Part shown: positions 1 through 45,769 of the stretch, piece by piece | Layout: every line of letters begins with the position of its first letter | Position numbering within the stretch: position 1 is the stretch's first letter | Assembly (NCBI GenBank): GCA_902803285.1 | Contig: CADCPC010000043.1 | Location: forward strand, 1 to 45,769 | Direction: 5' to 3' | From: an uncultured Erysipelotrichaceae bacterium | GTDB taxonomy: Bacteria; Bacillota_I; Bacilli_A; RFN20; CAG-826 | DNA: 45,769 nucleotides | Translations under genes and position numbers: made by a program | The notes under the pieces: model-generated | Database searches by the model: none | Seen by the model: only the letters and a program-made list of their open reading frames with translations | What the model was told of the DNA's origin: nothing

Positions 1-1
1 A

Positions 2-175
2 GATCTATATTACCTTTTCTTAGCAAAAGACACCTTTGCGTTTGATGCTAAACAATATTTTATCGGCTATAACAAAGAACACAAAAGGTGCGCTTTAATA
101 TTTATTACTGAACATGGTTTAAGAAATGAGCCTGTACTAGGAATCGTTTCTCCTGGAGATGTATTTAATATTTAA
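2..175 (+). CDS. 3' end of a CDS, probable CBS-domain protein (partial, runs off window)
   Basis: Open frame to TAA 173-175 translates ...CALIFITEHGLRNEPVLGIVSPGDVFNI*, which resembles a CBS-domain C-terminus. Confidence 0.5.
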   Translation, partial: DLYYLFLAKDTFAFDAKQYFIGYNKEHKRCALIFITEHGLRNEPVLGIVSPGDVFNI

Positions 176-243
176 TTAAGTCGTCCATAGTGGCGACAAA
201 TAATGCATTATTTACACAATAAAGTATAAAAGAGGCAAAGATT

Positions 244-339
244 ATGAAAAAAGGACTAATATTTGCTACCCTAACATGCACAATATCGATGGGCCTTGTT
301 GCTTGCAAACAAAACAAAATAGATCTAGTTAAACGCTAG
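244..339 (+). CDS. 31-aa lipoprotein-signal peptide ORF (mini-lipoprotein or remnant)
   Basis: MKKGLIFATLTCTISMGLVACKQNKIDLVKR*; basic N-terminus, hydrophobic core, LVAC lipobox; AGAGG upstream. Confidence 0.5.
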   Translation: MKKGLIFATLTCTISMGLVACKQNKIDLVKR

Positions 340-348
340 ATCTTTTTT
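321..348 (+). terminator. Intrinsic terminator
   Basis: AGATCTAG-7nt-CTAGATCT followed by T-run. Confidence 0.7.
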
Positions 349-371
349 ATATAAATCAATTTATATATTAG

Positions 372-400
372 TTGTGAGATACACACCTAGATGATATAAT
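372..400 (+). promoter_or_regulatory. Sigma-A promoter for the small toxin-like ORF
   Basis: TTGTGA(372-377)-17nt-TATAAT(395-400) with extended TGn. Confidence 0.6.
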
Positions 401-481
401 GATATTGACAAAGCAAAGTCGTTAAAACTCGGAACGGAAACCTCTCAGACTATAGAAATTATAGAAAGGAGGCATCCCACA

Positions 482-571
482 ATGAAGGACGATTATAAAG
501 AGTTGATGAAACTCCTAAAAGCCACCTTACTTTGTCTTCTACTATGTCTAATTGGCTTGCTAATGAGATAA
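482..571 (+). CDS. 29-aa hydrophobic peptide, candidate type I toxin
   Basis: MKDDYKELMKLLKATLLCLLLCLIGLLMR*; strong SD AGAAAGGAGG 463-472; structured UTRs. Confidence 0.65.
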   Translation: MKDDYKELMKLLKATLLCLLLCLIGLLMR

Positions 572-632
572 AAAAAGAAGCTCTCGATTAACCATAACCA
601 TTAAGTAAATCTGAGGGGCTCCGTTCTTCTGG
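570..632 (-). ncRNA. Candidate convergent antisense antitoxin RNA (ends approximate)
   Basis: Minus-strand extended -10 TGcTATAAT at 645-637; imperfect hairpin followed by a U-tract (A-run 570-576 on +). Confidence 0.45.
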
Positions 633-669
633 TTATATTATAGCAAATTTATAATGGAAGTGAATACTT

Positions 670-1458
670 ATGTCTAAAGAAACGATAGGAAAAAGAATTA
701 AAACATTTAGAAAAGAAAGAGGCCTTACTCAAGCTCAGCTCGCTAAAGATCTTGGCTATTCTCATAAATCAGTTATTACCCATATTGAAAAAGGCGAATC
801 TGAAATGTCTTATGAGAAGATGCTCCTTTTACTTCGCACTTATGCTGCTGACGCTAACGAATTATTTGATGTCCAAAGAATTGATAAGTTAATAGATGAG
901 CACAAAGAATATTTGGTTGATGAGCAAATTGCGTATTTAGCGAAATATTTTTGTAAAGACACCCCTGTTTTCATAAAAAAAGACATAGTTATTAAATATC
1001 AGGATGCACCTATTTATTTCCGTTATGTCAATAATCAAAATGATTTGATATATGTGCTATTTGATTGTGAATTAACTCCAGAACAAAAAGATCTTGTTAA
1101 TCCTCCTTCTTTTTCAATAGGAAGAGCGTTCCTTAAACCTAACTACAATTTCCCTTTTGTAATTTGTTTAAAGGAAAACGATCAAAGAATTGGGTTTGTT
1201 AATCTATCTAAATGGTTAGGAAAAGGTGACGCTTTTACTTGGAGCTTACTAATCGATAAAAAGTATCAAGGAAAAGGATATGGCAGAAGTAGTGCTGAAT
1301 TAGCGGTAAGAGTGTTAAAATCCATAAATAGTAAAAAGCACATTAAGTTAGCTACAAAGCAAGATAACTTAAAAGCACATAAGCTATATGAATCTTTAGG
1401 CTTTGAAAAAACTGAAGAACTAGATGGTGATGACTTAGTGTTTCAACTCAAAGACTAA
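670..1458 (+). CDS. XRE helix-turn-helix / GNAT (spermidine acetyltransferase-like) fusion
   Basis: N-terminal IGKRIKTFRKERGLTQAQLA...IEKGE HTH; C-terminal YQGKGYG and N..A..LYESLGF GNAT motifs. Confidence 0.85.
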   Translation: MSKETIGKRIKTFRKERGLTQAQLAKDLGYSHKSVITHIEKGESEMSYEKMLLLLRTYAADANELFDVQRIDKLIDEHKEYLVDEQIAYLAKYFCKDTPVFIKKDIVIKYQDAPIYFRYVNNQNDLIYVLFDCELTPEQKDLVNPPSFSIGRAFLKPNYNFPFVICLKENDQRIGFVNLSKWLGKGDAFTWSLLIDKKYQGKGYGRSSAELAVRVLKSINSKKHIKLATKQDNLKAHKLYESLGFEKTEELDGDDLVFQLKD

Positions 1459-1554
1459 CTATAGCAAAATAGACGTTCTCTAAATGAAGTGCCTTTTTAT
1501 TAATGTTTGTCATAATCTCAATTGTGTTATTAAATAATTGGTGAATTAATAATT

Positions 1555-1980
1555 ATGATTAAACCATTAATTAAAACCTATTCAAAACTCAATGAAGATT
1601 CTAGATACATAAGAACTACTGTTTTTGTTTTGGAACAAGGGTTTGAAGAAGAATTTGACACTATTGATGATAATGCAATTCATTTTGTTATGTATCTAGA
1701 TAACAAGTCAATTGCCACTGCAAGAATATATGTTGATAACAGCATTATTCATCTTGGTAGATTTGCGGTTTTAAAAGAATATAGGGCGTTAGGATATGGC
1801 AAATTATTGATAAACCATATCGAAGAATATGTTGCAAAGAAGTTTAATAATCCTTGCATAGAGTTATCTGCGCAAAAAAGAGCAATAGGATTTTATTCAA
1901 AATGTGGATATGTTACGCAAGGGGAATATTATCTAGACGAGGGCTATCCTCATATTAAAATGATTAAGTTTTTAAGATAA
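1555..1980 (+). CDS. GNAT acetyltransferase, ElaA/YjcF-like
   Basis: IR..VFV.EQG, GRFAVL..YR..GYG, AQ..A.GFY..CGY, DEG.PH..M motifs. Confidence 0.9.
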   Translation: MIKPLIKTYSKLNEDSRYIRTTVFVLEQGFEEEFDTIDDNAIHFVMYLDNKSIATARIYVDNSIIHLGRFAVLKEYRALGYGKLLINHIEEYVAKKFNNPCIELSAQKRAIGFYSKCGYVTQGEYYLDEGYPHIKMIKFLR

Positions 1981-2033
1981 CACACTACATATATTGTTAT
2001 AATTAGTATATCTAATTCTCAGGGGGCGCGATT

Positions 2034-3245
2034 ATGTGCTGGCTAATGAAAAAAGCGTGGTATCGCATTTGCCAAAAGGTTTTGAAATTTGGCATGTGTT
2101 TTATGGATTGGTCTGAACCTACTCTTCTTGAAGGAGAAGGAGCGGTTTTAAGACTTCCAAAATTTGTTAAAGACAAAGGCATAAATAAAGTTCTTGTTGT
2201 AACCGATAAAGGACTTATGGGTTTGCGTTTATTAGATCCAATGTTTAAGGAATTAGAAAAAGAAGGGCTTTCCTACATTGTTTTTGATGATGTTAAACCT
2301 AATCCAACCATCCCTAATATTGAAGCTTGTAAAGACGCTTATATAAATAATAAGTGTGAAGGTATTATCGCTTTTGGTGGCGGTTCACCTATGGACTGCG
2401 CAAAAGCGGCAGCAGCAAGAGTGGTAAAACCAAAACAATCAGTTCGTCAGATGAGAGGATATTTGAAAGTTCATAAGAAGCTTCCACCTTTCTTTGCAGT
2501 TCCTACTACAGCAGGAACAGGTTCAGAAACTACTTTAGCCGCAGTAGTGACAGATCCAGAAACCCATGAAAAGAATGCAATTTGTGACACATCATTGCGC
2601 CCTAAATACGCAGTGCTTGATCCTGTATTAACATTAGGACTGCCTCCTCATATCACCTCTACTACTGGTATGGACGCTTTAACTCATGCAGTGGAATCCT
2701 ATATTGGTAAGAGCAATGTTAAATCCACAATTAGATATGCTGAAGAAGCTACTATCTTAATTCATGACAATTTAGAGAAAGCATATCTAGACGGCAAAAA
2801 CATGGAAGCCAGAAATAATATGCTTAAGGCATCATTCTTAGCTGGCAGTGCTTTTACTAGAGCTTTTGTTGGTTATGTTCACGCAATTGCTCATAATTTA
2901 GGTGGCTTATATAACACTCCTCATGGACTTGCAAATGCAGTTATCTTACCTTATGTCTTAGAATGGTATGGTAGTTCCGTTTATAAACCTCTATCAAAAC
3001 TAGCAGATCTTATTGGTATCACTAAAGAAAATATGAGCAGCGAAGAAAAGGCTAAATTATTCATTAGTGAAATTAGAAGAATGAATAAGGCTATGAATAT
3101 TCCTGAGAAGTTTGATTTTATCAAAGAAGAAGATATTCCGACTTTAGTTGCTAGAGCCTTAAAAGAAGGTAATCCTGGCTATCCGGTTCCAAAAATTATG
3201 AAAAAGAAGGACTGCGAACAAGTGATTCGCTCTCTGATGGTGTAA
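2034..3245 (+). CDS. Iron-containing alcohol dehydrogenase
   Basis: GGGSPMD, PTTAGTGSE, GMDALTHAVES, HAIAH..GG...HG; extended -10 TGtTATAAT at 1995-2003. Confidence 0.93.
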   Translation: MCWLMKKAWYRICQKVLKFGMCFMDWSEPTLLEGEGAVLRLPKFVKDKGINKVLVVTDKGLMGLRLLDPMFKELEKEGLSYIVFDDVKPNPTIPNIEACKDAYINNKCEGIIAFGGGSPMDCAKAAAARVVKPKQSVRQMRGYLKVHKKLPPFFAVPTTAGTGSETTLAAVVTDPETHEKNAICDTSLRPKYAVLDPVLTLGLPPHITSTTGMDALTHAVESYIGKSNVKSTIRYAEEATILIHDNLEKAYLDGKNMEARNNMLKASFLAGSAFTRAFVGYVHAIAHNLGGLYNTPHGLANAVILPYVLEWYGSSVYKPLSKLADLIGITKENMSSEEKAKLFISEIRRMNKAMNIPEKFDFIKEEDIPTLVARALKEGNPGYPVPKIMKKKDCEQVIRSLMV

Positions 3246-3271
3246 AAATATATTATAATAGGTATATAGAT

Positions 3272-3982
3272 ATGTTTTATTTAATACCTCTATCGATTGG
3301 AATAGTTTTACTGGGTGTTTTTCTCTATTTTAGAGTGAAAGAAAAACGCGTTCTTGCTCTGATACTTAAAGGTTTAACATCTTTAATGTTTATTGCTACT
3401 GCAGTAGTTGCGTGGTTAACTTCTAAAAACCCAACTAGTTACTATGGCTTATTTGTTATAGCAGGATTATTCTTTGGCTTATTAGGAGACGTATTCCTAG
3501 ATTTGAAATACATCGTATTGTCAAAAGAAAAGATGTACACAATTCTTGGGTTCTGCGCTTTTGGAGTTGGCCATGTCTTCTTTACAACTGGTTTATTCCT
3601 TCATTTCTTTGACTTCACAAGAAGCGTATTGTTCATCATCATCCCTGTAATAGTGGCAGCTTTATTTGTAGTTATCTCATTACTAATGGAAGTATTTAGC
3701 AAAATTAGATACAAGGATATGAAGCCATTTGTTATTGGATATGGACTCATTCTATTCTTTACTGTTGCAATGTATTTCAGCGCTGCTATACAAGGTAGCT
3801 GGCAAGTAGTGCCAGTAGTTATTATGGCAGTAGGATTAGTGTTATTTGCCTTATCTGATTTGATTTTAAATAACACTTATTTTGCTCCTGGATTTAACAC
3901 TCCTGGATTTGTCATTTCTAATCACATTTTCTATTACGTAGCCCAATTTACCATAGCGGTTTCATTATTCTTTTTGTTCTAA
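3272..3982 (+). CDS. YhhN/TMEM86-family membrane protein (lysoplasmalogenase-like)
   Basis: About 8 TM segments; LKGLTS, GDVFL, F..GH, FALSDLIL, YYVAQ family motifs. Confidence 0.85.
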   Translation: MFYLIPLSIGIVLLGVFLYFRVKEKRVLALILKGLTSLMFIATAVVAWLTSKNPTSYYGLFVIAGLFFGLLGDVFLDLKYIVLSKEKMYTILGFCAFGVGHVFFTTGLFLHFFDFTRSVLFIIIPVIVAALFVVISLLMEVFSKIRYKDMKPFVIGYGLILFFTVAMYFSAAIQGSWQVVPVVIMAVGLVLFALSDLILNNTYFAPGFNTPGFVISNHIFYYVAQFTIAVSLFFLF

Positions 3983-3996
3983 TATTGTTGAAAACT

Positions 3997-4026
3997 AAGG
4001 AGCGGCCAAAGACCGCTTTTTTTCTT
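3997..4026 (+). terminator. Intrinsic terminator
   Basis: AAGGAGCGG/CCGCTTTTT stem plus T-run. Confidence 0.75.
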
Positions 4027-4027
4027 G

Positions 4028-4056
4028 TTGTACAAATCTATTTTATAAGATAAAAT
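4028..4056 (+). promoter_or_regulatory. Sigma-A promoter of MFS gene
   Basis: TTGTAC-17nt-TAAAAT; SD AAGGAG 4076-4081. Confidence 0.6.
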
Positions 4057-4090
4057 TTATTTACCGTTTTTTATAAAGGAGAAAATATAA

Positions 4091-5803
4091 ATGGGCTTTT
4101 TTAATGTAGGCGCCACTTATGAAGGAAACAAAGTTCCTAAACTTACAAAGTGGCTATTCCCATTATCAGGCATTTTTAGAGATGCCTGTTACGCTTTAGT
4201 TGGATCCTTCTTACTTCAATACGCTTTAAACAGTGGCGTTTTGAGCAGCGATCCTAACGTTTTTAAAGCACAATATGGCGTAATTACTGTTGCAATGATT
4301 ATTGCTCTTATTTGGGATGGTATCAACGATCCTATCATGGGCTTCATTGTTGAGAAATTCCGTTTCAAAAATCTAGGTAAATTCAAACCATGGATTTTAT
4401 TTGGCGCTATTGGTAATGCTATCGCAGTTGTTTGTATGTTTGTTATTAGACCAACATTTGCAAATGGTACAGCTAATGGTTGGGCATTCGTTGGTGTCAT
4501 GATCGCATTCTATTTCTTGTGGGATTTATTCTTCACTGTTAACGACATTGGTTATTGGTCAATGTTACCATCATTAACAAATGATGAACACGAAAGAGCA
4601 TCTATCACATCCTTAATGACAATTTCCGCTTCTATTGGTGGATTCATTATGACTGCTGGATGTATGTTACTTCCTACAATGTTTGCTCAATTGTCATCGG
4701 CGCAGATGTATATGATTTTGTCTATTGTGGTTGCATTCCTGTTCCTGCTATCGCAGGTTGCTGTCTTCCTGTTATGTAAAGAAAGAAGGATAGACCCTAA
4801 ACAAGAACAAGTTAGTGAAGAAACTCACTTCTTAGACTTATTTAAAGTGTTTGGCAAAAACAAAGAACTTAGAGTTGCTATTATCGGTATGTTCTTATAT
4901 TACTTAGCATCTGGTGTCTTAACTGGTGGTATCGGTTTGAATTTCTTCTACTTATCTCTTGGTTATGGATCAGGCCGTGGTGGATTGGTTTCTACAGTCA
5001 TCTCAGTTATGTACGTATTAGCTATGGTCATATCTCAAGCAATTTATCCAGTCATTGCTAAGAAGATGTCCAAACAAAAGATCTTAACTATGACATTTAT
5101 TATCCAAATGGTTGGATTTGCTGGATTCTTCCTCTGTTGCGTCCCACTATTTGGCGAGAATCCAATTGCTTATAATCCATTGCCTGAATTAGTAGACAAA
5201 AAAGCTTTCTTTAATTTTGACTTTGGCTGGGCATTTGGCGGAACAATGTTCATGTACTATTTATTCCCATTCATCTTCTTCTTTGGAATGGGTATGATGT
5301 ATCTAGCTATTATGGTTATGTTCCAAGACGCTATTGATTACAACGAATACAAATATGGTGAAAGAAAAGAATCTATCATTTCTGCTTGGAGACCATTAGA
5401 TGTTAAATTATCTTCCGCTCTCTTAAGAGGATTCCAATTCCTTATCTTCTTAGTTGCTGGATTAATGCCTGCTGTTACCGCTATTAGTGATGCTGAAAAC
5501 GTACATAATGCAAATACAGTTGCACATTTTGGAGATAAAGATTATTTCGATTACGACTTCGTCGATAATGTGTTAGCAGCAAAAGCAATGGCTGATTCAA
5601 ATATGTTGCGTATTGCAGGTATCTTAATTGTTGTTATTCTCGTTGCTTCAATTGTTGCTGCATGGTTATTAATGCACTTTGGTTATACAATCACCGAAGA
5701 AAAGCATCAAGAAATTGTTAACGAACTCGAAAAGAGACATAGAGAAGCTGAAATTGCAGCAGGCGAAACTCCTGAAGCACCAGAAGCTGAACCAATCTCT
5801 TAA
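4091..5803 (+). CDS. GPH (MelB-like) cation symporter, MFS_2 family
   Basis: WDGINDPIMG, GKFKPW, NDIGYWSMLPSLT, D..DY.EYK.G.R.E motifs; 12+ TM segments. Confidence 0.9.
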   Translation: MGFFNVGATYEGNKVPKLTKWLFPLSGIFRDACYALVGSFLLQYALNSGVLSSDPNVFKAQYGVITVAMIIALIWDGINDPIMGFIVEKFRFKNLGKFKPWILFGAIGNAIAVVCMFVIRPTFANGTANGWAFVGVMIAFYFLWDLFFTVNDIGYWSMLPSLTNDEHERASITSLMTISASIGGFIMTAGCMLLPTMFAQLSSAQMYMILSIVVAFLFLLSQVAVFLLCKERRIDPKQEQVSEETHFLDLFKVFGKNKELRVAIIGMFLYYLASGVLTGGIGLNFFYLSLGYGSGRGGLVSTVISVMYVLAMVISQAIYPVIAKKMSKQKILTMTFIIQMVGFAGFFLCCVPLFGENPIAYNPLPELVDKKAFFNFDFGWAFGGTMFMYYLFPFIFFFGMGMMYLAIMVMFQDAIDYNEYKYGERKESIISAWRPLDVKLSSALLRGFQFLIFLVAGLMPAVTAISDAENVHNANTVAHFGDKDYFDYDFVDNVLAAKAMADSNMLRIAGILIVVILVASIVAAWLLMHFGYTITEEKHQEIVNELEKRHREAEIAAGETPEAPEAEPIS

Positions 5804-5821
5804 TTAGTTATTAAGATTTAT

Positions 5822-5850
5822 AGACCTCACTCAGTGGGGTCTTTTCTTTT
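5822..5850 (+). terminator. Intrinsic terminator
   Basis: AGACCTCAC-tca-GTGGGGTCT plus T-run. Confidence 0.8.
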
Positions 5851-5875
5851 ACTAAAAAATATTGAAGATAATTTG

Positions 5876-5904
5876 TTGATATTTTAAAAGCATTTCTATA
5901 CAAT
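5876..5904 (+). promoter_or_regulatory. tRNA promoter
   Basis: TTGATA-17nt-TACAAT. Confidence 0.7.
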
Positions 5905-5916
5905 TTATCTTGCTCT

Positions 5917-5992
5917 GGGTCATTAGCTCATCTGGGAGAGCGCTTCCATGGCATGGAAGAGGTGGTCGGTTCGAGCCCGATATGATCCACCA
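5917..5992 (+). tRNA. tRNA-Ala(GGC)
   Basis: 76-nt cloverleaf; acceptor GGGTCAT/ATGATCC with G3:U70; anticodon arm CTTCC-ATGGCAT-GGAAG; GGTTCGA T-loop; encoded CCA. Confidence 0.98.
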
Positions 5993-6003
5993 GAATGAAT
6001 GCT

Positions 6004-6028
6004 AACTCTGATTTATCAGAGTTTTTTT
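6004..6028 (+). terminator. Terminator after tRNA
   Basis: AACTCTGA/TCAGAGTT stem plus T-run. Confidence 0.8.
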
Positions 6029-6092
6029 ATACTCTTATCGTTCTAATTTGATTATTATTCACAATAGACAAAAAATAATTTATTATTTTATT

Positions 6093-8870
6093 ATGAGCAA
6101 TCTCGATAAGTCACATGATGACTTAACAACTTCTGATAGAAGTGGTGCTTTTACTGTTAACCAAAATAATGGTGGTTATCAGCAGATTTCTAATGAATCT
6201 AAGATTAACGTCTTCCAGCCAAAGGCAGTAAATAAATATCAATCAAATCCGAATGGTATTTTTAAAATTCAAGAAACTAATAAAATAAATAAATTACCTG
6301 TTGGTAAGAAAAAATCTTCTACTGCGACAAAGTCGCTTTCATTATTCTTTGTTGGTAGTTCAGTTGCTGGTTCTGCTGTTGTTGGTGTCGGCGCTATTTT
6401 AAGCAAAGACTTCGATGTTTCTTTATATTATCAATCCGCATCTTCTCTAGTGTTTGATGTTAATAAGAAAAATGTCGCTGAAAACGATAGAGTGTTAACT
6501 ATATTAGAAGACGGCAATGATTCTTTTGAATATGAAATCACCAAAGAACAATACGCAACATTTGAAGATTTAAAAGAGAATACTACATATACTTTTACAA
6601 TTTTGTTATTTGAGAATTATTACAATCAAGAAACAGAAGTAGAAGTGGCACCAAAGAAGAAGTTCTCTGCCTCTTATCAAACTTCAATGATTGATTATAA
6701 TGTTCCAATCGAAGTTATTAATTATTCTGCTGAATTATTAGATTTTGTTGTCATAAACGAGACACCATTCCCCTTCTTAACTACAGAAGTCATATTTACT
6801 GAATACAAGATAGATGAAGCTAATGATGATTTTACTATCACTTCGAAAACTGTTCTCGTTCAAGACTTTACCGAACATAAACAAGAGTTCACTCTTAAAA
6901 ATCTTCCTTATGATACTGGTATTACTATTTCCGTTAAAAACGGCAATAGAGGTGTAGGCAAATTAGAATTGTCACCTCTTACACCTGAACCAGTTGAACC
7001 AACAGCTGAATATATTGAATTAGTTGAACCAGTTGAATCCTACTATGTAGGCGATGAATTTATTATGCCTACTGTCAGCTTACATTATCTAGATTCTGAA
7101 CAGGTTACTGATGTCACTAACGAAGCAACAGTAGAGGGCTTTGATTCTAGTGAAGCGGGAAGAATCACAGTCACTATCTCTTATATAACTAGTGATGGCA
7201 GAATTCTTACAGCAGAATATGAAGTTATTATCTTAGATAAAGAATTAATACCAAGCGAAATCACTGTTGATAATGTTATTGATAAATATTACATAGGAGA
7301 CGAATTCATTCCTCCTTTAGTGTTATTACATTATTCCAACTCAGAAGAAACCACTGATGTCACTGAAATGTCTGACTTCTCAGGCTTTGATTCTAGCGAA
7401 GCAGGTATGATTTTAGTTACTGTCTATTATGTAGTGGGAGAAGAAAGACTTACTACAGAATTTGAAGTGGAGATTGTAGATGTCGGCGTTTATGAAACTG
7501 ATAGAGTAGTCTCTTATAATTCATTTGATGTCACTTACAGCATTGCCTTACAGGATGAATATTCTAAACTCTCTATCTATGTTAATGAAACGCTACAAAC
7601 CTTACCTGAACTAACTCAAGATGGAACATTCACAGTTTCAATGACGGATTTAGATCCAGAAACCACATACGTTATCGATATTAGAAATTCAGAAGGTGGA
7701 TTATTAATAAGTTCTGAAATTGAAACAGTCTTCTTAGTTAACATGACTCTTAATCAAGAAACTAAGATGTTTGGATTAGAATTTAATGAAAAGTTCATCC
7801 AGGATATGGGCAGAACCCAATATTACTACCGCATAACTTTTGAAGAAAAATCTGTTTATGATGGAGAGATTTACGAGGCAATCATTCCTGAGCTTGATTT
7901 GATGTTCGCAGAAGGTGTATATACAGTTGATATCTACTATTTGGAAGATATAGCGACAGGCGAAGAAGAAGTCTTATTCTACAGCAAAGACTTTACATTT
8001 AAAGATGAGACTGAGTACGTTGAAGTCATAGAAACTAGCGTCACTATTTCTTATGGTTCTATTACTCCTGTATTCCAATTATCGGATATAACCAAATTAA
8101 GCGATTTGGTGTTTGAATTAAATAACGAAGTGTTAGATCACGAATCTTTTGAAGTTGATGGTAATCAAGTTACTGTTTCTCTTAAAGATTTAATTGAAGA
8201 CACTGCTTATAGACTTGTTATTTATCAAGATCAAGTCAACATCTTTGAAAGTGAATACGATACCGCATATATCACTAAGGTTATTCAAACTTCAGATTCA
8301 GATACTATTTCCATTAACGCAACATATGCCTTAGACGTGGGACTTAGCGCTGATCACATTATTAGACTCTATGATTCTAATAAGGACGTGGTATTTGAAA
8401 CTCAATATCCAGATAATGTAGAAATACCTATCGTAGATCAATCTGGAGGACGAATTACTCTTTATAACGAAGTTTATACATTGGAAATTGGTCTTTACAC
8501 AGTTGAACAAACTTATGACATCGTTTATACAAAAGACATGCAATTAGAAGGTGACACTCGCCCAAGCTTTTCTGCTGAATATGTGGGCGACTATATTGTC
8601 ACAATCACATTTGATGGTGGTACATTACCAGATAGTCCTGATAACGCATACGCAATTCAGATACAGTGCGGTGAAGATTATTATGTTTATATTGATTCCG
8701 CACAATTTGTAGCAATCGGTGATGAAGTCCGTATTAATTTAAATAGTGGCTCCATCGATGGTGAAACAGGTCCAGCAACATACAATGTTGTTACCGGTGA
8801 ATACACAGTTGAATTTTTGTACAATAGAGTCGCTTTCTCTCGTACAACATTTGATATTACTGAAATTTAG
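6093..8870 (+). CDS. Large acidic single-pass surface protein with Ig-like (Big_3-type) and Fn3-like domains
   Basis: ATG 6093 preferred; one hydrophobic segment (SLSLFFVGSSVAGSAVVGVGAIL); E/D/T/V-rich beta-type ectodomain; two YY.GDEF...GFDSSEAG repeats; recurring L...T.Y motifs. Confidence 0.7.
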   Translation: MSNLDKSHDDLTTSDRSGAFTVNQNNGGYQQISNESKINVFQPKAVNKYQSNPNGIFKIQETNKINKLPVGKKKSSTATKSLSLFFVGSSVAGSAVVGVGAILSKDFDVSLYYQSASSLVFDVNKKNVAENDRVLTILEDGNDSFEYEITKEQYATFEDLKENTTYTFTILLFENYYNQETEVEVAPKKKFSASYQTSMIDYNVPIEVINYSAELLDFVVINETPFPFLTTEVIFTEYKIDEANDDFTITSKTVLVQDFTEHKQEFTLKNLPYDTGITISVKNGNRGVGKLELSPLTPEPVEPTAEYIELVEPVESYYVGDEFIMPTVSLHYLDSEQVTDVTNEATVEGFDSSEAGRITVTISYITSDGRILTAEYEVIILDKELIPSEITVDNVIDKYYIGDEFIPPLVLLHYSNSEETTDVTEMSDFSGFDSSEAGMILVTVYYVVGEERLTTEFEVEIVDVGVYETDRVVSYNSFDVTYSIALQDEYSKLSIYVNETLQTLPELTQDGTFTVSMTDLDPETTYVIDIRNSEGGLLISSEIETVFLVNMTLNQETKMFGLEFNEKFIQDMGRTQYYYRITFEEKSVYDGEIYEAIIPELDLMFAEGVYTVDIYYLEDIATGEEEVLFYSKDFTFKDETEYVEVIETSVTISYGSITPVFQLSDITKLSDLVFELNNEVLDHESFEVDGNQVTVSLKDLIEDTAYRLVIYQDQVNIFESEYDTAYITKVIQTSDSDTISINATYALDVGLSADHIIRLYDSNKDVVFETQYPDNVEIPIVDQSGGRITLYNEVYTLEIGLYTVEQTYDIVYTKDMQLEGDTRPSFSAEYVGDYIVTITFDGGTLPDSPDNAYAIQIQCGEDYYVYIDSAQFVAIGDEVRINLNSGSIDGETGPATYNVVTGEYTVEFLYNRVAFSRTTFDITEI
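7041..7480 (+). repeat. Two tandem 82-codon Ig-like repeats
   Basis: GGCTTTGATTCTAG at 7137 and 7383 (246-nt period); YYVGDEF and YYIGDEF starts at 7041 and 7287. Confidence 0.8.
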
Positions 8871-8882
8871 GAGGGTTACATT

Positions 8883-9929
8883 ATGAGTTTCAGATTTGAA
8901 AAACCAAAAACCGCTCAAGACTACATTGATATCGTCTTGAAGTGTATAGGACTAGCAATCTTAGTTACCTATTTCGTTTTCTTTTTTATCTCATTTGGTA
9001 GATTTACAAAAGGAGTTCCAACCGATTTCGATTTAGCGCTTTACTTATTCAGCGGTGCTGGAAATCCTAATCCTTGGATTAGATCCCTAAGCTTAATCTT
9101 ATTCATCTTATCCATTAGCTTTGTGGTTAGATTAATTCTTAAATTCTTTGCCAAGTTTTTAAAGAAAGGTGGAGCAGTCTTAAACTTATTAGCAAGCTTA
9201 ATTAAATACGCAGCAGTCATCGTTCTCATCTTCTTAGTGCTTGATGTCTTTGGAGTTAACTCTACTGCATTATTAGTCTCTGCTGGAGTTGTTTCCTTGG
9301 TCATAGGTCTTGGTGCTCAATCTCTTATCAGTGACGTTATTGCTGGTTTATTCATCGTCTTTGAAAACGTCTTTGATATCGGTGATATCATCGTTGTTGA
9401 TGGATTTAGAGGCACAGTTAAAGAAATCGGTGTTAGAACCACTCAAATCGTTGACTGGGCAGGAAATATTAAAGTTGTTAATAACTCTGACATCAGAGCG
9501 TTAGTCAATATGACTAGTGAATTATCAACTTCCTTCATTGAAATCTCTATTGAATATGGAGAATCCATTGAAAGAGTAGAAAACATTATTAAGAAGAATC
9601 TCGATAGAATTAAAGAAGCAGTACCAGATATTATTGATGGTCCTTACTATAAAGGTGTTTCCGCTTTAGGTGAATCAGGTGTCTCTTTAGCGTTTGTAGC
9701 AACTTGTAAAGAAACAGTTCGTTTCCAAGTTGAAAGAGATGTGAGACGTCAATTAAAACTCATCTTTGATGAGAACGATATTGGTATCCCATTCCCACAA
9801 GTGACAGTCAACCAACCAAAATCTTTCGTTTCTGCTACCAACAAAGAAAAGAGAGCAGCATCAGAATTTGTTGAGGAACAAAAAGAGTCTTCAAGAGACC
9901 TACCAGCAAGTCCAAACGAAATTAAATAA
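8883..9929 (+). CDS. Small-conductance mechanosensitive channel (MscS family)
   Basis: GLGAQSLISDVIAGLFIVFE..FDIGD, GTVKEIGVRTT, GIPFPQ; SD GGAGG. Confidence 0.93.
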   Translation: MSFRFEKPKTAQDYIDIVLKCIGLAILVTYFVFFFISFGRFTKGVPTDFDLALYLFSGAGNPNPWIRSLSLILFILSISFVVRLILKFFAKFLKKGGAVLNLLASLIKYAAVIVLIFLVLDVFGVNSTALLVSAGVVSLVIGLGAQSLISDVIAGLFIVFENVFDIGDIIVVDGFRGTVKEIGVRTTQIVDWAGNIKVVNNSDIRALVNMTSELSTSFIEISIEYGESIERVENIIKKNLDRIKEAVPDIIDGPYYKGVSALGESGVSLAFVATCKETVRFQVERDVRRQLKLIFDENDIGIPFPQVTVNQPKSFVSATNKEKRAASEFVEEQKESSRDLPASPNEIK

Positions 9930-9947
9930 GTAGTTTTATGGCTATAT

Positions 9948-9981
9948 AAAGTATCGCTTTCTCAGCGGTACTTTTTGTTTT
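9948..9981 (+). terminator. Intrinsic terminator
   Basis: AAAGTATCGCT/AGCGGTACTTT stem plus T-run. Confidence 0.8.
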
Positions 9982-10031
9982 GCCTTATTTCTATTTGTTA
10001 AATAGAAGCAAAAGTAATAGAATTATTTTGT

Positions 10032-11336
10032 ATGATTGCAAAGACTACGCATATTAGTGACAGTAAGAAAACCTTGATGGGTTCTTTACCTGCGATTAGA
10101 TTTACCAATGCGAAATATTTATTTTTAGCTATGGCTAACGCGAGATGTCCTAAAGCAGAGCTATATATCAAAGAAGGAGATCATGTGAATTCATGCCAAG
10201 TTATTGGTATGCGTCACGGCCCATTTTTTGATCAACCAATCCACGCGACTTGTTCAGGAACTTATGTTGGCTTAGAAAAGCATTATCATAGAAATGGTAA
10301 GCTCACTGATTTTATTAAGATTGAAAATGATTTCCAAAACACATTAGATCCTAGTGTCAAAGAAAGAACTCCAGAAGAGATTGCTTCTATTACAAAAGAA
10401 CAAATGGTGCAAATCCTTAAGGACTGTGCTTCTGTGGGACTAGGAGGTTCTTCTTTCCCAACATATGTTAAATTCCAAACTGATAAACCAATCAGCATGA
10501 TTTTAGTTAACGGAATTGAATGTGAACCATTTATTACCGCAGACCATAGATTAATGCTCGAATTCCCATATCGAGTGATGGAAGGCATTAAATACGCGAT
10601 GCATGCGCTTAACTGCAAACACGCGAAGATTTGTATCAAATCCAAATATAAAGATATCGCTGCAGTTTATAGACAAGTTATCAAAGAATATGAAGGTTCT
10701 GGCATTGAATTATGTTTAGTTGGTAACTACTATCCACAAGGTTGGGAAGTAGAGATGATTAGAAATGCGACAGGTATTCAACTTAATCCTGGTGAATTAC
10801 CTGCAAATAGGGGAATTATTGATTTTAACGTTTCTACAGCAGTCGGTATCTACAAAGCTGTTAGATATAACATGCCAGTTATTAAGAGATTTATTACTGT
10901 TAACGGAAACGGCATTAACTTCCCTAAGAACTTTAGAGTGTTAGTTGGAACTCCAATTAAAGACTTAATCCCACTTTGTGGTGGATATAAAAACCCTGAA
11001 AAAGAAAAACTATTTATCTTAGGTGGACCAATGATGGGAGCTTCCGTTCCTAGCGATGATTGTATCATCACTAAAACTGTGACTTCTATTATCATCATGG
11101 ATAAAACTGAATATAAAGAAGAACCATGTGTAAGATGTGGTAGCTGTGTTTTAAGTTGTCCTGCTCATCTTGAGCCGGTACAAATTATGAACGCGGTTAA
11201 AACATTAGATAAAGAGAGAATTAAGGCTCTCAATCCTTTGAAATGCGTAGAATGTGGCTTATGTACTTATTCTTGCACTTCAAAAATTCAAGTTACTGAT
11301 TACATCAGAAAGGCAAAGATGATCGCTAAGTTATGA
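10032..11336 (+). CDS. rnfC: Rnf complex subunit C
   Basis: VGLGGSSFPT, NGIECEPFITAD, YPQGWE, GGPMMG, two CxxCxxCxxxC clusters. Confidence 0.95.
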   Translation: MIAKTTHISDSKKTLMGSLPAIRFTNAKYLFLAMANARCPKAELYIKEGDHVNSCQVIGMRHGPFFDQPIHATCSGTYVGLEKHYHRNGKLTDFIKIENDFQNTLDPSVKERTPEEIASITKEQMVQILKDCASVGLGGSSFPTYVKFQTDKPISMILVNGIECEPFITADHRLMLEFPYRVMEGIKYAMHALNCKHAKICIKSKYKDIAAVYRQVIKEYEGSGIELCLVGNYYPQGWEVEMIRNATGIQLNPGELPANRGIIDFNVSTAVGIYKAVRYNMPVIKRFITVNGNGINFPKNFRVLVGTPIKDLIPLCGGYKNPEKEKLFILGGPMMGASVPSDDCIITKTVTSIIIMDKTEYKEEPCVRCGSCVLSCPAHLEPVQIMNAVKTLDKERIKALNPLKCVECGLCTYSCTSKIQVTDYIRKAKMIAKL

Positions 11337-12454
11337 CAATTGTTAAAGAGACTGCTCCACACTTACGAAGAAAAGCAACTGTCACTCGCATGATGGCGGA
11401 CGTTTTAATCGCCCTTGCACCGACATTAATTTTTGCTTTTGTTGTTTATCCTGTCCAAGCAGCGATTAATTTAGTTATTTCGTTATTCATAATGATTGGC
11501 GCTGAATTTGTTTATGTTGGCCTAAGAAATATGATGCCTAAAGATGGACAAAAACATTCTTTCAAAGAGAAGTTTGAATATTCTTATAAAGGCAAATACT
11601 CAATTAATAATGTTTTGACTCCTGCAATTACTGCAGTTATCTTTACTTTAGTAATTCCGCCAGGAGCTCCAATATATGCGGTCATTATTGGCGCATTAGT
11701 AGGCATTATTTTCGGCAAACTTGTCTTTGGTGGATTAGGTAGCAATATCTTTAATCCTGCCGCTGTTGGTATGCTATTTGCTAAGCTTTGCTTTGGCTCT
11801 CAATATATTACTTATGTTCCAACTTGGTTTTATCAAATTCCGGATGTGGCAGTAGGAGCAACTCCTCTTGCAATGATCAATGGTGGAGCATTCTCTCACA
11901 TTACTGAATATCCACTTCTTGATTTATTCATTGGTCGTATTCCAGGTACATTAGGTGAAGTTTATAAGATTACTATCTTAATTGGTTTAGTTTACTTATT
12001 AATTAGAAGAAGCATTGATTGGAGAATAGTGGTTTCCTATTTGGGAACATTCCTTGTTTTAATGCTTGTAGCAGGATTATCAATTTATGGATTAGATAAG
12101 AATGTTAATCCACTATATTTTGCGGTTTATAACTTATTAAGTGGTGGTGTCTTATTTGGAGCGGTCTTTATGTTAACCGATCCGGTAACGAGCCCAATTA
12201 ATTCACCAAGTAGAATAATGTTTGGTATGGTGGCGGCGATAGTGACTGTATTTATTCGTTTATTTGCTGCTTTACCAGAAGGCGTCGGATTCTCTATTTT
12301 AATCGCTAACATGGTCGCTTGTGTCTTAGACCATTATGAATGGAGTAGTTCTCGTTACAGTTGGAAGAAACTTTTAGGAATGGGATTATTAGTGGTAATT
12401 CCTGCTTTAGTCACATTCTTAGCAATATATTTTGGAGGTGTATATAATGTCTAG
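11333..12454 (+). CDS. rnfD: Rnf complex subunit D
   Basis: FGGLGSNIFNPA, GATPL, PGTLGE, FMLTDPVTSP, PEGV. Confidence 0.95.
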   Translation: MTIVKETAPHLRRKATVTRMMADVLIALAPTLIFAFVVYPVQAAINLVISLFIMIGAEFVYVGLRNMMPKDGQKHSFKEKFEYSYKGKYSINNVLTPAITAVIFTLVIPPGAPIYAVIIGALVGIIFGKLVFGGLGSNIFNPAAVGMLFAKLCFGSQYITYVPTWFYQIPDVAVGATPLAMINGGAFSHITEYPLLDLFIGRIPGTLGEVYKITILIGLVYLLIRRSIDWRIVVSYLGTFLVLMLVAGLSIYGLDKNVNPLYFAVYNLLSGGVLFGAVFMLTDPVTSPINSPSRIMFGMVAAIVTVFIRLFAALPEGVGFSILIANMVACVLDHYEWSSSRYSWKKLLGMGLLVVIPALVTFLAIYFGGVYNV

Positions 12455-12986
12455 CAAAAAACATTACATCATCACCTCTATTACATTAGGTCTTATTGGC
12501 GCGGCTAGCGCTGGTCTTATTGGCCTTAGCAACTTATTAACTAGAGATAGAATTGCTCGTAATGAAGCTAATAAAATCACGAGTGGCATTACTTCTATTT
12601 ATGGAGAAGATGCCTCAGTCAACAAAGAAGAAGACATTTCCGACCACAAATATGTTAACCATATTTATTACATTTATTCTGGAGAAACTTTGAAGGGATA
12701 CGCTTTTAAAACAAGTGGTTCTAATATGTACGGCAAGATTTCTTTGATCCTTGGCTTTGAAATCGAAGGAAATCTAACTCCTTTTGTTGGATTATCAATA
12801 GTTGTTAACGAGCAAACTTATGCGACAACACTAGTGGATAACTATGTCACTCCTGTTAACAACGGTCAAAGAGATTTAGATGATGTGAAGTGTGGTGCGA
12901 CATATGGAGCAACACTCATCAAAGATATGATTTATGAAGCAGCAGATGTTGCTCAAGCAAAATTAACGGTGAATAACAATGAGTAG
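12447..12986 (+). CDS. rnfG: Rnf complex subunit G (FMN-binding)
   Basis: N-terminal TM, GAT flavinylation motif, operon position; ATG 12447 after GGAGGTG. Confidence 0.85.
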   Translation: MSSKKHYIITSITLGLIGAASAGLIGLSNLLTRDRIARNEANKITSGITSIYGEDASVNKEEDISDHKYVNHIYYIYSGETLKGYAFKTSGSNMYGKISLILGFEIEGNLTPFVGLSIVVNEQTYATTLVDNYVTPVNNGQRDLDDVKCGATYGATLIKDMIYEAADVAQAKLTVNNNE

Positions 12987-13743
12987 GGAAAAGGGTTACA
13001 CAAAGAAGAACTTTCTTAAAGGCCTAATTGCTGAGAATCCATTATTTGTCTCCATCTTAGGTACTTGTCCTGCTTTAGCGACAACAAAGTCGATTGAAGC
13101 CGCTTTAGGTATGGGTTTATTATTCACTGTTGTTTTGATTTGTTCTAATATCCTAGTTTCTTTGTTAAGAAAACTTATTTCAGAGGAGATTAGAACCCCT
13201 GCTTATATCGTCATTATTGCGACATTCGTCACTATGGTCAAAATGATGACTAATGCTTTCTTGCCTGAACTATATTCAACATTAGGCGTGTTTATTTCCT
13301 TAATTGTTGTTAACTGTATTGTTTTAGGTAGAGCAGAAGCTTATGCGAGCAAGAATAATGTCTTTGATTCATTAATCGACGCTTTAGGTATGGGTATTGG
13401 TTATACCGTAGCATTATTAATCATGGCATTTTTCAGAGAAGTATTAGGCTCTGGAATGATTACATTTGGCACAATCTTTACCTTTATCCCTAAATTCTCT
13501 ATCCCAATCTTAAAATGTGTGAAAGATGGAGTGGTAATCTACGATTATTCCATTCAAATGTTCCAAAATCCAGCTGGTGCATTTATTGTCTTTGGTTTAA
13601 TCCTAGCGGTTATCGCTTTCGTTAAGAATAGAAAAGCAGAACTTAAAGCTTACCAAGAAAAACAAGAAAAACTTAAGAAAGCAGAAGCCGCTAGACTTGC
13701 TGCAGCTGCAAAGGCTAATGAAACTAGTGGAGGTGACAAATAA
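12979..13743 (+). CDS. rnfE: Rnf complex subunit E
   Basis: ENP....LGTCPALA, LIVVNCIVLGRAE, REVLG.G, PAGAF. Confidence 0.95.
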   Translation: MSREKGYTKKNFLKGLIAENPLFVSILGTCPALATTKSIEAALGMGLLFTVVLICSNILVSLLRKLISEEIRTPAYIVIIATFVTMVKMMTNAFLPELYSTLGVFISLIVVNCIVLGRAEAYASKNNVFDSLIDALGMGIGYTVALLIMAFFREVLGSGMITFGTIFTFIPKFSIPILKCVKDGVVIYDYSIQMFQNPAGAFIVFGLILAVIAFVKNRKAELKAYQEKQEKLKKAEAARLAAAAKANETSGGDK

Positions 13744-14342
13744 TGAGCATCTTTATTTCCTTTATCCTCGCAATATTGTCATCAATGTTAATTGATAATG
13801 TTGTTTTATCTAGATTCTATGGCATTTGTCCTTTCTTAGGCGTTTCTAAAAAGGTGAAATCTTCTTTAGGCATGGGGATTGCTGTTGTCTTTGTTATCGT
13901 CATTGCGACAGTTATTTGTTGGCCTTTATATACATATGTATTAGTCCCAGCAGGAATTGCTTTTATGGATACAGTAGCCTACATCCTAGTTATCGCTTCT
14001 TTAGTTCAACTAGTAGGCTTATTTATAAAGAAGAAGTCCCCTGCTTTATATGAATCATTAGGCATTTACCTACCTCTAATTACCACAAACTGTGCGGTTT
14101 TAGGAGTTGCACAATCTAATACAGATCAAGGTTTAACATTCTTAAACGCTTTAGCTAATGGAGTAGGAACTTCAATTGGCTTCTTACTTATCATCGTCAC
14201 TTTTAGCTGTGTGAGAACTAGACTTGAAAGTGCGAACACTCCAAAAGCATTTAAGGGATTACCTATTGCTTTGATTACCGCTGCTATCATGGCAATTGCT
14301 TTTATGGGATTACAAGGATTATTCTCAGGTATTAAATTATGA
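13743..14342 (+). CDS. rnfA: Rnf complex subunit A
   Basis: N.VL..F.GICPFLGVS, LGIYLPLITTNCAVLG, P.AF.GLPI. Confidence 0.95.
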   Translation: MSIFISFILAILSSMLIDNVVLSRFYGICPFLGVSKKVKSSLGMGIAVVFVIVIATVICWPLYTYVLVPAGIAFMDTVAYILVIASLVQLVGLFIKKKSPALYESLGIYLPLITTNCAVLGVAQSNTDQGLTFLNALANGVGTSIGFLLIIVTFSCVRTRLESANTPKAFKGLPIALITAAIMAIAFMGLQGLFSGIKL

Positions 14343-14533
14343 GTAGTGTTGGATATCTAATTCTCGCAATTGCTATACTTGTCATCTTATTAGCGACATT
14401 TATTATTTCTTTTGTCGCTTATCGTCGTACCCCTCTTCCAAAGGGTTGTGAACATCTTAAGATGGATGACCAAAAGTGTTCTTCTTGTGGACACAGTGAA
14501 TGTTCCTTCTACAAAGGAGAAGAAAAAGAATAA
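14339..14533 (+). CDS. 64-aa TM protein with a 4-Cys tail
   Basis: One TM then C-x8-CxxC-x4-C; ATGA overlap with rnfA stop. Confidence 0.7.
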   Translation: MSSVGYLILAIAILVILLATFIISFVAYRRTPLPKGCEHLKMDDQKCSSCGHSECSFYKGEEKE

Positions 14534-14535
14534 TT

Positions 14536-14853
14536 ATGGAAATATTGTGGGCTGTACTCGTCTTACTTGGACTTGGATTACTTCTCGGCTTAGGTTTAGC
14601 AATTGCCGCAAAACTTTTATATGTCAAAGAAGATGAGAGAATTGATGAAGTCGCTAAAAAGCTTCCTAATTATAACTGTGGTAGTTGTGGCTACGCTGGT
14701 TGTCGCGCTTTAGCGGAAGCAGTGATCAAAGGCAAAGAAGATAACATTAGAAAATGTAAACCAGGCAAAGAAGATCTCAACTTCAAACCAATTATTGAAT
14801 ATCTTAATGAACATCCAAATGAGGATGGTACTAAAGTGAAAATTCGTCCATAA
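14536..14853 (+). CDS. rnfB: Short RnfB (TM + N-terminal Fe-S domain only)
   Basis: V.EDERI...LP..NCGSCGYAGC..LA...C.PG; stops before any ferredoxin domain. Confidence 0.85.
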   Translation: MEILWAVLVLLGLGLLLGLGLAIAAKLLYVKEDERIDEVAKKLPNYNCGSCGYAGCRALAEAVIKGKEDNIRKCKPGKEDLNFKPIIEYLNEHPNEDGTKVKIRP

Positions 14854-14855
14854 GT

Positions 14856-15815
14856 ATGAAAATTAATCGTTTATTATCATTGTTATCTATCGCTATTCTC
14901 ACATCTTGTTCATCTGGCAAAAACTATCTTGATGGCAAGGTTTTTTGTTTTAATACTATCGTTCAAAGCATTCTCTATGAAGGTAACAATAATAATATTA
15001 CCGATATTAAAAATATCTTACTTGAATATGACGCTTTGACTGATAACTATGCAAAAAGAACTGGCATCAATAATGTTTACACCATTAACAACAGCGAAGA
15101 AGCAGTGGAAGTTGATCCTAAACTATATAACATTCTTTCCAAATGCATGGAAGTATCTCAAAAATATGAACTATTTAATCCTCTATGTGGTTCACTAGCA
15201 AAAAAATGGAAGAGCGCTTTAGCAAATAAACAAATATTAGATGAAGCAACCATTAATGAAGAATTAGAGAAGATTAAAAACTCCACTTTAGTGCTTGGAG
15301 AAAATAACACTGTGCAAATTATTGGAGAAGCCGAACTTGACTTAGGAGCGGTCGCAAAAGGATACGCTAACGATATAATTCGTGATTATTTGGCTACTAG
15401 TAGCATTACTAAGTATCTTATTAATTCTGGTGTATCTTCTGTTTTAGCTGGCGAAAAGAATAACACAGATGGTTTATATAATGTAGGATTACCACTCGTT
15501 GTAAAACGTGAATATTTTAAAGCCAAGAACATATTTATTTCCACAAGTGGAAATTACGAACAAGGTGTTGAGATTGAAGGTAAGACTTACTCTCATATCG
15601 TTAATCCAATTACAGGAAGCGCTTTGAACACGAATGATGCGGTGGTCGTGCTATCTGATTCTGGATATTTAGGAGATATCTATTCCACGTTATTAATGAT
15701 GTATGATATCGATGATATCAAGACTTTCGAACAAGAAGAAAACGTTAAAACAATTGTGATTAGAGGGACAGAAATTGTCTATCATCACCCAGATATTGAG
15801 GTCTTAACTCATTAA
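14856..15815 (+). CDS. apbE: FAD:protein FMN transferase lipoprotein
   Basis: Lipobox LTSC; DLGAVAKGY, STSGNYE, HIVNP..G. Confidence 0.93.
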   Translation: MKINRLLSLLSIAILTSCSSGKNYLDGKVFCFNTIVQSILYEGNNNNITDIKNILLEYDALTDNYAKRTGINNVYTINNSEEAVEVDPKLYNILSKCMEVSQKYELFNPLCGSLAKKWKSALANKQILDEATINEELEKIKNSTLVLGENNTVQIIGEAELDLGAVAKGYANDIIRDYLATSSITKYLINSGVSSVLAGEKNNTDGLYNVGLPLVVKREYFKAKNIFISTSGNYEQGVEIEGKTYSHIVNPITGSALNTNDAVVVLSDSGYLGDIYSTLLMMYDIDDIKTFEQEENVKTIVIRGTEIVYHHPDIEVLTH

Positions 15816-16189
15816 TGGATAAAACCAAACTTCGTAATGACATTATTCTTATTTTGTCTCTACTTTTAGTGGCGGCAGTGACTTTAATTGTGTTATTAAC
15901 AAGAACTACTCCTGGGAAAAAAACGGCCCATATTTCGGTGTCTAATCAAGAAGTAGAAGTTGTCGATTTATCTAAAAACGAAGATAAAGAATATTTAATT
16001 AATGGCACAAATGGCGTTTTGCATGTCCATACGCATGAAGGGGCAATTGCAGTTATTGAGTCTAACTGCCCTCATCAAGACTGTGTCCATATGGGCTATA
16101 TAAGTGAAGCTGGTCGTTCTATTGTTTGTATATATAACCAAGTTATTATCACGATTGATGGCGAACCAATAAATGATGTGGAGCTATAA
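15815..16189 (+). CDS. NusG domain II-containing membrane protein
   Basis: N-terminal TM; SNCP..DCV.MG.I......IVC; usual position between apbE and Gx transporter. Confidence 0.85.
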   Translation: MDKTKLRNDIILILSLLLVAAVTLIVLLTRTTPGKKTAHISVSNQEVEVVDLSKNEDKEYLINGTNGVLHVHTHEGAIAVIESNCPHQDCVHMGYISEAGRSIVCIYNQVIITIDGEPINDVEL

Positions 16190-16190
16190 G

Positions 16191-16709
16191 ATGAAAGTTC
16201 AAAAGATTGCTCTGCTTGGTGTATTGACCGCTGCGACAATAGTTATCGCGATTGCTGAAAGTTTTATTCCTTCAATTGGTATTCCAGGAGTAAAGCTTGG
16301 TTTGGCTAATATTATGATATTAGTGACTTTATATGAGCTTGGTATATTAGAAGCAATATTAGTGAATATATTCCGTGTTCTAGTGGTGGGACTAGTTAGA
16401 GGAACATTCTTATCGATGGGCTTTTTAATGTCTCTTACAGGAGCGGTATTATCATTAGCGGTAATGATTCTCTTCTATCTACTTATTAAAAAATTCTCCA
16501 TCATTGGAGTGAGTGTCATAGGTTCTGTTTTTCATGTATTTGGGCAAATCATTATTGCGATGATTTTTATGGGCACTGCTTATATATTGTTCTACCTACC
16601 AATTATTGCGATCTCCGCAATTATCACTGGAGTATTAGTAGGAATTGCCGCTAAATTGATAATTAGAACTGGTGTAATCAAAAAACAGAAAGAGAAATAT
16701 GATTTCTAA
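16191..16709 (+). CDS. Gx transporter / 'heptaprenyl diphosphate synthase component I' family membrane protein
   Basis: E..IP..IPGVKLGLAN, SIIGVSV.G...H..GQ. Confidence 0.88.
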   Translation: MKVQKIALLGVLTAATIVIAIAESFIPSIGIPGVKLGLANIMILVTLYELGILEAILVNIFRVLVVGLVRGTFLSMGFLMSLTGAVLSLAVMILFYLLIKKFSIIGVSVIGSVFHVFGQIIIAMIFMGTAYILFYLPIIAISAIITGVLVGIAAKLIIRTGVIKKQKEKYDF

Positions 16710-16735
16710 AATAAAAACGCACCATATGATGCGTT
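16708..16735 (-). terminator. Terminator of the minus-strand acyl operon (possibly bidirectional)
   Basis: On the minus strand AACGCATCA/TGGTGCGTT followed by TTTATTTT. Confidence 0.65.
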
Positions 16736-17429
16736 AATTGAATTTGGCTTCGAAGTATTTACTTTTGAAGTAGTAATTATCATCGATTTGCTCGTATTCA
16801 TAAGCGAATTTTTTATTAATAGGAATCTCTTTCTTAAATAGAATAGTGATTTCTTTGAAATCTAATGAATCTCCATTAGCGTATATTGTGTCACACATAA
16901 TACTCATATAGTGTGTGTTACTTAAGTGTCCGTTGATGTCCACTAATGAATAGTTTGCGGTGTAAATCTTTTTATTATGGAGTTCCGGTACTTTAAGCTT
17001 TACTACAGGAATAACGTCTGTAGGATTCATTTCTCCATTAATGATGATGCCGTTTTCTGCTGGATCAATAAATTGACGGGTGTTCTTATCGATTAATGAC
17101 CATAAGGCATTTGCTCTAATCAAGACTTCACCTGCTTCGTTTTTAACAATAATATTACGAGGGAAGAAGTAGTGGAGAGTCATTCCAGGAGTGCATTCTA
17201 AGATGATGTTTTCATCATATTCAGGCATTCTGTTTATAAGGATGTGTTCAGAAATGATGACCCACAAGAATCCTTTATCTAGTGTTTTGTCTCTGCCCAT
17301 CCCTAGTTCTTCAGTATGAGCGATACAACACTGCTGAAAAAGGTTCATAAAAGAAGAGAAGGTCATCTTCTTTCTATAATCCACTAGTTCAGATCTAACG
17401 TTAAGTTTTCTAATATAAACTTCGTTCAT
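16734..17429 (-). CDS. Acyl-ACP thioesterase (FatA/B-like double hotdog)
   Basis: V...VD, FQ.....H...LG, W.I......I.R.P, D.NGH..N..Y. Confidence 0.88.
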   Translation of the reverse strand: MNEVYIRKLNVRSELVDYRKKMTFSSFMNLFQQCCIAHTEELGMGRDKTLDKGFLWVIISEHILINRMPEYDENIILECTPGMTLHYFFPRNIIVKNEAGEVLIRANALWSLIDKNTRQFIDPAENGIIINGEMNPTDVIPVVKLKVPELHNKKIYTANYSLVDINGHLSNTHYMSIMCDTIYANGDSLDFKEITILFKKEIPINKKFAYEYEQIDDNYYFKSKYFEAKFN

Positions 17430-17674
17430 TATTTAAGTTCTTTTTGAATTGCGTCTAAAACATCACCAAAGGTGAGCATCTTTTCCCATTTACGATGTGG
17501 GATTTTAATATTGAATTCAGCTTCGATTCTGCACATGACATAGACGAAAGTCATTGAATCAACACCAGCGTCGTTATTAATTCTTGTGTCTTCTTTGAGT
17601 TCAACATCTTCAAATCCAGGTAGACATGTTTGAACGATGATTTGGGTTTTCTTGGCGATTTCTTCTCTTGTCAT
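17429..17674 (-). CDS. Acyl carrier protein
   Basis: 81 aa; GVDSM phosphopantetheine site; IE.EF.I.I; T.GD. Confidence 0.9.
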   Translation of the reverse strand: MTREEIAKKTQIIVQTCLPGFEDVELKEDTRINNDAGVDSMTFVYVMCRIEAEFNIKIPHRKWEKMLTFGDVLDAIQKELK

Positions 17675-17677
17675 TTG

Positions 17678-19000
17678 TTAATCCTCAACTTTAATTAAAT
17701 ATTTCATAACCTTTCCTGTTCCAGTTCTTGGAAGTTTATCTTTTGCGTAGATAATTTTCTCAATCTTGTGAGAACGGGATTGGGTTTTATTGAACTCGTC
17801 TACGATGTTTTCTACATCAATAGGCTTGTATATATACAATATTACTTGTCCTTTAGCATTTTGTAAAATGCAGAAATCACATCCTGGACCTAATAGTGAT
17901 AATAATTTAGCCTCATATTCTGGGATATATAATTTGCTACCATCGCCAAAGACCAATATTTCCTTTTTACGACCAGTAATGAATAGACAACCATCTTCTA
18001 TTTTTCCTAAATCACCAGTGTGGAGCTCTCCGTCAATCAAAGTGGCTTCAGTGGACTTAGGATCGTTATAATAACCTTTCATTAAAGTGGTGTTGCTTTT
18101 AACGATGATTTCTCCATCTTCTGCGATTCTAACTTTATAATCAGGGCAGATGGACATCGCTCTTGGATTATCATGCAATGATAAGGCAATACCAGAACTA
18201 GATTCAGTTAAACCATATCCATATGATAATCTAATACCTAACGCTTTAATCGCATTGATAGTCATATCATCACATGAACCTGCACCGATAAGAATTAATG
18301 ATAGTTCGTTATTGAATAATTTATTGAACACTAAGAATTTTGCCATTTCTGGAACTAGAGTGGTGACAGTTGGTTTATATAAAGCAAAATCAGTAAAGAT
18401 TTGTCTTAAACCATTGCCTAAACAGACAGTTGCACCAAATGAGATTGGCCATAGTATAGAACACACTAACCCAAAGACATGTGATAGTGGCAGAACCGCT
18501 AATAATTTGTCTTCTTTAGTAAGCGGCAATAATGAACCACCGTTAAAAGTAGCGTTACATAGTGTTTGCTCAGTTAAAACGACAGCCTTAGATTCACTTG
18601 TTGTACCACTAGTGAAGAATAAAATATCTTTATCTTCAGTGTGATAGTTAACTTCTAAGTGAGGGGTAAGAATATCTCTTAATTCTTCATCGCCAAATAA
18701 AATATGCCCAACATGAGTGGCTTTAATCTTTTTGATGAGTGATTCTTCTCTTTCGTTAGGGTCTAAGATAATTAATTGTTTCTTACTTGCTAAAGCGAAT
18801 AAGGCAATAATGCTTTCGATATTATTAGAAATAAATAGACCAACAACATCTTCTTTTGGAAGAGGATATTTATGTACTTTTTCAAGTAATTCTCCATAGG
18901 AGATTGATGCGATTTGTCCTTCTTTTAGATAGGAAAAAATGCAATCGTTAGATTCTTGTGCACTGATGAGCTCAGAAAAGCTTTTAAAACGTTTTATCAT
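17678..19000 (-). CDS. Long-chain fatty-acid adenylating enzyme (acyl-CoA/acyl-ACP synthetase)
   Basis: FTSGTTSESK, YGYGLTE, HTGDLG, GRKKE, LPRT.TGK; ATG at 19000 preferred. Confidence 0.9.
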   Translation of the reverse strand: MIKRFKSFSELISAQESNDCIFSYLKEGQIASISYGELLEKVHKYPLPKEDVVGLFISNNIESIIALFALASKKQLIILDPNEREESLIKKIKATHVGHILFGDEELRDILTPHLEVNYHTEDKDILFFTSGTTSESKAVVLTEQTLCNATFNGGSLLPLTKEDKLLAVLPLSHVFGLVCSILWPISFGATVCLGNGLRQIFTDFALYKPTVTTLVPEMAKFLVFNKLFNNELSLILIGAGSCDDMTINAIKALGIRLSYGYGLTESSSGIALSLHDNPRAMSICPDYKVRIAEDGEIIVKSNTTLMKGYYNDPKSTEATLIDGELHTGDLGKIEDGCLFITGRKKEILVFGDGSKLYIPEYEAKLLSLLGPGCDFCILQNAKGQVILYIYKPIDVENIVDEFNKTQSRSHKIEKIIYAKDKLPRTGTGKVMKYLIKVED

Positions 19001-19107
19001 ATAAGTTATTATAGCAAAATATGCTATAGATTGATAAAAATTATTGAAGAAAAGAGTAACTCTCAATTACAATATAATTGTCGTTAAAAATATAAGAGGT
19101 AAAATTA
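19001..19107. promoter_or_regulatory. Divergent promoter region with inverted repeats
   Basis: Minus TGcTATAAT 19016-19008; plus TTGAAG(19044)...TACAAT(19068); IR TATAGCA-5-TGCTATA 19010-19028. Confidence 0.55.
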
Positions 19108-20535
19108 ATGGACAAAAAAACAAGAATAGCCATTATCGGTGGTGGTCCAGCTGGACTTTCTGCTGGTATGTATCTCGAACAAAAAGGCTACGAGAACTAT
19201 GTCATTTTTGAAAAGACAGATCACGTTGGTGGAAAATGTCACTCCCCAACATTCCATGGCAAACGTCATGAAATGGGCGCTATCATGGGTGTCCCTAGTT
19301 ACTATGCAGTTCACGATGTCGAACTCTTTGCTGGCGTAACTCACGATGGACCAAAACTACACAGAACTTACCGTTTACCAAATGGTAAAGTTGATCATCG
19401 TTTCGACAAGAGACTCTTCAACATTCCACATCTCTTAAAGCTCAAAAAGCAAATCAAAAAATTTGGTGAAATCTTAGAAACCAAATATAAAGGTTATGAT
19501 GTTTGTGGCCATAGAGGCGTTTCTGAAGGTAGATACGAAGGTTTCGCAGTCACACCTGGTAGAGAACCAGTTAGCGGTGAAAATCCAAACTTAAAAGATT
19601 TAGCAATGCCTTTCAAACAATTCGTTGAAAAGAATGGCGTTCCACTAGTTCAAGAAATTTGGGTCCAACCATTCACATCATTCGGTTACGGATATTTTGA
19701 CGAAATCCCAGCTGCTTATGTCTTAAAATACTTAGACTTCCAAACCATGATGAACTTCGTCAATGTTAACTTATGGACTTGGAAAGATGGTACACAAAGC
19801 ATCTACGAAGCTTTAAATAGAAAGCTCAAACACCCAGCATTATTAAATAGCAACATCGAAAAGATCGTTCGTGGTGATAAAGTTGAAATCACTGTCAACG
19901 GTAAGAAAGAAGTCTTTGATAAATTAATTATCACTGCTCCATTACAAGTTGGTGAAATCAATAACCCAGTCGCTAAAGGATTAGACACATATCTTGATGT
20001 CACTCCAGAAGAAAGAGAATTATTCTCTAAGATCGACTACGAACGTTATGATACATTCGCATGGAATATGGCTCCAGAAGCATATCCAGAAGCATCATTC
20101 TACGTTGTTGACAATATGACACCAGAGACCTTAGGTCATGGTATGGTCTTCTATATGAGATGGGCTGGAGAACCAGAACAACCAATGATCTCTTATAGAT
20201 TACGTAAACACAGAGATCCAAAAGAAACTGTCGAAGAATACAAAGCACGTCCAGAATTAGGATATGAAGAAACAAAGAAAACTTGTATCGAAGATATCAA
20301 GGCTCTTGGTTTAGCTCCTTTGAAGGATGAAAACGGCAGAGACAAGATTATCTATGAATTCCAAACATATTACTTCCCACACGTCTTCTCTGAAGATTAC
20401 GCAAACGGATGGTATGAAAAAGTTGAAGCTATGCAAGGTAAAAACAATACCTACTATGCTGGTGAAGTTATGTCATTCGGTGACATGGACGAAACTGTCG
20501 AATATTCTAGAGATTTAGTCGAAAGATTCTTCTAA
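19108..20535 (+). CDS. FAD-dependent polyunsaturated fatty acid (linoleate) isomerase, Cutibacterium acnes PAI-like
   Basis: Colinear with PAI as recalled: RIAIIG.GPAGL.AGMYLEQ.G, TDHVGGKCHSP, EMGAIMGVPSY, PFT.FGYG.FD..PAAYVLKYLDF.TMM.F, LWTW.DGTQ, YYFPHV.SEDY..GWYEKVE.MQG, YAGE.MSFG. Confidence 0.88.
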   Translation: MDKKTRIAIIGGGPAGLSAGMYLEQKGYENYVIFEKTDHVGGKCHSPTFHGKRHEMGAIMGVPSYYAVHDVELFAGVTHDGPKLHRTYRLPNGKVDHRFDKRLFNIPHLLKLKKQIKKFGEILETKYKGYDVCGHRGVSEGRYEGFAVTPGREPVSGENPNLKDLAMPFKQFVEKNGVPLVQEIWVQPFTSFGYGYFDEIPAAYVLKYLDFQTMMNFVNVNLWTWKDGTQSIYEALNRKLKHPALLNSNIEKIVRGDKVEITVNGKKEVFDKLIITAPLQVGEINNPVAKGLDTYLDVTPEERELFSKIDYERYDTFAWNMAPEAYPEASFYVVDNMTPETLGHGMVFYMRWAGEPEQPMISYRLRKHRDPKETVEEYKARPELGYEETKKTCIEDIKALGLAPLKDENGRDKIIYEFQTYYFPHVFSEDYANGWYEKVEAMQGKNNTYYAGEVMSFGDMDETVEYSRDLVERFF

Positions 20536-20547
20536 TAAAACAATTTT

Positions 20548-20583
20548 GAATAAAAAGGGGAGTTCATCTCCCCTTATTCTTTA
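20548..20583 (+). terminator. Intercistronic hairpin (partial terminator or stabiliser)
   Basis: AAGGGGAG-ttcat-CTCCCCTT with an interrupted T-tail. Confidence 0.55.
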
Positions 20584-20597
20584 TAAAGGAGAGAAAA

Positions 20598-22172
20598 ATG
20601 GCAAATAAACATTTTCAAGATTCGTATGATGTTGTTGTCATTGGTGGTGCTCTTGCGGGACTTGCCAGTGCCTTAACATTAGCAAAAAAAGGAAAAAAAG
20701 TTCTCGTCTTAGAACAACACAATTTACCTGGTGGTATCGCTACTTCTTTTGTGAGAGGAGATGTCGAAATTGAAGGTACACTTCATGAAATGATGTCTAT
20801 CGGACCAAAAGAATGCCCATTAAAGATTAGAAAATTCTTTGATGAAATGGGTGTTGATATCGAATGGTTACGTGTTCCAGATGCTTATCGTTTTGTCGAT
20901 GGTAAAACTGGAGTTAACGTCTTAGTCCATCCTGGAGATCACGGCAATTTTGAAACGCCTGCTCGTGAAATTGCAGAAGCAGTTGAACCAGGAAACGAAG
21001 AACTTTATAAAAAAGTTTTAGACTTACTCAACTTATGTGGTAGAGTTTATGACTCAGTTAACATTCTTTCTGTTACTCACATGTCCAAAGTTCAAATGTT
21101 ATTGAAACATCCAGACTTTGTTAAGACTGCTGGATATAGCGCTAAGGAAGTTGTTGATACATTTAAACTTCCTCAAAAAGTTGTTGATATCTTATCAGCC
21201 TATTGGATTTATGTCGGTGACATTTTAGAAAACTTACCATTTACTGTTTGGGCTTTCTTAATGGGGGATTACCTCGGATATGGTAGTTATGTTCCAAAGA
21301 AATTCTCACACGAAATGTCTCTTAAGATGTGTGAACGCGCAATAGAAATGGGCTGCCAAGTCGAATTTGGTACACGCGTTGATAAAATCTTAGTCAAGAA
21401 TGGACACGTTGAAGGCGTGAGACTTGCTAATGGTGAAGAAGTTAAAGCAAGATATGTTGTTTGTAGTGCTTATCCTGATAAAGCATATACAAAGATGATT
21501 GAACCTCTCAGCGAAGTTCCTGCTGGCGCACTTAAGTTCGTCAATAGTAAAACTGTCGGTGTGACTTGCTTCTCTGTCGTCTTATTGCTAGACGATGAAC
21601 CAGAGAATTTAGGCATCAAAGATTATTCAACTTTCTATGCTCCAAAAGGTATGGACTTAGAAACAATATTCAAAGAATATGCAACAGAAGGTCCTTACAA
21701 TTACATCACTTCTATTTGTACTAACCTTGCTAACCCAGGTTGTACTCCAAAAGGTACTTGTGTATATTCCATTACTGCACTTCCTAGACCAGAAGGTTGG
21801 CTTGGAGTTACAGAAGAAAATTATGAAGAACTTAAACGTAAGAACGCTGAATATTTCATCGATCAAGAATCTAAACGTTTAGGTGTTGATTTAAGAAAAC
21901 ATATTTTAGAAATTGTTATTGAAGCACCTTGTACAATTGCTCACTACACAGGTGCATATCGTGGAAGTATCTACGGTTATATGCACACAATGGATGACCA
22001 TATTGTGGCAAGACTTCAAATGAGTGAAAAAGAAAACTTCATTCAAGGCTTATCTTTCGCTGGCGCTCACCAAATCTCTGGTGATGGTATGGGACCAGCA
22101 GTCACTAATGGTCGTAAAGGCGCAAAGATCATCTTAGACATGATGGAAGAAGACGCTAAGGAGGGCAAATAA
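20598..22172 (+). CDS. CrtI/CrtISO/retinol-saturase-like FAD oxidoreductase
   Basis: DVVVIGG..AGL..A, VLEQHN.PGG.ATSF.RG, P.T...YTG..RGSIYG, GL.FAG...G.G....V..G; SD AAGGAG. Confidence 0.85.
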   Translation: MANKHFQDSYDVVVIGGALAGLASALTLAKKGKKVLVLEQHNLPGGIATSFVRGDVEIEGTLHEMMSIGPKECPLKIRKFFDEMGVDIEWLRVPDAYRFVDGKTGVNVLVHPGDHGNFETPAREIAEAVEPGNEELYKKVLDLLNLCGRVYDSVNILSVTHMSKVQMLLKHPDFVKTAGYSAKEVVDTFKLPQKVVDILSAYWIYVGDILENLPFTVWAFLMGDYLGYGSYVPKKFSHEMSLKMCERAIEMGCQVEFGTRVDKILVKNGHVEGVRLANGEEVKARYVVCSAYPDKAYTKMIEPLSEVPAGALKFVNSKTVGVTCFSVVLLLDDEPENLGIKDYSTFYAPKGMDLETIFKEYATEGPYNYITSICTNLANPGCTPKGTCVYSITALPRPEGWLGVTEENYEELKRKNAEYFIDQESKRLGVDLRKHILEIVIEAPCTIAHYTGAYRGSIYGYMHTMDDHIVARLQMSEKENFIQGLSFAGAHQISGDGMGPAVTNGRKGAKIILDMMEEDAKEGK

Positions 22173-22173
22173 G

Positions 22174-23349
22174 ATGAAAGTTAAAGGCTTTTTAAAAGAC
22201 GTTGGTGGCGCTTCTAGAGTTACCAAAAGAAGACAAGAAAACTTTGATAAAGCTCCTGCAACTTCTCAATATAACGATCCGATTACAGAAGTAGCAAGAA
22301 AACTTCATCCTGGATTCATTAAATTAACTGTAACTGCAGTTAAAGATGCTTCTCCAACAGCGAGAACATTAAGATTCGAAGCTCCACATCTTCCATATTT
22401 CAGAGCTGGTCAATTCTTAACTTTACTAGTTAAGATTGGTGATTCTCTTGTTACTAGACCATATTCCATTTCTAGCGCACCTTATGAGACTAGAGGTGAT
22501 AAGCCATTAGTGGAAATCACTGTGAGAAAATCTAAAGGTGACGGATTCATTTGTGACTACTTATATGAAAAAGTGAAAGTTGGAGATGAATTCCTTGGCG
22601 AAGTTGGTTTAGGTGAATTCCATTATGATTACATTAGAGATGCGAAAGACGTTGTTGCTATCGCTGGTGGTAGTGGCATTACTCCTTTTGCATCAATGGC
22701 AAAAGAAATTAAAAATGGTAAACTCGACATGCATCTCACAATTCTTTATGGTTCTGTCAGTGATAAAGATATCATCTTAAAAGATGAATTAGATAAATGT
22801 GAATGCGAAAAGGTTAGAGTAGTTCACGTTTTAAGCGGTGATAACCCTTCTTGGAAAGGCGAAAAAGGCTTTATCAACGCGGATATCATTAAGAAATATT
22901 CTAGCGAAGACACCACATATTTCATTTGTGGACCACAAGTGATGTATGACTTTGTTAAAGGAGAATTAGCAAAGCTAAATATTCCTAAACGTAGAGTGAG
23001 ATTTGAAGTCTTTGGTCAAGTTAGAGACATCACTAAATTTGCAGGATTCCCAGTGGAATTAAAAGACAAAGTCTTTAACTTAACAGTTTGTAAAGGCATC
23101 TCTGAACAAGTTATTCCTGCAAAATGTAATGAGAGCATTGCTGTCGCACTTGAAAGAGCGGGAATTAAAGTTCATACAGCATGTCGTAGTGGCGCTTGTG
23201 GATTCTGCAGAATAAAAGTTCTTGAAGGTTCATATTATGTTTGCCCAGTTGGCGATGGTCGTAGAGCAGCAGATAAAGACTTCAATTACGTCCATTCTTG
23301 CTCAACTTATCCAACAAGTGATATTAAGATTAAACTTAATATTGACTAA
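22174..23349 (+). CDS. FNR-family NAD(P)H:flavin reductase with C-terminal [2Fe-2S] domain
   Basis: RPYSISS, AGGSGITP, CGP..M, E.FG, CRSGACGFC...C. Confidence 0.92.
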   Translation: MKVKGFLKDVGGASRVTKRRQENFDKAPATSQYNDPITEVARKLHPGFIKLTVTAVKDASPTARTLRFEAPHLPYFRAGQFLTLLVKIGDSLVTRPYSISSAPYETRGDKPLVEITVRKSKGDGFICDYLYEKVKVGDEFLGEVGLGEFHYDYIRDAKDVVAIAGGSGITPFASMAKEIKNGKLDMHLTILYGSVSDKDIILKDELDKCECEKVRVVHVLSGDNPSWKGEKGFINADIIKKYSSEDTTYFICGPQVMYDFVKGELAKLNIPKRRVRFEVFGQVRDITKFAGFPVELKDKVFNLTVCKGISEQVIPAKCNESIAVALERAGIKVHTACRSGACGFCRIKVLEGSYYVCPVGDGRRAADKDFNYVHSCSTYPTSDIKIKLNID

Positions 23350-23358
23350 AGATAATAT

Positions 23359-23393
23359 AAAAGACATCTAAGAGAAATCTTGGATGTTTTTTT
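23359..23393 (+). terminator. Intrinsic terminator
   Basis: GACATCTAAGA-gaaa-TCTTGGATGTT plus T-run. Confidence 0.85.
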
Positions 23394-23419
23394 GTGCACA
23401 ATAAATTAAAATAAGTAAT

Positions 23420-24322
23420 ATGAAAAAGAAGAGCATTATAATTGCCGGTTGCGTTGCTTTAGGCGCGATTATTTTTTCTTGCCTAGGATTTTCTGGCATC
23501 CTCAAACAGAAAAGCAAGAATACGAATTACGCAGATTGGATGTCTCATCTTGCGGATTCAACTTCTTTAAGAGACATCAATATGCCTGGTAGTCATGACA
23601 CAATGGCCTTATATTCTATCGCTGATTTAGCGGGACAGTGCCAGTCATTATCTTTAGGAGATCAACTTAATCTAGGAGTTAGATTCTTAGACATTAGATT
23701 AAAAGAAGAAAATAACTCTTTAAAAGCGGTACATGGTTTTATTGATCAACACGCTTATTTTAGTGATATTACTTCTACTGTTGAATCTTTCTTAGAAAAC
23801 CATCCAACCGAATTTATTATTATGTCGATTAAAGAAGAAGCTGATAGTAGCAAATCTACAATTAGCTTTGAAGAAGCGGTTAAGAATTACCTTAAGAGTG
23901 ATGTTTATTTAAAAGAGACAAGTTTACCAACCTCTTTAGGAACAGTTAGAGGCAAAGTCATGCTTTTATCTAGATATGCGAATTCTTCAATCGGAATCCC
24001 TGCTTATAATGGATGGGCTGATTCTACTTCCTTTACATTACCAAATGATATCTATGTTCAAGATACCTATAAGATTAAATCTAAAGAAGAAAAGCAAGAC
24101 GAAATCATCAAGTGTTTTAATGAGAGTGGTCACGCTTTGAAAATTAATTTCTTAAGTGCGTACCGCACTAACTATTTGCCACCTAGTTATGCACCTAGTG
24201 CAGCCTTAGATATCGACCCTTGGATTAACGCGAATATAGATAAATATAATGACCGCGGTATTGTTTTATATGACTTTGTTACTGAAACAAATATGACCGC
24301 TTTCTTTAAGGGGGCAATCTAA
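23420..24322 (+). CDS. Exported phosphatidylinositol-specific phospholipase C-like (PI-PLC X domain)
   Basis: Signal/TM; WMS.L, PGSHDT, QL..GVRFLDIRL, HG, FL..HP.E..I, RGKV. Confidence 0.88.
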   Translation: MKKKSIIIAGCVALGAIIFSCLGFSGILKQKSKNTNYADWMSHLADSTSLRDINMPGSHDTMALYSIADLAGQCQSLSLGDQLNLGVRFLDIRLKEENNSLKAVHGFIDQHAYFSDITSTVESFLENHPTEFIIMSIKEEADSSKSTISFEEAVKNYLKSDVYLKETSLPTSLGTVRGKVMLLSRYANSSIGIPAYNGWADSTSFTLPNDIYVQDTYKIKSKEEKQDEIIKCFNESGHALKINFLSAYRTNYLPPSYAPSAALDIDPWINANIDKYNDRGIVLYDFVTETNMTAFFKGAI

Positions 24323-24720
24323 TGAAAACTTTTAGAACTATCCTCCTATATATCGGAGCTTCATTTGTCGCTCTAATTGCTTTTTTATTAGCATTTTTAG
24401 AAATTAGAAGCATTTTTGCCGGTGATTTTACACTTATGAATAATAGAGCTGCTAGTTTCTTCGCTTATCTATTTAGAGGTTTATTCTATTTAGGTTTGTT
24501 AGCCGAGGCTATCATTTTAATGATATTCAAAGGCAAACACATCAAGATTGATTTATCATTATTCATTGTTTCTGTTGGCTTATTTGGTGGTGGAATTCTA
24601 GCATTTATTTATTACCACTTCATTGTTGCTTTAGCAGTAACAGTAGTAGCATTGATACCAGTAATTATCACAGCGATTGAACACTTTGCGATTAAAGAAA
24701 AAGACACTGTTGAGGAATAA
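24322..24720 (+). CDS. Hypothetical 4-TM membrane protein
   Basis: Four hydrophobic segments; TAATG coupling to the PLC gene. Confidence 0.7.
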   Translation: MKTFRTILLYIGASFVALIAFLLAFLEIRSIFAGDFTLMNNRAASFFAYLFRGLFYLGLLAEAIILMIFKGKHIKIDLSLFIVSVGLFGGGILAFIYYHFIVALAVTVVALIPVIITAIEHFAIKEKDTVEE

Positions 24721-24724
24721 TAAT

Positions 24725-26416
24725 ATGCCATTAGGAAGCACAATTAACTCTTTGATGATGATTGTTGGCAATATCAACACTGATAAGCCAACTAAGCAGG
24801 TAATTAAAAATCGTAAAAAAGATAAGCCTGCTACTTTTCCTCGTGGGGAAGAAGTTAACTTCTTACCTAGAAGTAGGCCTAGTAAGCATGGTTATTCAGA
24901 GGAATATATCAATTCATTTTTCCATGAATTAGAATCGGATTTATCTATTAGGGCTAACCGTTGTTTAATTGTTAAGGATAACTATGTTATTGGAGAAAAA
25001 TATGAATACCCTTATGTTAAAGATGCTTGGGATCATATATTTTCCGCAACCAAAACAGTTACAACTTTAGCGTTAGGTTTATTATATGATGAAGGCAAAA
25101 TTGATTTAGACGCCCCCGTATATAAAATACTTAAAATTAAACCAGGGAATGCTGCTAATAAAAAGATTACGTTAAGACATTTATTAACTATGACTACTGG
25201 TGTCTTGTTCAATGAAGTTGAAAGTGCAGCAACCACTAAATGGGTTAAAGGATTCTTTGGTTCAGGAGCTAAATTCAAAGTTGGTAAAAAGTTTGATTAT
25301 AATTCACTAAATACATATATCATCTCTGTTGTTGTCGAAAAGATAGCAGGTATTAGCTTTGAAGAATTCATTAAAGAAAGAATATTCAAACCTTTAGATA
25401 TGAATTCTTGCCATTTAGATAAATCTCCAGAAGGATATTTTAAAGGCGGATGGGGATTATATATTCTTCCAGAAGATATGGCAAAATTAGGCATCCTTGT
25501 CAAAGACAAAGGTGTTTATAACAATAAACGTATTATCTCTGAAAAATGGATAGAAATGATGAGCAGTAAACAAATCGAGGCCACTAAATACGGAAGAAGA
25601 TTTGATTATGGCTTTCAAATGTGGGTTTGTGATGAACATCATTTCTGCATGTTCAATGGCCTATATAATCAAGACATCATTATCTTTAAGGAAACAGGAG
25701 TGGTGCTAGTGGTGGCCTCTTCTAACGGAGAAGCGTTCCATGGCTCTAACTATTTCGATATCGCGATTAAATACTTTGCAAGCAAAGAAAAAACTACTGA
25801 ACTTTGCGAGACAAAAGGTTCGAGAGATATTGCAAATTTGTCCCATCTAAATTACTACTATGACAAGATTGCAAATCAAGAATACTTACCTTTGGGTAAG
25901 ATTGCTAATTCTTGTGGTGTTCTACCTCTGTTAATTCAAAATGAAGTAGGCACTTATGCACAAGGAATTAAATCATTATATTTTAAGAAAGAAAATGATC
26001 AGTACGCTCTTGTGATAAACGAAGGAAAAGAGAGCTATGAACTACCATTTAATTTCGAAAATGGAGTTCGTAATATTTATAACTTCTACGGCAATTTATT
26101 TGACTGTGTTTGTGATGGCAGATTTATGCTAACCGCTAAGGGTTTACCTCTATTTGTTTTCAGAATGTTTTTCTTAGAATATTCTTCTTCCAGATACATC
26201 ACTGTGAAATTTGATAAACGATTTGATTTGTTATCATTAGAGTTAAGTGAATATCCAGGATTTGACTTTGTCGCTTCACTTATGGATGAACAAGATGAAC
26301 CGGTGAAGAACCTTCTTAATAGTGCAATGAAGGCAATTAATCCAGCGATATTAAAGGGAAAGATTAAAGATATCTTTGCTCCTAACTTCATGATTAAAAA
26401 GAAGGAAGAGAAATAA
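24725..26416 (+). CDS. Beta-lactamase-fold serine hydrolase (esterase-like) with C-terminal extension
   Basis: FSATK (SxxK), TLRHLLTMTTG, F.YNS, RIF.PL.M, GGWGL, YGFQ.W; ATG 24725 after GAGGA. Confidence 0.85.
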   Translation: MPLGSTINSLMMIVGNINTDKPTKQVIKNRKKDKPATFPRGEEVNFLPRSRPSKHGYSEEYINSFFHELESDLSIRANRCLIVKDNYVIGEKYEYPYVKDAWDHIFSATKTVTTLALGLLYDEGKIDLDAPVYKILKIKPGNAANKKITLRHLLTMTTGVLFNEVESAATTKWVKGFFGSGAKFKVGKKFDYNSLNTYIISVVVEKIAGISFEEFIKERIFKPLDMNSCHLDKSPEGYFKGGWGLYILPEDMAKLGILVKDKGVYNNKRIISEKWIEMMSSKQIEATKYGRRFDYGFQMWVCDEHHFCMFNGLYNQDIIIFKETGVVLVVASSNGEAFHGSNYFDIAIKYFASKEKTTELCETKGSRDIANLSHLNYYYDKIANQEYLPLGKIANSCGVLPLLIQNEVGTYAQGIKSLYFKKENDQYALVINEGKESYELPFNFENGVRNIYNFYGNLFDCVCDGRFMLTAKGLPLFVFRMFFLEYSSSRYITVKFDKRFDLLSLELSEYPGFDFVASLMDEQDEPVKNLLNSAMKAINPAILKGKIKDIFAPNFMIKKKEEK

Positions 26417-26433
26417 CAAATCCTTCTTTTGCT

Positions 26434-26468
26434 AAAATAAGCAAGGTTTAATTACCTTGTTTTATTTT
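26434..26468 (+). terminator. Intrinsic terminator
   Basis: AATAAGCAAGGT/ACCTTGTTTTATT stem. Confidence 0.65.
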
Positions 26469-26493
26469 ATAAAAATCTATACAATATCCTTAC

Positions 26494-27165
26494 ATGAGCG
26501 AAGTAAAAATAGTAGAAATTAAAGAAGATATCTCTGAGAGATATGCTCCTTACGCTGAAGAGATTAGGAAAATTCTTAAAGAGAAGAAAACCTATCTTTT
26601 AAATGTTATGTCTTCTCCAGGAAGTGGAAAGACTACTTTAATTATTGAATTAATTAACAAGCTAAAAAAAGATTTTCATATTGGAGTTCTAGAAACTGAT
26701 ATTGACGGTAAAGAAGATGCTCAAAGGATACATGATGGTACTGGTGTGAGAACTATCCAAATCCATACTGGTGGAGCATGTCATTTAACAAGCAAAATGT
26801 CTCTTGAGGCATTATCTTTACTAGATGATGAACACTTTGATCTAATCGTTTTGGAAAACATCGGCAACCTAGTGTGCCCGGCAGAATTTGATGTTGGGGC
26901 AATTAAGAACTTAATCTTGTTATCTCTACCAGAAGGAGATGACAAACCACTCAAATATCCATTGATGTTTGAAGTTGCTAATATCATCGCAATTACCAAG
27001 CTAGATACTGCTCCTGTATTTGATTTTTCTAAAGAAAAAGCTATTCAAAATATTAAAAAGAGAAATGAACATGTAGATATATTCTTTACTAGTAGCAAAA
27101 CTGGTGAAGGTGTTGATGAGTTAGTTAAATATCTAACTAATGAAGTTAAGGAATTTATTAAATAA
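26494..27165 (+). CDS. hypB: HypB-family metallochaperone GTPase, copy 1
   Basis: MSSPGSGKT, TGGACHL, ENIGNLVCPAEFD.G, EGDDKPLKYP, TKLD, S.KTG.G. Confidence 0.93.
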   Translation: MSEVKIVEIKEDISERYAPYAEEIRKILKEKKTYLLNVMSSPGSGKTTLIIELINKLKKDFHIGVLETDIDGKEDAQRIHDGTGVRTIQIHTGGACHLTSKMSLEALSLLDDEHFDLIVLENIGNLVCPAEFDVGAIKNLILLSLPEGDDKPLKYPLMFEVANIIAITKLDTAPVFDFSKEKAIQNIKKRNEHVDIFFTSSKTGEGVDELVKYLTNEVKEFIK

Positions 27166-27836
27166 TGAGTGAAGTTAAGACTATTTTACTTAATCGTTCA
27201 GTAGCGGATTCCATTGAAGAAGAAGCAGAAGAACTCAGGCAAGAATTAAAGGCTAAAAAGACCTTCCTTTTAAATGTCATGTCTTCTCCTGGAAGTGGAA
27301 AAACTACAACCTTAATCAAGATTATTAACGCTCTTAAAGATAAATTCAAAATTGCAATTATGGAAGCTGATATCGATAGTGATGTTGACGCTATTAAAGT
27401 TTCTAAAGAGACAGGCATCAAATCTATTCAACTCCACACTGGTGGCATGTGCCACTTAGATGGAGCGATGACTAGACAAGGCCTAGATGAATTAGATGGA
27501 CATTATGACTTTGTCATATTAGAGAATGTTGGTAACCTCGTTTGTCCAGCGGAATTTGATACCGGAGCTTCACTTAACATGGTTATTCTTTCTGTTCCAG
27601 AAGGAAGTGATAAACCACTCAAATATCCATTGATGTTTGAAAAAAGTAACCTCGTTCTTATAAATAAGATTGACACAATTGATTATTTCGATTTCAATTA
27701 TAATGTAGTCAGCGACTTTATTTATAAAAGAAATAAAAATGCGCAGATATTCAAAATATCGGCAAAAGTAGGCACGGGCATCAAAGAAGTATGTGACTAT
27801 TTAACTAAGGAAATTGAAAACTGGGGAGGAAAATAA
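27165..27836 (+). CDS. hypB: HypB-family metallochaperone GTPase, copy 2
   Basis: MSSPGSGKT, TGGMCHL, ENVGNLVCPAEFD.G, EGSDKPLKYP, NKID, SAK.G.G. Confidence 0.93.
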   Translation: MSEVKTILLNRSVADSIEEEAEELRQELKAKKTFLLNVMSSPGSGKTTTLIKIINALKDKFKIAIMEADIDSDVDAIKVSKETGIKSIQLHTGGMCHLDGAMTRQGLDELDGHYDFVILENVGNLVCPAEFDTGASLNMVILSVPEGSDKPLKYPLMFEKSNLVLINKIDTIDYFDFNYNVVSDFIYKRNKNAQIFKISAKVGTGIKEVCDYLTKEIENWGGK

Positions 27837-27839
27837 TAC

Positions 27840-30767
27840 ATGCCAGAACAATATAAGAAAAATCCTGCTACTATCTCCAAATATGATGGGATAGAACTCA
27901 AGACAGAAGAAGAAAAAAGACTTTTCGAAAAGTACGCTGCTCTTGGCAAGAAAATTACTGACAACGTCAGAACAAAACTAGGCGGAGTCAAAACAACATC
28001 ACCTGAATGGTGGGGTCTAAGAGAAATGCTTACAGAAGAGGAAGTTGATTTTGCTCTTCGCATGAAGCTCAGAAAATGGTACACCATGGAACAACTTGTC
28101 GAAATGCAAAAGAAACAATTCGACGCTCAACAAGTTAAAGACATTACATGGTCATTATCCGTTAAAGGTTTAATCGAATACGACTGGGGAGATCATTATA
28201 ATGATGACGGTCCTATTCCAAATGCACCTACTGATAAGAGATATAGAATTTCATTCTTTGTTCCTGGTAGTGCTGAATTATTCAACTCTTCATTAGATAG
28301 AATTGAATCAAGACCTGCAGTTGCTAACTTTTTTGAAAGAATGACATTCTTACCACTTGAACATGTTACTCACATGGTAAGACCTGGCGGTAACGGTATT
28401 GGTATGCACGTTATCCCTGTTGAAAAAGCAATTGAAACCAACCCAGAAACAATTAAAATCGAAAAGATTTCATATTGGATGAAGAAATATAAGGGACACG
28501 TATCTGCTGGTATCTGTTCGTGTCGTGCTTCTAGAGCAATGCTCGGTGAAGGATGTGAAGATGATATCAATGACTGGTGTATCCAATTAGGCGATATGGC
28601 TGACTACACTGTTGAAACAGGTAGAGCTCACTATATCACCGAAGAAGAAGCATTTGAAACCTTCAGGAAAGCAGAACAAAACGGATTTGTTCACCAAGTT
28701 ACCAACATCGATGGCGATGATCATATCTTCGATATCTGTAACTGTGATGTTAAGATTTGTAACGCTTTAAGAACTGCTCTTCTATATAACACTCCTAATA
28801 TGCAAAGAAGTAGTTTTACTTCTGTTGTTGATAAACAAAAGTGTGTTGCTTGTGGACGTTGTGTCGAAGCTTGTCCAGCAGGCGCACTTAAATTAGGTCA
28901 AAAATTATGTAAGGCTGATGGCACTGAAGTTCAATATCCAAAACAACCATTACCAGACAAGATCAAATGGGGCAAATACGCTTGGGATGAAAACTATCGT
29001 GATACAGCAAGAGTTAATACACATGATTCAGGTACTGCTCCATGTAAAACAGCATGTCCTGCCCATGTCCCAGTTCAAGGCTATCTAAAGATGGCTAACC
29101 AAGGACGTTATAGAGAAGCTTTAGCTCTCATTAAGAGAGAAAACCCATTCCCGGCAGTCTGTGGTCGTATTTGTAATAAGAGATGTGAAGACGCTTGTAC
29201 TAGAGGTACAATCGATTCTCCAGTTTCTATCGATGCAGTTAAGAAGTTCTTAGCTGAATACGAAATCAAGAGTGGCAAATATGTTGTCCCAGAAAAGATC
29301 GTTCCAAAAGTCAATGGTGAATTCGACGATAAGATCGCTATCATTGGTGCTGGTCCAGCTGGCTTATCCGCTGCTTACTATTTAGGCGTTATGGGTTACC
29401 ATCCAACAGTGTTTGAAAAGAATGAAAAACCTGGTGGAATGTTAAGATATGGTATTCCTTCATATAAACTTGAAAAAGATGTTATCGATGCCGAAATTGA
29501 AGTCATCAAAGAACTTGGTGTTGAAATCAAGTGTGGCGTTGAAGTTGGCAAAGATATCACAATTGATGAACTCAAAAAACAAGGCTACAAAGCATTCTAT
29601 GTTGCTATTGGATGCCAAGGTGGTAGAAGACCTGGAGTTGCTAACGACACAGCTGAAGGTACAGAAATCGCTGTTGATTTCTTAAGAAGAGCTAGCGCAG
29701 ACAAAAAACCTACATTATCAGGTGATGTCGTAGTCGTTGGTGGTGGTAACGTCGCTATCGACTGTGCACGCGTTTCTTCTAGACTAGGCGCTGGTAAAGT
29801 CAGCATGTTCTGTCTCGAAAGTAAAGATACAATGCCTGCAAGCAAAGAAGAGATTTTCGAAGCTGAAGATGAAGGCATCGTAATCAACCCATCTTATGGT
29901 CCAAAAGAAGTAAAAGTTGACTCAAAAGGCCATGTTTCTTCAATTATTTTCAAGAGATGCTTATCCACTTTAGATGAAAACGGTAAGTTCGCTCCTAAGT
30001 ATGATGAAGAAGATACAATTGAAGTTCCAGCTAACCACATCATCTTCGCAATTGGTCAAACAATTGTCTGGGGTGACTTATTAAAAGGAACAAAAGTTAC
30101 TTATTGGAGAAATGGTTATCCAGTCGCTGACAAGTTAACCTATCAAACCGCTGATGACGATATCTTCGTTGGTGGTGATGTCAATACAGGCCCACGCTTT
30201 GTTATCGACGCAATCGCACAAGGTCATGAAGTCGCAACTTCCTTAGCAAGACATTGCCGTTGGAATGCTTCTATGACAATTGGTAGAGATAGAAGACACT
30301 TCGTCTCCTTAAATAAAGAAGACATCTTAATTCCAAGCTACGATGAAGCTGGAAGACAAGAAGCTGGTTTAGATCCAAATATCGATCACCGCAAGTCATT
30401 CAGAGATGCTCACTTAACATTAACTGAAGAGCAAGTTCACATTGAAACAAACAGATGCTTAAGCTGTGGTGCAACAATTGTTGATCCAAATAAATGTATC
30501 GGTTGTGGTATTTGTACAACTAGATGTGAATTTGACGCTATCAAGTTAGTGAGAGACCATCCAAAATGTTCTGATATGCGTAAAGCAGAAAACAAAGTCA
30601 CTGGTTTATTAGGCTATGCTGCAAAACGTGCTATCAAGATTGCATTACATTCCGGCAGTAAAGAAGCTCGTGAAATGCGTGCAAGACGTAAAGCGTGGAA
30701 TAAGGCTCATAAGAATGATCCAAATACCCATACTGGTTACGCAGTACCTCTTCCAGAAAGAAAATAA
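27840..30767 (+). CDS. Multi-domain Fe-S flavoprotein (Cys/His-rich N-domain + ferredoxin + GltD/NfnB-like FAD/NAD(P) module + ferredoxin)
   Basis: CSCR..GC..C..HQ..ICNC..C; CVACGRCVEACP; APCKTACP..CGRIC...CEDAC.R; IIGAGPAG; GGGNVAID; RCLSC..CIGCGIC...C. Confidence 0.85.
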   Translation: MPEQYKKNPATISKYDGIELKTEEEKRLFEKYAALGKKITDNVRTKLGGVKTTSPEWWGLREMLTEEEVDFALRMKLRKWYTMEQLVEMQKKQFDAQQVKDITWSLSVKGLIEYDWGDHYNDDGPIPNAPTDKRYRISFFVPGSAELFNSSLDRIESRPAVANFFERMTFLPLEHVTHMVRPGGNGIGMHVIPVEKAIETNPETIKIEKISYWMKKYKGHVSAGICSCRASRAMLGEGCEDDINDWCIQLGDMADYTVETGRAHYITEEEAFETFRKAEQNGFVHQVTNIDGDDHIFDICNCDVKICNALRTALLYNTPNMQRSSFTSVVDKQKCVACGRCVEACPAGALKLGQKLCKADGTEVQYPKQPLPDKIKWGKYAWDENYRDTARVNTHDSGTAPCKTACPAHVPVQGYLKMANQGRYREALALIKRENPFPAVCGRICNKRCEDACTRGTIDSPVSIDAVKKFLAEYEIKSGKYVVPEKIVPKVNGEFDDKIAIIGAGPAGLSAAYYLGVMGYHPTVFEKNEKPGGMLRYGIPSYKLEKDVIDAEIEVIKELGVEIKCGVEVGKDITIDELKKQGYKAFYVAIGCQGGRRPGVANDTAEGTEIAVDFLRRASADKKPTLSGDVVVVGGGNVAIDCARVSSRLGAGKVSMFCLESKDTMPASKEEIFEAEDEGIVINPSYGPKEVKVDSKGHVSSIIFKRCLSTLDENGKFAPKYDEEDTIEVPANHIIFAIGQTIVWGDLLKGTKVTYWRNGYPVADKLTYQTADDDIFVGGDVNTGPRFVIDAIAQGHEVATSLARHCRWNASMTIGRDRRHFVSLNKEDILIPSYDEAGRQEAGLDPNIDHRKSFRDAHLTLTEEQVHIETNRCLSCGATIVDPNKCIGCGICTTRCEFDAIKLVRDHPKCSDMRKAENKVTGLLGYAAKRAIKIALHSGSKEAREMRARRKAWNKAHKNDPNTHTGYAVPLPERK

Positions 30768-30770
30768 TTC

Positions 30771-31121
30771 ATGCATGAATTAGGCATTGTGTTTCATATC
30801 ATCAAAGATATTGACAAAATTGCCGAAGAGAATCACGTTAAACAAGTTAAAAGTGTAACCCTTGAACTCGGTGAAGTTTCAGGAGTCATTCCTGAATACC
30901 TAGTCGATGTATGGAATTGGGCATGTGAAAACAAGTCCAAGTACATGAAGGGCTGCAAACTTGATCTTAAGATCATTAAAGCAATCACTTTCTGTGATAG
31001 CTGTAAGAAAACATATTCCACTTTAAAAGGCAAGATTTGCCCTTATTGTGGCAGTAAAGAAACGTGGCTATTAGAAGGCAACGAAACGAAAATAAAAAGC
31101 ATAGAAGTAGTGGATTCCTAG
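30771..31121 (+). CDS. hypA: HypA nickel metallochaperone
   Basis: N-terminal MHE Ni-binding motif; GE.SGV; CDSC...CPYCGS zinc finger. Confidence 0.95.
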   Translation: MHELGIVFHIIKDIDKIAEENHVKQVKSVTLELGEVSGVIPEYLVDVWNWACENKSKYMKGCKLDLKIIKAITFCDSCKKTYSTLKGKICPYCGSKETWLLEGNETKIKSIEVVDS

Positions 31122-31139
31122 TGAGTCCACTTTTCTTTT
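31109..31139 (+). terminator. Terminator closing the hyp operon
   Basis: AGTGGATTC/GAGTCCACT plus T-run. Confidence 0.75.
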
Positions 31140-31197
31140 GTTGTTTAACATTTTGTTTTTTAGAATAAAAATGTTAAAATGCATACGTCAAAAGCGT

Positions 31198-32115
31198 ATG
31201 AAAATTATTATTTTAATGTCCACATATAACGGGACAAAGTACCTTAGAGAACAATTAGATAGCATATATAATCTTGATAACATCGGTGATATTTCTATTC
31301 TTGTTAGAGATGATGGCTCTAAAGATGGAACACAAGATATTCTAGAAGAATATAAACGTAGTCATGATAATTTTGATTGGTATCAAGGAGAGAATTTAAG
31401 ACCGGCAAGAAGCTTCTGGCAGTTGATGAAAGTTGCTCCTGATGCAGACTTTTATGCTTACGCTGATCAAGATGATGTTTGGGATAAAGATAAATTAGTG
31501 ATTGCCACTAAAGCTTTGGAACCTTTTGATAAGAAAACCCCTCTATTATATTTCTCGGATGTTCGTGTCGTAAGAGCGGACTTATCTTTGATGTATAAGA
31601 ATATGATTCAAACAAATATGCCAATCGATTTCCCTCACTCACTCATTAAAAATGTGTGTCCGGGATGTACCTATGTCTTTAATAAAGCGGCTAGAGATAT
31701 CGCTCTTAAGTTTGATCCTGATATTTATGAATTAGATATCCATGACTGGGCAATGCATAGAATTGTCGCTTGCTTTGGCCATATTGTTTTAGATAGAACC
31801 GCTCATATGTCTTATAGACAACATGGTAATAATGTTATTGGCGCTAATCGTAATGGCATTTTTGGCAGAATTGTTGAGACTCTTAAGAAATCTAAGAATC
31901 CAAAGTTTGTTAACTTGAGACTACGTAACGCAAGAGCGTTTGAAGAATGCTACGCTAACGATATGAACCCTGAAAATAGATATACTGTCTATTTACTCGC
32001 CCACTATATCGAAGACAAGAAATTAATGAAAGCTGTTCTTAAGGACCCAAGGTTTAAATTTGGATTCATGGAATATACATATTTCAAATGGAGAATTCAT
32101 TCAGGCAAGTTCTAA
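31198..32115 (+). CDS. GT2 glycosyltransferase (RgpB-like rhamnosyltransferase)
   Basis: LMSTYNG..YL.EQLDSI, RDDGS.D.T, DQDDVW..DKL, GCT, HDW, YRQH..N.IG. Confidence 0.9.
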   Translation: MKIIILMSTYNGTKYLREQLDSIYNLDNIGDISILVRDDGSKDGTQDILEEYKRSHDNFDWYQGENLRPARSFWQLMKVAPDADFYAYADQDDVWDKDKLVIATKALEPFDKKTPLLYFSDVRVVRADLSLMYKNMIQTNMPIDFPHSLIKNVCPGCTYVFNKAARDIALKFDPDIYELDIHDWAMHRIVACFGHIVLDRTAHMSYRQHGNNVIGANRNGIFGRIVETLKKSKNPKFVNLRLRNARAFEECYANDMNPENRYTVYLLAHYIEDKKLMKAVLKDPRFKFGFMEYTYFKWRIHSGKF

Positions 32116-32116
32116 T

Positions 32117-32977
32117 ATGAAAATAGATGTTATCGTTCCTATATATAAGGAATTTGATGAAGTTAAAAGTTTATATTGCTCTTTATTAGAACAAAAAGAT
32201 GTAGAGATAAATAAAATTATCTTTCCTTTTACTTTATCTAACGAAAAAGTCGATGATGAATTAAGAGTGTTTATTAAAGAGAATGGCATTGTTTCTTTTG
32301 AAATGCCTTTAGAGAAATTCTCTCATTCTCTTACAAGAGAAAAGGCGATTAGAGAATATGCGGAATGTGATGTTGTCCTCTTAATGAGTCAAGACGTCAA
32401 GCTAGTGGATGAACATTCCATTTATAATCTTGTAAAAGAAGTGAATAATGAAGTTGTTTATGTCTTTGGCAAACAAATTTGCACTAATAAGAGCATTGAA
32501 AAATATATTCGTAAGAAGAATTATCCAGAAACAAGTTATGTAGTTAGCAAAGAAGATATTGAAGCTAAACAGTTGATGGCCTTCTTTGCTAGTGATGCAT
32601 TTTCCGCTTTAAATAGAAATGTATTCATCGATATCGGTGGATATCAAGGCTATGACATCATGATGGGTGAAGACATGTTATATTCCAAATTTGTTTTAGA
32701 TCATGGTTACAAGAAAAAATATGTGGCAGAAGCAGTGGTAGAACACTCTCACAAATATACATTGAAACAGTTATATGACCGCTATTATGAAACTGGTAAG
32801 TTCCATAAGCAAGTAGGGTTATTTGAAAACTATAAGTCAACTGATTCTGGAATGAAGTTAGCCTTATACGTCTTAAAAGAAGCCCTTAAGCATTTCGATA
32901 TTCCAGTTTTATTTAGATGGCTTCCAGATATGACATCTCGTTATCTAGGGATGAAGAAAGGAAAAAAAGCAAAATGA
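32117..32977 (+). CDS. GT2 glycosyltransferase (RfbN-like rhamnosyltransferase)
   Basis: FSH..TR, SQD, FGKQ, FFASD, ED, V.HSH.Y.L.....RY. Confidence 0.85.
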
Positions 32978-33858
32978 AAGGCATTATCTTAGCAGGAGGA
33001 AGTGGCACAAGATTATATCCACTTACCTTAGTAACTTCCAAACAATTATTACCAGTTTATGACAAACCAATGGTCTATTATCCACTTAGCATCTTAATGT
33101 TAGCGGGTATTAGAGATATTTTGATTATCTCCACTCCAGAAGACACTCCTAAGTTTGAACAATTATTAGGAGATGGTAGTCATTTTGGTATCCATCTATC
33201 ATACTGTGTTCAACCTTCTCCAGATGGATTAGCACAGGCTTTTATCTTAGGTGAAAAGTTTATTGGTGATGATGCTTGTGCGATGGTTCTTGGAGATAAC
33301 ATCTTCTACGGAAATGGATTAAAACATTCTCTTGCGAACTCTGTTAAAAGAGCAGAAGAAGGCAAAGCCACAATTTATGGTTATTTTGTTCCAGATCCAG
33401 AGAGATTTGGTGTGGTGGAATTTGACTCTAATGGTGTGCCAACAAAAATTGTTGAAAAACCAAAAGATCCAAAGAGCAACTACGCAGTTACTGGTTTATA
33501 TTTCTATCCAAAAGGTGTTTCTAAAGAAGCAAAAGCGATTAAACCTAGCCCTAGAGGAGAATTAGAAATTACAGATTTAAACTGCCGTTACCTTGCTAGT
33601 GGAAAATTACACGCGGAATTTTTAGGCCGTGGTTGTGCCTGGCTTGATACTGGTACACATGAATCTCTAGTAGAAGCAACTACATTTGTTAAGACAATCG
33701 AAGAACAAATGGGATTAAAGGTGTCTTGCCCAGAAGAAATTGCATATAACAATGGCTGGCTCAGTAAAGAAAAATTAATTGAGATTGGTCAAACAATGGC
33801 TAAAAACCAATACGGTCAACACTTATTAAATGTTGCCGCTGGTAAGATTAGATATTAA
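32974..33858 (+). CDS. rmlA: Glucose-1-phosphate thymidylyltransferase
   Basis: [50 protein letters not shown]. Confidence 0.97.
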
Positions 33859-33868
33859 GGAGCGTTTT

Positions 33869-34414
33869 ATGTTTAATATCATTAAGACTGAAATTGAAGG
33901 AGTAGTGATTCTTGAACCAAAAGTTTTTGGCGATAATCGTGGCTACTTCATGGAAACATATAACGAAAAAGATTTTAAAGAAGCAGGTTTAGATTATAAC
34001 TTTGTTCAAGACAATCAATCTCGTTCTATCAAAGGTGTTTTAAGAGGCTTACATTTTCAGAAGCATTATCCACAAGCAAAATGTGTTAGAGTTCTTGAAG
34101 GTGAAGTCTATGATGTAGCGGTCGATTTAAGAAAAGATAGTCCAACTTATGGTAAATATGTCGGAGTTCTTCTTTCCGCTGAAAATAAACGTATTTTTAT
34201 GATTCCTAGAGGATTTGCTCATGGGTTTGTTGTTCTTAGTGATACCGCAACCTTCACATACAAATGTGATGACTTCTATCATCCTGAAGATGAAGGAGGT
34301 ATTATTTGGAATGATCCTACTATTGCAGTAGATTGGCCTTTAAAAGAAGGAATCATTCTCTCTAGTAAAGATGAAAAGCTTCCAACATTTGTTGAAGCAA
34401 ACATTAAGTTTTAA
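33869..34414 (+). CDS. rmlC: dTDP-4-dehydrorhamnose 3,5-epimerase
   Basis: D.RGYF.E, FVQDN.S.S..GVLRGLHFQ, DVAVDLR..SPT, GFAHGF, YKC. Confidence 0.97.
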   Translation: MFNIIKTEIEGVVILEPKVFGDNRGYFMETYNEKDFKEAGLDYNFVQDNQSRSIKGVLRGLHFQKHYPQAKCVRVLEGEVYDVAVDLRKDSPTYGKYVGVLLSAENKRIFMIPRGFAHGFVVLSDTATFTYKCDDFYHPEDEGGIIWNDPTIAVDWPLKEGIILSSKDEKLPTFVEANIKF

Positions 34415-34416
34415 TT

Positions 34417-35292
34417 ATGAATAAAGAATTAAGAGTACTTGTCACTGGAGTTAAAGGACAACTTGGCTACGACTGTGTTAGAGAATTGAAAGAGCGTGGT
34501 TACACGAATGTTTTAGGCATTGATATTGAACAGCTTGATATCACTGATGAAAAGGCTGTACACGCCTTTATTAATGAATTTAAGCCAGATGTAGTAATGC
34601 ACAATGCCGCTTGGACTGCAGTTGATAAAGCAGAAGCAATGCCGGATCTTGTTTACAAAGTAAACGCTCTAGGCCCTAAATATATCGCTGAGGCATGTAA
34701 AGAAGTTGGTGCAAAGATGATTTATATCTCTACCGACTATGTTTTTAACGGCAAAGGCGAAAAAGCTTTTGAAGTTAATGATCCAAAAGAAGGATTATCA
34801 GTATATGGCAAAACCAAGGCCGCTGGAGAAGATTTTGTAATTAATGGTAATGACAAACATTTCATTATCCGTATTTCTTGGGTGTTTGGTATTAACGGCA
34901 ATAACTATGTTAAAACCATGCTTAAACTTGCTGAAACCAAAACTGAACTTAATATTGTTTGTGACCAAATTGGTTCCCCAACATATACTTATGATTTGAG
35001 CAAATTGATGTGCGATATGATGGAAAGTGATAAATATGGTGTTTATCATGCGACTAACGAAGGATTCTGCTCATGGTATGATTTCACCAAGTATATTTAT
35101 GAAGTAGCGGGTATTACATCAGTAGAAGTTAAACCTATAACTACTGCGGAATATAAGAAACTAGTCCCTAATCAAGCTGATCGCCCACTTAATAGTAGGA
35201 TGAGCAAGGCTTCTTTAGATAAAGCAGGATTTAATCGCCTTCCTACTTGGCAAGACGCTACATCAAGATTTATTAAAGAACTTCAAAAATGA
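34417..35292 (+). CDS. rmlD: dTDP-4-dehydrorhamnose reductase
   Basis: TG..GQLG, AA.T.VD.AE, ISTDYVF.G, YG.TK, DQ.GSPT, RP. Confidence 0.97.
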   Translation: MNKELRVLVTGVKGQLGYDCVRELKERGYTNVLGIDIEQLDITDEKAVHAFINEFKPDVVMHNAAWTAVDKAEAMPDLVYKVNALGPKYIAEACKEVGAKMIYISTDYVFNGKGEKAFEVNDPKEGLSVYGKTKAAGEDFVINGNDKHFIIRISWVFGINGNNYVKTMLKLAETKTELNIVCDQIGSPTYTYDLSKLMCDMMESDKYGVYHATNEGFCSWYDFTKYIYEVAGITSVEVKPITTAEYKKLVPNQADRPLNSRMSKASLDKAGFNRLPTWQDATSRFIKELQK

Positions 35293-36117
35293 AAATCGAT
35301 GGAGTGTTAGTTATCCATAATCCTCAAAAGGAGATGTTAGATAATATTCAAAGATATTATCCTCTTTTGTCCTCGTTATTTGTGATTGATAACTCAATAA
35401 CTCCAAACCATTATTTTGTAGAAGAAGTTAAAAAGCTAGATAAAGTTACTTATCTATCTTTAGAAGGCAACAAAGGTATTGCAAAGGCGCTTAAAGAAGG
35501 TCTTCTACTAGCAATAGAAGATCAGGCAGATTACTGCTTAACCATCGATCAAGATTCTTTATTCCCTTTGGGAAAAGAAAAAGAGATTAAAGAATATTTA
35601 TCTAAAGATAATGGTGATTACGGTATTATCTCTCTTAACTTTAATAGCGACACTTCCGAAAAAGAAATTAAAGAAGTTGATACCTGGATAGCTAGTGGCA
35701 ACTTTATCAATATAAAAAACTATCAATTAATATCTGGGTTTAAAGAAGAATTATTCATCGATTGGGTAGACTTCGACTTGGATGAACAGTTCCATTCAAT
35801 TGGCAAAAAAAATTGGTGTTATCCAAGATATATCATTATCCCACCAAATAGGTGAACCACTGATAAGAAGATTCTTGTGGAAAAAATTTCCAGTAGATAA
35901 TCATCTTCCAGTTCGTTATTATTATCTCTACAGGAATGCGGAAATATTACATCGTAATAACAAGACATTCTATAAGAGATTGTATAAAGGCTTAAAAAGA
36001 GATTACATCATTCAACTCATATTCGGAGTGAATAGAAAAGAAAAATTAAAAATGATTTCTAGAGGGAAAAGGGATGGCAAAAAAGGCATCCTTGGACCTT
36101 ATAAGGAGGCAAAATAA
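35289..36117 (+). pseudogene. GT2 rhamnosyltransferase (RfbF-like) split by a +1 frameshift in an A8 tract
   Basis: IDNS, N.GIA.AL..G, DQDS, IASG, F.EELFID.VD in frame 1; removing one A at 35805-35812 joins IGKKIGV...HQIG...H...RYYY..RN into a 275-aa protein. Confidence 0.85.
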
Positions 36118-36118
36118 T

Positions 36119-37135
36119 ATGGCAAAATTCTTAGTTACTGGTGGAGCAGGATTTATCGGAGGAAACTTCCTCCATATCATGGTTAATAAATATCCTAAAG
36201 ATCAATATGTCTGTATTGACGCTTTAACATATGCAGGGAATTTAGAGACTTTAGCCCCTATTATGGATAAACCAAACTTTAAGTTTGTCCACGAAAACAT
36301 TTGTAATAGAGAAGCAGTTTACAAATTATTTGAAGAAGAACATTTTGATTACGTTATCAACTTTGCAGCAGAAAGCCATGTTGATAGAAGTATTGAAAAC
36401 CCAGAAATATTCTTAGAAACCAATATCATGGGGACCCAAGTATTAATGGATGCTTGCCGTAAATATGGCATTAAGAGATATCACCAAGTTTCCACTGATG
36501 AAGTTTACGGTGATTTACCATTAGATAGACCAGATTTATTCTTCCATGAAGACACTCCTATTCATACTTCTAGCCCTTATAGTGCTTCTAAAGCCAGCGC
36601 TGACTTATTGGTGTTAGCGTATCACCGCACATTTAAATTGCCTGTGACTATTTCTAGATGTTCCAATAACTACGGGCCATATCATTTCCCAGAAAAATTA
36701 ATTCCTTTAATGATTCAAAAGGCGTTAAGAGACGAACCATTACCAGTTTATGGTAAAGGTGAAAACGTTAGAGACTGGCTCTATGTTGGAGATCACTGCA
36801 CTGCGATTGATTTAGTGGTTAGACATGGTAGAGATGGCGAAGTTTATAACATCGGTGGTCATAACGAAAGAACTAATTTAGAAGTAGTGAAAACCATCTT
36901 AAGAGCGTTAGGAAAACCTGAAACATTAATTACCTATGTCAAAGATAGACCTGGACATGATTTAAGATACGCGATGGATCCAACTAAGATTGAAACAGAA
37001 TTAGGTTGGAAACCAGAATATAACTTTGATACAGGCATTCAAGCTACGATTAAATGGAATTTAGAAAACCAAGAATGGCTTTCTCATGTTGAAAGTGGCG
37101 AATACATGAATTGGTTAGATAGACAATATAAATAA
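36119..37135 (+). CDS. rmlB: dTDP-glucose 4,6-dehydratase
   Basis: LVTGGAGFIG, FAAESHVDRSI, STDEVYG, YSASKA, NNYGP..FPEKLIP, DRPGHD.RY; SD AAGGAGG. Confidence 0.97.
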   Translation: MAKFLVTGGAGFIGGNFLHIMVNKYPKDQYVCIDALTYAGNLETLAPIMDKPNFKFVHENICNREAVYKLFEEEHFDYVINFAAESHVDRSIENPEIFLETNIMGTQVLMDACRKYGIKRYHQVSTDEVYGDLPLDRPDLFFHEDTPIHTSSPYSASKASADLLVLAYHRTFKLPVTISRCSNNYGPYHFPEKLIPLMIQKALRDEPLPVYGKGENVRDWLYVGDHCTAIDLVVRHGRDGEVYNIGGHNERTNLEVVKTILRALGKPETLITYVKDRPGHDLRYAMDPTKIETELGWKPEYNFDTGIQATIKWNLENQEWLSHVESGEYMNWLDRQYK

Positions 37136-37155
37136 AATTTATATAAGACAATATT

Positions 37156-38829
37156 ATGACAAAGATTAGTGATGAGACTAATGTAGAGAAAATTGAACGT
37201 AAGAGTAAGAAAAACATGCTCTTAGGAACAATTTTAGGCTACCTCGCTATAGCAATATCTGTTTGTTATGGTCTTTTCCTCACTCCTGAAATTGTCGATG
37301 CAGTTGGAGAAACCGATTACGGATTATATGGTTTAACTTCTTCGATTGCAGTTTTGTTATTGATGGATTTTGGCTTAACAAATACCATCTACACTTATTT
37401 GGCTAGATTAAGAGCAAACAATGATAAGAAGGGCGTAGAGACTTTTACGGCAAGCATATTCAAGTTATATATGATGCTTGATGTGGTGTTTGTCATTATT
37501 ATTGCTGTAGTCTTCTTTATTTCCCCATATATTTTTAAAGCCTACTATGTAGATGGTGCTCCGATTGATCCATTTAACTTCGATGTAAGCTTGCCTATTA
37601 ATAAGCTAAGATACCTTCTTTTAATTGTTGGTGGTTTCACTTTGATTAGTGTTCCATGTTCTTGCTTCTCTGCAGTCATGAGTGCTTATGAGAAGTTTGG
37701 CATGATTAAGTTTGCTGACATCGTTCAAAAGGCCCTTTATCTTGCTTTCTCAATTGTCGCAATTCATATGGGTTGGGGCATTATTGGCATTGTCTTAGTT
37801 AACGTATTAAGTGGCTTGCTGGCAGTAATTATTAGAATATTATATTCTAGGTTCTATATAGGCATTAAGCTCGACTTAAGGCTTAATGTCGCTAAACAAG
37901 ACTTAAAGAATATTCTCTCCTTCTCAGGATGGGGTTTTGTTGTTACTTTATGTTCGAGATTAGTTATTACAATAGCACCTACTATTTTAGGTGTCATTTC
38001 TAATAGTGCTGAAGTTACATTATTCTCCCTTGTTGTCACAATTGAACAATATATCTTCATGGTTGGTGAAATGATGTCTAGCTTCTTTATGGCCAAGATT
38101 GCTAGAAATGATGCAACTGGAAGCGAAGAAGAGAAACGAGAACATCTACAAAATCTCGCTGAGAAGATTGGCAAACTGCAATTTGTAGTTATTGCTTTAA
38201 TCATCTGTGGATTTGTTTCGTGTGGTCAAGAATTCGTATTGGTGTGGATGAAAGGCAAAGGCGAACTTTATAACATCTATTGGTGTATTGTTATCATCTG
38301 TTCATATGAAGTCTTCCATATTCCTCAATTAGCGCTTCAAAATGCGATGTATACAAGAGGATACATCAAGCCATATGCGATTACACAAATCATTAAAGCG
38401 TTAGTAAGCTTAGGTCTATCATTTACATTAGGTTCATATTTTGGTGCAGTTGGCGTCGCATTTGGAATTTTAGGTGCTCAAGTAGTGGAACTTATTGCTA
38501 CTAACATTGTCTATAGAAAATACCTCAAGATTTCACTTAGACATTACTTCAGTGCTATTTATATTAGAGGTGGTATAACCATGGCAATTAGCATTGGTGT
38601 GGGACTACTACTTCACTTCTTCCTACACATGGAATATCACATGTTTGTCCAATTCTTAATCATTGGTGTGATCGTCGTTATCACGTATGGACTATGTACA
38701 ATATTTATAACCTTCAAAAAGGATGAAAGAAAATATTATGTTTCTGCTCTTGCAAGAGTCATGCATCTCGATAAATTCTTAAAAAAAGACAACAAAAACG
38801 AAACAAAAGAGATAGAAAATAAAGAATAA
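37156..38829 (+). CDS. Wzx/MATE-like polysaccharide flippase
   Basis: About 14 TM; TP.....G..YGLY, DFGL, AYEKF, G.EF...W. Confidence 0.88.
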   Translation: MTKISDETNVEKIERKSKKNMLLGTILGYLAIAISVCYGLFLTPEIVDAVGETDYGLYGLTSSIAVLLLMDFGLTNTIYTYLARLRANNDKKGVETFTASIFKLYMMLDVVFVIIIAVVFFISPYIFKAYYVDGAPIDPFNFDVSLPINKLRYLLLIVGGFTLISVPCSCFSAVMSAYEKFGMIKFADIVQKALYLAFSIVAIHMGWGIIGIVLVNVLSGLLAVIIRILYSRFYIGIKLDLRLNVAKQDLKNILSFSGWGFVVTLCSRLVITIAPTILGVISNSAEVTLFSLVVTIEQYIFMVGEMMSSFFMAKIARNDATGSEEEKREHLQNLAEKIGKLQFVVIALIICGFVSCGQEFVLVWMKGKGELYNIYWCIVIICSYEVFHIPQLALQNAMYTRGYIKPYAITQIIKALVSLGLSFTLGSYFGAVGVAFGILGAQVVELIATNIVYRKYLKISLRHYFSAIYIRGGITMAISIGVGLLLHFFLHMEYHMFVQFLIIGVIVVITYGLCTIFITFKKDERKYYVSALARVMHLDKFLKKDNKNETKEIENKE

Positions 38830-38856
38830 GGCATAGCGGTGGCTATGTTTTATTTT
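38828..38856 (+). terminator. Intrinsic terminator
   Basis: AAGGCATAGC-ggtg-GCTATGTTTT. Confidence 0.75.
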
Positions 38857-38933
38857 AACCGACATTAGCTATTTTTTTACGAGTGAGAAAAATTGATATT
38901 ACCAACTACTAGAATTATTGATATAATAATCGT

Positions 38934-39011
38934 GCCGTCACGATAGATAACTATGAATCAGGTCAGGACAGGAATGTAGCAGCCTTAAGTAACTTGTTTA
39001 TGTGTGACGGT
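38934..39011 (+). ncRNA. ffs: Signal recognition particle RNA, small (4.5S-type)
   Basis: Terminal stem GCCGTCAC/GTGACGGT; domain IV GGTCAGG-ACA-GGAA-TGT-AGCAGCC; extended -10 TGaTATAAT 38919-38927; adjacent to tadA. Confidence 0.93.
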
Positions 39012-39019
39012 TTTAAATT

Positions 39020-39475
39020 ATGAAGCACAGCAAAGAATACTTTATGAAGATCGCGTTGAAAGAAGCTGAGAAGGCTCTTTTAATCGATGAAGTTCCAATT
39101 GGAGCGGTTATCGTTAAGGAAGGTAAAATCATTGCTAGAGGCTATAACCATAGAGAAAGCAAAAACGATGTTACTAGTCACGCGGAGATTGAAGCGATTA
39201 GGAAAGCCAATAAAAAACTTAAGAGCTGGAGACTTGTGGACTGCGATATCTATGTATCTATCGAGCCATGTATGATGTGTATGGGCGCTCTCATCCAATC
39301 ACGTATTGCAAATATCTATTATGGGGCCAAAGATTATAAAGGCGGGGCGCATATTTCATCAATTAACGCTCTTGATGCTAAAAACATTAATCACCATCCT
39401 CATGTAGAAGGTGAGATACTCGAAAAAGAGTGTTCAGAAATCATCAGTCAATATTTCAAAAATAAACGCAAATAA
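39020..39475 (+). CDS. tadA: tRNA adenosine(34) deaminase
   Basis: EVPIGAV, HAE..AI, W.RL..C, EPC.MC.GA, NH, F...R. Confidence 0.93.
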   Translation: MKHSKEYFMKIALKEAEKALLIDEVPIGAVIVKEGKIIARGYNHRESKNDVTSHAEIEAIRKANKKLKSWRLVDCDIYVSIEPCMMCMGALIQSRIANIYYGAKDYKGGAHISSINALDAKNINHHPHVEGEILEKECSEIISQYFKNKRK

Positions 39476-39480
39476 AATAG

Positions 39481-39514
39481 AAACGGCCAATTCGAAAGAT
39501 AATGGTCGTTTTTT
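39481..39514 (+). terminator. Intrinsic terminator
   Basis: AAACGGCCA/TGGTCGTTT plus T-run. Confidence 0.7.
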
Positions 39515-39566
39515 GAATTTATTTCAAATCATTGCTATTAAATAGTTAATTTAATAATATATTTGT

Positions 39567-42092
39567 ATGCAAAAAAATCTAACGAGTGAACAAATTGAAA
39601 GATATCAGTCAACTGTTTCAGAAGGATTAAATGATGAACAGGTCGCTAAAAGAATAGAACAAAAACTCGTAAATAAAACGATTTTAGTTGTTGGTAAATC
39701 TTATTGGGAAATCATTAGAGGCAATGTTCTCTCATTTTTTAACATTTTATTATTTATCATCGCTTCATTAATGATTTACGCCAACGTTAATGATGGAAAT
39801 CCTGCTACTCATTGGTATACAGGCTTATTCTTCTTGATTGTTCAATTCTTAAATATTGGCTTAGGTCTATATCAAGATTTAAAGGCTAAACATTTAATGA
39901 AAAAGATGAAGATTGTTACCACGCCTCACGCAACAGTGGTAAGAAACGGGAAAGCCGATTCTATTATCCCTGAAGAAATAGTGTTAGATGACATATTAGT
40001 AGTGGGAGCAGGAGAACAAGTAACTTCCGATAGCATCATCCTTGATGGCACTGTGCTTGTTAATGAATCTCTACTAACTGGTGAAAGCCAAAACGTTTTA
40101 AAAACAGTAGGGGATCTAATCCTTTCAGGAACATACGTTGCAAGTGGAAGATGTTATGCTAGAGTGGAACATGTTGGAAAAGAAAACTATGTTGAAACTT
40201 TAGCAATGAAGGCTAAAGCCTTTAAAAGAAATCCTTCCCATATTTTAAAATCAATCAGAAAACTATTTAGATCATTAGGCATTATCGTTATTACCTTATT
40301 TGCGGTTATCGCTACTACATATGCGATTATGGGCCAATTCTCCACAAAGGCAGACTTTGTGAGAGTCATTGGACCGTTATCAGGACAATTTGTAGCGATG
40401 ATTCCAGCAGGATTATATCTTTTAACATCTGTCACTTTAGCAGCAGGAGTCATTTCCCTATACACCAAGAAGGCTAATGTTCAAGATTTATATTCCATTG
40501 AAATGCTCACCAGAAGTGATGTTTTATGTGTTGATAAAACAGGCACTATTACTGATGGCACTATGGAAGTAAAAGATGTTGTTCCATTTACTAGCTTCTT
40601 ACACAAAATTGACGAAGAAGAGATTAACCAAATCGTTTCTAATATTACACTAGCAACTGGTGACACTAACGCAACTGCTGTCGCGTTAAATAAATATTTC
40701 AAAAACTTTGTTAAATATGAAGTGGAGACGCCTCTTCCATTTAACAGTGAAAATAAATATTCTGGTGCAACTTTTAAAGGCGGCATCACTTATTTATTAG
40801 GTGCTATTGAGTTCATGGATTTAGAGCTCAAAGAAGATATTAAGAAACTTAGTGATGAATATGCTTCTAAAGGCTATCGTGTTTTAGTGCTTGCTAAGGG
40901 TACTAATAAGATTAAAGAAAATAAATATGAAGGTAAACTAAAAGCTTTAGCTTTAATTGTATTACAAGACCACATCAAAGATAACGCTCCTGCCACATTC
41001 AAATGGTTTAATGAGAATGGTGTGCAAATCAAAGTTATCTCTGGAGATAATGCTATTACAGTAAGCGAAATCGCTAGACAAGCTGGAATTAAAAATGCAG
41101 AAAAATATATTTCCTTAGAAGGAATGTCGATAGAAGAAGTTAAGCAAATTGCTCATGACTATGTGGTTTTTGGAAGAGTTACTCCTGAACAAAAAGAAGC
41201 AATAGTTATTGCTTTAAAAGAAAAAGAACATACAGTAGCAATGACAGGAGACGGGGTTAACGATATTCTTGCTCTTAAAAGGGCAGATTGTAGTATCGCT
41301 ATGAATAATGGCTCACAAGCTGCTAAAAACGTTTCTCACGTTGTCTTAATGAACGATGACTTTGCAACCATGCCATCTATCGTTGCGGAAGGAAGAAGAG
41401 TCATTAATAATCTTCAAAGAACTGGCTCTTTATTCTTAACCAAAACACTATTTGCAATCACCTTATCCATTACATTCTGGATTGTTTCTATTGCTTCTAA
41501 AGGCATGTATTCATATCCATTCTCCACAAATAACATGCTCATATGGGAGAACTTTGCAATCGGTATCAGTACATTCTTTATTGCTCTAGAACCTAATAGC
41601 GAACCTATTAAGACTGGTTTCTTAAGAAACGTCTTTAAACGCGCTGTTCCAGCAGCCACAATGATGGTTTCTTGTGTGTTTATTTGTTATCTCTTATTCA
41701 TCTTGCAAAATAACGGAATTGTTTATACTGGAGTAGAATCCTTTGGCTATGTAACAGAAGCATCACGTGTTTCTAGATATGGAGCGACAGCAATGTCTAT
41801 CATGTGCTTCTCTGCTCTATCATATGTTGTTTTATATATGGTCTGTAGACCATTAAGCAAATATCGTGCAGTAGTTTTAGCGGGTTCATTAACTTGTGGA
41901 ATTATCGCAGTTATTATCGCGGCATTTACAAGTCCAACAACAAACGTATTTAATATCGACTTTGGTAGAATTTCAGTAGAAAACGTTGTTGCTATTATTA
42001 GCATCGTAGTTTTACTCGCTGCCATTTTACTTGGAGGTCAAAAAATAGTTGAGGCCATTAAAGGAGAAAAACCAAATGATCAAAGTAAGTAG
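39567..42092 (+). CDS. P-type ATPase (CtpE-like cation transporter)
   Basis: ESLLTGES, MIP.GL.LLTS, DKTGT, SGDN, FGRVTPEQK, TGDGVND. Confidence 0.93.
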   Translation: MQKNLTSEQIERYQSTVSEGLNDEQVAKRIEQKLVNKTILVVGKSYWEIIRGNVLSFFNILLFIIASLMIYANVNDGNPATHWYTGLFFLIVQFLNIGLGLYQDLKAKHLMKKMKIVTTPHATVVRNGKADSIIPEEIVLDDILVVGAGEQVTSDSIILDGTVLVNESLLTGESQNVLKTVGDLILSGTYVASGRCYARVEHVGKENYVETLAMKAKAFKRNPSHILKSIRKLFRSLGIIVITLFAVIATTYAIMGQFSTKADFVRVIGPLSGQFVAMIPAGLYLLTSVTLAAGVISLYTKKANVQDLYSIEMLTRSDVLCVDKTGTITDGTMEVKDVVPFTSFLHKIDEEEINQIVSNITLATGDTNATAVALNKYFKNFVKYEVETPLPFNSENKYSGATFKGGITYLLGAIEFMDLELKEDIKKLSDEYASKGYRVLVLAKGTNKIKENKYEGKLKALALIVLQDHIKDNAPATFKWFNENGVQIKVISGDNAITVSEIARQAGIKNAEKYISLEGMSIEEVKQIAHDYVVFGRVTPEQKEAIVIALKEKEHTVAMTGDGVNDILALKRADCSIAMNNGSQAAKNVSHVVLMNDDFATMPSIVAEGRRVINNLQRTGSLFLTKTLFAITLSITFWIVSIASKGMYSYPFSTNNMLIWENFAIGISTFFIALEPNSEPIKTGFLRNVFKRAVPAATMMVSCVFICYLLFILQNNGIVYTGVESFGYVTEASRVSRYGATAMSIMCFSALSYVVLYMVCRPLSKYRAVVLAGSLTCGIIAVIIAAFTSPTTNVFNIDFGRISVENVVAIISIVVLLAAILLGGQKIVEAIKGEKPNDQSK

Positions 42093-42981
42093 TGAAGTTA
42101 AAAAGGCTTTAGAAGAAGGTAGAGCGGTTGTTGCTTTAGAAAGCACAATTATATCGCATGGCATGCCTTATCCTAAAAATGTTGAAACAGCTTTAAAAGT
42201 TGAAGAAGTAATCAGAAGTCATGGCGCTGTTCCTGCCACAATTGGCATTATTGATGGTGTGGCAGTAGTGGGCATGACTCCAGAAGAAATCGAACAATTT
42301 GGTAAAAGAAAAGGCATTATCAAAGTATCTCGTAGAGATCTACCTGTTGTTTATGCGAAAAAGTTATGGGCTGCTACTACAGTAGCTGCGACAATGATTA
42401 TTGCTCATCAAGCTGGCATTGAAGTATTTGTCACTGGCGGTATTGGTGGAGTTCATAGAGGCGCCCAAGAAACTATGGATATCTCTGCAGACTTACAAGA
42501 ATTAGCAAAGACTGATGTGACAGTTGTCTGTGCAGGGGCTAAAGCAATCTTAGATTTACCTCTCACATTAGAATATTTAGAAACAATGGGTGTTCCAGTT
42601 TTAGGATATAAAACCAAAGAGTTACCTGCTTTCTATACATCTCACTCAGGATTGTCTGTTGATTATCAAGTTGATTCTCCACTTGAAATGGCACAAATTA
42701 TCAAAGAGAAAAGAGACAACTCTCTACAAGGAGGAATCTTATTAACTAACCCAATTCCAGAAGAATTCGCAATGGATAAAGACGTTATTAATAATGCGAT
42801 TGAAGTTGCGCTTAAAAAGATGGATGAACAAGGCATTAAAGGAAAAGAATGCACTCCATTCTTATTAAAGACAATTGTTGAACTAACAGGTGGAGATTCT
42901 TTAGAAAGCAATATTAAACTCGTATTAAATAACGCTGCCGTTGGTAGCGAAGTTGCAAAGGAATACGCAAAGATCAAATAA
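42076..42981 (+). CDS. psuG: Pseudouridine-5'-phosphate glycosidase
   Basis: VALESTIISHGMPYP.N, KVSRRD, ATTVA.TM, TGGIGGVHRG, DISADL.EL, GK..TPFLL. Confidence 0.96.
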   Translation: MIKVSSEVKKALEEGRAVVALESTIISHGMPYPKNVETALKVEEVIRSHGAVPATIGIIDGVAVVGMTPEEIEQFGKRKGIIKVSRRDLPVVYAKKLWAATTVAATMIIAHQAGIEVFVTGGIGGVHRGAQETMDISADLQELAKTDVTVVCAGAKAILDLPLTLEYLETMGVPVLGYKTKELPAFYTSHSGLSVDYQVDSPLEMAQIIKEKRDNSLQGGILLTNPIPEEFAMDKDVINNAIEVALKKMDEQGIKGKECTPFLLKTIVELTGGDSLESNIKLVLNNAAVGSEVAKEYAKIK

Positions 42982-43532
42982 TGAAAACCGAACACGAATT
43001 AGCTAGAGCCTTAAAAGAAATGATGTCTAGCCAACCGCTAGATACTATTTCTGTGGTTGACTTATCGAATAAATGTAATGTTTCTAGAAAGACATTCTAT
43101 TACCATTACCATGATATCTACGATTTGTTGACACAGGTCTTTTTGGATGAAAAAATTCCTGGAGGTAATAACGTTGAATCACTAACTGATTTAGTAGTCG
43201 TTGTTTGGCGTTATTACAAAGCTAATGAAGCGTTTATTCTTGCCACTTTATCGAGTGCTGGCAAAGACTTATTTGAAGAATTTATATATAACTATTTTTA
43301 TACTGCATCATTAAAAATCATTGCTCATATTGATGAGAATCGTAAATTAAACACGAACATGAGAAAAAACATTGCTAGATTTTACGCTAGCGGATATAGT
43401 CATTCACTTGTCTATTATCTAGCAAATTATAAGAACAAATCTTTAGAAGGGCTCAGCAACTGCTTTATGTTCTTAAATAGCACAAACATTGAAAAATCTG
43501 TGCAAAAAGCAGTTAAACTTGCAGAAAAATGA
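42981..43532 (+). CDS. TetR-family transcriptional regulator
   Basis: I.V.DL...C.VSRKTFYYHY.DIYDLL HTH. Confidence 0.9.
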   Translation: MKTEHELARALKEMMSSQPLDTISVVDLSNKCNVSRKTFYYHYHDIYDLLTQVFLDEKIPGGNNVESLTDLVVVVWRYYKANEAFILATLSSAGKDLFEEFIYNYFYTASLKIIAHIDENRKLNTNMRKNIARFYASGYSHSLVYYLANYKNKSLEGLSNCFMFLNSTNIEKSVQKAVKLAEK

Positions 43533-44701
43533 TGAATCAATTCGAATTTCAAATCCCAACCAAATTATATTTTGGTCCAAAAAAAGAAGAGGAAGTTGGA
43601 CAAATTTTATCTTCTTATGGCGCCAAAAATGTTTTGATTGTGATCGGCAAATCTTCTGTAATTAAAAGCGGTCTTTTAAATCGTGTTTCTAAGAGTTTAG
43701 AAAATGAAAATATAACCTACTATATTTTAGCTGGTGTTAGGGCAAATCCAACATTTGATTTAGTTATTGAAGGTAAAAATCTCGCCAAACAACATAATGT
43801 AGATTTCATCCTCGCAATTGGAGGAGGAAGTGTTATTGATACCGCTAAATGTATTGGTGTTAACGCCTTATACGATGGCAATATTAGAGATTTCAATTAT
43901 CACGTTGTTGCTCCAACTCAAACTTTACCTGTTGGAGTTATCTTAACAATTTCTGCTGCTGGTAGTGAAATGAGCAACTCCTGTGTTATTCAAGATGATG
44001 TGATGAATAAAAAGATGGGCTTTAATAGTGAGATTATTAGGCCTGTATTTGCAATTGAAGATCCTGAATTAACTTATTCTGTCTCTAAGGAACAAACAGC
44101 ATATGGAGTAGTCGATATATTAATGCACACTCTTGAAAGATATTTTTCCGATAGTGATAAATATGAACTCGCTGATGAAATAGCGTTAGGTTTAATTAAA
44201 CATGTCGTTGATGTTGGATTAATTGCTTATAACGAACTAGAGAATTATGAAGCAAGAGCAAAATTAATGCTTGCTAGTTCTATTTCACACAGTGGATTTA
44301 CAAGTATTGGCAAGAAATATACAATGCCTGTCCATCAATTAGAACACGCTGTTAGTGGTCGTTTCCCTAAGATTGCTCATGGGTTAGGATTAGCAATTCT
44401 TTTCCCGGCGTGGGCTAAAGAATATCTTCCATATGAAAGTAAAAAGCTTGCTAAACTTGGTAGATATGTTTTTGAACTAGAAGGAAAAGATAACGAAGTA
44501 GCAGAAAAATGTATTAATAGATTCAGCAAATATTTCAAAAAGCTTGGAATGCCTTCCCGCTTAAGCGAAGTTGGCATCAGTGAGCAACAAATATTAGAAC
44601 TAGTTGATATAGTCTCACAGAAAGGAGAAAGGATAATATATCACAGAAGTCATCCTTTAGATGTCAAAGTTATGTATGATATATTTTCCAGAGTAAAATA
44701 A
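43529..44701 (+). CDS. Iron-containing alcohol dehydrogenase (butanol dehydrogenase-like)
   Basis: PT..YFG, GGGSVID.AK, A.GSEM, D...H.LE.YF, H..EH..SG....AHG.GL. Confidence 0.92.
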   Translation: MMNQFEFQIPTKLYFGPKKEEEVGQILSSYGAKNVLIVIGKSSVIKSGLLNRVSKSLENENITYYILAGVRANPTFDLVIEGKNLAKQHNVDFILAIGGGSVIDTAKCIGVNALYDGNIRDFNYHVVAPTQTLPVGVILTISAAGSEMSNSCVIQDDVMNKKMGFNSEIIRPVFAIEDPELTYSVSKEQTAYGVVDILMHTLERYFSDSDKYELADEIALGLIKHVVDVGLIAYNELENYEARAKLMLASSISHSGFTSIGKKYTMPVHQLEHAVSGRFPKIAHGLGLAILFPAWAKEYLPYESKKLAKLGRYVFELEGKDNEVAEKCINRFSKYFKKLGMPSRLSEVGISEQQILELVDIVSQKGERIIYHRSHPLDVKVMYDIFSRVK

Positions 44702-45769
44702 ATGAAAAAAGAAGATGTTTTTGGATTACTGATGTATTTGGTAATCTTTGCAGTTGCGTTAATATTCGGCTTGTCAATTTTACAGCCACATTTTGCAAAG
44801 TCATCATTTAACTTAGGTATAATTTATGCCTTGTTCATCTTAGGTGCTTTAGTAACTTCTATTATTATTTGTGCGCTTCTATTTGAATTTGGACATGTAT
44901 TAGGGGCCAAGGTGGGCAGATATATAGTTCTTTCGATCTGCGTTCTTGGCTTTAAATTATTAAAAGATGACAACAAATGGAAATTTAAATTTGGTAGTTA
45001 TGATGGTTTACTTGGTGAAACCAAGATTTTACCAAAAGATGAAAAATCATCTCCTCGTCCATATTTATTATTTGGAACATTCTTTGCTATTGCGTTTGGA
45101 ATTCTTTCCATAGTCCTTTTCTACATCAATAAAGACTATGTTGGATTTAGAGGAGATGTTGGATATTTCTTCTTAACATGTGCTGTCGTAGCCTTTATTT
45201 GTGTGCTATATAATATCGCTCCTTTCAAACTAGATTCTCTTAACGATGGATATCGTTTAGCGATGGTTTCTAATCCTAAAAATAAAGAAGCTTTTAACGA
45301 ACTATTAAGAGTGGAACACGAAATTGCATTAGGTAATGAAAATGTTGAAATTAAAACATTTACAGAATTAACTAACTTCACTGCATCATTAAATATGAAT
45401 AAGGTCTATCTCGCTTTAGATAAAGAACAATATGATGAAGCATTAGAGCTAATTGATATTGTTTTAAACAATGAAAAGACAATTTCTAGAAAAGTCTACT
45501 TACGCGCTATTGCGATGAAAGTCTATTTAATCTTTGTTAGTAAAGGCAAAGAAGAGGGCTTAAAATACGTTGGAACTTCCATTAATAATGAACTAAGAAG
45601 AGAAATTAGTGGTGATACCCACTCACTAGTATCTATTCGCGCTTACTTATTAATTGCGGGATTAGCTGATAAATCTAAGAGCGAATGTTTATTAGTCCTT
45701 TCTAAAGCCTACAAAGCTTACAAAGCCACTCCAAAAGAAAGAAGAGTGGTTGAATCAGGTTACTTTAAT
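44702..45769 (+). CDS. M50 (site-2 protease)-like membrane protein with a degenerate zinc motif (partial, runs off window)
   Basis: ATG 44702 open to the window end: ...ALLFEFGHVLGAKVG...NIAPFKLDSLNDG..., then a helical C-terminal region; absent from the ORF track because it has no stop. Confidence 0.75.
   Translation, partial: MKKEDVFGLLMYLVIFAVALIFGLSILQPHFAKSSFNLGIIYALFILGALVTSIIICALLFEFGHVLGAKVGRYIVLSICVLGFKLLKDDNKWKFKFGSYDGLLGETKILPKDEKSSPRPYLLFGTFFAIAFGILSIVLFYINKDYVGFRGDVGYFFLTCAVVAFICVLYNIAPFKLDSLNDGYRLAMVSNPKNKEAFNELLRVEHEIALGNENVEIKTFTELTNFTASLNMNKVYLALDKEQYDEALELIDIVLNNEKTISRKVYLRAIAMKVYLIFVSKGKEEGLKYVGTSINNELRREISGDTHSLVSIRAYLLIAGLADKSKSECLLVLSKAYKAYKATPKERRVVESGYFN

Follow-up and report, generated by a model that had tools for sequence, protein, structure and literature searches.

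Organization of the locus

The window, by which we mean the whole 45,769-nucleotide stretch of DNA analysed here, comes from an uncultured Erysipelotrichaceae bacterium and carries six intact genes in two divergent arms (thioesterase<ACP<adenylating ligase, then PAI homolog>CrtI-family flavoenzyme>FNR-[2Fe-2S]). A HypB-HypB-IsrA-like-HypA module lies at 26494-31121, 3.1 kb downstream of this cluster.

16716..16735, minus strand: thioesterase-arm terminator hairpin (-9.8 kcal/mol, z -3.4, followed by a U-run)
16734..17429, minus strand: acyl-ACP thioesterase, 231 aa (Acyl-ACP_TE 80 bits, Acyl-ACP_TE_C 23.6 bits)
17429..17674, minus strand: dedicated acyl carrier protein, 81 aa (PP-binding 25.1 bits; serine in a D-S-M motif)
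17678..19000, minus strand: adenylate-forming (ANL) ligase, 440 aa (AMP-binding 104.5 bits)
19001..19107, no strand: divergent intergenic region, 107 bp
19108..20535, plus strand: PAI-type FAD-dependent polyunsaturated fatty acid double-bond isomerase, 475 aa (2b9w_A, E 2.3e-118)
20555..20575, plus strand: hairpin between the PAI and CrtI-like genes (-15.1 kcal/mol, z -1.8, 7/200 shuffles equally good)
20598..22172, plus strand: divergent CrtI/phytoene-desaturase-family flavoenzyme, 524 aa (Amino_oxidase over residues 19-512)
22174..23349, plus strand: FNR-type NAD(P)H:FAD reductase fused to a plant-type [2Fe-2S] ferredoxin, 391 aa (FAD_binding_6, NAD_binding_1 and Fer2)
23359..23399, plus strand: PAI-arm intrinsic terminator (hairpin 23359-23392, then seven U)
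23420-24322, plus strand: PI-PLC-X-domain protein (Pfam)
24322-24720, plus strand: protein without a Pfam match
24677-26416, plus strand: beta-lactamase/esterase-family protein (Pfam)
26494-27165 and 27165-27836, plus strand: two tandem CobW/HypB-family GTPases (Pfam cobW 62.5 and 66.9 bits)
27840..30767, plus strand: IsrA-like Fe-S flavoprotein, 975 aa (architecture as described for IsrA in the consulted passages of PMC10134865)
30771..31121, plus strand: HypA nickel metallochaperone, 116 aa (Pfam HypA 103 bits; Met-His-Glu start, two CxxC)

A sequence-only reading of this DNA had placed six open reading frames at 16734-23349, and all six are open there, separated within each arm by gaps of 1-3 nt or overlapping by 1 nt. 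In the ORF listing the ligase frame begins at a TTG (19066), but its first ATG is at 19000; with the latter taken as the start, the divergent gap is 107 bp, as that reading had it. A 7-5-7 palindrome lies within this region at 19010-19028. The gap has a median of ~130 bp in the 68 loci with a divergent layout, no shared motif was apparent by eye in 17 printed regions, and a promoter scan remained at chance level (27 sites vs 31 expected).

Terminators had also been claimed at both ends, and hairpin folding against 200 shuffles agrees: the FNR-side hairpin 23359-23392 reaches -16.5 kcal/mol (z -6.6) with 0/200 shuffles equally good, and the thioesterase-side hairpin 16716-16735 is equalled by 1/200. 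The latter can also fold on the plus strand, where it stands behind the upstream gene. The hairpin at 20555-20575 is a possible partial terminator between the PAI and CrtI-like genes. One RNA-library contig covers 19114-20536 and ends just before it, and the window match of a second contig also ends at 20536, followed by 58 non-matching letters; we regard these ends as a weak hint only of termination before the CrtI-like gene.

The isomerase

The fourth gene had been labelled PAI-like, correctly: its best match among solved chains is 2b9w_A (E 2.3e-118, 399 bits, over residues 2-136 and 163-475), and the second-best reaches only 1e-6. Both flavoenzymes of the cluster score above the curated cut-off for Pfam Amino_oxidase (54.3 and 53.8 bits), and the Pfam matches given for the other four genes likewise exceed theirs. 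We take 2b9w to be PAI, an enzyme that presumably uses free acids and gives trans-10,cis-12 CLA; in 2006 Liavonchanka reportedly found PAI to form this product from free acids. The two proteins share full-length homology, the FAD fold and aligned gate residues, whereas the window enzyme has extra insertions, including ~26 residues at 137-162, and is embedded in a cluster with a ligase-ACP-thioesterase arm and a reductase. Among 20 homologs, the equivalents of what we assume to be the C. acnes gate residues are nearly invariant (R86) or invariant (F192 and F217). Homologs number 1070, with 588 confirmed stretches in species-representative genomes. The consulted passages of PMC13365329 partly support the properties that we attribute to 2b9w. 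Based on this homology, the cluster very probably rearranges double bonds of dietary plant fatty acids.

Conservation of the cluster

Across 81 loci (the window and 80 MAG loci), the full ligase-ACP-thioesterase arm accompanies PAI in 73, and all six genes occur together in 44. The next real gene family beyond the six is common to at most 11 loci, and the other frequent ORF families are shadow frames within the six genes themselves. When four flank genes were searched for in the 80 loci, three had no match and one had a single weak match. The six genes proposed as a unit are co-conserved across MAGs, in flanks that are unrelated. Their order varies although they stay linked: loci L006 and L012 carry all six on one strand, CrtI-FNR stands behind the thioesterase in L026, L027, L029 and L031, and a GntR/FadR_C regulator separates PAI from CrtI in 5 loci. 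These co-occurrence counts overstate the evidence, given the non-independence of related genomes, the incompleteness of MAGs and the implausible labels that some of them bear.

The three genes at 23420..26416 are not co-conserved with the cluster, as none falls in the ORF families common to at least 3 loci, and the PI-PLC query found a single weak match among the 80 loci. A lipolytic role for them is speculation.

The ligase-ACP-thioesterase arm and host lipid metabolism

The thioesterase resembles solved acyl-ACP thioesterases (2ess, E 7e-11; 5x04, E 6.5e-9), and the nearest solved relatives of the ligase are acyl-, oxalyl- and succinylbenzoate-CoA ligases and FadD13 (E 1e-25 to 1e-22). The cluster ACP falls under every NCBIfam AcpP cut-off (52.4 vs 70) and is the weakest of the six PP-binding matches in the genome, which also encodes two PPTases. 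A ligase and a thioesterase acting on one carrier would form a futile cycle unless an intermediate step occurs.

Ligase homologs (E<=1e-40) were found in 21 of the 201 genomes of the order, 20 of them PAI-positive, and ligase and PAI are adjacent in all 18 of those 20 that place both on one contig. In a FastTree phylogeny the arm-linked PAIs form a single clade (82 rows, support 100), within which the six-gene form is widespread and early-branching; the arm is absent from the fetched loci of other PAI clades. Judged by these distributions, members of the ligase family are hardly found except next to PAI, and the arm appears to be specific to the PAI pathway.

A search of the window's genome for ketoacyl synthases found none, and the host bacterium seems unable to make its own fatty acids. 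Of 35 genomes with a PAI locus, 33 lack a FabF-type synthase or full-length KAS match. A sample of 121 genomes from one family shows a KAS match in 72, and its 3 PAI-positive genomes all belong to the remainder. Since PAI hosts mostly lack a FabF-type synthase, tailoring of PUFA by fatty-acid auxotrophs is suggested. Within the window's order auxotrophy does not discriminate, because nearly every genome there (187/201) has no KAS match.

Such hosts might instead use the arm for delivery, with isomerisation and reduction taking place on free acids, ligase and ACP activating the end product so that cells lacking FAS II can build phospholipid from it, and the thioesterase editing or buffering the acyl-ACP pool. 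The missing KAS would fit, as would the 2 PlsX and 3 DegV matches in the genome and the fact that other PAI clades need no arm. So would the aligned carboxylate-binding arginine, which is kept in all PAI clades with the exception of the long-branch sequence L102; as the C. acnes PAI presumably acts on free fatty acids and this arginine is conserved here, ACP-bound isomerisation is not required. However, DegV (FakB family) and PlsX are parts of an exogenous-acid route that is already there, the ligase family tracks PAI rather than auxotrophy, and a thioesterase in the same operon opposes delivery. We judge this explanation distinctly unlikely.

Two candidate diene reductases

The CrtI-like enzyme belongs with CrtI, CrtD, CRTISO and RetSat by Pfam and by a profile of 29 homologs that matches 4rep (2.4e-22) and 4dgk (2.1e-8) over its full length. 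It differs from them in scoring under the cut-off of TIGR02734 (crtI_fam; 77 vs 238 bits) and in having a dedicated FNR-[2Fe-2S] partner. NCBIfam scores are similar for carotenoid isomerase (72.6 bits) and desaturases (71-77 bits), and no carotenoid genes were found among the 27 window ORFs scanned. The partner gene begins 1 nt past the CrtI-like stop and encodes a conserved N-terminal extension of 45 residues; its closest NCBIfam models (PaaE, Hcr, BenC) all remain under cut-off, and its four cluster cysteines and FAD/NAD motifs are invariant in 24 sequences.

The two had been read as partners, and they do always travel together: both are present in 49 of 81 loci, and the 5 loci with just one are all cut by a contig end. 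Their further assignment as the reducers of a conjugated diene is not established, as sequence does not distinguish saturation from desaturation or cis/trans isomerisation. Of the 81 PAI loci, 27 lack the pair, and in at least 11 of these the flank is ample; in the order sample, 8 of the 19 genomes with close CrtI homologs have no PAI, and CrtI-FNR(-CrtI) is also found as a stand-alone unit without PAI. Characterised CrtI-family enzymes are mostly desaturases; RetSat and CRTISO show that saturation and isomerisation of C=C bonds with reduced FAD are within reach of this fold.

If the desaturase precedent holds, the CrtI-like enzyme could lengthen the conjugation of the ACP-bound PAI diene to a triene or polyene, with FNR removing the electrons, and the product would be a specialised lipid or signal. 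Loading, modifying and releasing a chain on a carrier is typical of natural-product pathways. A parallel, compared by description rather than by sequence, is UfaD of furan fatty acid synthesis, a phytoene-desaturase-like flavoenzyme that acts at C10-C13 of a C18 acyl chain and forms a 10t,12t diene, which in the consulted passages of PMC7380195 is detected only in aerobically grown cells. The hosts here are anaerobic, FNR-[2Fe-2S] proteins normally donate NAD(P)H electrons, and no additional genes for tailoring, condensation or export are co-conserved. With NAD(P)+ as the acceptor, desaturation is moreover thermodynamically uphill, and we consider this product very unlikely. A CrtI-like enzyme in anaerobes, coupled to an NAD(P)H-linked reductase, makes the reverse, reducing direction the more likely one.

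The six-gene reading is partly supported, and it overlooked a better-precedented second reductase candidate in the same window, the IsrA-like/HypA/HypB module. The N-terminal ~320 aa of the IsrA-like protein contain no Pfam domain and two C-x-C motifs (Cys226/228 and Cys300/302), followed by 4Fe-4S motifs, DPD domain II, an FAD/NAD(P) domain and a C-terminal 4Fe-4S motif. The HypB-family translation shows a P-loop and a Cys-His...Cys motif, and a search of the genome, which is 91% complete, recovered no [NiFe]-hydrogenase large subunit. According to the consulted passages of PMC10134865, IsrA is a proposed reducer of a conjugated diene (isoprene) and putatively nickel-dependent, a function based on proteogenomics and not on purified enzyme. 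The likeness was judged from the architecture described there rather than from an alignment to IsrA: a domain-less N-terminus with two CxC, four 4Fe-4S, DPD domain II and PF07992 are shared with the Acetobacterium wieringae operon, as are hypA/hypB neighbours (the listed IsrA neighbourhood comprises HypA, HypB, TetR_N and DUF5692). The window differs in having only one hypA and no 4Fe-4S ferredoxin partner gene, and in its linkage to a fatty acid isomerase, which goes without mention in those passages.

IsrA-like genes are present in 79 of 80 PAI-locus genomes (40/40 and 39/40) and, in lists from the order sample compared by hand, in 39/39 PAI-positive vs 35/162 PAI-negative genomes. No more than 10 kb separates the module from PAI in 10 of 81 loci, which belong to three phyla by their record titles, and a PAI-(HypB)-IsrA-HypA operon occurs in 7 of 19 fetched loci of other PAI clades. 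The link of IsrA-like genes to PAI is tighter than that of CrtI/FNR, and the module rivals CrtI/FNR as the putative diene reductase.

Carried further, this would mean a division of labour in which PAI acts on free acids, diene reduction falls to the IsrA-like nickel enzyme alone, and the CrtI-like protein is a CRTISO-like cis/trans isomerase without net redox, or serves another bond or 18:3-derived intermediates. The near-universal IsrA-like genes, their operons with PAI where CrtI is absent, the optional nature of CrtI/FNR and the equivocal NCBIfam scores are all consistent with it. CRTISO requires reduced FAD, and FNR would keep the CrtI-like enzyme reduced. Yet keeping an NAD(P)H reductase of its own is expensive for an enzyme whose reaction has no net redox change, the six-gene form branches early in the arm clade and is widespread there, and no sequence feature tells isomerase from saturase. 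The presence of IsrA-like genes in 17 of the 19 genomes with close CrtI homologs is compatible with either reading. We regard this division as fairly unlikely.

A proposed pathway

We hypothesize that the locus is a self-contained, horizontally spread module that processes double bonds of exogenous C18 PUFA in gut and rumen anaerobes mostly lacking type II FAS, a reading that we hold tentatively, with doubt slightly outweighing belief. First, the dedicated ANL ligase would adenylate a free fatty acid and load it onto the dedicated ACP. The PAI-type isomerase, the step for which homology is strongest, would then shift a cis double bond so that the diene becomes conjugated, in the trans-10,cis-12 form provided that regiochemistry has been retained. 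In a third step the CrtI-family flavoenzyme, supplied with NAD(P)H electrons by way of FNR-FAD-[2Fe-2S], may reduce this conjugated system to a monoene; the adjacent IsrA-like Fe-S flavoenzyme, for which a nickel requirement is probable, may do so as well or instead. Finally, the acyl-ACP thioesterase would free the product, or the acyl-ACP would pass to PlsX/PlsC. Such a pathway could turn membrane-disordering dietary PUFA into trans or saturated chains that are both tolerable to and usable by a cell without its own acyl synthesis. The cluster probably saturates the rearranged double bonds; tethering to ACP and a trans-10 18:1 product are what we infer from its gene content.

The substrates could in principle be plant isoprenoids such as phytol- or carotenoid-derived acids, as the CrtI-family and IsrA precedents work on isoprenoids and the CrtI-FNR module is found without PAI. 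The very high likeness of PAI to a fatty acid isomerase, the fatty acyl-ACP family of the thioesterase, the FadR-type regulator at 5 loci and the lack of co-conserved isoprenoid pathway genes make this extremely unlikely.

Other systems share parts of the proposed C18 pathway. In JamABC/TtuABC a dedicated acyl-ACP ligase, an ACP and an enzyme that alters unsaturation act on a tethered chain, the enzymes being membrane di-iron desaturases. The window follows the same carrier-dependent logic with different enzyme families, adds a thioesterase and shows no downstream PKS/NRPS. The task itself, linoleate to conjugated to more saturated C18, is shared with the Lactobacillus CLA-HY/CLA-DH/CLA-DC/CLA-ER pathway and with Butyrivibrio CLA reductase activity (consulted passages of PMC13365329). 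The Lactobacillus enzyme families are wholly different, and the window's genome has no match to the MCRA/hydratase family. The sequence-only reading knew of no described operon with this layout; likewise, neither the six-gene PAI layout nor the PAI-IsrA-like linkage was found described in the literature searched. For the "trans-10" route by which rumen fat is hydrogenated, a poorly understood one, the locus offers concrete gene candidates.

The rumen or gut setting first proposed for the cluster is supported by record titles and by sequencing runs, which indicate ruminant gut. RNA-library contigs from 4 ruminant-gut studies cover PAI (~99% identity) and parts of CrtI, the arm and IsrA (92-100% identity overall), a hint of expression in the ruminant gut from contigs that may contain DNA.

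A conserved gene set around the isomerase

The sequence-only reading had placed six genes on either side of a short divergent region at 16734-23349. All six open reading frames are intact at these positions, and every protein has Pfam assignments above the curated cut-offs. Together with a second module further downstream, the features are as follows.

16734-19000, minus strand: thioesterase (231 aa), carrier protein (ACP, 81 aa) and adenylate-forming (ANL) ligase, with 1 nt of overlap and 3 nt of spacing at the two junctions ("the arm")
19108-20535, plus strand: polyunsaturated fatty acid double-bond isomerase (PAI), a 475-aa Amino_oxidase-fold flavoprotein
20598-22172, plus strand: CrtI-like flavoprotein of the same fold, 524 aa
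22174-23349, plus strand: FNR-[2Fe-2S] fusion, 391 aa, starting 1 nt past the stop of the CrtI-like gene
26494-31121: two HypB-family (CobW) GTPase genes upstream, a 975-aa IsrA-like protein, and HypA directly downstream

The ligase frame could be extended to a TTG at 19066, but its first ATG lies at 19000, which reproduces a divergent gap of 107 bp. The terminators proposed for both ends are borne out, as each consists of a hairpin and a U-run that folds far better than shuffled sequence (-16.5 kcal/mol, z -6.6 after the FNR gene; -9.8 kcal/mol, z -3.4 after the thioesterase gene). A third hairpin, between the PAI and CrtI-like genes, is statistically weak (z -1.8). Because a consensus promoter scan performed at chance level (27 sites against 31 expected), we make no claim of a promoter, and no shared operator was visible by eye in 17 of 68 intergenic regions. 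The window's divergent region does contain a perfect 7-5-7 palindrome (19010-19028) beside the best minus-strand -10-like hexamer; it is not kept in the other loci whose intergenic regions were inspected.

The PAI gene had been called "PAI-like", and its product is similar over its full length to a solved enzyme, chain 2b9w_A, which we take to be the solved PAI (E 2.3e-118, 399 bits, query residues 2-136 and 163-475); the next solved protein follows at 1e-6. A G-G-G-P-A-G dinucleotide-binding motif for FAD occupies residues 11-16, with G11, G13, P14, A15 and G16 invariant among 20 homologs. R86, F192 and F217 are conserved and align with Arg88, Phe168 and Phe193 in C. acnes numbering, presumably the substrate-gate residues. 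The predicted identity of this gene as a PAI-type, FAD-dependent double-bond isomerase acting on C18 polyunsaturated fatty acids is well supported by these comparisons, and the isomerase step, taken alone, is in our judgement very probable. [quoted passage not shown] An insertion at residues 137-162 was considered as a marker of the ACP-linked clade and rejected, as it is present in all gut clades. One PAI homolog, P0018, 82% identical to that of the window, is assigned in its record to Anaeromyces robustus, an anaerobic fungus of the rumen (contig of 94.9 kb), which reflects either bacterial contamination or transfer into the fungus.

A pattern scan of one genome per species returned at least 599 stretches, of which 588 were confirmed as PAI relatives; the best 80 of these 588 were retrieved together with as much as 10 kb of flanking sequence. 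The expectation that the six genes would be conserved together holds in these loci, where the arm and the CrtI/FNR genes recur with PAI and the flanks do not.

Recurrence of the cluster genes among 81 loci (the window plus the best 80 of at least 588)
Complete ligase-ACP-thioesterase arm: 73/81
One or more arm genes: 76/81
CrtI-like and FNR genes both: 49/81
CrtI-like or FNR gene alone, locus cut by a contig end: 5/81
All six genes: 44/81

In three of the five arm-free loci among these 81, the upstream flank of PAI is shorter than 400 bp. Neither CrtI nor FNR was found in 27 of the 81 (again, the window plus the best 80 of at least 588), and since at least 11 of these have ample flank, the absence is real. 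All-against-all clustering of 4043 ORFs from the same loci yielded no seventh common gene: the other frequent ORF families are all shadow frames within the six, and no genuine further family is shared by more than 11 loci. Among four flank genes compared with the best 80 of at least 588 loci, three had no match and the fourth had one weak match.

Gene order is reshuffled while linkage is kept. All six genes lie on one strand in loci L006 and L012, and CrtI-FNR stands behind the thioesterase in L026, L027, L029 and L031. In five loci labelled Erysipelotrichaceae or Solobacterium (L048:6956-7666, with matching genes in L057, L063, L067 and L078), PAI and the CrtI-like gene are separated by an opposite-strand gene for a GntR regulator whose C-terminal domain is of the FCD/FadR type; this protein is possibly an acyl-responsive regulator of the cluster.

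In a FastTree phylogeny of 100 PAI sequences, rooted at the midpoint only, the arm-linked PAIs group in a single clade (82 rows, SH-like support 100). The six-gene form is widespread in it, and most arm-only members fall in two subclades. Going by record titles, it spans Bacillota, Actinomycetota and Spirochaetota MAGs, some of whose labels look unreliable. This ligase and this CrtI are both missing from the four congeners sampled, whose PAI is of another type (~54% identity), so the island was probably acquired laterally. No "empty site" could be recognized in congeners: three congeners keep the HypB-HypB-IsrA-HypA module, but in surroundings that are not syntenic, leaving the island borders unplaceable. 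A search of 72,556 plasmids returned two distant matches only (24-28% identity).

A carrier-protein arm dedicated to PAI

The thioesterase is FatA/FatB-like, with both hotdog domains (Acyl-ACP_TE 80 bits against a cut-off of 23.7; C-terminal domain 23.6 against 21), and solved relatives were found. The carrier protein scores 25.1 bits for PP-binding (cut-off 20.8), with its attachment serine in a D-S-M motif. It falls under every NCBIfam cut-off for the housekeeping AcpP (best 52.4 against 70 bits), and it is the lowest scoring of the genome's six PP-binding matches. The genome has other ACP-like matches, including one on contig 14 that lies next to PlsX and DegV, and two PPTases. The ligase scores 104.5 bits for AMP-binding (cut-off 29.9) and does not reach the FadD or MenE equivalog cut-offs.

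Ligase homologs (E<=1e-40) occur in 21 of 201 genomes of the window's order. PAI is present in 20 of these 21, and the two genes adjoin wherever both are on one contig (18/20 genomes); the lone ligase-positive, PAI-negative genome is a 100-contig assembly. General fatty acid salvage would be another role for the arm, and we rank it low because the ligase family is found almost exclusively beside PAI. Elsewhere in the window's genome, a PPTase match lies near a PP-binding match within a 1954-aa open frame (contig 39, ~39149-42432), possibly an NRPS/PKS-like gene, in a genome of only 1 Mb.

Two candidate reductases

The CrtI-like protein is a divergent member of the CrtI family, as judged from its profile matches. 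PF01593 (Amino_oxidase) spans residues 19-512, and a profile of 29 sequences finds the solved chains 4rep (2.4e-22) and 4dgk (2.1e-8), both along the full length. Its score against TIGR02734 (crtI_fam) is 77.4 bits, short of the 238.1 cut-off; scores against the carotenoid equivalogs are all far below their cut-offs, with desaturase and isomerase equivalogs scoring alike. The protein atlas names its relatives "phytoene desaturase family" only, and no carotenoid pathway genes were found among the 27 window ORFs scanned with Pfam. Membership of the CrtI family cannot by itself tell reduction from desaturation. We favor reduction, given that the hosts are anaerobes and that the enzyme is paired with a reductase of the NAD(P)H type.

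That partner has the domain order of PaaE/Hcr/BenC (FAD_binding_6, NAD_binding_1, C-terminal Fer2), a conserved N-terminal extension of 45 residues, and, in 24 sequences, invariant C337, C342, C345 and C376 along with R-x-Y-S and G-G-x-G-x-x-P motifs. Its scores give no sign of orthology to a named member, all being below the cut-offs (PaaE 125 against 421 bits, Hcr 123 against 383, BenC 119 against 430).

Close CrtI-FNR homologs are found in 19 of the 201 order genomes, 11 with PAI and 8 without, and 17 of the 19 also carry IsrA-like genes. Stand-alone CrtI-FNR or CrtI-FNR-CrtI units exist, and inspection of the genes neighboring the stand-alone modules revealed nothing informative. The triads occur in L019, L020, L105, L106, L107 and L112, where a second CrtI-like paralog, 43-47% identical, follows the FNR gene; the host genomes of L105-L107 and L112 gave no PAI match in the order-sample search. 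The CrtI-FNR pair is tied to PAI more loosely than the IsrA-like genes are.

The sequence-only reading proposed CrtI/FNR for the reduction and did not see a second candidate in the same window, the module at 26494-31121. Its 975-aa protein begins with ~320 residues that lack a Pfam domain and contain two C-x-C motifs (Cys226/228 and Cys300/302), followed by Fer4 (329-351), Fer4_20 (DPD domain II, 399-478), Pyr_redox_2 (498-795) and a C-terminal 4Fe-4S site (Cys873-896). This is the architecture of "clade 9" around IsrA, the putative isoprene reductase of Acetobacterium wieringae (VUZ27132.1), as described in PMC10134865: ~900 aa, a domain-less N-terminus with two CxC, PF14691, PF07992, and 4Fe-4S motifs both at the C-terminus and around residue 300. 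Both also have hypA/hypB within a few genes; according to that source, 73% of clade 9 relatives are near hypA and 56% near hypB, and its authors propose nickel insertion and the reduction of unfunctionalized conjugated double bonds. Nickel content and diene reduction are putative for the window's protein and are unproven for IsrA itself. No [NiFe]-hydrogenase large subunit was found in the window's genome (91% complete), so the Hyp proteins probably serve the IsrA-like enzyme.

A protein of about 930-975 aa and CobW/HypB genes recur within 10 kb of PAI in 10 of the 81 loci (the window plus the best 80 of at least 588). Beyond the immediate neighborhood, full-length IsrA-like genes are present in 40/40 genomes behind L005-L044, and the IsrA N-terminal domain in 39/40 behind L045-L084, both sets drawn from the best 80 of at least 588 loci; the single miss is the L084 genome, whose PAI also lacks the arm. 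In the 201-genome order sample the N-terminal domain is found in 74 genomes and PAI in 39; comparing the lists by hand, the domain occurs in 39/39 PAI-positive and 35/162 PAI-negative genomes. Because these genomes are related and not independent, such counts overstate the statistical weight. The stronger argument is the repeated adjacency of PAI and IsrA across arrangements and phyla. In 7 of 19 fetched loci from the other, more distant PAI clades, PAI-(HypB)-IsrA-HypA stand side by side, without the arm and without CrtI/FNR.

Many of the PAI-locus genomes have 2-5 IsrA-like paralogs. The window's genome has a second one on contig 15 (L113:6902-9727), of 941 aa and 43% identical in the N-terminal domain, with no Hyp gene upstream in the stretch seen and a contig end ~740 bp past the gene.

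A proposed pathway and its place in the cell

Around the well-supported step in which the PAI-type FAD isomerase shifts a double bond of the C18 chain, we hypothesize from gene content and linkage that the ligase would load a fatty acid on the dedicated ACP, that the conjugated diene would be reduced by the CrtI-like protein with FNR and/or by the IsrA-like enzyme, and that the thioesterase would release the product, which may otherwise be handed over to phospholipid synthesis. This composite reading of the island as a module for polyunsaturated fatty acid isomerization and reduction falls, in our estimate, slightly short of an even chance, and for each of the two reductase candidates the odds of taking part are roughly balanced. 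The conserved carboxylate-binding arginine and the existence of arm-less PAI clades argue against isomerization on the carrier, so that the ACP-dependent step may come after PAI.

The window's genome (1.04 Mb, 91% complete) has no match to a ketoacyl synthase (KAS, FabF-type) or to an MCRA hydratase, and has two PlsX and three DegV matches. Among 35 of the 80 PAI-locus genomes (best 80 of at least 588 loci), picked to span the tree, 33 are without a full-length KAS match: 23 gave no match at all, and in 10 there are short matches only, in ~400-aa frames that are taken for thiolases. The remaining two are the L084 genome and one with an 824-aa fusion. A strong KAS match of any kind is rare throughout the window's order (14/201 genomes), and its absence is therefore uninformative there. 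In the family around genome G039, KAS is present in 72 of 121 genomes and all three PAI-positive genomes are among the 49 without it, a small sample. The trend suggests that the island serves cells whose membranes must be made from exogenous and for the most part polyunsaturated fatty acids. In 13 genomes of the window's order, which is otherwise devoid of FabF-type genes, KAS domains occur solely within ~800-aa frames (e.g. G214:C48:35588-37480).

A further-reaching proposal, which we offer tentatively and consider rather unlikely, is that the island encodes the long-sought reductases of ruminal biohydrogenation. The PAI diene would be reduced by an IsrA-type Fe-S flavoenzyme dependent on nickel chaperones, acting alongside the CrtI-type protein and FNR or in their place, with the chemistry partly on the dedicated ACP; the island would then be anabolic, used by auxotrophs to turn dietary polyunsaturated fatty acids into usable trans or saturated membrane chains. 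If this is true, biohydrogenation would be lipid tailoring by auxotrophs and not detoxification only, and IsrA-type enzymes would be general alkene reductases for unactivated conjugated dienes in lipids. Should the IsrA link by itself hold, a large family of nickel-associated oxidoreductases, so far unexplained, would gain its first class of physiological substrates.

Relation to known systems

What was known before is the isomerase and the process, but not the architecture of the gene set, the carrier arm or the links to the two candidate reductases. The earlier statement that no operon of this layout is known agrees with a search of open full texts, in which no ligase-ACP-thioesterase/PAI/CrtI/FNR layout was seen among the papers listed. 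A PAI-IsrA link was likewise not seen among them; the term "isoprene reductase" occurs in only 5 papers, and those listed are all about isoprene. The neighborhood tables of PMC10134865 may already list amine-oxidase-family neighbors.

With at least 588 related stretches, isomerases of the PAI type are common among uncultured Bacillota of the rumen and in other phyla, accompanied by a fixed partner gene set and tied to two candidate C=C reductase systems. Trans-10,cis-12 CLA from the rumen depresses milk fat. The bacteria making trans-10 intermediates are called unclear in the abstract of PMC7339423, and that of PMC11770317 states that rumen strains were lacking until one C. acnes isolate was obtained. 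The question of which enzymes hydrogenate conjugated fatty acids is now narrowed to a short list of clonable genes, which also supply markers for metagenomic and metatranscriptomic work on milk-fat depression.

Neighboring genes, habitat and transcription

Between the two modules (23420-26416) lie a PI-PLC-X-domain protein, whose N-terminus resembles a signal or lipoprotein sequence, a 132-aa protein without a Pfam match, and a 579-aa protein of the beta-lactamase/esterase family. Their products could free fatty acids from plant lipids, but the genes do not recur next to the cluster in the other loci (best 80 of at least 588). Upstream, 12979-16709 encodes Rnf-type membrane subunits, an Fe-S protein, ApbE, a NusG_II-domain protein and heptaprenyl diphosphate synthase component I, and an Rnf complex could supply reduced ferredoxin to Fe-S reductases.

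A ruminant and gut compartment are named in 18 of the 80 record titles (best 80 of at least 588 loci); sequencing runs with small word shares were left out of the habitat evidence. Contigs from four RNA libraries in four studies (labelled bovine, sheep or gut metagenome) match at 92-100% identity across 16000-31500. One of 1427 nt covers PAI (19114-20536) with 14 differences, and other pieces lie on the CrtI-like, arm, HypB, IsrA-like and HypA genes. These contigs are a hint of transcription, as such libraries can contain DNA, and they cannot rank the genes: uncovered parts (e.g. 23755-24788) carry no information, and word depths were not used for ranking. In one of these RNA-library studies (X2), a contig stops matching the window at 20536, just 5' of the hairpin between PAI and the CrtI-like gene. 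A contig from another (X3) stops at the same position and continues for 58 letters unlike the window, and may thus derive from a strain with a different downstream context.

Follow-up and report, generated by a model that had tools for sequence, protein, structure and literature searches.

Gene content of the locus

Within the window, by which we mean the whole 45,769-nucleotide stretch of DNA analyzed, a six-gene cluster includes an open reading frame (ORF) at 19108..20535 on the forward strand. Reading of the sequence confirmed the ORF, which runs from ATG to stop at exactly these coordinates, encodes 475 aa, and is preceded by a Shine-Dalgarno-like AAGAGG motif 8 nt 5' of its start. As judged by phmmer, Pfam, fold, and alignment, the product is a homologue of PAI, a FAD-dependent fatty-acid double-bond isomerase. 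Every string quoted in an earlier note on this DNA (GAIMG, GPKLHR, PFTSFGYG, TMMNF, and GVSEGRYEGFAVTPGREPVSGENP) is found in the translation. The N-terminal dinucleotide (FAD) binding motif, IIGGGPAGLSAG ... FEK ... HVGGK, matches PF13450 at 44.1 bits, with GxGxxG at residues 11 to 16, and the Pfam Amino_oxidase model matches the protein at 54.3 bits.

Three genes on the reverse strand diverge from the isomerase gene. The nearest (17678..19066) encodes an adenylate-forming (AMP-binding) ligase (PF00501, 104.5 bits) that carries a PRTGTGK motif at its C-terminal end and whose closest PDB relatives are acyl-, oxalyl-, and succinylbenzoate-CoA ligases and FadD13. As listed, the ligase ORF starts with TTG at 19066, but the likelier start is an ATG at 19000 (residue 23). 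A TGnTATAAT-like box (10-of-12 match) lies 8 nt 5' of that ATG; a promoter scan from 16500 to 24500 returned 27 sites versus 28.0 expected from shuffles and was therefore uninformative overall. Next is a gene for a dedicated small acyl carrier protein (ACP) of 81 aa (17429..17674, reverse strand), which matches PF00550 at 25.1 bits (cut-off, 20.8) and NCBIfam ACP models below cut-off, and which is the weakest scoring of the six PP-binding matches in the host genome. Its DSM phosphopantetheine-attachment motif (Asp39-Ser40) is a candidate attachment site, and the Asp-Ser pair is invariant in 26 of 26 orthologues. The third gene (16734..17429, reverse strand) encodes a 231-aa acyl-ACP thioesterase with a FatA/B-type pair of hot-dog domains, both above cut-off (PF01643, 80 bits versus 23.7; PF20791, 23.6 bits versus 21).

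Downstream of the isomerase gene on the forward strand, a GC-rich hairpin with an 8-bp stem (20555..20575) separates the isomerase stop codon from the start codon of a CrtI-like gene and may act as a terminator or attenuator. In two studies, RNA-library contigs end at 20536, before the hairpin, which is a weak hint only. The CrtI-like gene (20598..22172, forward strand) encodes a 524-aa CrtI/CRTISO-like FAD flavoprotein that aligns with positions 1 to 442 of the 443 in the PF01593 profile and matches 4rep in the PDB at an E value of 2.2e-10. In NCBIfam its top-scoring models are those for the phytoene desaturase family and carotenoid isomerase, with every match far below cut-off, and its Atlas neighbors carry generic labels only (phytoene desaturase or prolycopene isomerase family). 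Assignment to the CrtI phytoene desaturase subfamily was rejected, since the protein scores 77.4 bits against TIGR02734 (cut-off, 238.1) and no phytoene synthase (SQS_PSY family) was found in the 91% complete host genome; the protein belongs only to the wider Amino_oxidase superfamily. It shares its end-to-end Amino_oxidase profile with the CrtI/CRTISO/RetSat group, but its partners are a fatty-acid isomerase and an NADH/2Fe-2S reductase instead of carotenoid genes.

That reductase (22174..23349, forward strand) is a 391-aa FNR-type FAD/NAD(P)H protein with a C-terminal plant-type 2Fe-2S domain (PF00970, PF00175, and PF00111). Its domain order (FAD_binding_6, NAD_binding_1, C-terminal 2Fe-2S) is that of the Hcr/PaaE-type fusion reductases, and PaaE, Hcr, and BenC-type models match it at E values of 1e-34 to 1e-36, all below cut-off. 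Unlike those systems, it does not lie near an Hcp, Paa, or Rieske partner. A look for traces of a mobile element at the edges of the cluster showed that the sole tRNA gene in the window (5917-5992) is distant from it and that GC content is flat (0.31 to 0.40).

Relationship to PAI and the extra segment

A phmmer search against PDB sequences placed PAI (2b9w and five sister entries) first at an E value of 2.3e-118, with the match divided into two stretches of the query (residues 2 to 136 and 163 to 475); the runner-up (1.4e-06) matched the N-terminal dinucleotide-binding stretch only. The PAI reference for BLASTP was a full 424-aa sequence from a metagenome contig (L088:6001-7272), the product of which scores 1009.9 bits against 2b9w across positions 1 to 424. 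The BLASTP alignment contained 218/476 identities (46%) and 56 gap positions, a level of identity that fixes neither the substrate nor the product isomer; 10,12- and 9,11-CLA cannot be told apart from sequence. Like PAI of Cutibacterium acnes (2B9W/2BAB family), the isomerase has a predicted three-domain flavoprotein fold and an N-terminal FAD-binding motif, and neither protein has a recognizable signal peptide or membrane segment. The isomerase is 51 residues longer than PAI.

Four residues of PAI that we take to be substrate-channel residues, Met62, Arg88, Phe168, and Phe193, align with M60, R86, F192, and F217 of the isomerase and are identical at all four positions, so the earlier description of these residues as apparently intact holds, and the loss of active-site residues that could have overturned it is not seen in the alignment. 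In the set of 91 locus homologues from outside Cutibacterium, F192 and F217 are invariant; M60 is retained in 89 and R86 in 87. This conservation is informative because divergent representatives of the family (P0123, P0125, P0127, and P0134) have replaced one to four of the same residues. Arg88, the counterpart of R86, presumably binds the free carboxylate of the substrate.

An AlphaFold2 model of the isomerase (pLDDT 81.4, pTM 0.86) has 2b9w as its first Foldseek match (E value of 1.5e-44; TM score of 0.82 on the query and 0.92 on the target; rmsd 2.7), followed by CpaO (3.5e-19). Local pLDDT falls below 50 at residues 61-64 and 186-195, which adjoin the putative channel residues. In a phylogenetic tree the isomerase lies in a clade sister to PAI, which itself sits on a long branch (0.68). 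As the earlier note proposed, the ORF is a full-length PAI-family homologue, with an enzymatic activity predicted from homology.

The earlier note also drew attention to an extra segment of about 20 aa that might alter substrate entry or partner docking. The segment is present, spanning 22 residues by BLASTP (137-158) and 26 by phmmer (137-162), and is modeled by AlphaFold2 as a beta-hairpin at about residues 137-162; smaller extra segments relative to PAI lie near residues 283-291, 375-384, and 402-408 (BLASTP). It is not special to this protein, being conserved in 17 of 17 aligned homologues and in 91 of 91 non-Cutibacterium locus homologues, and the only aligned sequences without it are PAI and short, more distantly related proteins. 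PAI is therefore the form without the segment, and the hairpin appears from these alignments to be clade specific, not peculiar to the window's gene. Partner docking found no support, since family members that stand alone, with neither a ligase nor an ACP gene beside them, carry the segment too. A simple role as a mark of ACP-coupled enzymes was ruled out likewise by its presence in two stand-alone relatives (L101 and L102) and in 7 of 7 same-genus paralogues. Run without controls, a complex prediction for the isomerase (alignment A1) with the neighboring ACP (alignment A2) scored 0.13 against a mark of 0.32, which bears on binding in neither direction.

Family distribution, gene order, and host

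At an E value of 1e-10 or lower, 1067 proteins match the isomerase, and a relative is encoded in 579 species-representative genomes, mostly ruminant or gut Firmicute MAGs. In a 2023 paper, 7 rumen MAGs had already been reported to carry PAI homologues with at least 40% identity (PMC10019597). The rarity outside Cutibacterium that the earlier note implied is contradicted by these occurrences; the isomerase is part of a large, mostly unstudied gut and rumen clade sister to the Cutibacterium enzyme, and the PAI family as a whole belongs mainly to the gut and rumen. The review literature still attributes PAI to P. acnes only and gives it a class to itself (PMC13365329). Our literature searches found no published assay of any non-Cutibacterium family member. 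Database labels for the relatives are only "FAD-dependent oxidoreductase," as had been anticipated for automated pipelines, or "protoporphyrinogen oxidase," the latter among JGI names.

Gene order was surveyed in the best 80 species-level loci among the relatives known in 579 genomes. Across these 80 loci the ligase gene accompanies the isomerase gene in 77, the ACP gene in 77, and the thioesterase gene in 73; the CrtI-like gene is found in 46 and the reductase gene in 44, with the CrtI-like gene absent from 34 within the locus DNA examined. Isomerases in these loci are 61 to 88% identical to that of the window and the neighboring proteins 30 to 70%; the closest carriers among the 80 (L002, L003, L007, L011, and L013) encode relatives at 85 to 88%. 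Even where the ligase-ACP-thioesterase trio has moved to the other side of the cluster (L007 and L011), its genes remain linked. Unsupervised clustering of all ORFs of at least 90 aa in the 80 loci revealed no other real neighbor family in more than 13 loci. The cluster also occurs in four complete and three partial metagenome loci with GC contents of 38 to 61%. Stand-alone relatives exist as well: L101 and L102 (64% identity) and all seven same-genus paralogues examined. PAI differs from the window's isomerase in having no ligase, ACP, thioesterase, CrtI-like, or reductase neighbor (0/7 Cutibacterium-type loci), whereas the isomerase has all five, and this gene context for a PAI-family isomerase appears to be new.

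The host genome (1.04 Mb, 91% complete) yielded no ketoacyl synthase, a result that in a MAG of this completeness cannot prove that fatty-acid synthesis is absent, and no member of the oleate hydratase (MCRA) family was found in it either. It encodes two FakA-PlsX sets (two PlsX, three DegV, and two FakA-type genes), with another ACP in a FakA-PlsX-ACP-DegV set on contig C14. With two such sets, the host already has the means for general exogenous fatty-acid uptake, so that the ligase-ACP-thioesterase trio comes in addition. Near-identical DNA was detected in gut metagenomes of cattle, goats, and sheep (at least 46% of sampled words in each of 14 runs, drawn from 7 studies), and one of these runs may be the source sample. 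The host is a small-genome ruminant-gut bacterium that apparently depends on exogenous fatty acids. RNA-library contigs from four studies cover the isomerase gene, one of them 1427 nt long with 14 differences; such contigs may come from contaminating DNA, and parts of the cluster that they leave uncovered are not thereby silent.

Proposed function and its alternatives

We consider it probable that the ORF encodes a PAI-type polyunsaturated fatty acid (PUFA) isomerase, a predicted activity, and that it acts inside a module for PUFA remodeling and partial biohydrogenation of the trans-10 type. As the first gene of this conserved module, it would encode a soluble FAD-containing fatty-acid double-bond isomerase that converts the methylene-interrupted cis,cis diene of a presumed substrate, linoleic or alpha-linolenic acid, to a conjugated diene. 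By analogy with PAI, the product would be of the trans-10,cis-12 type, and FAD would take up a hydride transiently, so that the reaction would be redox neutral overall. The divergent operon would load the fatty acid onto the carrier protein (ligase and ACP) and later release it (thioesterase), and the CrtI-like flavoprotein with the NAD(P)H/FAD/2Fe-2S reductase would form a plausible two-component reductase of the conjugated diene. The reductase is the presumed electron donor to the CrtI-like flavoprotein, the sole candidate acceptor in the cluster. Because most enzymes of the CrtI family desaturate or isomerize their substrates, a reductive role for this protein, a candidate conjugated-diene reductase, is drawn by analogy with RetSat, the saturase of the CrtI/CRTISO/RetSat group.

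Whether the isomerase would act on the free acid or on acyl-ACP is roughly an even choice. R86 is retained in 87 of 91 homologues, which is no less compatible with a free-acid substrate than with one tethered to ACP. That genes are adjacent does not prove that they share a pathway, and the alternative that survives best, although we judge it fairly unlikely, is a simple detoxifying isomerase of the PAI kind with free PUFA as its substrate and with neighbors that perform other lipid tasks (e.g., channeling fatty acids into phospholipid) in a separate pathway. PAI is itself stand-alone, with none of the five neighbors in any of the seven Cutibacterium-type loci, some stand-alone members retain all four residues and the extra segment, and R86 is conserved, all of which would be expected of such an enzyme. 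Against this, ligase and ACP genes are adjacent in 77 of the best 80 loci although the isomerases there are only 61 to 88% identical to that of the window and the neighbors 30 to 70%, the trio stays linked when rearranged, and the two FakA-PlsX sets and another ACP already serve general fatty-acid use.

It is improbable, in our estimation, that the PAI fold here supports another flavin reaction (desaturase, oxidase, or cis-trans isomerase) in a cluster that makes a specialized conjugated or polyene lipid and does not hydrogenate PUFA. Chemistry varies widely across the superfamily (CpaO, nicotine oxidases, and amine oxidases come next after PAI in the structural comparison), the ligase-ACP-thioesterase arrangement is one typically seen in biosynthetic tailoring, and the CrtI family is best known for desaturation. 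However, PAI is far ahead of other structures both by fold (1.5e-44 versus 3.5e-19) and by sequence (2.3e-118 versus 1.4e-06), its channel residues are retained, no ketoacyl or phytoene synthase for de novo polyene synthesis was found in the host genome, and an NADH-type reductase in a gut anaerobe suits reduction better than oxygen-dependent desaturation. Despite the JGI names of relatives and the Amino_oxidase match, identity as a protoporphyrinogen oxidase or generic amine oxidase is effectively refuted by phmmer, family-model scores, and structural alignment, with TIGR00562 at 21.5 bits (cut-off, 97.85) and PRK11883 models at 28 to 33 bits (cut-offs, 517 to 560) each matching only the first ~55 residues, and amine oxidase structures aligning at 11 to 17% identity.

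A bolder extension of the PUFA-remodeling module is a hitherto undescribed carrier-protein-linked trans-10 biohydrogenation pathway, in which the six-gene cluster in uncultured small-genome rumen and gut Bacilli and other Firmicutes would convert linoleate to trans-10,cis-12 CLA and then to trans-10 18:1; we regard this as doubtful. The task proposed for the PUFA-remodeling module resembles that of the CLA-HY/CLA-DH/CLA-DC/CLA-ER system of Lactobacillus plantarum, which, as presented in a review, is a multigene route for isomerization and partial saturation of linoleic acid (PMC13365329). The L. plantarum proteins described there are unrelated to those of the cluster (a hydratase, a short-chain dehydrogenase, an acetoacetate decarboxylase-type isomerase, and an enone reductase), and the route as presented runs via hydroxy and oxo intermediates without a carrier protein (PMC13365329). 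Trans-10,cis-12 CLA from the rumen is linked to low milk fat in the 2023 paper (PMC10019597). If true, the carrier-linked pathway would identify the organisms responsible for the rumen "trans-10 shift" and would also provide a gene encoding a conjugated-linoleate reductase.

The isomerase alone is an expected homologue; the cluster is the point of interest. It supplies genes, trackable in metatranscriptomes, that are candidates for isomerization and for a subsequent reduction, and it raises the possibility of PUFA chemistry running on a carrier protein. The cluster may explain the reshaping of dietary polyunsaturated fats by rumen and gut microbes.

Membership in the PAI family

The isomerase open reading frame runs from ATG to stop at 19108 to 20535 on the forward strand, encodes 475 amino acids on translation, and has a Shine-Dalgarno-like AAGAGG 8 nt 5′ of its ATG. 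All peptide strings quoted in the earlier note were found in this translation, and its proposal of a full-length PAI-type protein was confirmed, with phmmer, BLASTP, and Foldseek all placing the product with PAI, the linoleate isomerase of Cutibacterium acnes (PDB 2b9w). Against all PDB chain sequences, phmmer matched 2b9w and five sister entries at an E value of 2.3e-118 in two stretches (query residues 2 to 136 and 163 to 475); the second-best match after PAI had an E value of 1.4e-06 and covered the N-terminal dinucleotide-binding segment only. A full PAI copy for comparison was obtained by scanning metagenome contigs with a PAI-like representative; the 424-aa product of the resulting gene (L088:6001-7272) scored 1009.9 bits across residues 1 to 424 of 2b9w and shared 218 of 476 positions (46%) with the window protein in BLASTP, with 56 gap positions. 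An AlphaFold2 model built with 17 homologues as input (pLDDT, 81.4; pTM, 0.86) had 2b9w as its top Foldseek match in the PDB (E value, 1.5e-44; target TM, 0.92; rmsd, 2.7 Å) and CpaO as its second (E value, 3.5e-19). Membership of the window protein in the PAI family is thereby shown.

The four PAI residues that the earlier note had called intact, M62, R88, F168, and F193, which we take to be channel residues, pair in the alignment with identical window residues M60, R86, F192, and F217. Within the clade, F192 and F217 were each kept in all 91 members. M60, kept in 89, is replaced by Arg in L041 and L043, and R86, kept in 87, by His in L045 and by Ser in L051, L053, and L057. Replacements were found in the divergent representatives P0123 (four residues), P0125 and P0127 (two each), and P0134 (one), and conservation of the four positions in the clade is therefore informative. 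These four representatives, family members with 39 to 48% identity, probably differ in substrate or chemistry; Atopobium sp. oral taxon 416 contributes one of the proteins in the P0123 cluster.

An extra segment of about 20 aa, to which the earlier note had drawn attention, is not restricted to the window gene, being found in 91/91 non-Cutibacterium homologues drawn from loci. It spans residues 137 to 158 by BLASTP or 137 to 162 by phmmer and was modeled as a short helix and a beta-hairpin (strands 142 to 146 and 154 to 158) with a block pLDDT of 81 to 88. All 17 aligned homologues conserve it, with G137, V138, G141, Y143, G145, G157, N159, and L162 invariant. The segment was missing from six of six Cutibacterium-type PAI sequences and from six more distant representatives of ~420 aa each, and four divergent representatives carried a variant form. 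A maximum-likelihood tree (quick search, SH-aLRT only) of 52 sequences, picked by hand from the 109 aligned so that each clade kept one or a few representatives, and rooted on the six short distant sequences, placed PAI as sister to all segment-bearing proteins (support, 92) on a long branch (0.68) to which long-branch warnings apply. Considering this position and the distribution of the segment, PAI looks like an outlier that has been trimmed, in a family found mainly in the gut and rumen.

Occurrence, labels, and transcripts

The rarity outside Cutibacterium implied in the earlier note was not borne out. A word-indexed search with the window protein gave 1,067 proteins at an E value of ≤1e-10 among 7,707 candidates, an exhaustive search of 50%-identity representatives gave 137 clusters at ≤1e-30, and a scan of one genome per prokaryotic species gave 579 stretches encoding a relative. 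The 120 matches listed of the 1,067 were 62 to 95% identical to the window protein and, where labeled, were called “FAD-dependent oxidoreductase” or “protoporphyrinogen oxidase,” in line with the generic annotation that had been predicted. By record title, the best 80 of the 579 loci were mostly from ruminant and gut MAGs, with titles including Erysipelotrichaceae, Bacilli, Solobacterium, Lachnospiraceae, Clostridia, Oscillospiraceae, and Candidatus Enterosoma or Enteromonas; among them, the closest isomerase relatives (85 to 88% identity) were in other ruminant MAGs. Near-identical cluster DNA was present in bovine, goat, and sheep gut metagenomes, with at least 46% of sampled words in 14 runs from 7 studies; one of these runs is possibly the source sample.

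Closely similar clusters are carried by many human-gut “cleanbin” assemblies (L018 to L048), among whose titles are Escherichia coli, Alistipes, Bacteroides uniformis, Parasutterella, and Faecalibacterium prausnitzii. The isomerases of these assemblies fall in the tree with proteins from MAGs of uncultured Mollicutes, Bacilli, and Candidatus Enteromonas, and the organism labels look unreliable. Representative P0018 (ORX76944.1; 476 aa; 94.9-kb contig) is annotated as a protein of Anaeromyces robustus, an anaerobic rumen fungus; it has 82% identity with the window protein, to which it is sister in the tree (support, 97). Transfer of the gene from a bacterium to the fungus within the rumen, or bacterial DNA contaminating the fungal assembly, could account for this.

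Contigs of ruminant metatranscriptome libraries from four studies covered the isomerase gene at high identity. The longest (1,427 nt; 19114 to 20536) had 14 differences, and others of 751, 768, and 568 nt had 2, 1, and 1, respectively; shorter pieces covered the ligase, acyl carrier protein (ACP), thioesterase, and CrtI-like genes. This coverage is consistent with transcription, with DNA carry-over possible and contig depth unable to rank the genes. Contigs of two studies stop at 20536. Just 3′ of this point, in the gap before the CrtI-like gene, is a GC-rich hairpin with a perfect 8-bp stem (20555 to 20575), and the contig ends hint weakly at a transcript boundary.

A conserved gene cluster as an accessory island

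Upstream of the isomerase, on the reverse strand, lie genes for an AMP-binding ligase (17678 to 19066; listed start TTG at 19066, likely true start ATG at 19000), an 81-aa ACP with a DSM motif (17429 to 17674), and an acyl-ACP thioesterase (16734 to 17429). An extended −10-like TGnTATAAT box lies 8 nt upstream of ATG 19000 without a Shine-Dalgarno motif (18998 to 19037), which would fit a leaderless mRNA. Downstream, on the forward strand, are a CrtI/CRTISO-like flavoprotein (20598 to 22172) and an FNR-type FAD/NAD reductase with a C-terminal 2Fe-2S domain (22174 to 23349).

In a tblastn survey of the best 80 of the 579 loci with the window proteins, in which a match had to span half of the query or more, 77 loci had the ligase, 77 the ACP, 73 the thioesterase, 46 the CrtI-like gene, and 44 the reductase, and window genes outside the cluster were found in at most 3 (ApbE, 3; PI-PLC, 1; others, 0). 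Three loci had no ligase or ACP: the sequence 5′ of the isomerase gene measures <250 bp in two of them and 2.4 kb in L017, whose contig ends 1.8 kb downstream. The trio is found 3′ of the reductase in L007 and L011, and linkage therefore survives rearrangement. Unsupervised clustering of 1,620 ORFs of ≥90 aa from the 80 loci, a limit for which the ACP is too short, recovered the isomerase, ligase, thioesterase, CrtI-like, and reductase families and, antisense shadow ORFs aside, no further neighbor family in more than 13 of the 80 loci. Metagenome loci of 38 to 61% GC carry the cluster complete (L095, L100, L104, and L107) or partially on cut contigs (L096, L098, and L106). In contrast, none of seven Cutibacterium-type PAI loci, two of them with ~6 kb upstream and ~3.7 kb downstream, had any of the five neighbors. 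L101 and L102 are stand-alone exceptions among segment-bearing proteins.

Immediately 3′ of the cluster (23420 to 26416) are genes for a PI-PLC X-domain protein, a 132-aa ORF without a family match, and a 579-aa beta-lactamase-family (esterase-like) protein, which might be lipolytic and occur beside the cluster elsewhere in 1, 0, and 0 of the 80 loci, respectively. Beyond these (26494 to 31121) is a metal-insertion and redox group of two tandem CobW/HypB-type GTPase genes, a 975-aa Fe-S and pyridine-nucleotide-disulfide oxidoreductase, and a HypA gene.

Among 40 relatives of the host, isomerase homologues at an E value of ≤1e-30 were found in 18 of 22 same-genus genomes versus none of 18 other-genus genomes from the same family and order. 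The same-genus matches are 52 to 55% identical by genome scan and 45 to 48% by tblastn. All seven same-genus loci examined lacked the five neighbors within ~7 kb; their isomerase paralogues keep the four residues and have the segment in a variant or longer form. The surroundings of one (L118) are unrelated (AsnA, PTS EIIC, endonuclease, and phosphoglucomutase). This stand-alone paralogue was not found in the host genome, where the window isomerase gene is single copy. In five same-genus genomes the cluster ligase had partial matches only, at 34 to 35% identity, in three. One same-genus genome (G015:C2:5713-12362) is collinear with window positions 10032 to 16709, from the Rnf genes to a heptaprenyl-diphosphate-synthase-I-like gene, at 50 to 94% protein identity. 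Collinearity ends exactly at the start of the thioesterase gene (16709/16734 boundary), and window ORFs past it had no match in the 40 kb of that genome examined. The contig is therefore one of this lineage, with the six-gene cluster an accessory island in it.

Fatty acid supply and proposed chemistry

The host assembly (1,036,820 bp; 73 contigs; 91% complete; 1.2% contaminated), of which the window is contig C43, had no match to ketoacyl synthase (PF00109), found in 14/14 control genomes; nor were the oleate hydratase and phytoene synthase families found in it. With the caveat that the assembly is 91% complete, the host looks dependent on exogenous fatty acids. It has two PlsX, three DegV (FakB-type), and two Dak2 (FakA-type) genes, with FakA-PlsX sets on contigs C1 and C14 (in the order FakA-PlsX-ACP-DegV on C14). 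This is the usual Firmicute incorporation route, and the ligase-ACP-thioesterase trio is therefore an additional, dedicated set. The cluster ACP is the weakest scoring of six PP-binding matches in the genome. One other match (G000:C39:42241-42432; L083) lies within a 1,954-aa open frame and two more in frames of 674 and 494 aa, which are predicted to be large carrier-protein-containing enzymes in this 1-Mb genome.

The chemistry of the isomerase and module is inferred from PAI family membership and gene context. PAI shifts a double bond with transient FAD reduction, and the most economical reading is that the window protein would do likewise, moving and flipping a double bond to convert a cis,cis methylene-interrupted diene to a conjugated diene via transiently reduced FAD. 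The ligase would load the fatty acid, the ACP carry it, and the thioesterase unload it. Since this partnership is retained in 34 loci without the CrtI-like gene, the fatty acid may be carried on the dedicated ACP at some stage. Whether the isomerase acts on the free acid or on acyl-ACP is about evenly balanced: in PAI the substrate carboxylate lies at the mouth of the channel, so an acyl-phosphopantetheine thioester could enter the same way round, and conservation of R86 and the stand-alone paralogues fit a free acid equally well.

The CrtI-like flavoprotein and the NAD(P)H/FAD/2Fe-2S reductase are best explained as a putative two-component reductase of the conjugated diene, considering their pairing in a gut anaerobe in whose genome no carotenoid pathway was found. 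A fair alternative is that the CrtI-like protein is a second isomerase of the CRTISO type, dependent on reduced flavin. With the reductase role, the whole module would constitute a partial biohydrogenation route.

PMC10019597 (2023) describes a BLASTp search at ≥40% identity to PAI that gave homologues in 7 rumen MAGs, and the family in rumen MAGs had thus been noticed before; in a 2026 review (PMC13365329), PAI is given for P. acnes only, alone in its own group. The window isomerase is a new member of this known family. Our searches of open-access full text and bioRxiv found no paper with an assay of a non-Cutibacterium member or an account of its gene neighborhood. Nor did we find described the Cutibacterium PAI as an atypical, shortened, stand-alone member, the conserved beta-hairpin segment of the main clade, or the four-to-six-gene module that is conserved around the isomerase gene in that clade and includes a dedicated carrier protein and candidate reductase. 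If the module is indeed a trans-10 biohydrogenation pathway, its interest would be high.

Follow-up and report, generated by a model that had tools for sequence, protein, structure and literature searches.

A coupled CrtI-type flavoenzyme and FNR/[2Fe-2S] reductase in an uncultured Erysipelotrichaceae bacterium: a candidate two-component C=C reductase of the ruminant gut

Analysis of a contig from an uncultured Erysipelotrichaceae bacterium (CADCPC010000043.1; the window, that is, the whole stretch of 45,769 nucleotides analysed) revealed two adjoining genes for a CrtI-type FAD flavoenzyme (P0001) and an FNR-type reductase with a plant-type [2Fe-2S] domain (P0002). Their arrangement here and in related genomes supports a single functional unit. 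We give an even chance to the reading that this unit is a two-component NAD(P)H-dependent C=C reductase, acting on a long-chain unsaturated fatty acid in rumen biohydrogenation.

Results

Coupling of the two genes

The P0001 gene (20598..22172, + strand) and the P0002 gene (22174..23349, + strand) are only 1 nt apart, as a preliminary description of this DNA had stated: the TAA stop of the former is followed by G and then by the ATG of the latter, and a GGAGG lies just 5′ of this start. The common terminator claimed in that description was also found, as an intrinsic-terminator-like hairpin with a T-run directly 3′ of the P0002 gene (about 23355..23396, + strand). It was identified by folding (−16.6 kcal/mol, z −4.9, with 0 of 200 shuffles as stable), and the consensus terminator scan did not pick it up. 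The same scan did locate a terminator-like hairpin between the pair and the upstream gene, a homolog of PAI, which isomerises polyunsaturated fatty acids (20555..20575, + strand; 8 pairs, 5 of them G-C, then a T-rich tail). With hairpins on both sides, the pair may be transcribed separately from the PAI-like gene. In RNA libraries of four studies, contigs span nearly the whole PAI-like gene, part of the CrtI-like gene (X15, 20554-21808), and part of the FNR gene (X17), and none of those listed bridges the 22172/22174 junction; DNA carry-over is possible for these contigs, they cannot be used to rank expression, and they speak neither for nor against co-transcription.

Co-occurrence analysis, which the preliminary description had proposed as a check on the pairing, bore it out. 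Among 80 related loci, 78 have a gene for a P0002 homolog directly 3′ of that for the P0001 homolog, and the two exceptions (L008 and L019) stop at a contig edge. Among loci with at least 1.2 kb downstream, a strict distance rule counted 72 out of 73 as adjacent, and in the 73rd (L075) the genes overlap by about 10 nt and are hence adjacent too, so that all 73 informative loci agree. The intergenic gap falls within −4 to +1 nt in 58 of the 78 loci: in 47 it is −4 nt, and 11 more have −1 to +1 nt.

Both modules also occur in single polypeptides. Amine-oxidase/DAO-type domains were present as well in 115 of the 120 longer relatives of P0002, and the fusions run in both orders: FNR-Fer2 before the CrtI-like part in P0123 (full-length identity 43% to P0002 and 41% to P0001), and the CrtI-like part before FNR-Fer2 in P0144, P0192, and P0171. 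The AF2 model of the fusion P0144 (pLDDT 84.0 and pTM 0.87 over 883 residues) is consistent with a fixed arrangement of the two modules. Because of the adjacency in all informative loci, the gaps of −4 to +1 nt, and the fusions in both orders, these sequence comparisons support the view that P0001 and P0002 make up one functional unit. Fused homologs were found in Syntrophales, Dehalococcoidia, and Actinobacteria of other habitats, so that the wider family is not bound to rumen fat.

The CrtI-like flavoenzyme

P0001 (524 aa, ATG start, predicted mass about 58 kDa) is the proposed C=C saturase of the pair and was assigned to the amine-oxidase fold by Pfam and by structure comparison. PF01593 (Amino_oxidase) covers residues 19-512 with 53.8 bits (cut-off 19.8), the N-terminal FAD Rossmann models match, with NAD_binding_8 at 14-65, and a GxGxxG stretch is present in the translation. 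P0001 scored 77.4 bits against the CrtI family model TIGR02734 (cut-off 238.1) and 72.6 bits against the NCBIfam carotenoid isomerase model TIGR02730 (cut-off 587), and it fell far under the cut-offs of the CrtID, CRTISO, CrtD, and CrtO equivalog models as well. With every curated cut-off missed by far, no reaction can be assigned from homology.

The closest PDB entry by sequence was 4rep (E 2e-10). A Foldseek search with the AF2 model of P0001 (pLDDT 82.4, pTM 0.83) also returned 4rep first (E 3e-27, TM 0.76/0.82) and 4dgk second, at 13-18% identity, and the predicted structure has the three-domain fold of the CrtI type. The ESM Atlas matches were only to 'phytoene desaturase family' clusters, and a tblastn search with P0001 against plasmids gave no match. 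We also considered whether P0001 and the PAI-like protein are paralogs and rejected this, as they have only a common Rossmann motif (27% over 95 residues, E 0.001).

The FNR-type reductase

P0002 (391 aa, ATG start) consists of an N-terminal extension, an FAD barrel, an NAD(P)H domain, and a plant-type [2Fe-2S] domain, with the Pfam matches FAD_binding_6 at 51-151, NAD_binding_1 at 163-262, and Fer2 at 311-381. The FAD motif R95-P-Y-S98, the NAD(P)H motifs G165-G-S-G-I-T-P171 and C252-G-P254, and the [2Fe-2S] ligands Cys 337/342/345/376 (Cx4Cx2Cx(n)C) are each invariant in 15 of 15 homologs. Membership was reached in none of the named equivalogs (PaaE, Hcr, BenC, and others); the top family scores were 125 bits for TIGR02160 (PaaE; cut-off 421) and 123 bits for NF007964 (cut-off 383). 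The PDB matches were 1krh and 2pia.

Since FAD_binding_6 begins at residue 51, about 47-50 residues precede the FNR barrel by the Pfam boundaries, close to the extension of about 45 aa described earlier. This extension (47 aa) is highly conserved across the 15 homologs, all of which share M1, K2, F6, D9, G12, A13, R15, T17, R20, D35, P36, I37, H45, and P46. It is used as the linker in the fusions that begin with the CrtI-like part and is retained at the free N-terminus in those that begin with the FNR part. A role as a mere inter-domain linker was rejected on this last ground. Being conserved and kept in both fusion orders, the extension seems an intrinsic part of reductases of this subfamily, more than a peptide that serves for docking in trans alone.

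Upstream genes for fatty acid isomerisation and acyl transfer

The PAI-like gene directly upstream of the P0001 gene (19108..20535, + strand) is predicted to encode a full-length PAI homolog, with t10,c12-CLA from linoleic acid as its putative product. Its protein matched PDB 2b9w with E 2.3e-118 and 399 bits (query 2-475, chain 4-423, in two stretches), and this entry is PAI, the linoleate (10E,12Z) isomerase of Propionibacterium acnes, according to PMC13003489. A PAI-like gene occupies this position in 59 of 68 loci; in the other nine no such gene lies upstream and the pair is found among unrelated genes.

Divergent from the flavoenzyme genes are those of a 462-aa acyl-AMP-forming ligase resembling fatty-acid CoA/ACP ligases (17678..19066, − strand; PF00501), a small acyl-carrier-protein-like protein of 81 aa (17429..17674, − strand; PF00550 at 25.1 bits, cut-off 20.8), and a 231-aa acyl-ACP thioesterase (16734..17429, − strand; PF01643, 80 bits). 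The ligase matched fatty-acid–CoA ligase models and the Aas-type acyl-[ACP] ligase part, each under its cut-off, and the ACP-like protein matched NF009104 (E 3.7e-14), likewise under the cut-off. In the 50 loci whose upstream DNA extends for 4.5 kb or more, the ligase was present in 39, the ACP in 40, and the thioesterase in 39.

Of 301 genomes surveyed in the order, 29 have a P0001 ortholog; a PAI-like gene (called at E ≤ 1e-50) was detected in 19 of these 29 and in 55 of the 272 others, kinship being ignored in this count; it was not found at that threshold in the other 10 of the 29. Seven of eight other genomes of the same genus carry a PAI-like gene but no P0001 ortholog. No PAI-like gene was found in a Pseudobutyrivibrio MAG with the pair (L060), and in four further genomes (those of L010, L011, L012, and L018) it is located away from the pair. 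In three of these four it adjoins an IsrA-like frame of about 940 aa, so the IsrA-like enzyme could be the diene reductase.

An IsrA-like module downstream

A module at 26494..31121 on the + strand encodes two HypB GTPases (26494-27165 and 27165-27836; TIGR00073 at 219 and 205 bits, cut-off 121), an Fe-S/FAD/NAD(P) oxidoreductase, 975 aa long and of the type of the putative isoprene reductase IsrA (27840-30767), and HypA, whose gene adjoins the last (30771-31121). The 975-aa protein has Fer4, Fer4_20, and Pyr_redox_2 matches in Pfam and CSC and CNC motifs in its N-terminal domain. PMC10134865 describes IsrA 'clade 9' as proteins of about 900 aa that have a Cys-rich N-terminal domain with two CxC motifs, 4Fe-4S sites, a DPD-II domain, and an FAD/NAD(P) domain, with HypA and HypB as neighbours, and the predicted product of gene 27840-30767 shows these family features as described for IsrA (VUZ27132.1). 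The same source proposes that isoprene, an unfunctionalised conjugated diene, is reduced by IsrA and that IsrA homologs act likewise as hydrogenating enzymes on other conjugated C=C bonds, the function of IsrA itself having been deduced from proteomics only (PMC10134865). The IsrA-like flavoprotein with HypA and HypB is thus a second candidate diene reductase. In 24 of 53 loci a homolog of it stands directly 3′ of the FNR gene; counted anywhere in the locus, homologs occur in 36 of 80 and are absent from 44; in the window, the gene is 4.5 kb from the pair, behind unrelated genes.

Genome content and distribution

The window had been described as free of carotenoid genes, and the 43 ORFs scanned in it indeed gave no Pfam match for a phytoene/squalene synthase or a crtE-type polyprenyl synthase. 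PF00494 (phytoene/squalene synthase) had 0 matches in the whole 1.04-Mb genome, which is 91% complete. These results support the view that the pair is no part of carotenoid synthesis. FabF was undetected in this genome of about 1 Mb. An Rnf operon is located near the locus of the pair.

A ruminant label was carried by 49 of 80 locus titles, and in 20 sequencing runs (11 studies) that contain DNA of the window every named host was a bovine, goat, or sheep gut. The pair is present in ruminant MAGs of Erysipelotrichaceae, Oscillospiraceae, Lachnospiraceae, and Sphaerochaetaceae; the only isolate among the locus titles was Erysipelotrichaceae bacterium NK3D112 (L011). The L060 protein, from the Pseudobutyrivibrio MAG, has 750 homologs at E ≤ 1e-100; the best 120 of these 750 are either unnamed or come from MAGs, with no named cultured biohydrogenating species among them.

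Discussion

Proposed reaction

The CrtI superfamily comprises desaturases, FADred-dependent isomerases, and saturases, as given in PMC3382138. For the pair, we infer as follows which way the electrons run, what reaction is catalysed, and on which substrate. The feature that points to a reductive direction for P0001 is its NAD(P)H/[2Fe-2S] partner and nothing else, and a chain NAD(P)H → FAD → [2Fe-2S] → flavoenzyme would suit a net reductive role. A hydride from NAD(P)H would pass to the FAD of P0002, whose [2Fe-2S] cluster would then relay single electrons to the FAD of P0001, which itself has no pyridine-nucleotide site. Once reduced, the FAD of P0001 could saturate one of the double bonds in a conjugated diene through hydride transfer and protonation, the reverse of the CrtI-type desaturation of a monoene to a conjugated diene. 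The divergent ligase, ACP, and thioesterase might load and release the acyl chain.

The preliminary description had proposed a saturase fed by an external electron chain and acting on conjugated fatty acids. Its coupled unit stands and its net reductive role is compatible with our data, the saturase reaction being kept as a candidate. The upstream PAI homolog, the genes of the acyl-ACP module, and the occurrence in ruminant guts suggest a fatty acid, and among fatty acids a conjugated diene, as the substrate; this part of the proposal goes as far as that context and no further.

Several other readings deserve weight. The pair and the IsrA-like enzyme might serve one pathway at different steps, the IsrA-like enzyme reducing the PAI-made diene and the pair reducing a conjugated triene derived from linolenic acid, a different CLA isomer acquired from the community, or, with stearate as the product, the monoene left over. 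This is unlikely in our judgement, if by no means far-fetched: IsrA-like genes directly follow or accompany the pair in many loci, a PAI-like gene stands beside the frame of about 940 aa, away from the pair, in three genomes, a wider role on conjugated C=C bonds has been proposed for IsrA homologs (PMC10134865), and tandem CrtI-like paralogs 2.7 kb apart (G155, G080, G134, G179, and G195) suggest several substrates. It fits less well with the 59 loci in which the PAI-like gene directly precedes the pair, the 44 without an IsrA-like gene, and the unrelated genes that separate the two in the window, and the IsrA function on which it draws is, as noted, itself inferred from proteomics. Rumen biohydrogenation also yields many positional and geometric isomers, and P0001 could be a CRTISO-like FADred-dependent enzyme of cis-trans or positional isomerisation without net redox change, with P0002 as its reductive activator. 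The nearly equal scores of P0001 against the carotenoid isomerase and CrtI models agree with such a role. So does PMC3382138, in which CRTISO requires reduced FAD for its non-redox isomerisation and CRTI itself isomerises prolycopene when supplied with FADred. A stoichiometric, translationally coupled, and often fused reductase, however, exceeds the need of a catalytic activation, and a dedicated PAI-like isomerase that uses oxidised FAD and no partner is already next door. Neither point is decisive, and we rate an isomerase as rather unlikely.

A lipid of anoxic habitats other than a fatty acid would be an improbable substrate, for example an isoprenoid from plants (phytol, phytenic acid, a carotenoid, or squalene-like chains) or an unsaturated hydrocarbon. 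The nearest solved structures of P0001 are those of carotenoid desaturases, the fused homologs of Syntrophales, Dehalococcoidia, and Actinobacteria fall on the same side, and so do the 9 of 68 loci with unrelated neighbours. But in this clade the pair has fatty-acid enzymes for neighbours, namely the PAI-like protein, the ligase, the ACP, and the acyl-ACP thioesterase, and no conserved isoprenoid-handling gene was found beside the pair in the window or the loci. Most characterised CrtI-family members, as well as UfaD, are desaturases, so that P0001 might instead oxidise an acyl chain from monoene to conjugated diene in the manner of UfaD, with P0002 passing the electrons to NAD(P)+. This is highly improbable, as FNR-type [2Fe-2S] reductases carry electrons from NAD(P)H toward a terminal component, and as the hosts, being gut anaerobes, have neither O2 nor an evident quinone pathway. 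The reduction of an alkene at the expense of NAD(P)H is strongly exergonic, unlike desaturation with NAD+ as acceptor, and the oxidation of an alkane to an alkene with NAD(P)+ is strongly uphill.

Significance

Rumen biohydrogenation sets the polyunsaturated and trans fat that reaches milk and meat, and its organisms and genes are largely uncharted. Milk-fat depression is due to its trans-10 route. According to PMC7339423, trans-10 intermediates were formed by one of 28 rumen species in culture, Cutibacterium acnes, which was judged unlikely to be the main trans-10 agent in vivo. We found neither a gene assigned to the CLA reductase step nor a description of a CrtI-type enzyme with an FNR/[2Fe-2S] partner in the literature searched, subscription-only papers aside. 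To go beyond a reductase of unsaturated fatty acids, a tentative and on balance doubtful extension is that the pair is the missing rumen CLA reductase and forms, with the PAI-like, acyl-ACP, and nickel-chaperone-linked IsrA-like genes, a horizontally spread set for trans-10 biohydrogenation.

The pair is a concrete, expressible gene set with a full range of likely pathway partners, and it bears on how CrtI-superfamily saturases and FADred-dependent isomerases are supplied with electrons. The fusions widespread in other anaerobes suggest that anaerobic lipid-hydrogenating enzymes make up a broad family, as yet unstudied. If the CLA-reductase extension above is true, P0001 would be the first saturase of the CrtI superfamily whose physiological electron donor is defined, and unsaturated fatty acids may serve as an NADH sink tied to energy conservation in a genome without FabF and with Rnf nearby.

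Comparison with known systems

P0001 has the same fold and FAD-binding topology as the carotenoid desaturases CrtI, CrtN, and CrtD (4dgk and 4rep), whose chemistry, like that proposed here, takes place at C=C bonds near existing double bonds of long hydrophobic chains. It differs from them in its 13-18% identity, in the lack of a carotenoid pathway in its genome, and in the proposed reductive direction. It also has an obligate NAD(P)H/[2Fe-2S] reductase partner, separate or fused, whereas the electrons of CRTI go to O2 or quinones (PMC3382138). UfaD of Rhodobacter sphaeroides furan fatty-acid synthesis is a phytoene-desaturase-like FAD enzyme of fatty acyl chains, in which, according to PMC7380195, it converts a 12t monoene and a 10t,12t conjugated diene into each other. 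These positions on the C18 chain are those of t10,c12-CLA, and by this description UfaD is a precedent for P0001. Unlike the reaction proposed for P0001, that of UfaD is presented there as oxidative, with O2 proposed, and the enzyme acts on phospholipid-bound methyl-branched chains and has no reductase partner (PMC7380195).

The functional model for P0001 is given by RetSat and CRTISO, CrtI-type flavoproteins that need reduced FAD, RetSat being likened by function only. RetSat saturates a double bond of a conjugated system. The substrates of both are isoprenoids, unlike the proposed fatty-acid substrate of P0001, and to our knowledge neither has a dedicated reductase partner.

The three modules and motifs of P0002 are those of PaaE, Hcr, and the phthalate and benzoate dioxygenase reductases (2pia and 1krh), and its domain order is that of PaaE and PRK10684 (NADH oxidoreductase). 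Reductases of this class feed electrons from NAD(P)H through Fe-S to a separate terminal enzyme. Their partners are Rieske, di-iron, haem, or hybrid-cluster proteins, whereas that of P0002 is a flavoprotein, and P0002 has the conserved 47-residue N-terminal extension in addition.

The cis-9,trans-11-octadecadienoate reductase of Butyrivibrio fibrisolvens was reportedly purified by Hughes, Hunter and Tove in 1982 as an iron-containing enzyme of about 60 kDa, a mass to be set beside the roughly 58 kDa predicted for P0001; in the literature searched, we found no gene assigned to it. Like the Butyrivibrio enzyme, the CLA-HY/DH/DC/ER system of Lactobacillus plantarum has the same overall function as that proposed for our pair, the loss of a double bond from intermediates derived from linoleic acid in gut anaerobes, but its reductase, CLA-ER, belongs to another family and, unlike the proposed reaction of the pair, acts on an enone formed after hydration and oxidation, as described in PMC13365329.

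The two genes and their products

Our analysis located the gene of P0001, a CrtI-type FAD flavoenzyme of 524 aa, at 20598-22172 and that of P0002, an FNR-type [2Fe-2S] reductase of 391 aa, at 22174-23349, both on the plus strand. A single base lies between the TAA of P0001 and the ATG of P0002, so the ORF positions and 1-nt spacing in the preliminary description were correct. The terminator that it proposed for the pair was also recovered, as a hairpin with a T-run 3′ of P0002 (−16.6 kcal/mol, z = −4.9, with 0 of 200 shuffles equal). Another terminator-like hairpin was found just upstream of P0001, at 20555-20575. Carotenoid genes had been described as absent from the window, and our profile searches agreed with this: neither the scanned window ORFs nor the host genome (1.04 Mb, 91% complete) yielded a phytoene/squalene synthase.

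The flavin amine-oxidase profile of Pfam spans the entire length of P0001, and N-terminal FAD Rossmann models also match. None of the best NCBIfam models came near its cut-off: crtI_fam scored 77 bits against 238, and CrtID, carotenoid isomerase and CrtD were likewise far too low. Of the solved structures, the closest by sequence was 4rep (E 2e-10), and 4dgk matched weakly. When the AF2 model of P0001 (pLDDT 82.4, pTM 0.83) was searched with Foldseek, the top two hits were again 4rep (TM 0.76/0.82, 18% identity) and the CrtI 4dgk, while monoamine and nicotine oxidases ranked below them. P0001 belongs to the CrtI superfamily, but only distantly.

P0002 has predicted FAD_binding_6 (51-151), NAD_binding_1 (163-262) and Fer2 (311-381) domains in Pfam, and is assigned to the FNR-type reductases with a C-terminal plant-type ferredoxin domain. 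Its nearest families are PaaE, the Hcr-type NADH oxidoreductase and dioxygenase reductases, with every score under the cut-off. In 15 P0002 homologs, no variation was seen at the four cluster cysteines or in the RPYS, GGxGxxP and CGP motifs. Neither P0001 nor P0002 belongs to a curated equivalog in NCBIfam.

Adjacency and fusion of the flavoenzyme and the reductase

With one genome per species scanned, 592 relatives of P0001 were confirmed, and the best 80 loci among them were used for further analysis. In 78 of these best 80 loci, a P0002 homolog was found directly downstream on the same strand, which supports the tight coupling of the two genes proposed earlier; the two loci without an adjacent homolog end at a contig edge. 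Under a strict distance rule, the two genes were adjacent in 72 of the 73 loci with at least 1.2 kb of downstream DNA, and the 73rd (L075) failed only through an overlap of about 10 nt between the two matches. A 4-nt overlap of the ORFs is seen in 47 of the 78 loci, and 11 more have a gap of −1 to +1 nt. The bigger "overlaps" in the remaining loci are an artefact of choosing the most upstream start codon.

Among the 120 longer relatives of P0002 returned, 115 join amine-oxidase/DAO-type domains with FNR, and usually Fer2, in proteins of 870-950 aa. Both domain orders are known. The fusion protein P0123 (917 aa) has FNR-Fer2 followed by a CrtI-like part and aligns with the whole of P0002 (43% identity) and the whole of P0001 (41%), while in P0144, P0192 and P0171 the CrtI-like part precedes FNR-Fer2. 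The AF2 model of the P0144 fusion (883 residues, pTM 0.87) fits a fixed mutual arrangement of the modules. The invariant adjacency and the two independent fusion architectures argue strongly that this flavoenzyme is served by the reductase, and we regard the coupling of P0001 and P0002 as highly probable.

The N-terminal extension of P0002, previously put at about 45 aa, comprises 47 residues before the FAD barrel, and 14 of its positions are invariant in 15 homologs. In the FNR-first fusions it is still at the free N-terminus, and in the CrtI-first fusions its residues 13-47 are kept as a partly helical linker. Since it is retained in both fusion orders, the extension is a conserved and integral part of this subfamily of reductases, and it might, as proposed earlier, also dock on the partner in trans. 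Two other relatives of P0002, P0238 and P0241, are fused to an SCP2 sterol/lipid-carrier domain, not to a CrtI-like domain, and represent another lipid-linked FNR/[2Fe-2S] architecture.

Neighbouring genes

Directly upstream of P0001, at 19108-20535 (+), is a PAI-like gene, whose product is a full-length homolog of the P. acnes linoleate isomerase (PDB 2b9w; E 2.3e-118). This gene was directly upstream of the pair in 59 of the 68 loci with enough upstream DNA. Genes for an acyl-AMP ligase, an 81-aa ACP-like protein and an acyl-ACP thioesterase are transcribed divergently in the window; across 50 related loci, the ligase was found in 39, the ACP in 40 and the thioesterase in 39.

Immediately upstream of this lipid cluster, 10032-16709 holds a complete-looking Rnf operon (RnfC, RnfD, a 184-aa ORF with no Pfam match, E/A-type subunits and a short RnfB-like Fe-S protein) and then ApbE, NusG_II and Hpre_diP_synt_I genes. 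Given where it lies, this operon may connect NADH turnover with the reductase. Right after the pair, at 23420-26416, are genes for a PI-PLC-X-domain protein, a 132-aa ORF of no family and a 579-aa beta-lactamase-fold protein, whose top NCBIfam match was 3-succinylated cholic acid synthase (170 bits, cut-off 800). The products of these genes might act on lipids, as lipases or acyl-transferases that release or modify them. In the other related loci, neither the Rnf genes beside the pair nor the genes of 23420-26416 are conserved. The window also contains, at 6048-8870, a 940-aa ORF that no Pfam model matches at E ≤ 1e-8 and, at 3272-3982, a gene for a membrane protein of the YhhN family, which is related to lysoplasmalogenases.

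Further downstream of the pair, at 26494-31121, we found genes for two tandem HypB GTPases, a 975-aa Fe-S/FAD/NAD(P) oxidoreductase (27840-30767, +) and HypA. Two CxC motifs lie in the N-terminal domain of the 975-aa protein, which, together with the HypA/HypB set, agrees with the published description and operon of IsrA. IsrA, from Acetobacterium wieringae, is described as a putative reductase of isoprene, a conjugated diene, and its homologs usually adjoin hypA and hypB (PMC10134865). Homologs of the IsrA-like protein were present in 36 of the 80 loci and lay directly after the FNR gene in 24 of 53. Because they often occupy this position in other rumen loci, the IsrA-like/HypAB module is a possible second biohydrogenation reductase.

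Distribution and host

Ruminant labels occur in 49 locus titles among the best 80 of 592 (25 RGIG, from goat, sheep, cattle, deer or buffalo gut sites, 22 RUG or Tb.RUG, and 2 ruminal_MAG), and the remaining 31 name no habitat. The loci belong to Erysipelotrichaceae, Oscillospiraceae, Lachnospiraceae, Sphaerochaetaceae and one Pseudobutyrivibrio MAG. Near-identical DNA was present in 20 sequencing runs from 11 studies, including 6 RNA libraries, and every run with a named host was labelled as bovine, goat or sheep gut.

P0001 matched at E ≤ 1e-50 in 68 of the 301 genomes of the host's order, 29 with orthologs (46-100% identity) and 39 with members of a 30-37% subfamily. No match was found in the 8 other genomes of the same genus, 7 of which have a PAI-like gene in the 52-57% identity range, as in a second subfamily of these genes. 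Of the 29 ortholog carriers, 19 have a PAI-like gene, against 55 of the 272 other genomes of the order, a comparison in which relatives are not independent. The isolate Erysipelotrichaceae bacterium NK3D112 (L011) has the pair, with its PAI-like gene elsewhere.

At 6367-15444 of the Pseudobutyrivibrio locus (L060), CrtI-like, FNR and IsrA-like genes lie between two DDE transposase genes that resemble each other, as in a composite transposon, and no PAI-like gene was found in this MAG genome. Horizontal transfer within the rumen community is indicated by the patchy spread of the pair and by the 60% identity between phyla. Second CrtI-like paralogs (43-47% identity) were found about 2.7 kb from the ortholog in G155:C33, G080:C7, G134:C1, G179:C43 and G195:C54, the spacing expected of tandem CrtI-FNR units, which may reflect several substrate specificities. 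The host genome is small (1.04 Mb, 91% complete) and gave no match to FabF (TIGR03150), so the host may depend on external fatty acids.

Proposed reaction and alternatives

The most economical reading is that the pair is a two-component reductase. NAD(P)H would reduce the FAD of P0002, from which electrons would pass through the [2Fe-2S] cluster to the P0001 FAD; once reduced, this second flavin would saturate a conjugated fatty-acid double bond. The reduction of alkenes by NAD(P)H is thermodynamically favoured and the reverse is disfavoured. A precedent for this chemistry, in reverse, is UfaD, a phytoene-desaturase-like enzyme described as converting a 12t monoene acyl chain to a 10t,12t conjugated diene (PMC7380195). 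The case for a fatty-acyl C=C reductase is, in our view, evenly balanced, and t10,c12-CLA, the predicted product of the neighbouring PAI-like isomerase, is tentatively put forward as the most likely substrate. Three observations weaken the fatty-acid reading: the PAI-like gene is missing in a third of the ortholog-carrying genomes of the order, it is not upstream in 9 of 68 loci, and fused homologs occur in non-rumen anaerobes.

P0001 might instead be a FADred-dependent isomerase, a type that is also reported among CrtI relatives (PMC3382138). The diene-reducing step might likewise belong to another enzyme. In three genomes (G001:C11, G002:C9 and G003:C44), PAI-like genes of the second subfamily (52-57% identity) adjoin IsrA-like frames of about 940 aa, not the pair, so that either the IsrA-like enzyme or the pair could be the conjugated-diene reductase.

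Comparison with known systems

Our search of openly accessible literature found no paper on CrtI-type enzymes partnered by an FNR/[2Fe-2S] protein and none assigning a gene to rumen CLA reduction. In reviews, CLA reductase is still only an activity, and the organisms producing trans-10 intermediates are called unclear (PMC7339423). The pair is a real, conserved, reductase-coupled CrtI-like enzyme, and its two genes make a long-standing question of rumen lipid metabolism directly testable. In its proposed mode of working, the pair may be likened to a saturase of the RetSat type that receives electrons from a PaaE/Hcr/PDR-type reductase.

Follow-up and report, generated by a model that had tools for sequence, protein, structure and literature searches.

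The window analysed here, a stretch of 45,769 nucleotides from an uncultured Erysipelotrichaceae bacterium (GenBank assembly GCA_902803285.1, contig CADCPC010000043.1), contains two hypB genes, a gene for a 975-aa iron-sulfur flavoprotein and a hypA gene in direct succession (Table 1). The genome of origin (G000) comprises 1,036,820 bp in 73 contigs and is 91% complete. The first-pass annotation had proposed an operon with gaps of 3 nt or less, and this structure is real: the four open reading frames share the plus strand, with intergenic gaps of -1, 3 and 3 nt, the hypB2 start overlapping the hypB1 stop by 1 nt. A hairpin behind the preceding gene would separate the operon from upstream genes, and the terminator proposed after hypA was recovered as a 9-bp stem with a T-run. 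Terminator-like sites number 6 in a scan of the window, against 2.4 ± 1.4 in shuffled sequences. The promoter claim fares less well. The motif is present as written, but it is a weak candidate because its -35 box TTGTTT is a 3/6 match and its -10 box TACAAT ends only 8 nt before the hypB1 ATG. The -35 box also lies inside the 3' arm of the upstream hairpin, and a promoter scan of the window, where promoter-like sites are not enriched (13 vs 17.0 ± 3.9 in shuffles), did not list the motif. A Shine-Dalgarno sequence is absent before hypB1, and a strong one (GGGGAGG) precedes the flavoprotein gene. Contigs from RNA libraries of four studies span the flavoprotein gene, and two cross the flavoprotein-hypA junction, which gives a hint of expression from contigs only, in libraries that may contain DNA. 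None of these contigs covers hypB1, and two that extend past the hypB2/flavoprotein junction by fewer than 31 nt towards hypB2 were left out of the count.

Table 1. Features of the window that bear on the hyp/flavoprotein operon and its fatty-acid context, in order of position
Feature	Position	Strand	Remarks
AMP-binding, fatty-acid-CoA-ligase-like gene	17678..19066	-	divergent from PAI-like gene
PAI-like flavoprotein	19108..20535	+	full-length close homologue of P. acnes polyunsaturated fatty acid (linoleate) isomerase; 2b9w_A
CrtI / carotenoid-isomerase-family flavoprotein	20598..22172	+	TIGR02734 77.4 bits, below cut-off 238.1
FNR-like reductase	22174..23349	+	FAD_binding_6, NAD_binding_1, 2Fe-2S; 1 nt after CrtI-like gene
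Terminator-like hairpin after upstream beta-lactamase-fold gene	26439..26462	+	9-bp stem, T-rich tail
Promoter-like motif TTGTTT-17-TACAAT	26457..26485	+	-35 at 26457-26462, -10 at 26480-26485
hypB1	26494..27165	+	223 aa; TIGR00073 219.1 bits (cut-off 121.2)
hypB2	27165..27836	+	223 aa; TIGR00073 205.2 bits (cut-off 121.2)
IsrA-family Fe-S flavoprotein, proposed HypAB client	27840..30767	+	975 aa
N-domain, aa 1-330	27840..28829	+	without Pfam or NCBIfam family
Candidate metal site, C226 to C307	28515..28760	+	conserved residues in aligned copies
Ferredoxin-type [4Fe-4S] motif, aa 329-351	28824..28892	+	C335, C338, C341, C345
GltD/NfnB-like module	29034..30254	+	Fer4_20 (two [4Fe-4S]) and Pyr_redox_2 (FAD/NAD(P)H)
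C-terminal ferredoxin-type Cys motifs	30456..30566	+	C873, C876, C886, C889, C892, C896
hypA	30771..31121	+	116 aa; Pfam HypA PF01155 103.2 bits (cut-off 28.9)
Intrinsic-terminator-like hairpin	31109..31131	+	9-bp stem then T-run; overlaps hypA stop codon

HypA and HypB insert nickel into [NiFe]-hydrogenase and, in Helicobacter, also into urease. As in the hydrogenase systems, HypA of the window combines an MHE motif with a Zn(Cys)4 site, and HypB a P-loop with a G-domain CH...C motif. Both 223-aa proteins exceed the cut-off of the HypB equivalog TIGR00073 in the profile search, share 51% identity, and carry GSGKT, GGACH/GGMCH and NLVCP in their translations. HypB1 retains the P-loop GSGKT and the CH...C metal motif; its guanine motif reads TKLD instead of NKxD, and an N-terminal Cys or His-rich metal site is absent from its translation. 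HypB2 has the canonical NKID. Two hypB copies recur in 3 of 16 related loci and in 8 of the best 80 loci listed in a second set. The single HypA of the genome falls below the stricter equivalog TIGR00100 (69.3 bits vs a cut-off of 88.1), a result counted against the best explanation offered below. The MHE and the two CxxC motifs noticed earlier are invariant, since M1-H2-E3 and the zinc-site residues C75/C78/C90/C93 occur in 21/21 aligned operon-linked HypAs. Judged by these residues and by the TIGR00073 scores of HypB, the chaperones look functional.

Two Pfam families exceed their cut-offs in the 975-aa protein, Fer4_20 at residues 399-478 and Pyr_redox_2 at 498-795, and a C-terminal ferredoxin motif follows at about 873-909. 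NF009410 (PRK12771) reaches 440.6 bits, below the subfamily cut-off of 516. Residues about 399-878 align with 9bov_A (E 4.9e-92), which a Foldseek search with the GltD-like module also returned (E 1.1e-41, 35% identity). With its two [4Fe-4S], FAD and NAD(P)H sites, this module resembles the NfnB/GltD modules of NfnABC (9bov, 9n5u) and StnABC (8oh5), whereas the subunits of those complexes have other partner domains, no 330-aa N-domain and no HypAB linkage.

Residues 1-328 match no family in Pfam or NCBIfam. The N-domain is weakly winged-helix-like at residues about 19-170 and Cys-rich at about 205-330. Foldseek returned 0 matches for it at E <= 0.001; a VIA wide search gave a best Z of 6.6, with winged-helix proteins only, over residues about 19-170. 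A profile search against the PDB reached a best E of 0.0071, and an atlas search retrieved same-family fragments only. Across these fold and profile searches, the Cys-rich half matched no solved fold, and the N-domain showed no sequence or fold match to known nickel sites. Copies of the N-domain nearly always come fused to a GltD module. Among 23 distant representatives scanned, 11 are 846-945 aa long and contain Fer4_20 as well as Pyr_redox_2; the remaining 12, shorter and with part of this set or no Pfam family, are taken to be fragments. A second copy of the flavoprotein gene lies on contig 15 of the same genome, where its neighbours encode a uridine kinase, an F420-ligase-like protein, an FAD protein and an LRR protein.

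Conservation is concentrated in the Cys-rich half. In the alignment of 177 full-length copies, which span 41-100% identity and number 169 distinct ones after 8 fetched twice are dropped, C226, C228, R229, C247, H285, N289, C300, N301, C302, C307 and R311 are invariant (177/177), and E279 (176/177) and C239 (159/177) are near-invariant. The set contains two CxC motifs, C226-x-C228 and C300-x-C302, spaced 74 residues apart. As predicted from these residues, the candidate site offers more ligands than one [4Fe-4S] cluster needs.

The first-pass annotation had regarded the protein as an undescribed metal-dependent oxidoreductase. That description no longer holds, as Kronen et al. 2023 had already reported IsrA, a 'putative isoprene reductase' of clade 9, together with the gene's linkage to HypA/HypB and a candidate nickel site rich in Cys (PMC10134865). 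By its architecture, CxC motifs and gene neighbourhood, the 975-aa protein belongs to this clade 9 family, the comparison with IsrA (VUZ27132.1) being made by published description. For 988 IsrA homologues, that study gives a co-occurrence of 0.73 with HypA and 0.56 with HypB; it proposes a Cys6 site with two CxC motifs as the recipient of nickel from HypAB and likens it to the P-cluster, the double-cubane cluster and the ACS A-cluster (PMC10134865). Isoprene is reported to induce IsrA along with HypA/HypB (PMC10134865). Nickel as the metal and a catalytic role for it are inferred by those authors, as they are here. A literature search found no biochemistry for any family member, neither metal analysis nor purified enzyme, and the available portions of two 2026 preprints on the family offer transcript data only.

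The domain order of IsrA from Acetobacterium wieringae ISORED-2 is repeated in the window protein: about 270-330 N-terminal residues without an assigned family come first, then a ferredoxin motif, Fer4_20 and the FAD/NAD(P) domain, and a further ferredoxin motif lies at the C-terminus. The CxC spacing of 74 is likewise common to both (C180/C254 in IsrA, PMC10134865; C226/C300 here). In both systems hypA and hypB adjoin the gene, and the hosts lack [NiFe]-hydrogenase or hypCDEF, of which HypD and HypF were searched here. Differences concern length (975 aa, with a longer N-terminus, vs 901 aa), chaperones (two hypB and one hypA in the window, where the isr operon has a single hypB, two hypA and a ferredoxin) and other nickel enzymes, with CODH/ACS and LarA in ISORED-2 and none found in the window's host. 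The linked PAI-type isomerase of the window goes unmentioned in the main text of the IsrA paper (PMC10134865). Acetobacterium and Pelotomaculum records are absent from the 176 named loci of our three fetches (best 80 of each).

Gene linkage is the main evidence for a functional bond between chaperones and flavoprotein. hypA adjoins the flavoprotein gene in 14/16 loci of a first fetch and in 72 of the best 80 loci listed in a second. The window protein groups in a major clade that has support 1.0 and 51-100% identity and is separate from a clade of ~900-aa proteins; in the latter, hypA adjoins in 62 of the best 80 loci listed and the exact order hypB-flavoprotein-hypA is kept in 55. Overall, hypA lies within 600 nt of 141 of the 169 distinct full-length copies, and the linkage is maintained across two deep clades at 41-47% identity. 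Among 301 genomes of the window's class, 33 have an N-domain match and 33 a HypA above cut-off; 32, related and hence not independent, have both, and their HypA and flavoprotein genes are adjacent. One exception is G153, where the flavoprotein is a fragment containing a stop codon; the other, G181, has HypA without the flavoprotein, and there a classical Ech hydrogenase is accompanied by hypA, hypB, hypF and hypD. Two scans each matched the family in at least 590 species-level genomes, and a protein search returned at least 7,999 matching protein clusters; cultured carriers of related members are Pseudobutyrivibrio and Gemmiger.

Other clients for the chaperones were sought in the same genomes. 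The first-pass annotation had found no hydrogenase large subunit, urease, CODH or lar gene in the window, and this absence extends to the whole genome: profile searches gave no NiFeSe_Hases (PF00374), Prismane/CODH, LarA, urease alpha or HypD, and tblastn queries with the large subunit of a genuine Ech, with the Ech small subunit, and with HypD and HypF went unmatched. No [NiFe] large subunit, CODH or urease exceeds its cut-off in any of the 32 operon genomes, so that within the class sample of 301 the operon genomes without a known nickel enzyme number 32/32. The pattern that would have spoken against the earlier proposal, operon genomes that regularly carry a hydrogenase or urease without dedicated hypAB, is thus seen in 0/32. 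Class-wide, the [NiFe] large subunit exceeds the cut-off in 2/301 genomes (G063 and G181), CooS in 0/301 and urease alpha in 7/300, with 0 among the 32. Matches to NiFeSe_Hases below cut-off were seen in G002 and G074; G002 was rejected as a hidden hydrogenase genome, its Ech-like large subunit lacking both CxxC Ni-Fe motifs and lying in a complex-I-like cluster. Weak TIGR01702 matches (<=40 bits vs a cut-off of 478) fall in ~550-aa ORFs taken to encode putative hybrid-cluster-protein-like proteins.

The arrangement thus departs from [NiFe]-hydrogenase maturation in several respects: large subunit and urease went unmatched in the own genome and the 32 operon genomes, HypD and HypF in the own genome, hypB is tandemly duplicated, and the client would be an iron-sulfur flavoprotein. 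HypA and HypB are apparently retained in a 1-Mb genome for the flavoprotein alone. Comparative genomics, through adjacency, the 32/33 co-occurrence and the lack of a classical client, strongly supports the earlier proposal that the 975-aa protein is the client of HypAB.

As to what this client does, we assign a probability of roughly 0.6 to the reading that it reduces unactivated conjugated dienes in an NAD(P)H-linked reaction, is matured by HypAB and probably contains nickel; in the window's subclade the substrate may be conjugated linoleic acid (CLA). NAD(P)H, possibly together with ferredoxin, would reduce the FAD of the GltD/NfnB-like module, and electrons would travel along the [4Fe-4S] chain to the Cys-rich site of the family-specific N-domain, where the two CxC motifs are joined by a His, a Glu and two or three additional Cys. 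HypB, presumably as a heterodimer of its two paralogues, and HypA would load nickel into or next to this site, which would act as the catalytic centre and hydrogenate the diene. For the window's subclade, the diene would probably be trans-10,cis-12 CLA delivered by a co-occurring PAI-type linoleate isomerase, in a host that would scavenge fatty acids it cannot make. Since the HypAB genes occur with no known nickel enzyme and with an isomerase gene nearby, the flavoprotein may be a nickel-dependent reductase of conjugated fatty acids.

The fatty-acid side of this reading draws on the genes around the operon. The PAI-like gene precedes hypB1 by 6 kb, and its product aligns with 2b9w_A (E 2.3e-118) over residues 2-136 and 163-475 of its 475 aa; 2B9W and 2BAB are structures of the P. 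acnes polyunsaturated fatty acid isomerase (PMC13003489, PMC6162330). It is proposed to supply the conjugated-diene substrate. A homologue of the divergent AMP-binding gene occupies the same place in loci L006 and L046. The genome holds three DegV/FakB (FakB-type) genes, and a search for ketoacyl synthase that was positive in 14/14 control genomes found none in it. The gene for an activity called CLA-R is reportedly the subject of a paper by Fukuda et al. from 2007. This conjugated linoleic acid reductase activity of Butyrivibrio fibrisolvens turns fatty acids with a conjugated diene into monoenes (PMC2654759, PMC12254105), the same chemistry as proposed for the window's flavoprotein.

Linkage of the isomerase is confined to part of the family. 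A PAI-like gene (>=40% identity) occurs in the fetched flank of 14/43 distinct copies of the window's subclade (support 1.0) and of 0/82 in the other major clade. In linked loci it often sits between hypB and hypA. Across the class, it is present in 9/301 genomes, 4 of them from one genus, and all 9 belong to the 32 operon genomes. Given that 23/32 operon genomes and, in their fetched flanks, 29/43 subclade copies lack it, the substrate lead is partial. Moreover, among 89 genomes of the order of G301 the gene was found in G301 itself only, so the co-occurrence has no replicate outside the class. The literature search found no report of a PAI encoded beside HypAB and an IsrA-like reductase, and no earlier link of the IsrA family to fatty-acid biohydrogenation. 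That the window's subclade is the missing biohydrogenation reductase of gut and rumen, a HypAB-matured nickel-iron-sulfur flavoenzyme acting on PAI-made trans-10,cis-12 CLA with NAD(P)H (possibly ferredoxin), is put forward as a tentative, rather doubtful proposal from sequence comparison.

The flavoprotein could instead be a HypAB-dependent diene or alkene reductase for isoprene, butadiene, terpenes or another small unsaturated compound, with the CrtI-like/FNR-like pair saturating the conjugated fatty acid in a separate PAI pathway; this we consider possible, at rather low odds. CrtI-family enzymes include polyene saturases, the two genes are separated by 1 nt, and the pair beside PAI could itself be a diene reductase. 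Three genes and a terminator-like hairpin also stand between the PAI-containing group and the hyp operon, the isomerase is missing from most operon genomes as noted, and IsrA has been linked to isoprene and butadiene reduction (PMC10134865). However, every PAI-bearing genome of the class (9/9) carries the hyp/flavoprotein system, and in 11 of the best 80 loci listed in the second fetch the PAI-like gene lies within the hyp/flavoprotein group or directly next to it, and most of these loci showed neither a CrtI-like nor an FNR-like gene. The CrtI-like gene accompanies the operon in a minority of loci, CrtI-like and FNR-like genes each appearing in 2 of those best 80. In addition, isoprene is reported not to be reduced by strains of Acetobacterium whose homologues are 47-49% identical (PMC10134865), so function cannot be transferred across the family by homology.

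The identity of the metal raises a further alternative, namely that HypAB mature the flavoprotein but its site is all-iron (P-cluster-like, double-cubane or an unusual [4Fe-4S]) or zinc, with the Hyp proteins serving as general metal/cluster-assembly GTPase and scaffold rather than as nickel donors. HypB G-domains bind zinc too, and importers of the CbiM/NikM and NiCoT types are absent from the own genome at its 91% completeness, which, like the lack of similarity to any known nickel site, was counted against nickel. HypAB are normally dispensable for Fe-S assembly, however, and the nickel-binding M-H-E of HypA is invariant. The six to seven conserved Cys, CxC included, could suit an Fe-S protein as well, and CxC motifs are reported from ferredoxin:thioredoxin reductase and ISCA2 (PMC10134865); but every characterised HypA/HypB pair delivers nickel, according to the same source (PMC10134865). 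On balance, an all-iron or zinc site appears unlikely. A nickel site of another kind offers a comparison for the preferred nickel-containing centre. In the flavoprotein, the CxC motifs near an Fe-S chain recall the ACS A-cluster, a Cys-Gly-Cys nickel site bridged to [4Fe-4S], and the number of ligands would suit nickel placed beside an Fe-S cluster. The searches found the window protein to resemble the A-cluster neither in sequence nor in fold, and ACS is matured by AcsF, not HypAB (PMC10134865).

A third alternative, in which adjacency reflects no client relation, HypAB serving another nickel protein (unassembled or of a new family) or nickel storage/homeostasis and the flavoprotein being a transhydrogenase of the Nfn type whose accessory domain is Fe-S/winged-helix, could appeal to the incomplete genome, the weakly winged-helix-like N-terminal part and a GltD module that most resembles subunits of the bifurcating NfnABC and StnABC, but it is highly improbable in view of the hypA linkage kept across both deep clades, the near one-to-one co-occurrence, the 0/32 genomes with a known client above cut-off and the classical hydrogenase of G181, the sole HypA genome without the flavoprotein.

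The client idea itself is not new, having been published with the HypA/HypB linkage (PMC10134865). New here are the class-wide co-occurrence, the lack of a classical client in 32 genomes, the invariant residues of the N-domain, the link to PAI, and a host with no ketoacyl synthase but three FakB-type genes. Compared with the published Acetobacterium example, the sampled genomes make the case more cleanly, since other known nickel enzymes are missing from them. If HypAB load nickel into the flavoprotein, it would represent a new nickel enzyme class, and the hydrogenase nickel chaperones would gain a third type of client. The PAI link makes a further question testable, that is, which enzyme reduces CLA in the trans-10 biohydrogenation route, which has been tied to low milk fat in cows (PMC10019597). 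Should the CLA reading hold true, fatty-acid-auxotrophic bacteria with small genomes would convert toxic dietary linoleate into usable monoenes, and would do so through a new class of nickel enzyme that is also a new client of the hydrogenase nickel chaperones.

The linkage between hyp genes and the Fe-S flavoprotein begins with the operon itself, and the hypB-hypB-flavoprotein-hypA arrangement put forward by the first-pass annotation is confirmed by its open reading frames, family scores and intergenic gaps of -1, 3 and 3 nt. The two HypB proteins, which share 51% identity, pass the HypB equivalog TIGR00073 with 219.1 and 205.2 bits (cut-off 121.2). HypA passes the Pfam HypA family (103.2 bits vs a cut-off of 28.9) and does not reach the stricter equivalog TIGR00100 (69.3 vs 88.1 bits). 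Both M1-H2-E3 and all four zinc cysteines are kept in 21 of 21 operon-linked HypA sequences. As read from the translations, HypB1 carries TKLD in place of the NKxD found in HypB2 and canonical GTPases, so the tandem proteins may differ in nucleotide specificity, and action as a heterodimer is possible.

The annotated terminator was also recovered, as a convincing hairpin with a T-run at 31109-31131 that overlaps the hypA stop codon. The proposed promoter fared less well: the motif is present exactly as given, but it appears weak. Its -35 element matches at 3 of 6 positions and sits within the stem of an upstream terminator-like hairpin, and the -10 element ends 8 nt 5' of the hypB1 ATG, a start that lacks a Shine-Dalgarno sequence. 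The window-wide scan does not list this motif, and promoter-like sites are not enriched in that scan (13 observed vs 17.0 +/- 3.9 in shuffles). Parts of the stretch occur in twelve RNA-recorded runs from animal gut samples. In four of these runs, each from a different study, contigs reach 15-21 of 30 bins, most of them within the flavoprotein gene, and two contigs span the boundary between the flavoprotein gene and hypA with 31 nt or more per side (X3, 30683-30849; X5, 30498-30809), a hint of co-transcription that comes from contigs only, in RNA libraries, which can contain DNA. Directly 3' of the operon, 31138-35292 holds ORFs that by eye resemble glycosyltransferases and dTDP-rhamnose synthesis enzymes.

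Features of the hyp operon, its flavoprotein product and the PAI-like gene group (PAI, P. acnes linoleate isomerase)
Feature	Position	Strand	Basis or remark
PAI-like gene	19108-20535	+	full-length homologue of PDB 2b9w, E 2.3e-118
CrtI-family flavoprotein gene	20598-22172	+	3' of PAI-like gene
FNR-like reductase gene	22174-23349	+	3' of PAI-like gene
hypB1	26494-27165	+	ORF, 223 aa; TIGR00073
hypB2	27165-27836	+	ORF, 223 aa; TIGR00073
Fe-S flavoprotein gene	27840-30767	+	ORF, 975 aa; Pfam/NCBIfam domains
hypA	30771-31121	+	ORF, 116 aa; Pfam HypA
975-aa protein: ferredoxin motif	aa 329-351		profile scans
975-aa protein: Fer4_20	aa 399-478		profile scans
975-aa protein: Pyr_redox_2	aa 498-795		profile scans
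975-aa protein: C-terminal ferredoxin Cys motifs			profile scans

The window's own genome, G000 (1,036,820 bp in 73 contigs, the window being contig 43; 91% complete, 1.2% contaminated), has one HypA copy and no known HypAB client. Profile searches of this 91%-complete genome found no NiFeSe_Hases, Prismane/CODH, LarA, urease alpha or HypD, and tblastn with the genuine Ech large subunit, Ech small subunit, HypD and HypF of G181, a genome of the same class, gave no match. The nickel importers CbiM/NikM and NiCoT were likewise not found in G000, which counts against a nickel reading. Two [FeFe]-hydrogenase large-subunit genes (G000:C12:7424-8269, minus strand; G000:C14:1289-1972, plus strand) coexist there with the absence of any [NiFe]-hydrogenase.

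Across genomes, the hyp-flavoprotein linkage is conserved and nearly exclusive. The sample from the window's class comprised 301 genomes. Of these, 33 have the N-domain of the flavoprotein (residues ~1-330) and 33 have HypA above cut-off; 32 are common to both, and in these the two genes lie side by side by coordinates. In G153, which has the N-domain and no HypA, the match is a fragment of 253 aa containing a stop codon. G181 has HypA and no flavoprotein; it encodes a classical hydrogenase cluster of the Ech type, accompanied by hypA, hypB, hypF and hypD, and its Ech large subunit holds both CxxC Ni-Fe motifs. A [NiFe] large subunit scores above cut-off only in G063 and G181 (2/301), CooS in none of the 301, and urease alpha in seven of 300 (one genome unscored); the 32 operon genomes include none of those seven. 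The first-pass annotation would have counted against its proposal operon genomes whose hydrogenase or urease has no hypAB of its own; all 32 lack a [NiFe] large subunit, CooS and urease above cut-off, so the proposal is not refuted on this count. Weak sub-threshold [NiFe] large-subunit matches came from G002 and G074, and the G002 candidate was rejected as part of a complex-I-like cluster whose large-subunit homologue lacks both CxxC motifs. That cluster, at locus L020 (G002:C3:25000-37000), is complex-I/Ech-like, with genes for 49-kDa, 30-kDa and 20-kDa subunits, for NADHdh and for two antiporter-like subunits; after these comes the gene of a GltD-like Fe-S flavoprotein of 602 aa, the whole possibly an NAD(P)H-linked membrane complex.

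The family is large. A protein search scored at least 7,999 candidate clusters, all at E <= 0.001; the best 120 of these show 65-100% identity across residues 1-400, with 'FAD-dependent oxidoreductase' as their sole name. A search with the N-domain only gave 973 representatives. Among 23 distant ones scanned, 11 are proteins of 846-945 aa with Fer4_20 and Pyr_redox_2, and the remaining 12, shorter and with a partial domain set or no Pfam family, are taken to be fragments. The gene for HypA lies beside the flavoprotein gene in 14 of 16 loci in a first fetch (hypB in 9), in 72 of the best 80 in a second (hypB in 56), and in 62 of the best 80 in a third, from the ~900-aa clade (hypB in 66), with the exact order hypB-flavoprotein-hypA in 55/80. 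The second and third scans confirmed at least 590 and at least 591 stretches, respectively. Contig ends cut four of the eight second-fetch loci without hypA (L041, L043, L102, L108), and the other four (L048, L076, L084, L094) are real misses within the flank. Cultured bacteria that carry family members include Pseudobutyrivibrio xylanivorans DSM 14809, P. ruminis AD2017 and Gemmiger formicilis DFI.6.10 (loci L090, L092, L113).

The proposal that HypAB serves the flavoprotein is judged right in substance, but the enzyme is not undescribed, as the hypothesis has been in print since 2023 (Kronen et al., PMC10134865); nickel and substrate are both putative. The main text of that paper describes IsrA of Acetobacterium wieringae ISORED-2, a putative isoprene reductase of 901 aa that isoprene induces. 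Two hypA genes, one hypB and a ferredoxin gene accompany it, and the host genome is reported there to lack [NiFe]-hydrogenase and hypCDEF. Co-occurrence over 988 IsrA homologues is given as 0.73 for HypA and 0.56 for HypB. A putative 'cluster V' of six Cys, including two CxC motifs (C180-C182 and C254-C256), is proposed by the authors as a HypAB-loaded nickel site, for which they call for biochemistry, and the proposed chemistry is the reduction of unactivated conjugated dienes (isoprene, and butadiene in strain Y). For a Pelotomaculum enrichment given isoprene, a 2026 preprint describes transcript rises of ~373-fold for hypA and ~585-fold for hypB (10.64898/2026.02.25.708027). Neither a purified enzyme nor a metal analysis for the IsrA family turned up in our literature search. 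In architecture the window's protein matches IsrA, as it does in the CxC spacing of 74 residues (C226/C300); these likenesses, with the hyp linkage and not a joint tree with VUZ27132.1, suggest its placement in the IsrA family.

No Pfam or NCBIfam family matched residues 1-328. The AlphaFold model of the full-length protein is good (mean pLDDT 82.4, pTM 0.84), and its sole structural relatives are subunits of the NfnB/GltD type from the bifurcating complexes NfnABC and StnABC (9bov_A, E 1.1e-41; 8oh5_C), with a sequence match to 9bov_A at E 4.9e-92 across residues 399-878. Modelled by itself, the N-domain reached a mean pLDDT of 76.2 and gave no Foldseek match at E <= 0.001. A wide VIA search returned winged-helix regulators only, over residues ~19-170; the highest Z was 6.6, rated by the search itself as a common level. 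A profile search against PDB sequences reached E 0.0071 at best. The Cys-rich half (~205-330) was unmatched in both fold and profile searches.

Conservation defines this half more sharply. Full-length copies numbered 177 (169 distinct), and their tree has two clades, each with support 1.0: one of ~900-aa proteins (41-47% identical to the window's) and the window's own (51-100%). C226, C228, R229, C247, H285, N289, C300, N301, C302, C307 and R311 are invariant in 177/177; E279 is present in 176 and C239 in 159. All 18 copies lacking C239 belong to the window's clade, the hyp-less paralogue group among them. Since the conserved residues outnumber the ligands for one cubane and include a His and two CxC motifs, the site is compatible with a heterometal centre, without proving one. 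G000 has a second flavoprotein copy (941 aa, 52% identical; G000:C15:15979-18660, locus L033 5902-8727), and no hyp gene was detected beside it in the contig part present in that locus. Its paralogue group counts 8 distinct copies, with hypA adjacent in 1 and Val replacing Cys at 239.

The genes around the PAI-like gene share a lipid theme. PAI-type enzymes are described as trans-10 producers (PMC10019597). 5' of the PAI-like gene, in divergent orientation, lie genes for a fatty-acid-CoA-ligase-like protein and for an acyl-ACP thioesterase, and the interval to hypB1 also holds PI-PLC-like, small membrane protein and beta-lactamase-fold genes. The beta-lactamase-fold protein (24677-26416) has 3-succinylated cholic acid synthase as its top NCBIfam match (170.4 bits, cut-off 800). 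Ten genes at 19108-31121 run in one direction with gaps of at most 77 nt. Beta-ketoacyl-ACP synthase (PF00109) was not found in G000 (91% complete, 1.04 Mb), with 14/14 reference genomes positive as control, and three DegV/FakB-type genes are present (C14:23791-24648, C7:5154-6014, C5:1494-2318); this suggests an organism that probably depends on scavenged or exogenous fatty acids for its lipids.

PAI makes an unactivated conjugated diene within a fatty acid, exactly the kind of structure that IsrA chemistry is proposed to reduce, and from this pairing we propose conjugated linoleic acid as the substrate that the window's subclade would reduce. PAI-like homologues lie near the operon elsewhere (L007, L012, L019, L044, L047, L053, L062-L066, L068), frequently inserted between the hypB and hypA genes or immediately 5' of the flavoprotein gene. 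At >= 40% identity, they occur in the fetched flank of 14/43 distinct copies of the window's subclade (support 1.0) and of 0/82 in the ~900-aa clade. Nine loci of the latter have a more distant PAI-like gene. Of the 80 third-fetch loci, six (L135, L152, L169, L172, L175, L188) have a PAI/amine-oxidase-like gene, 26-29% identical to the window's, ~1-4 kb 5' of the flavoprotein gene, which hints that an isomerase-reductase pairing may recur in the IsrA-like family. Within the class, PAI-like genes occur in 9/301 sampled genomes, all nine among the 32 operon genomes and including all seven with an N-domain at least 63% identical to the window's; four belong to one genus, leaving about five or six independent lineages. 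A second sample, the order around G301, did not replicate this co-occurrence, with a PAI-like gene in 1/89 genomes, G301 itself. The other 23 of the 32 operon genomes have no PAI-like gene, so the family overall must act on other substrates too.

Alternatively, the diene saturase could be the CrtI-like/FNR-like pair encoded directly 3' of the PAI-like gene, instead of the flavoprotein. In the window, the PAI group lies 6 kb 5' of hypB1, behind a terminator-like hairpin; at the other loci, the PAI-like gene can sit within the hyp operon itself. For reduction by the flavoprotein, our literature search found no paper linking the IsrA family to fatty-acid biohydrogenation; PMC10134865, covered in its main text, goes no further than an oleate hydratase beside the homologues of A. 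woodii and A. fimetarium.

What the window contributes beyond the published hypothesis is, first, a cleaner genomic case: its genome has no other known nickel enzyme, and HypA and flavoprotein co-occur almost one to one. To this come a sharper definition of the candidate metal site, a separate subclade with tandem hypB, and a testable substrate hypothesis that would tie the IsrA-like family to fatty-acid biohydrogenation.
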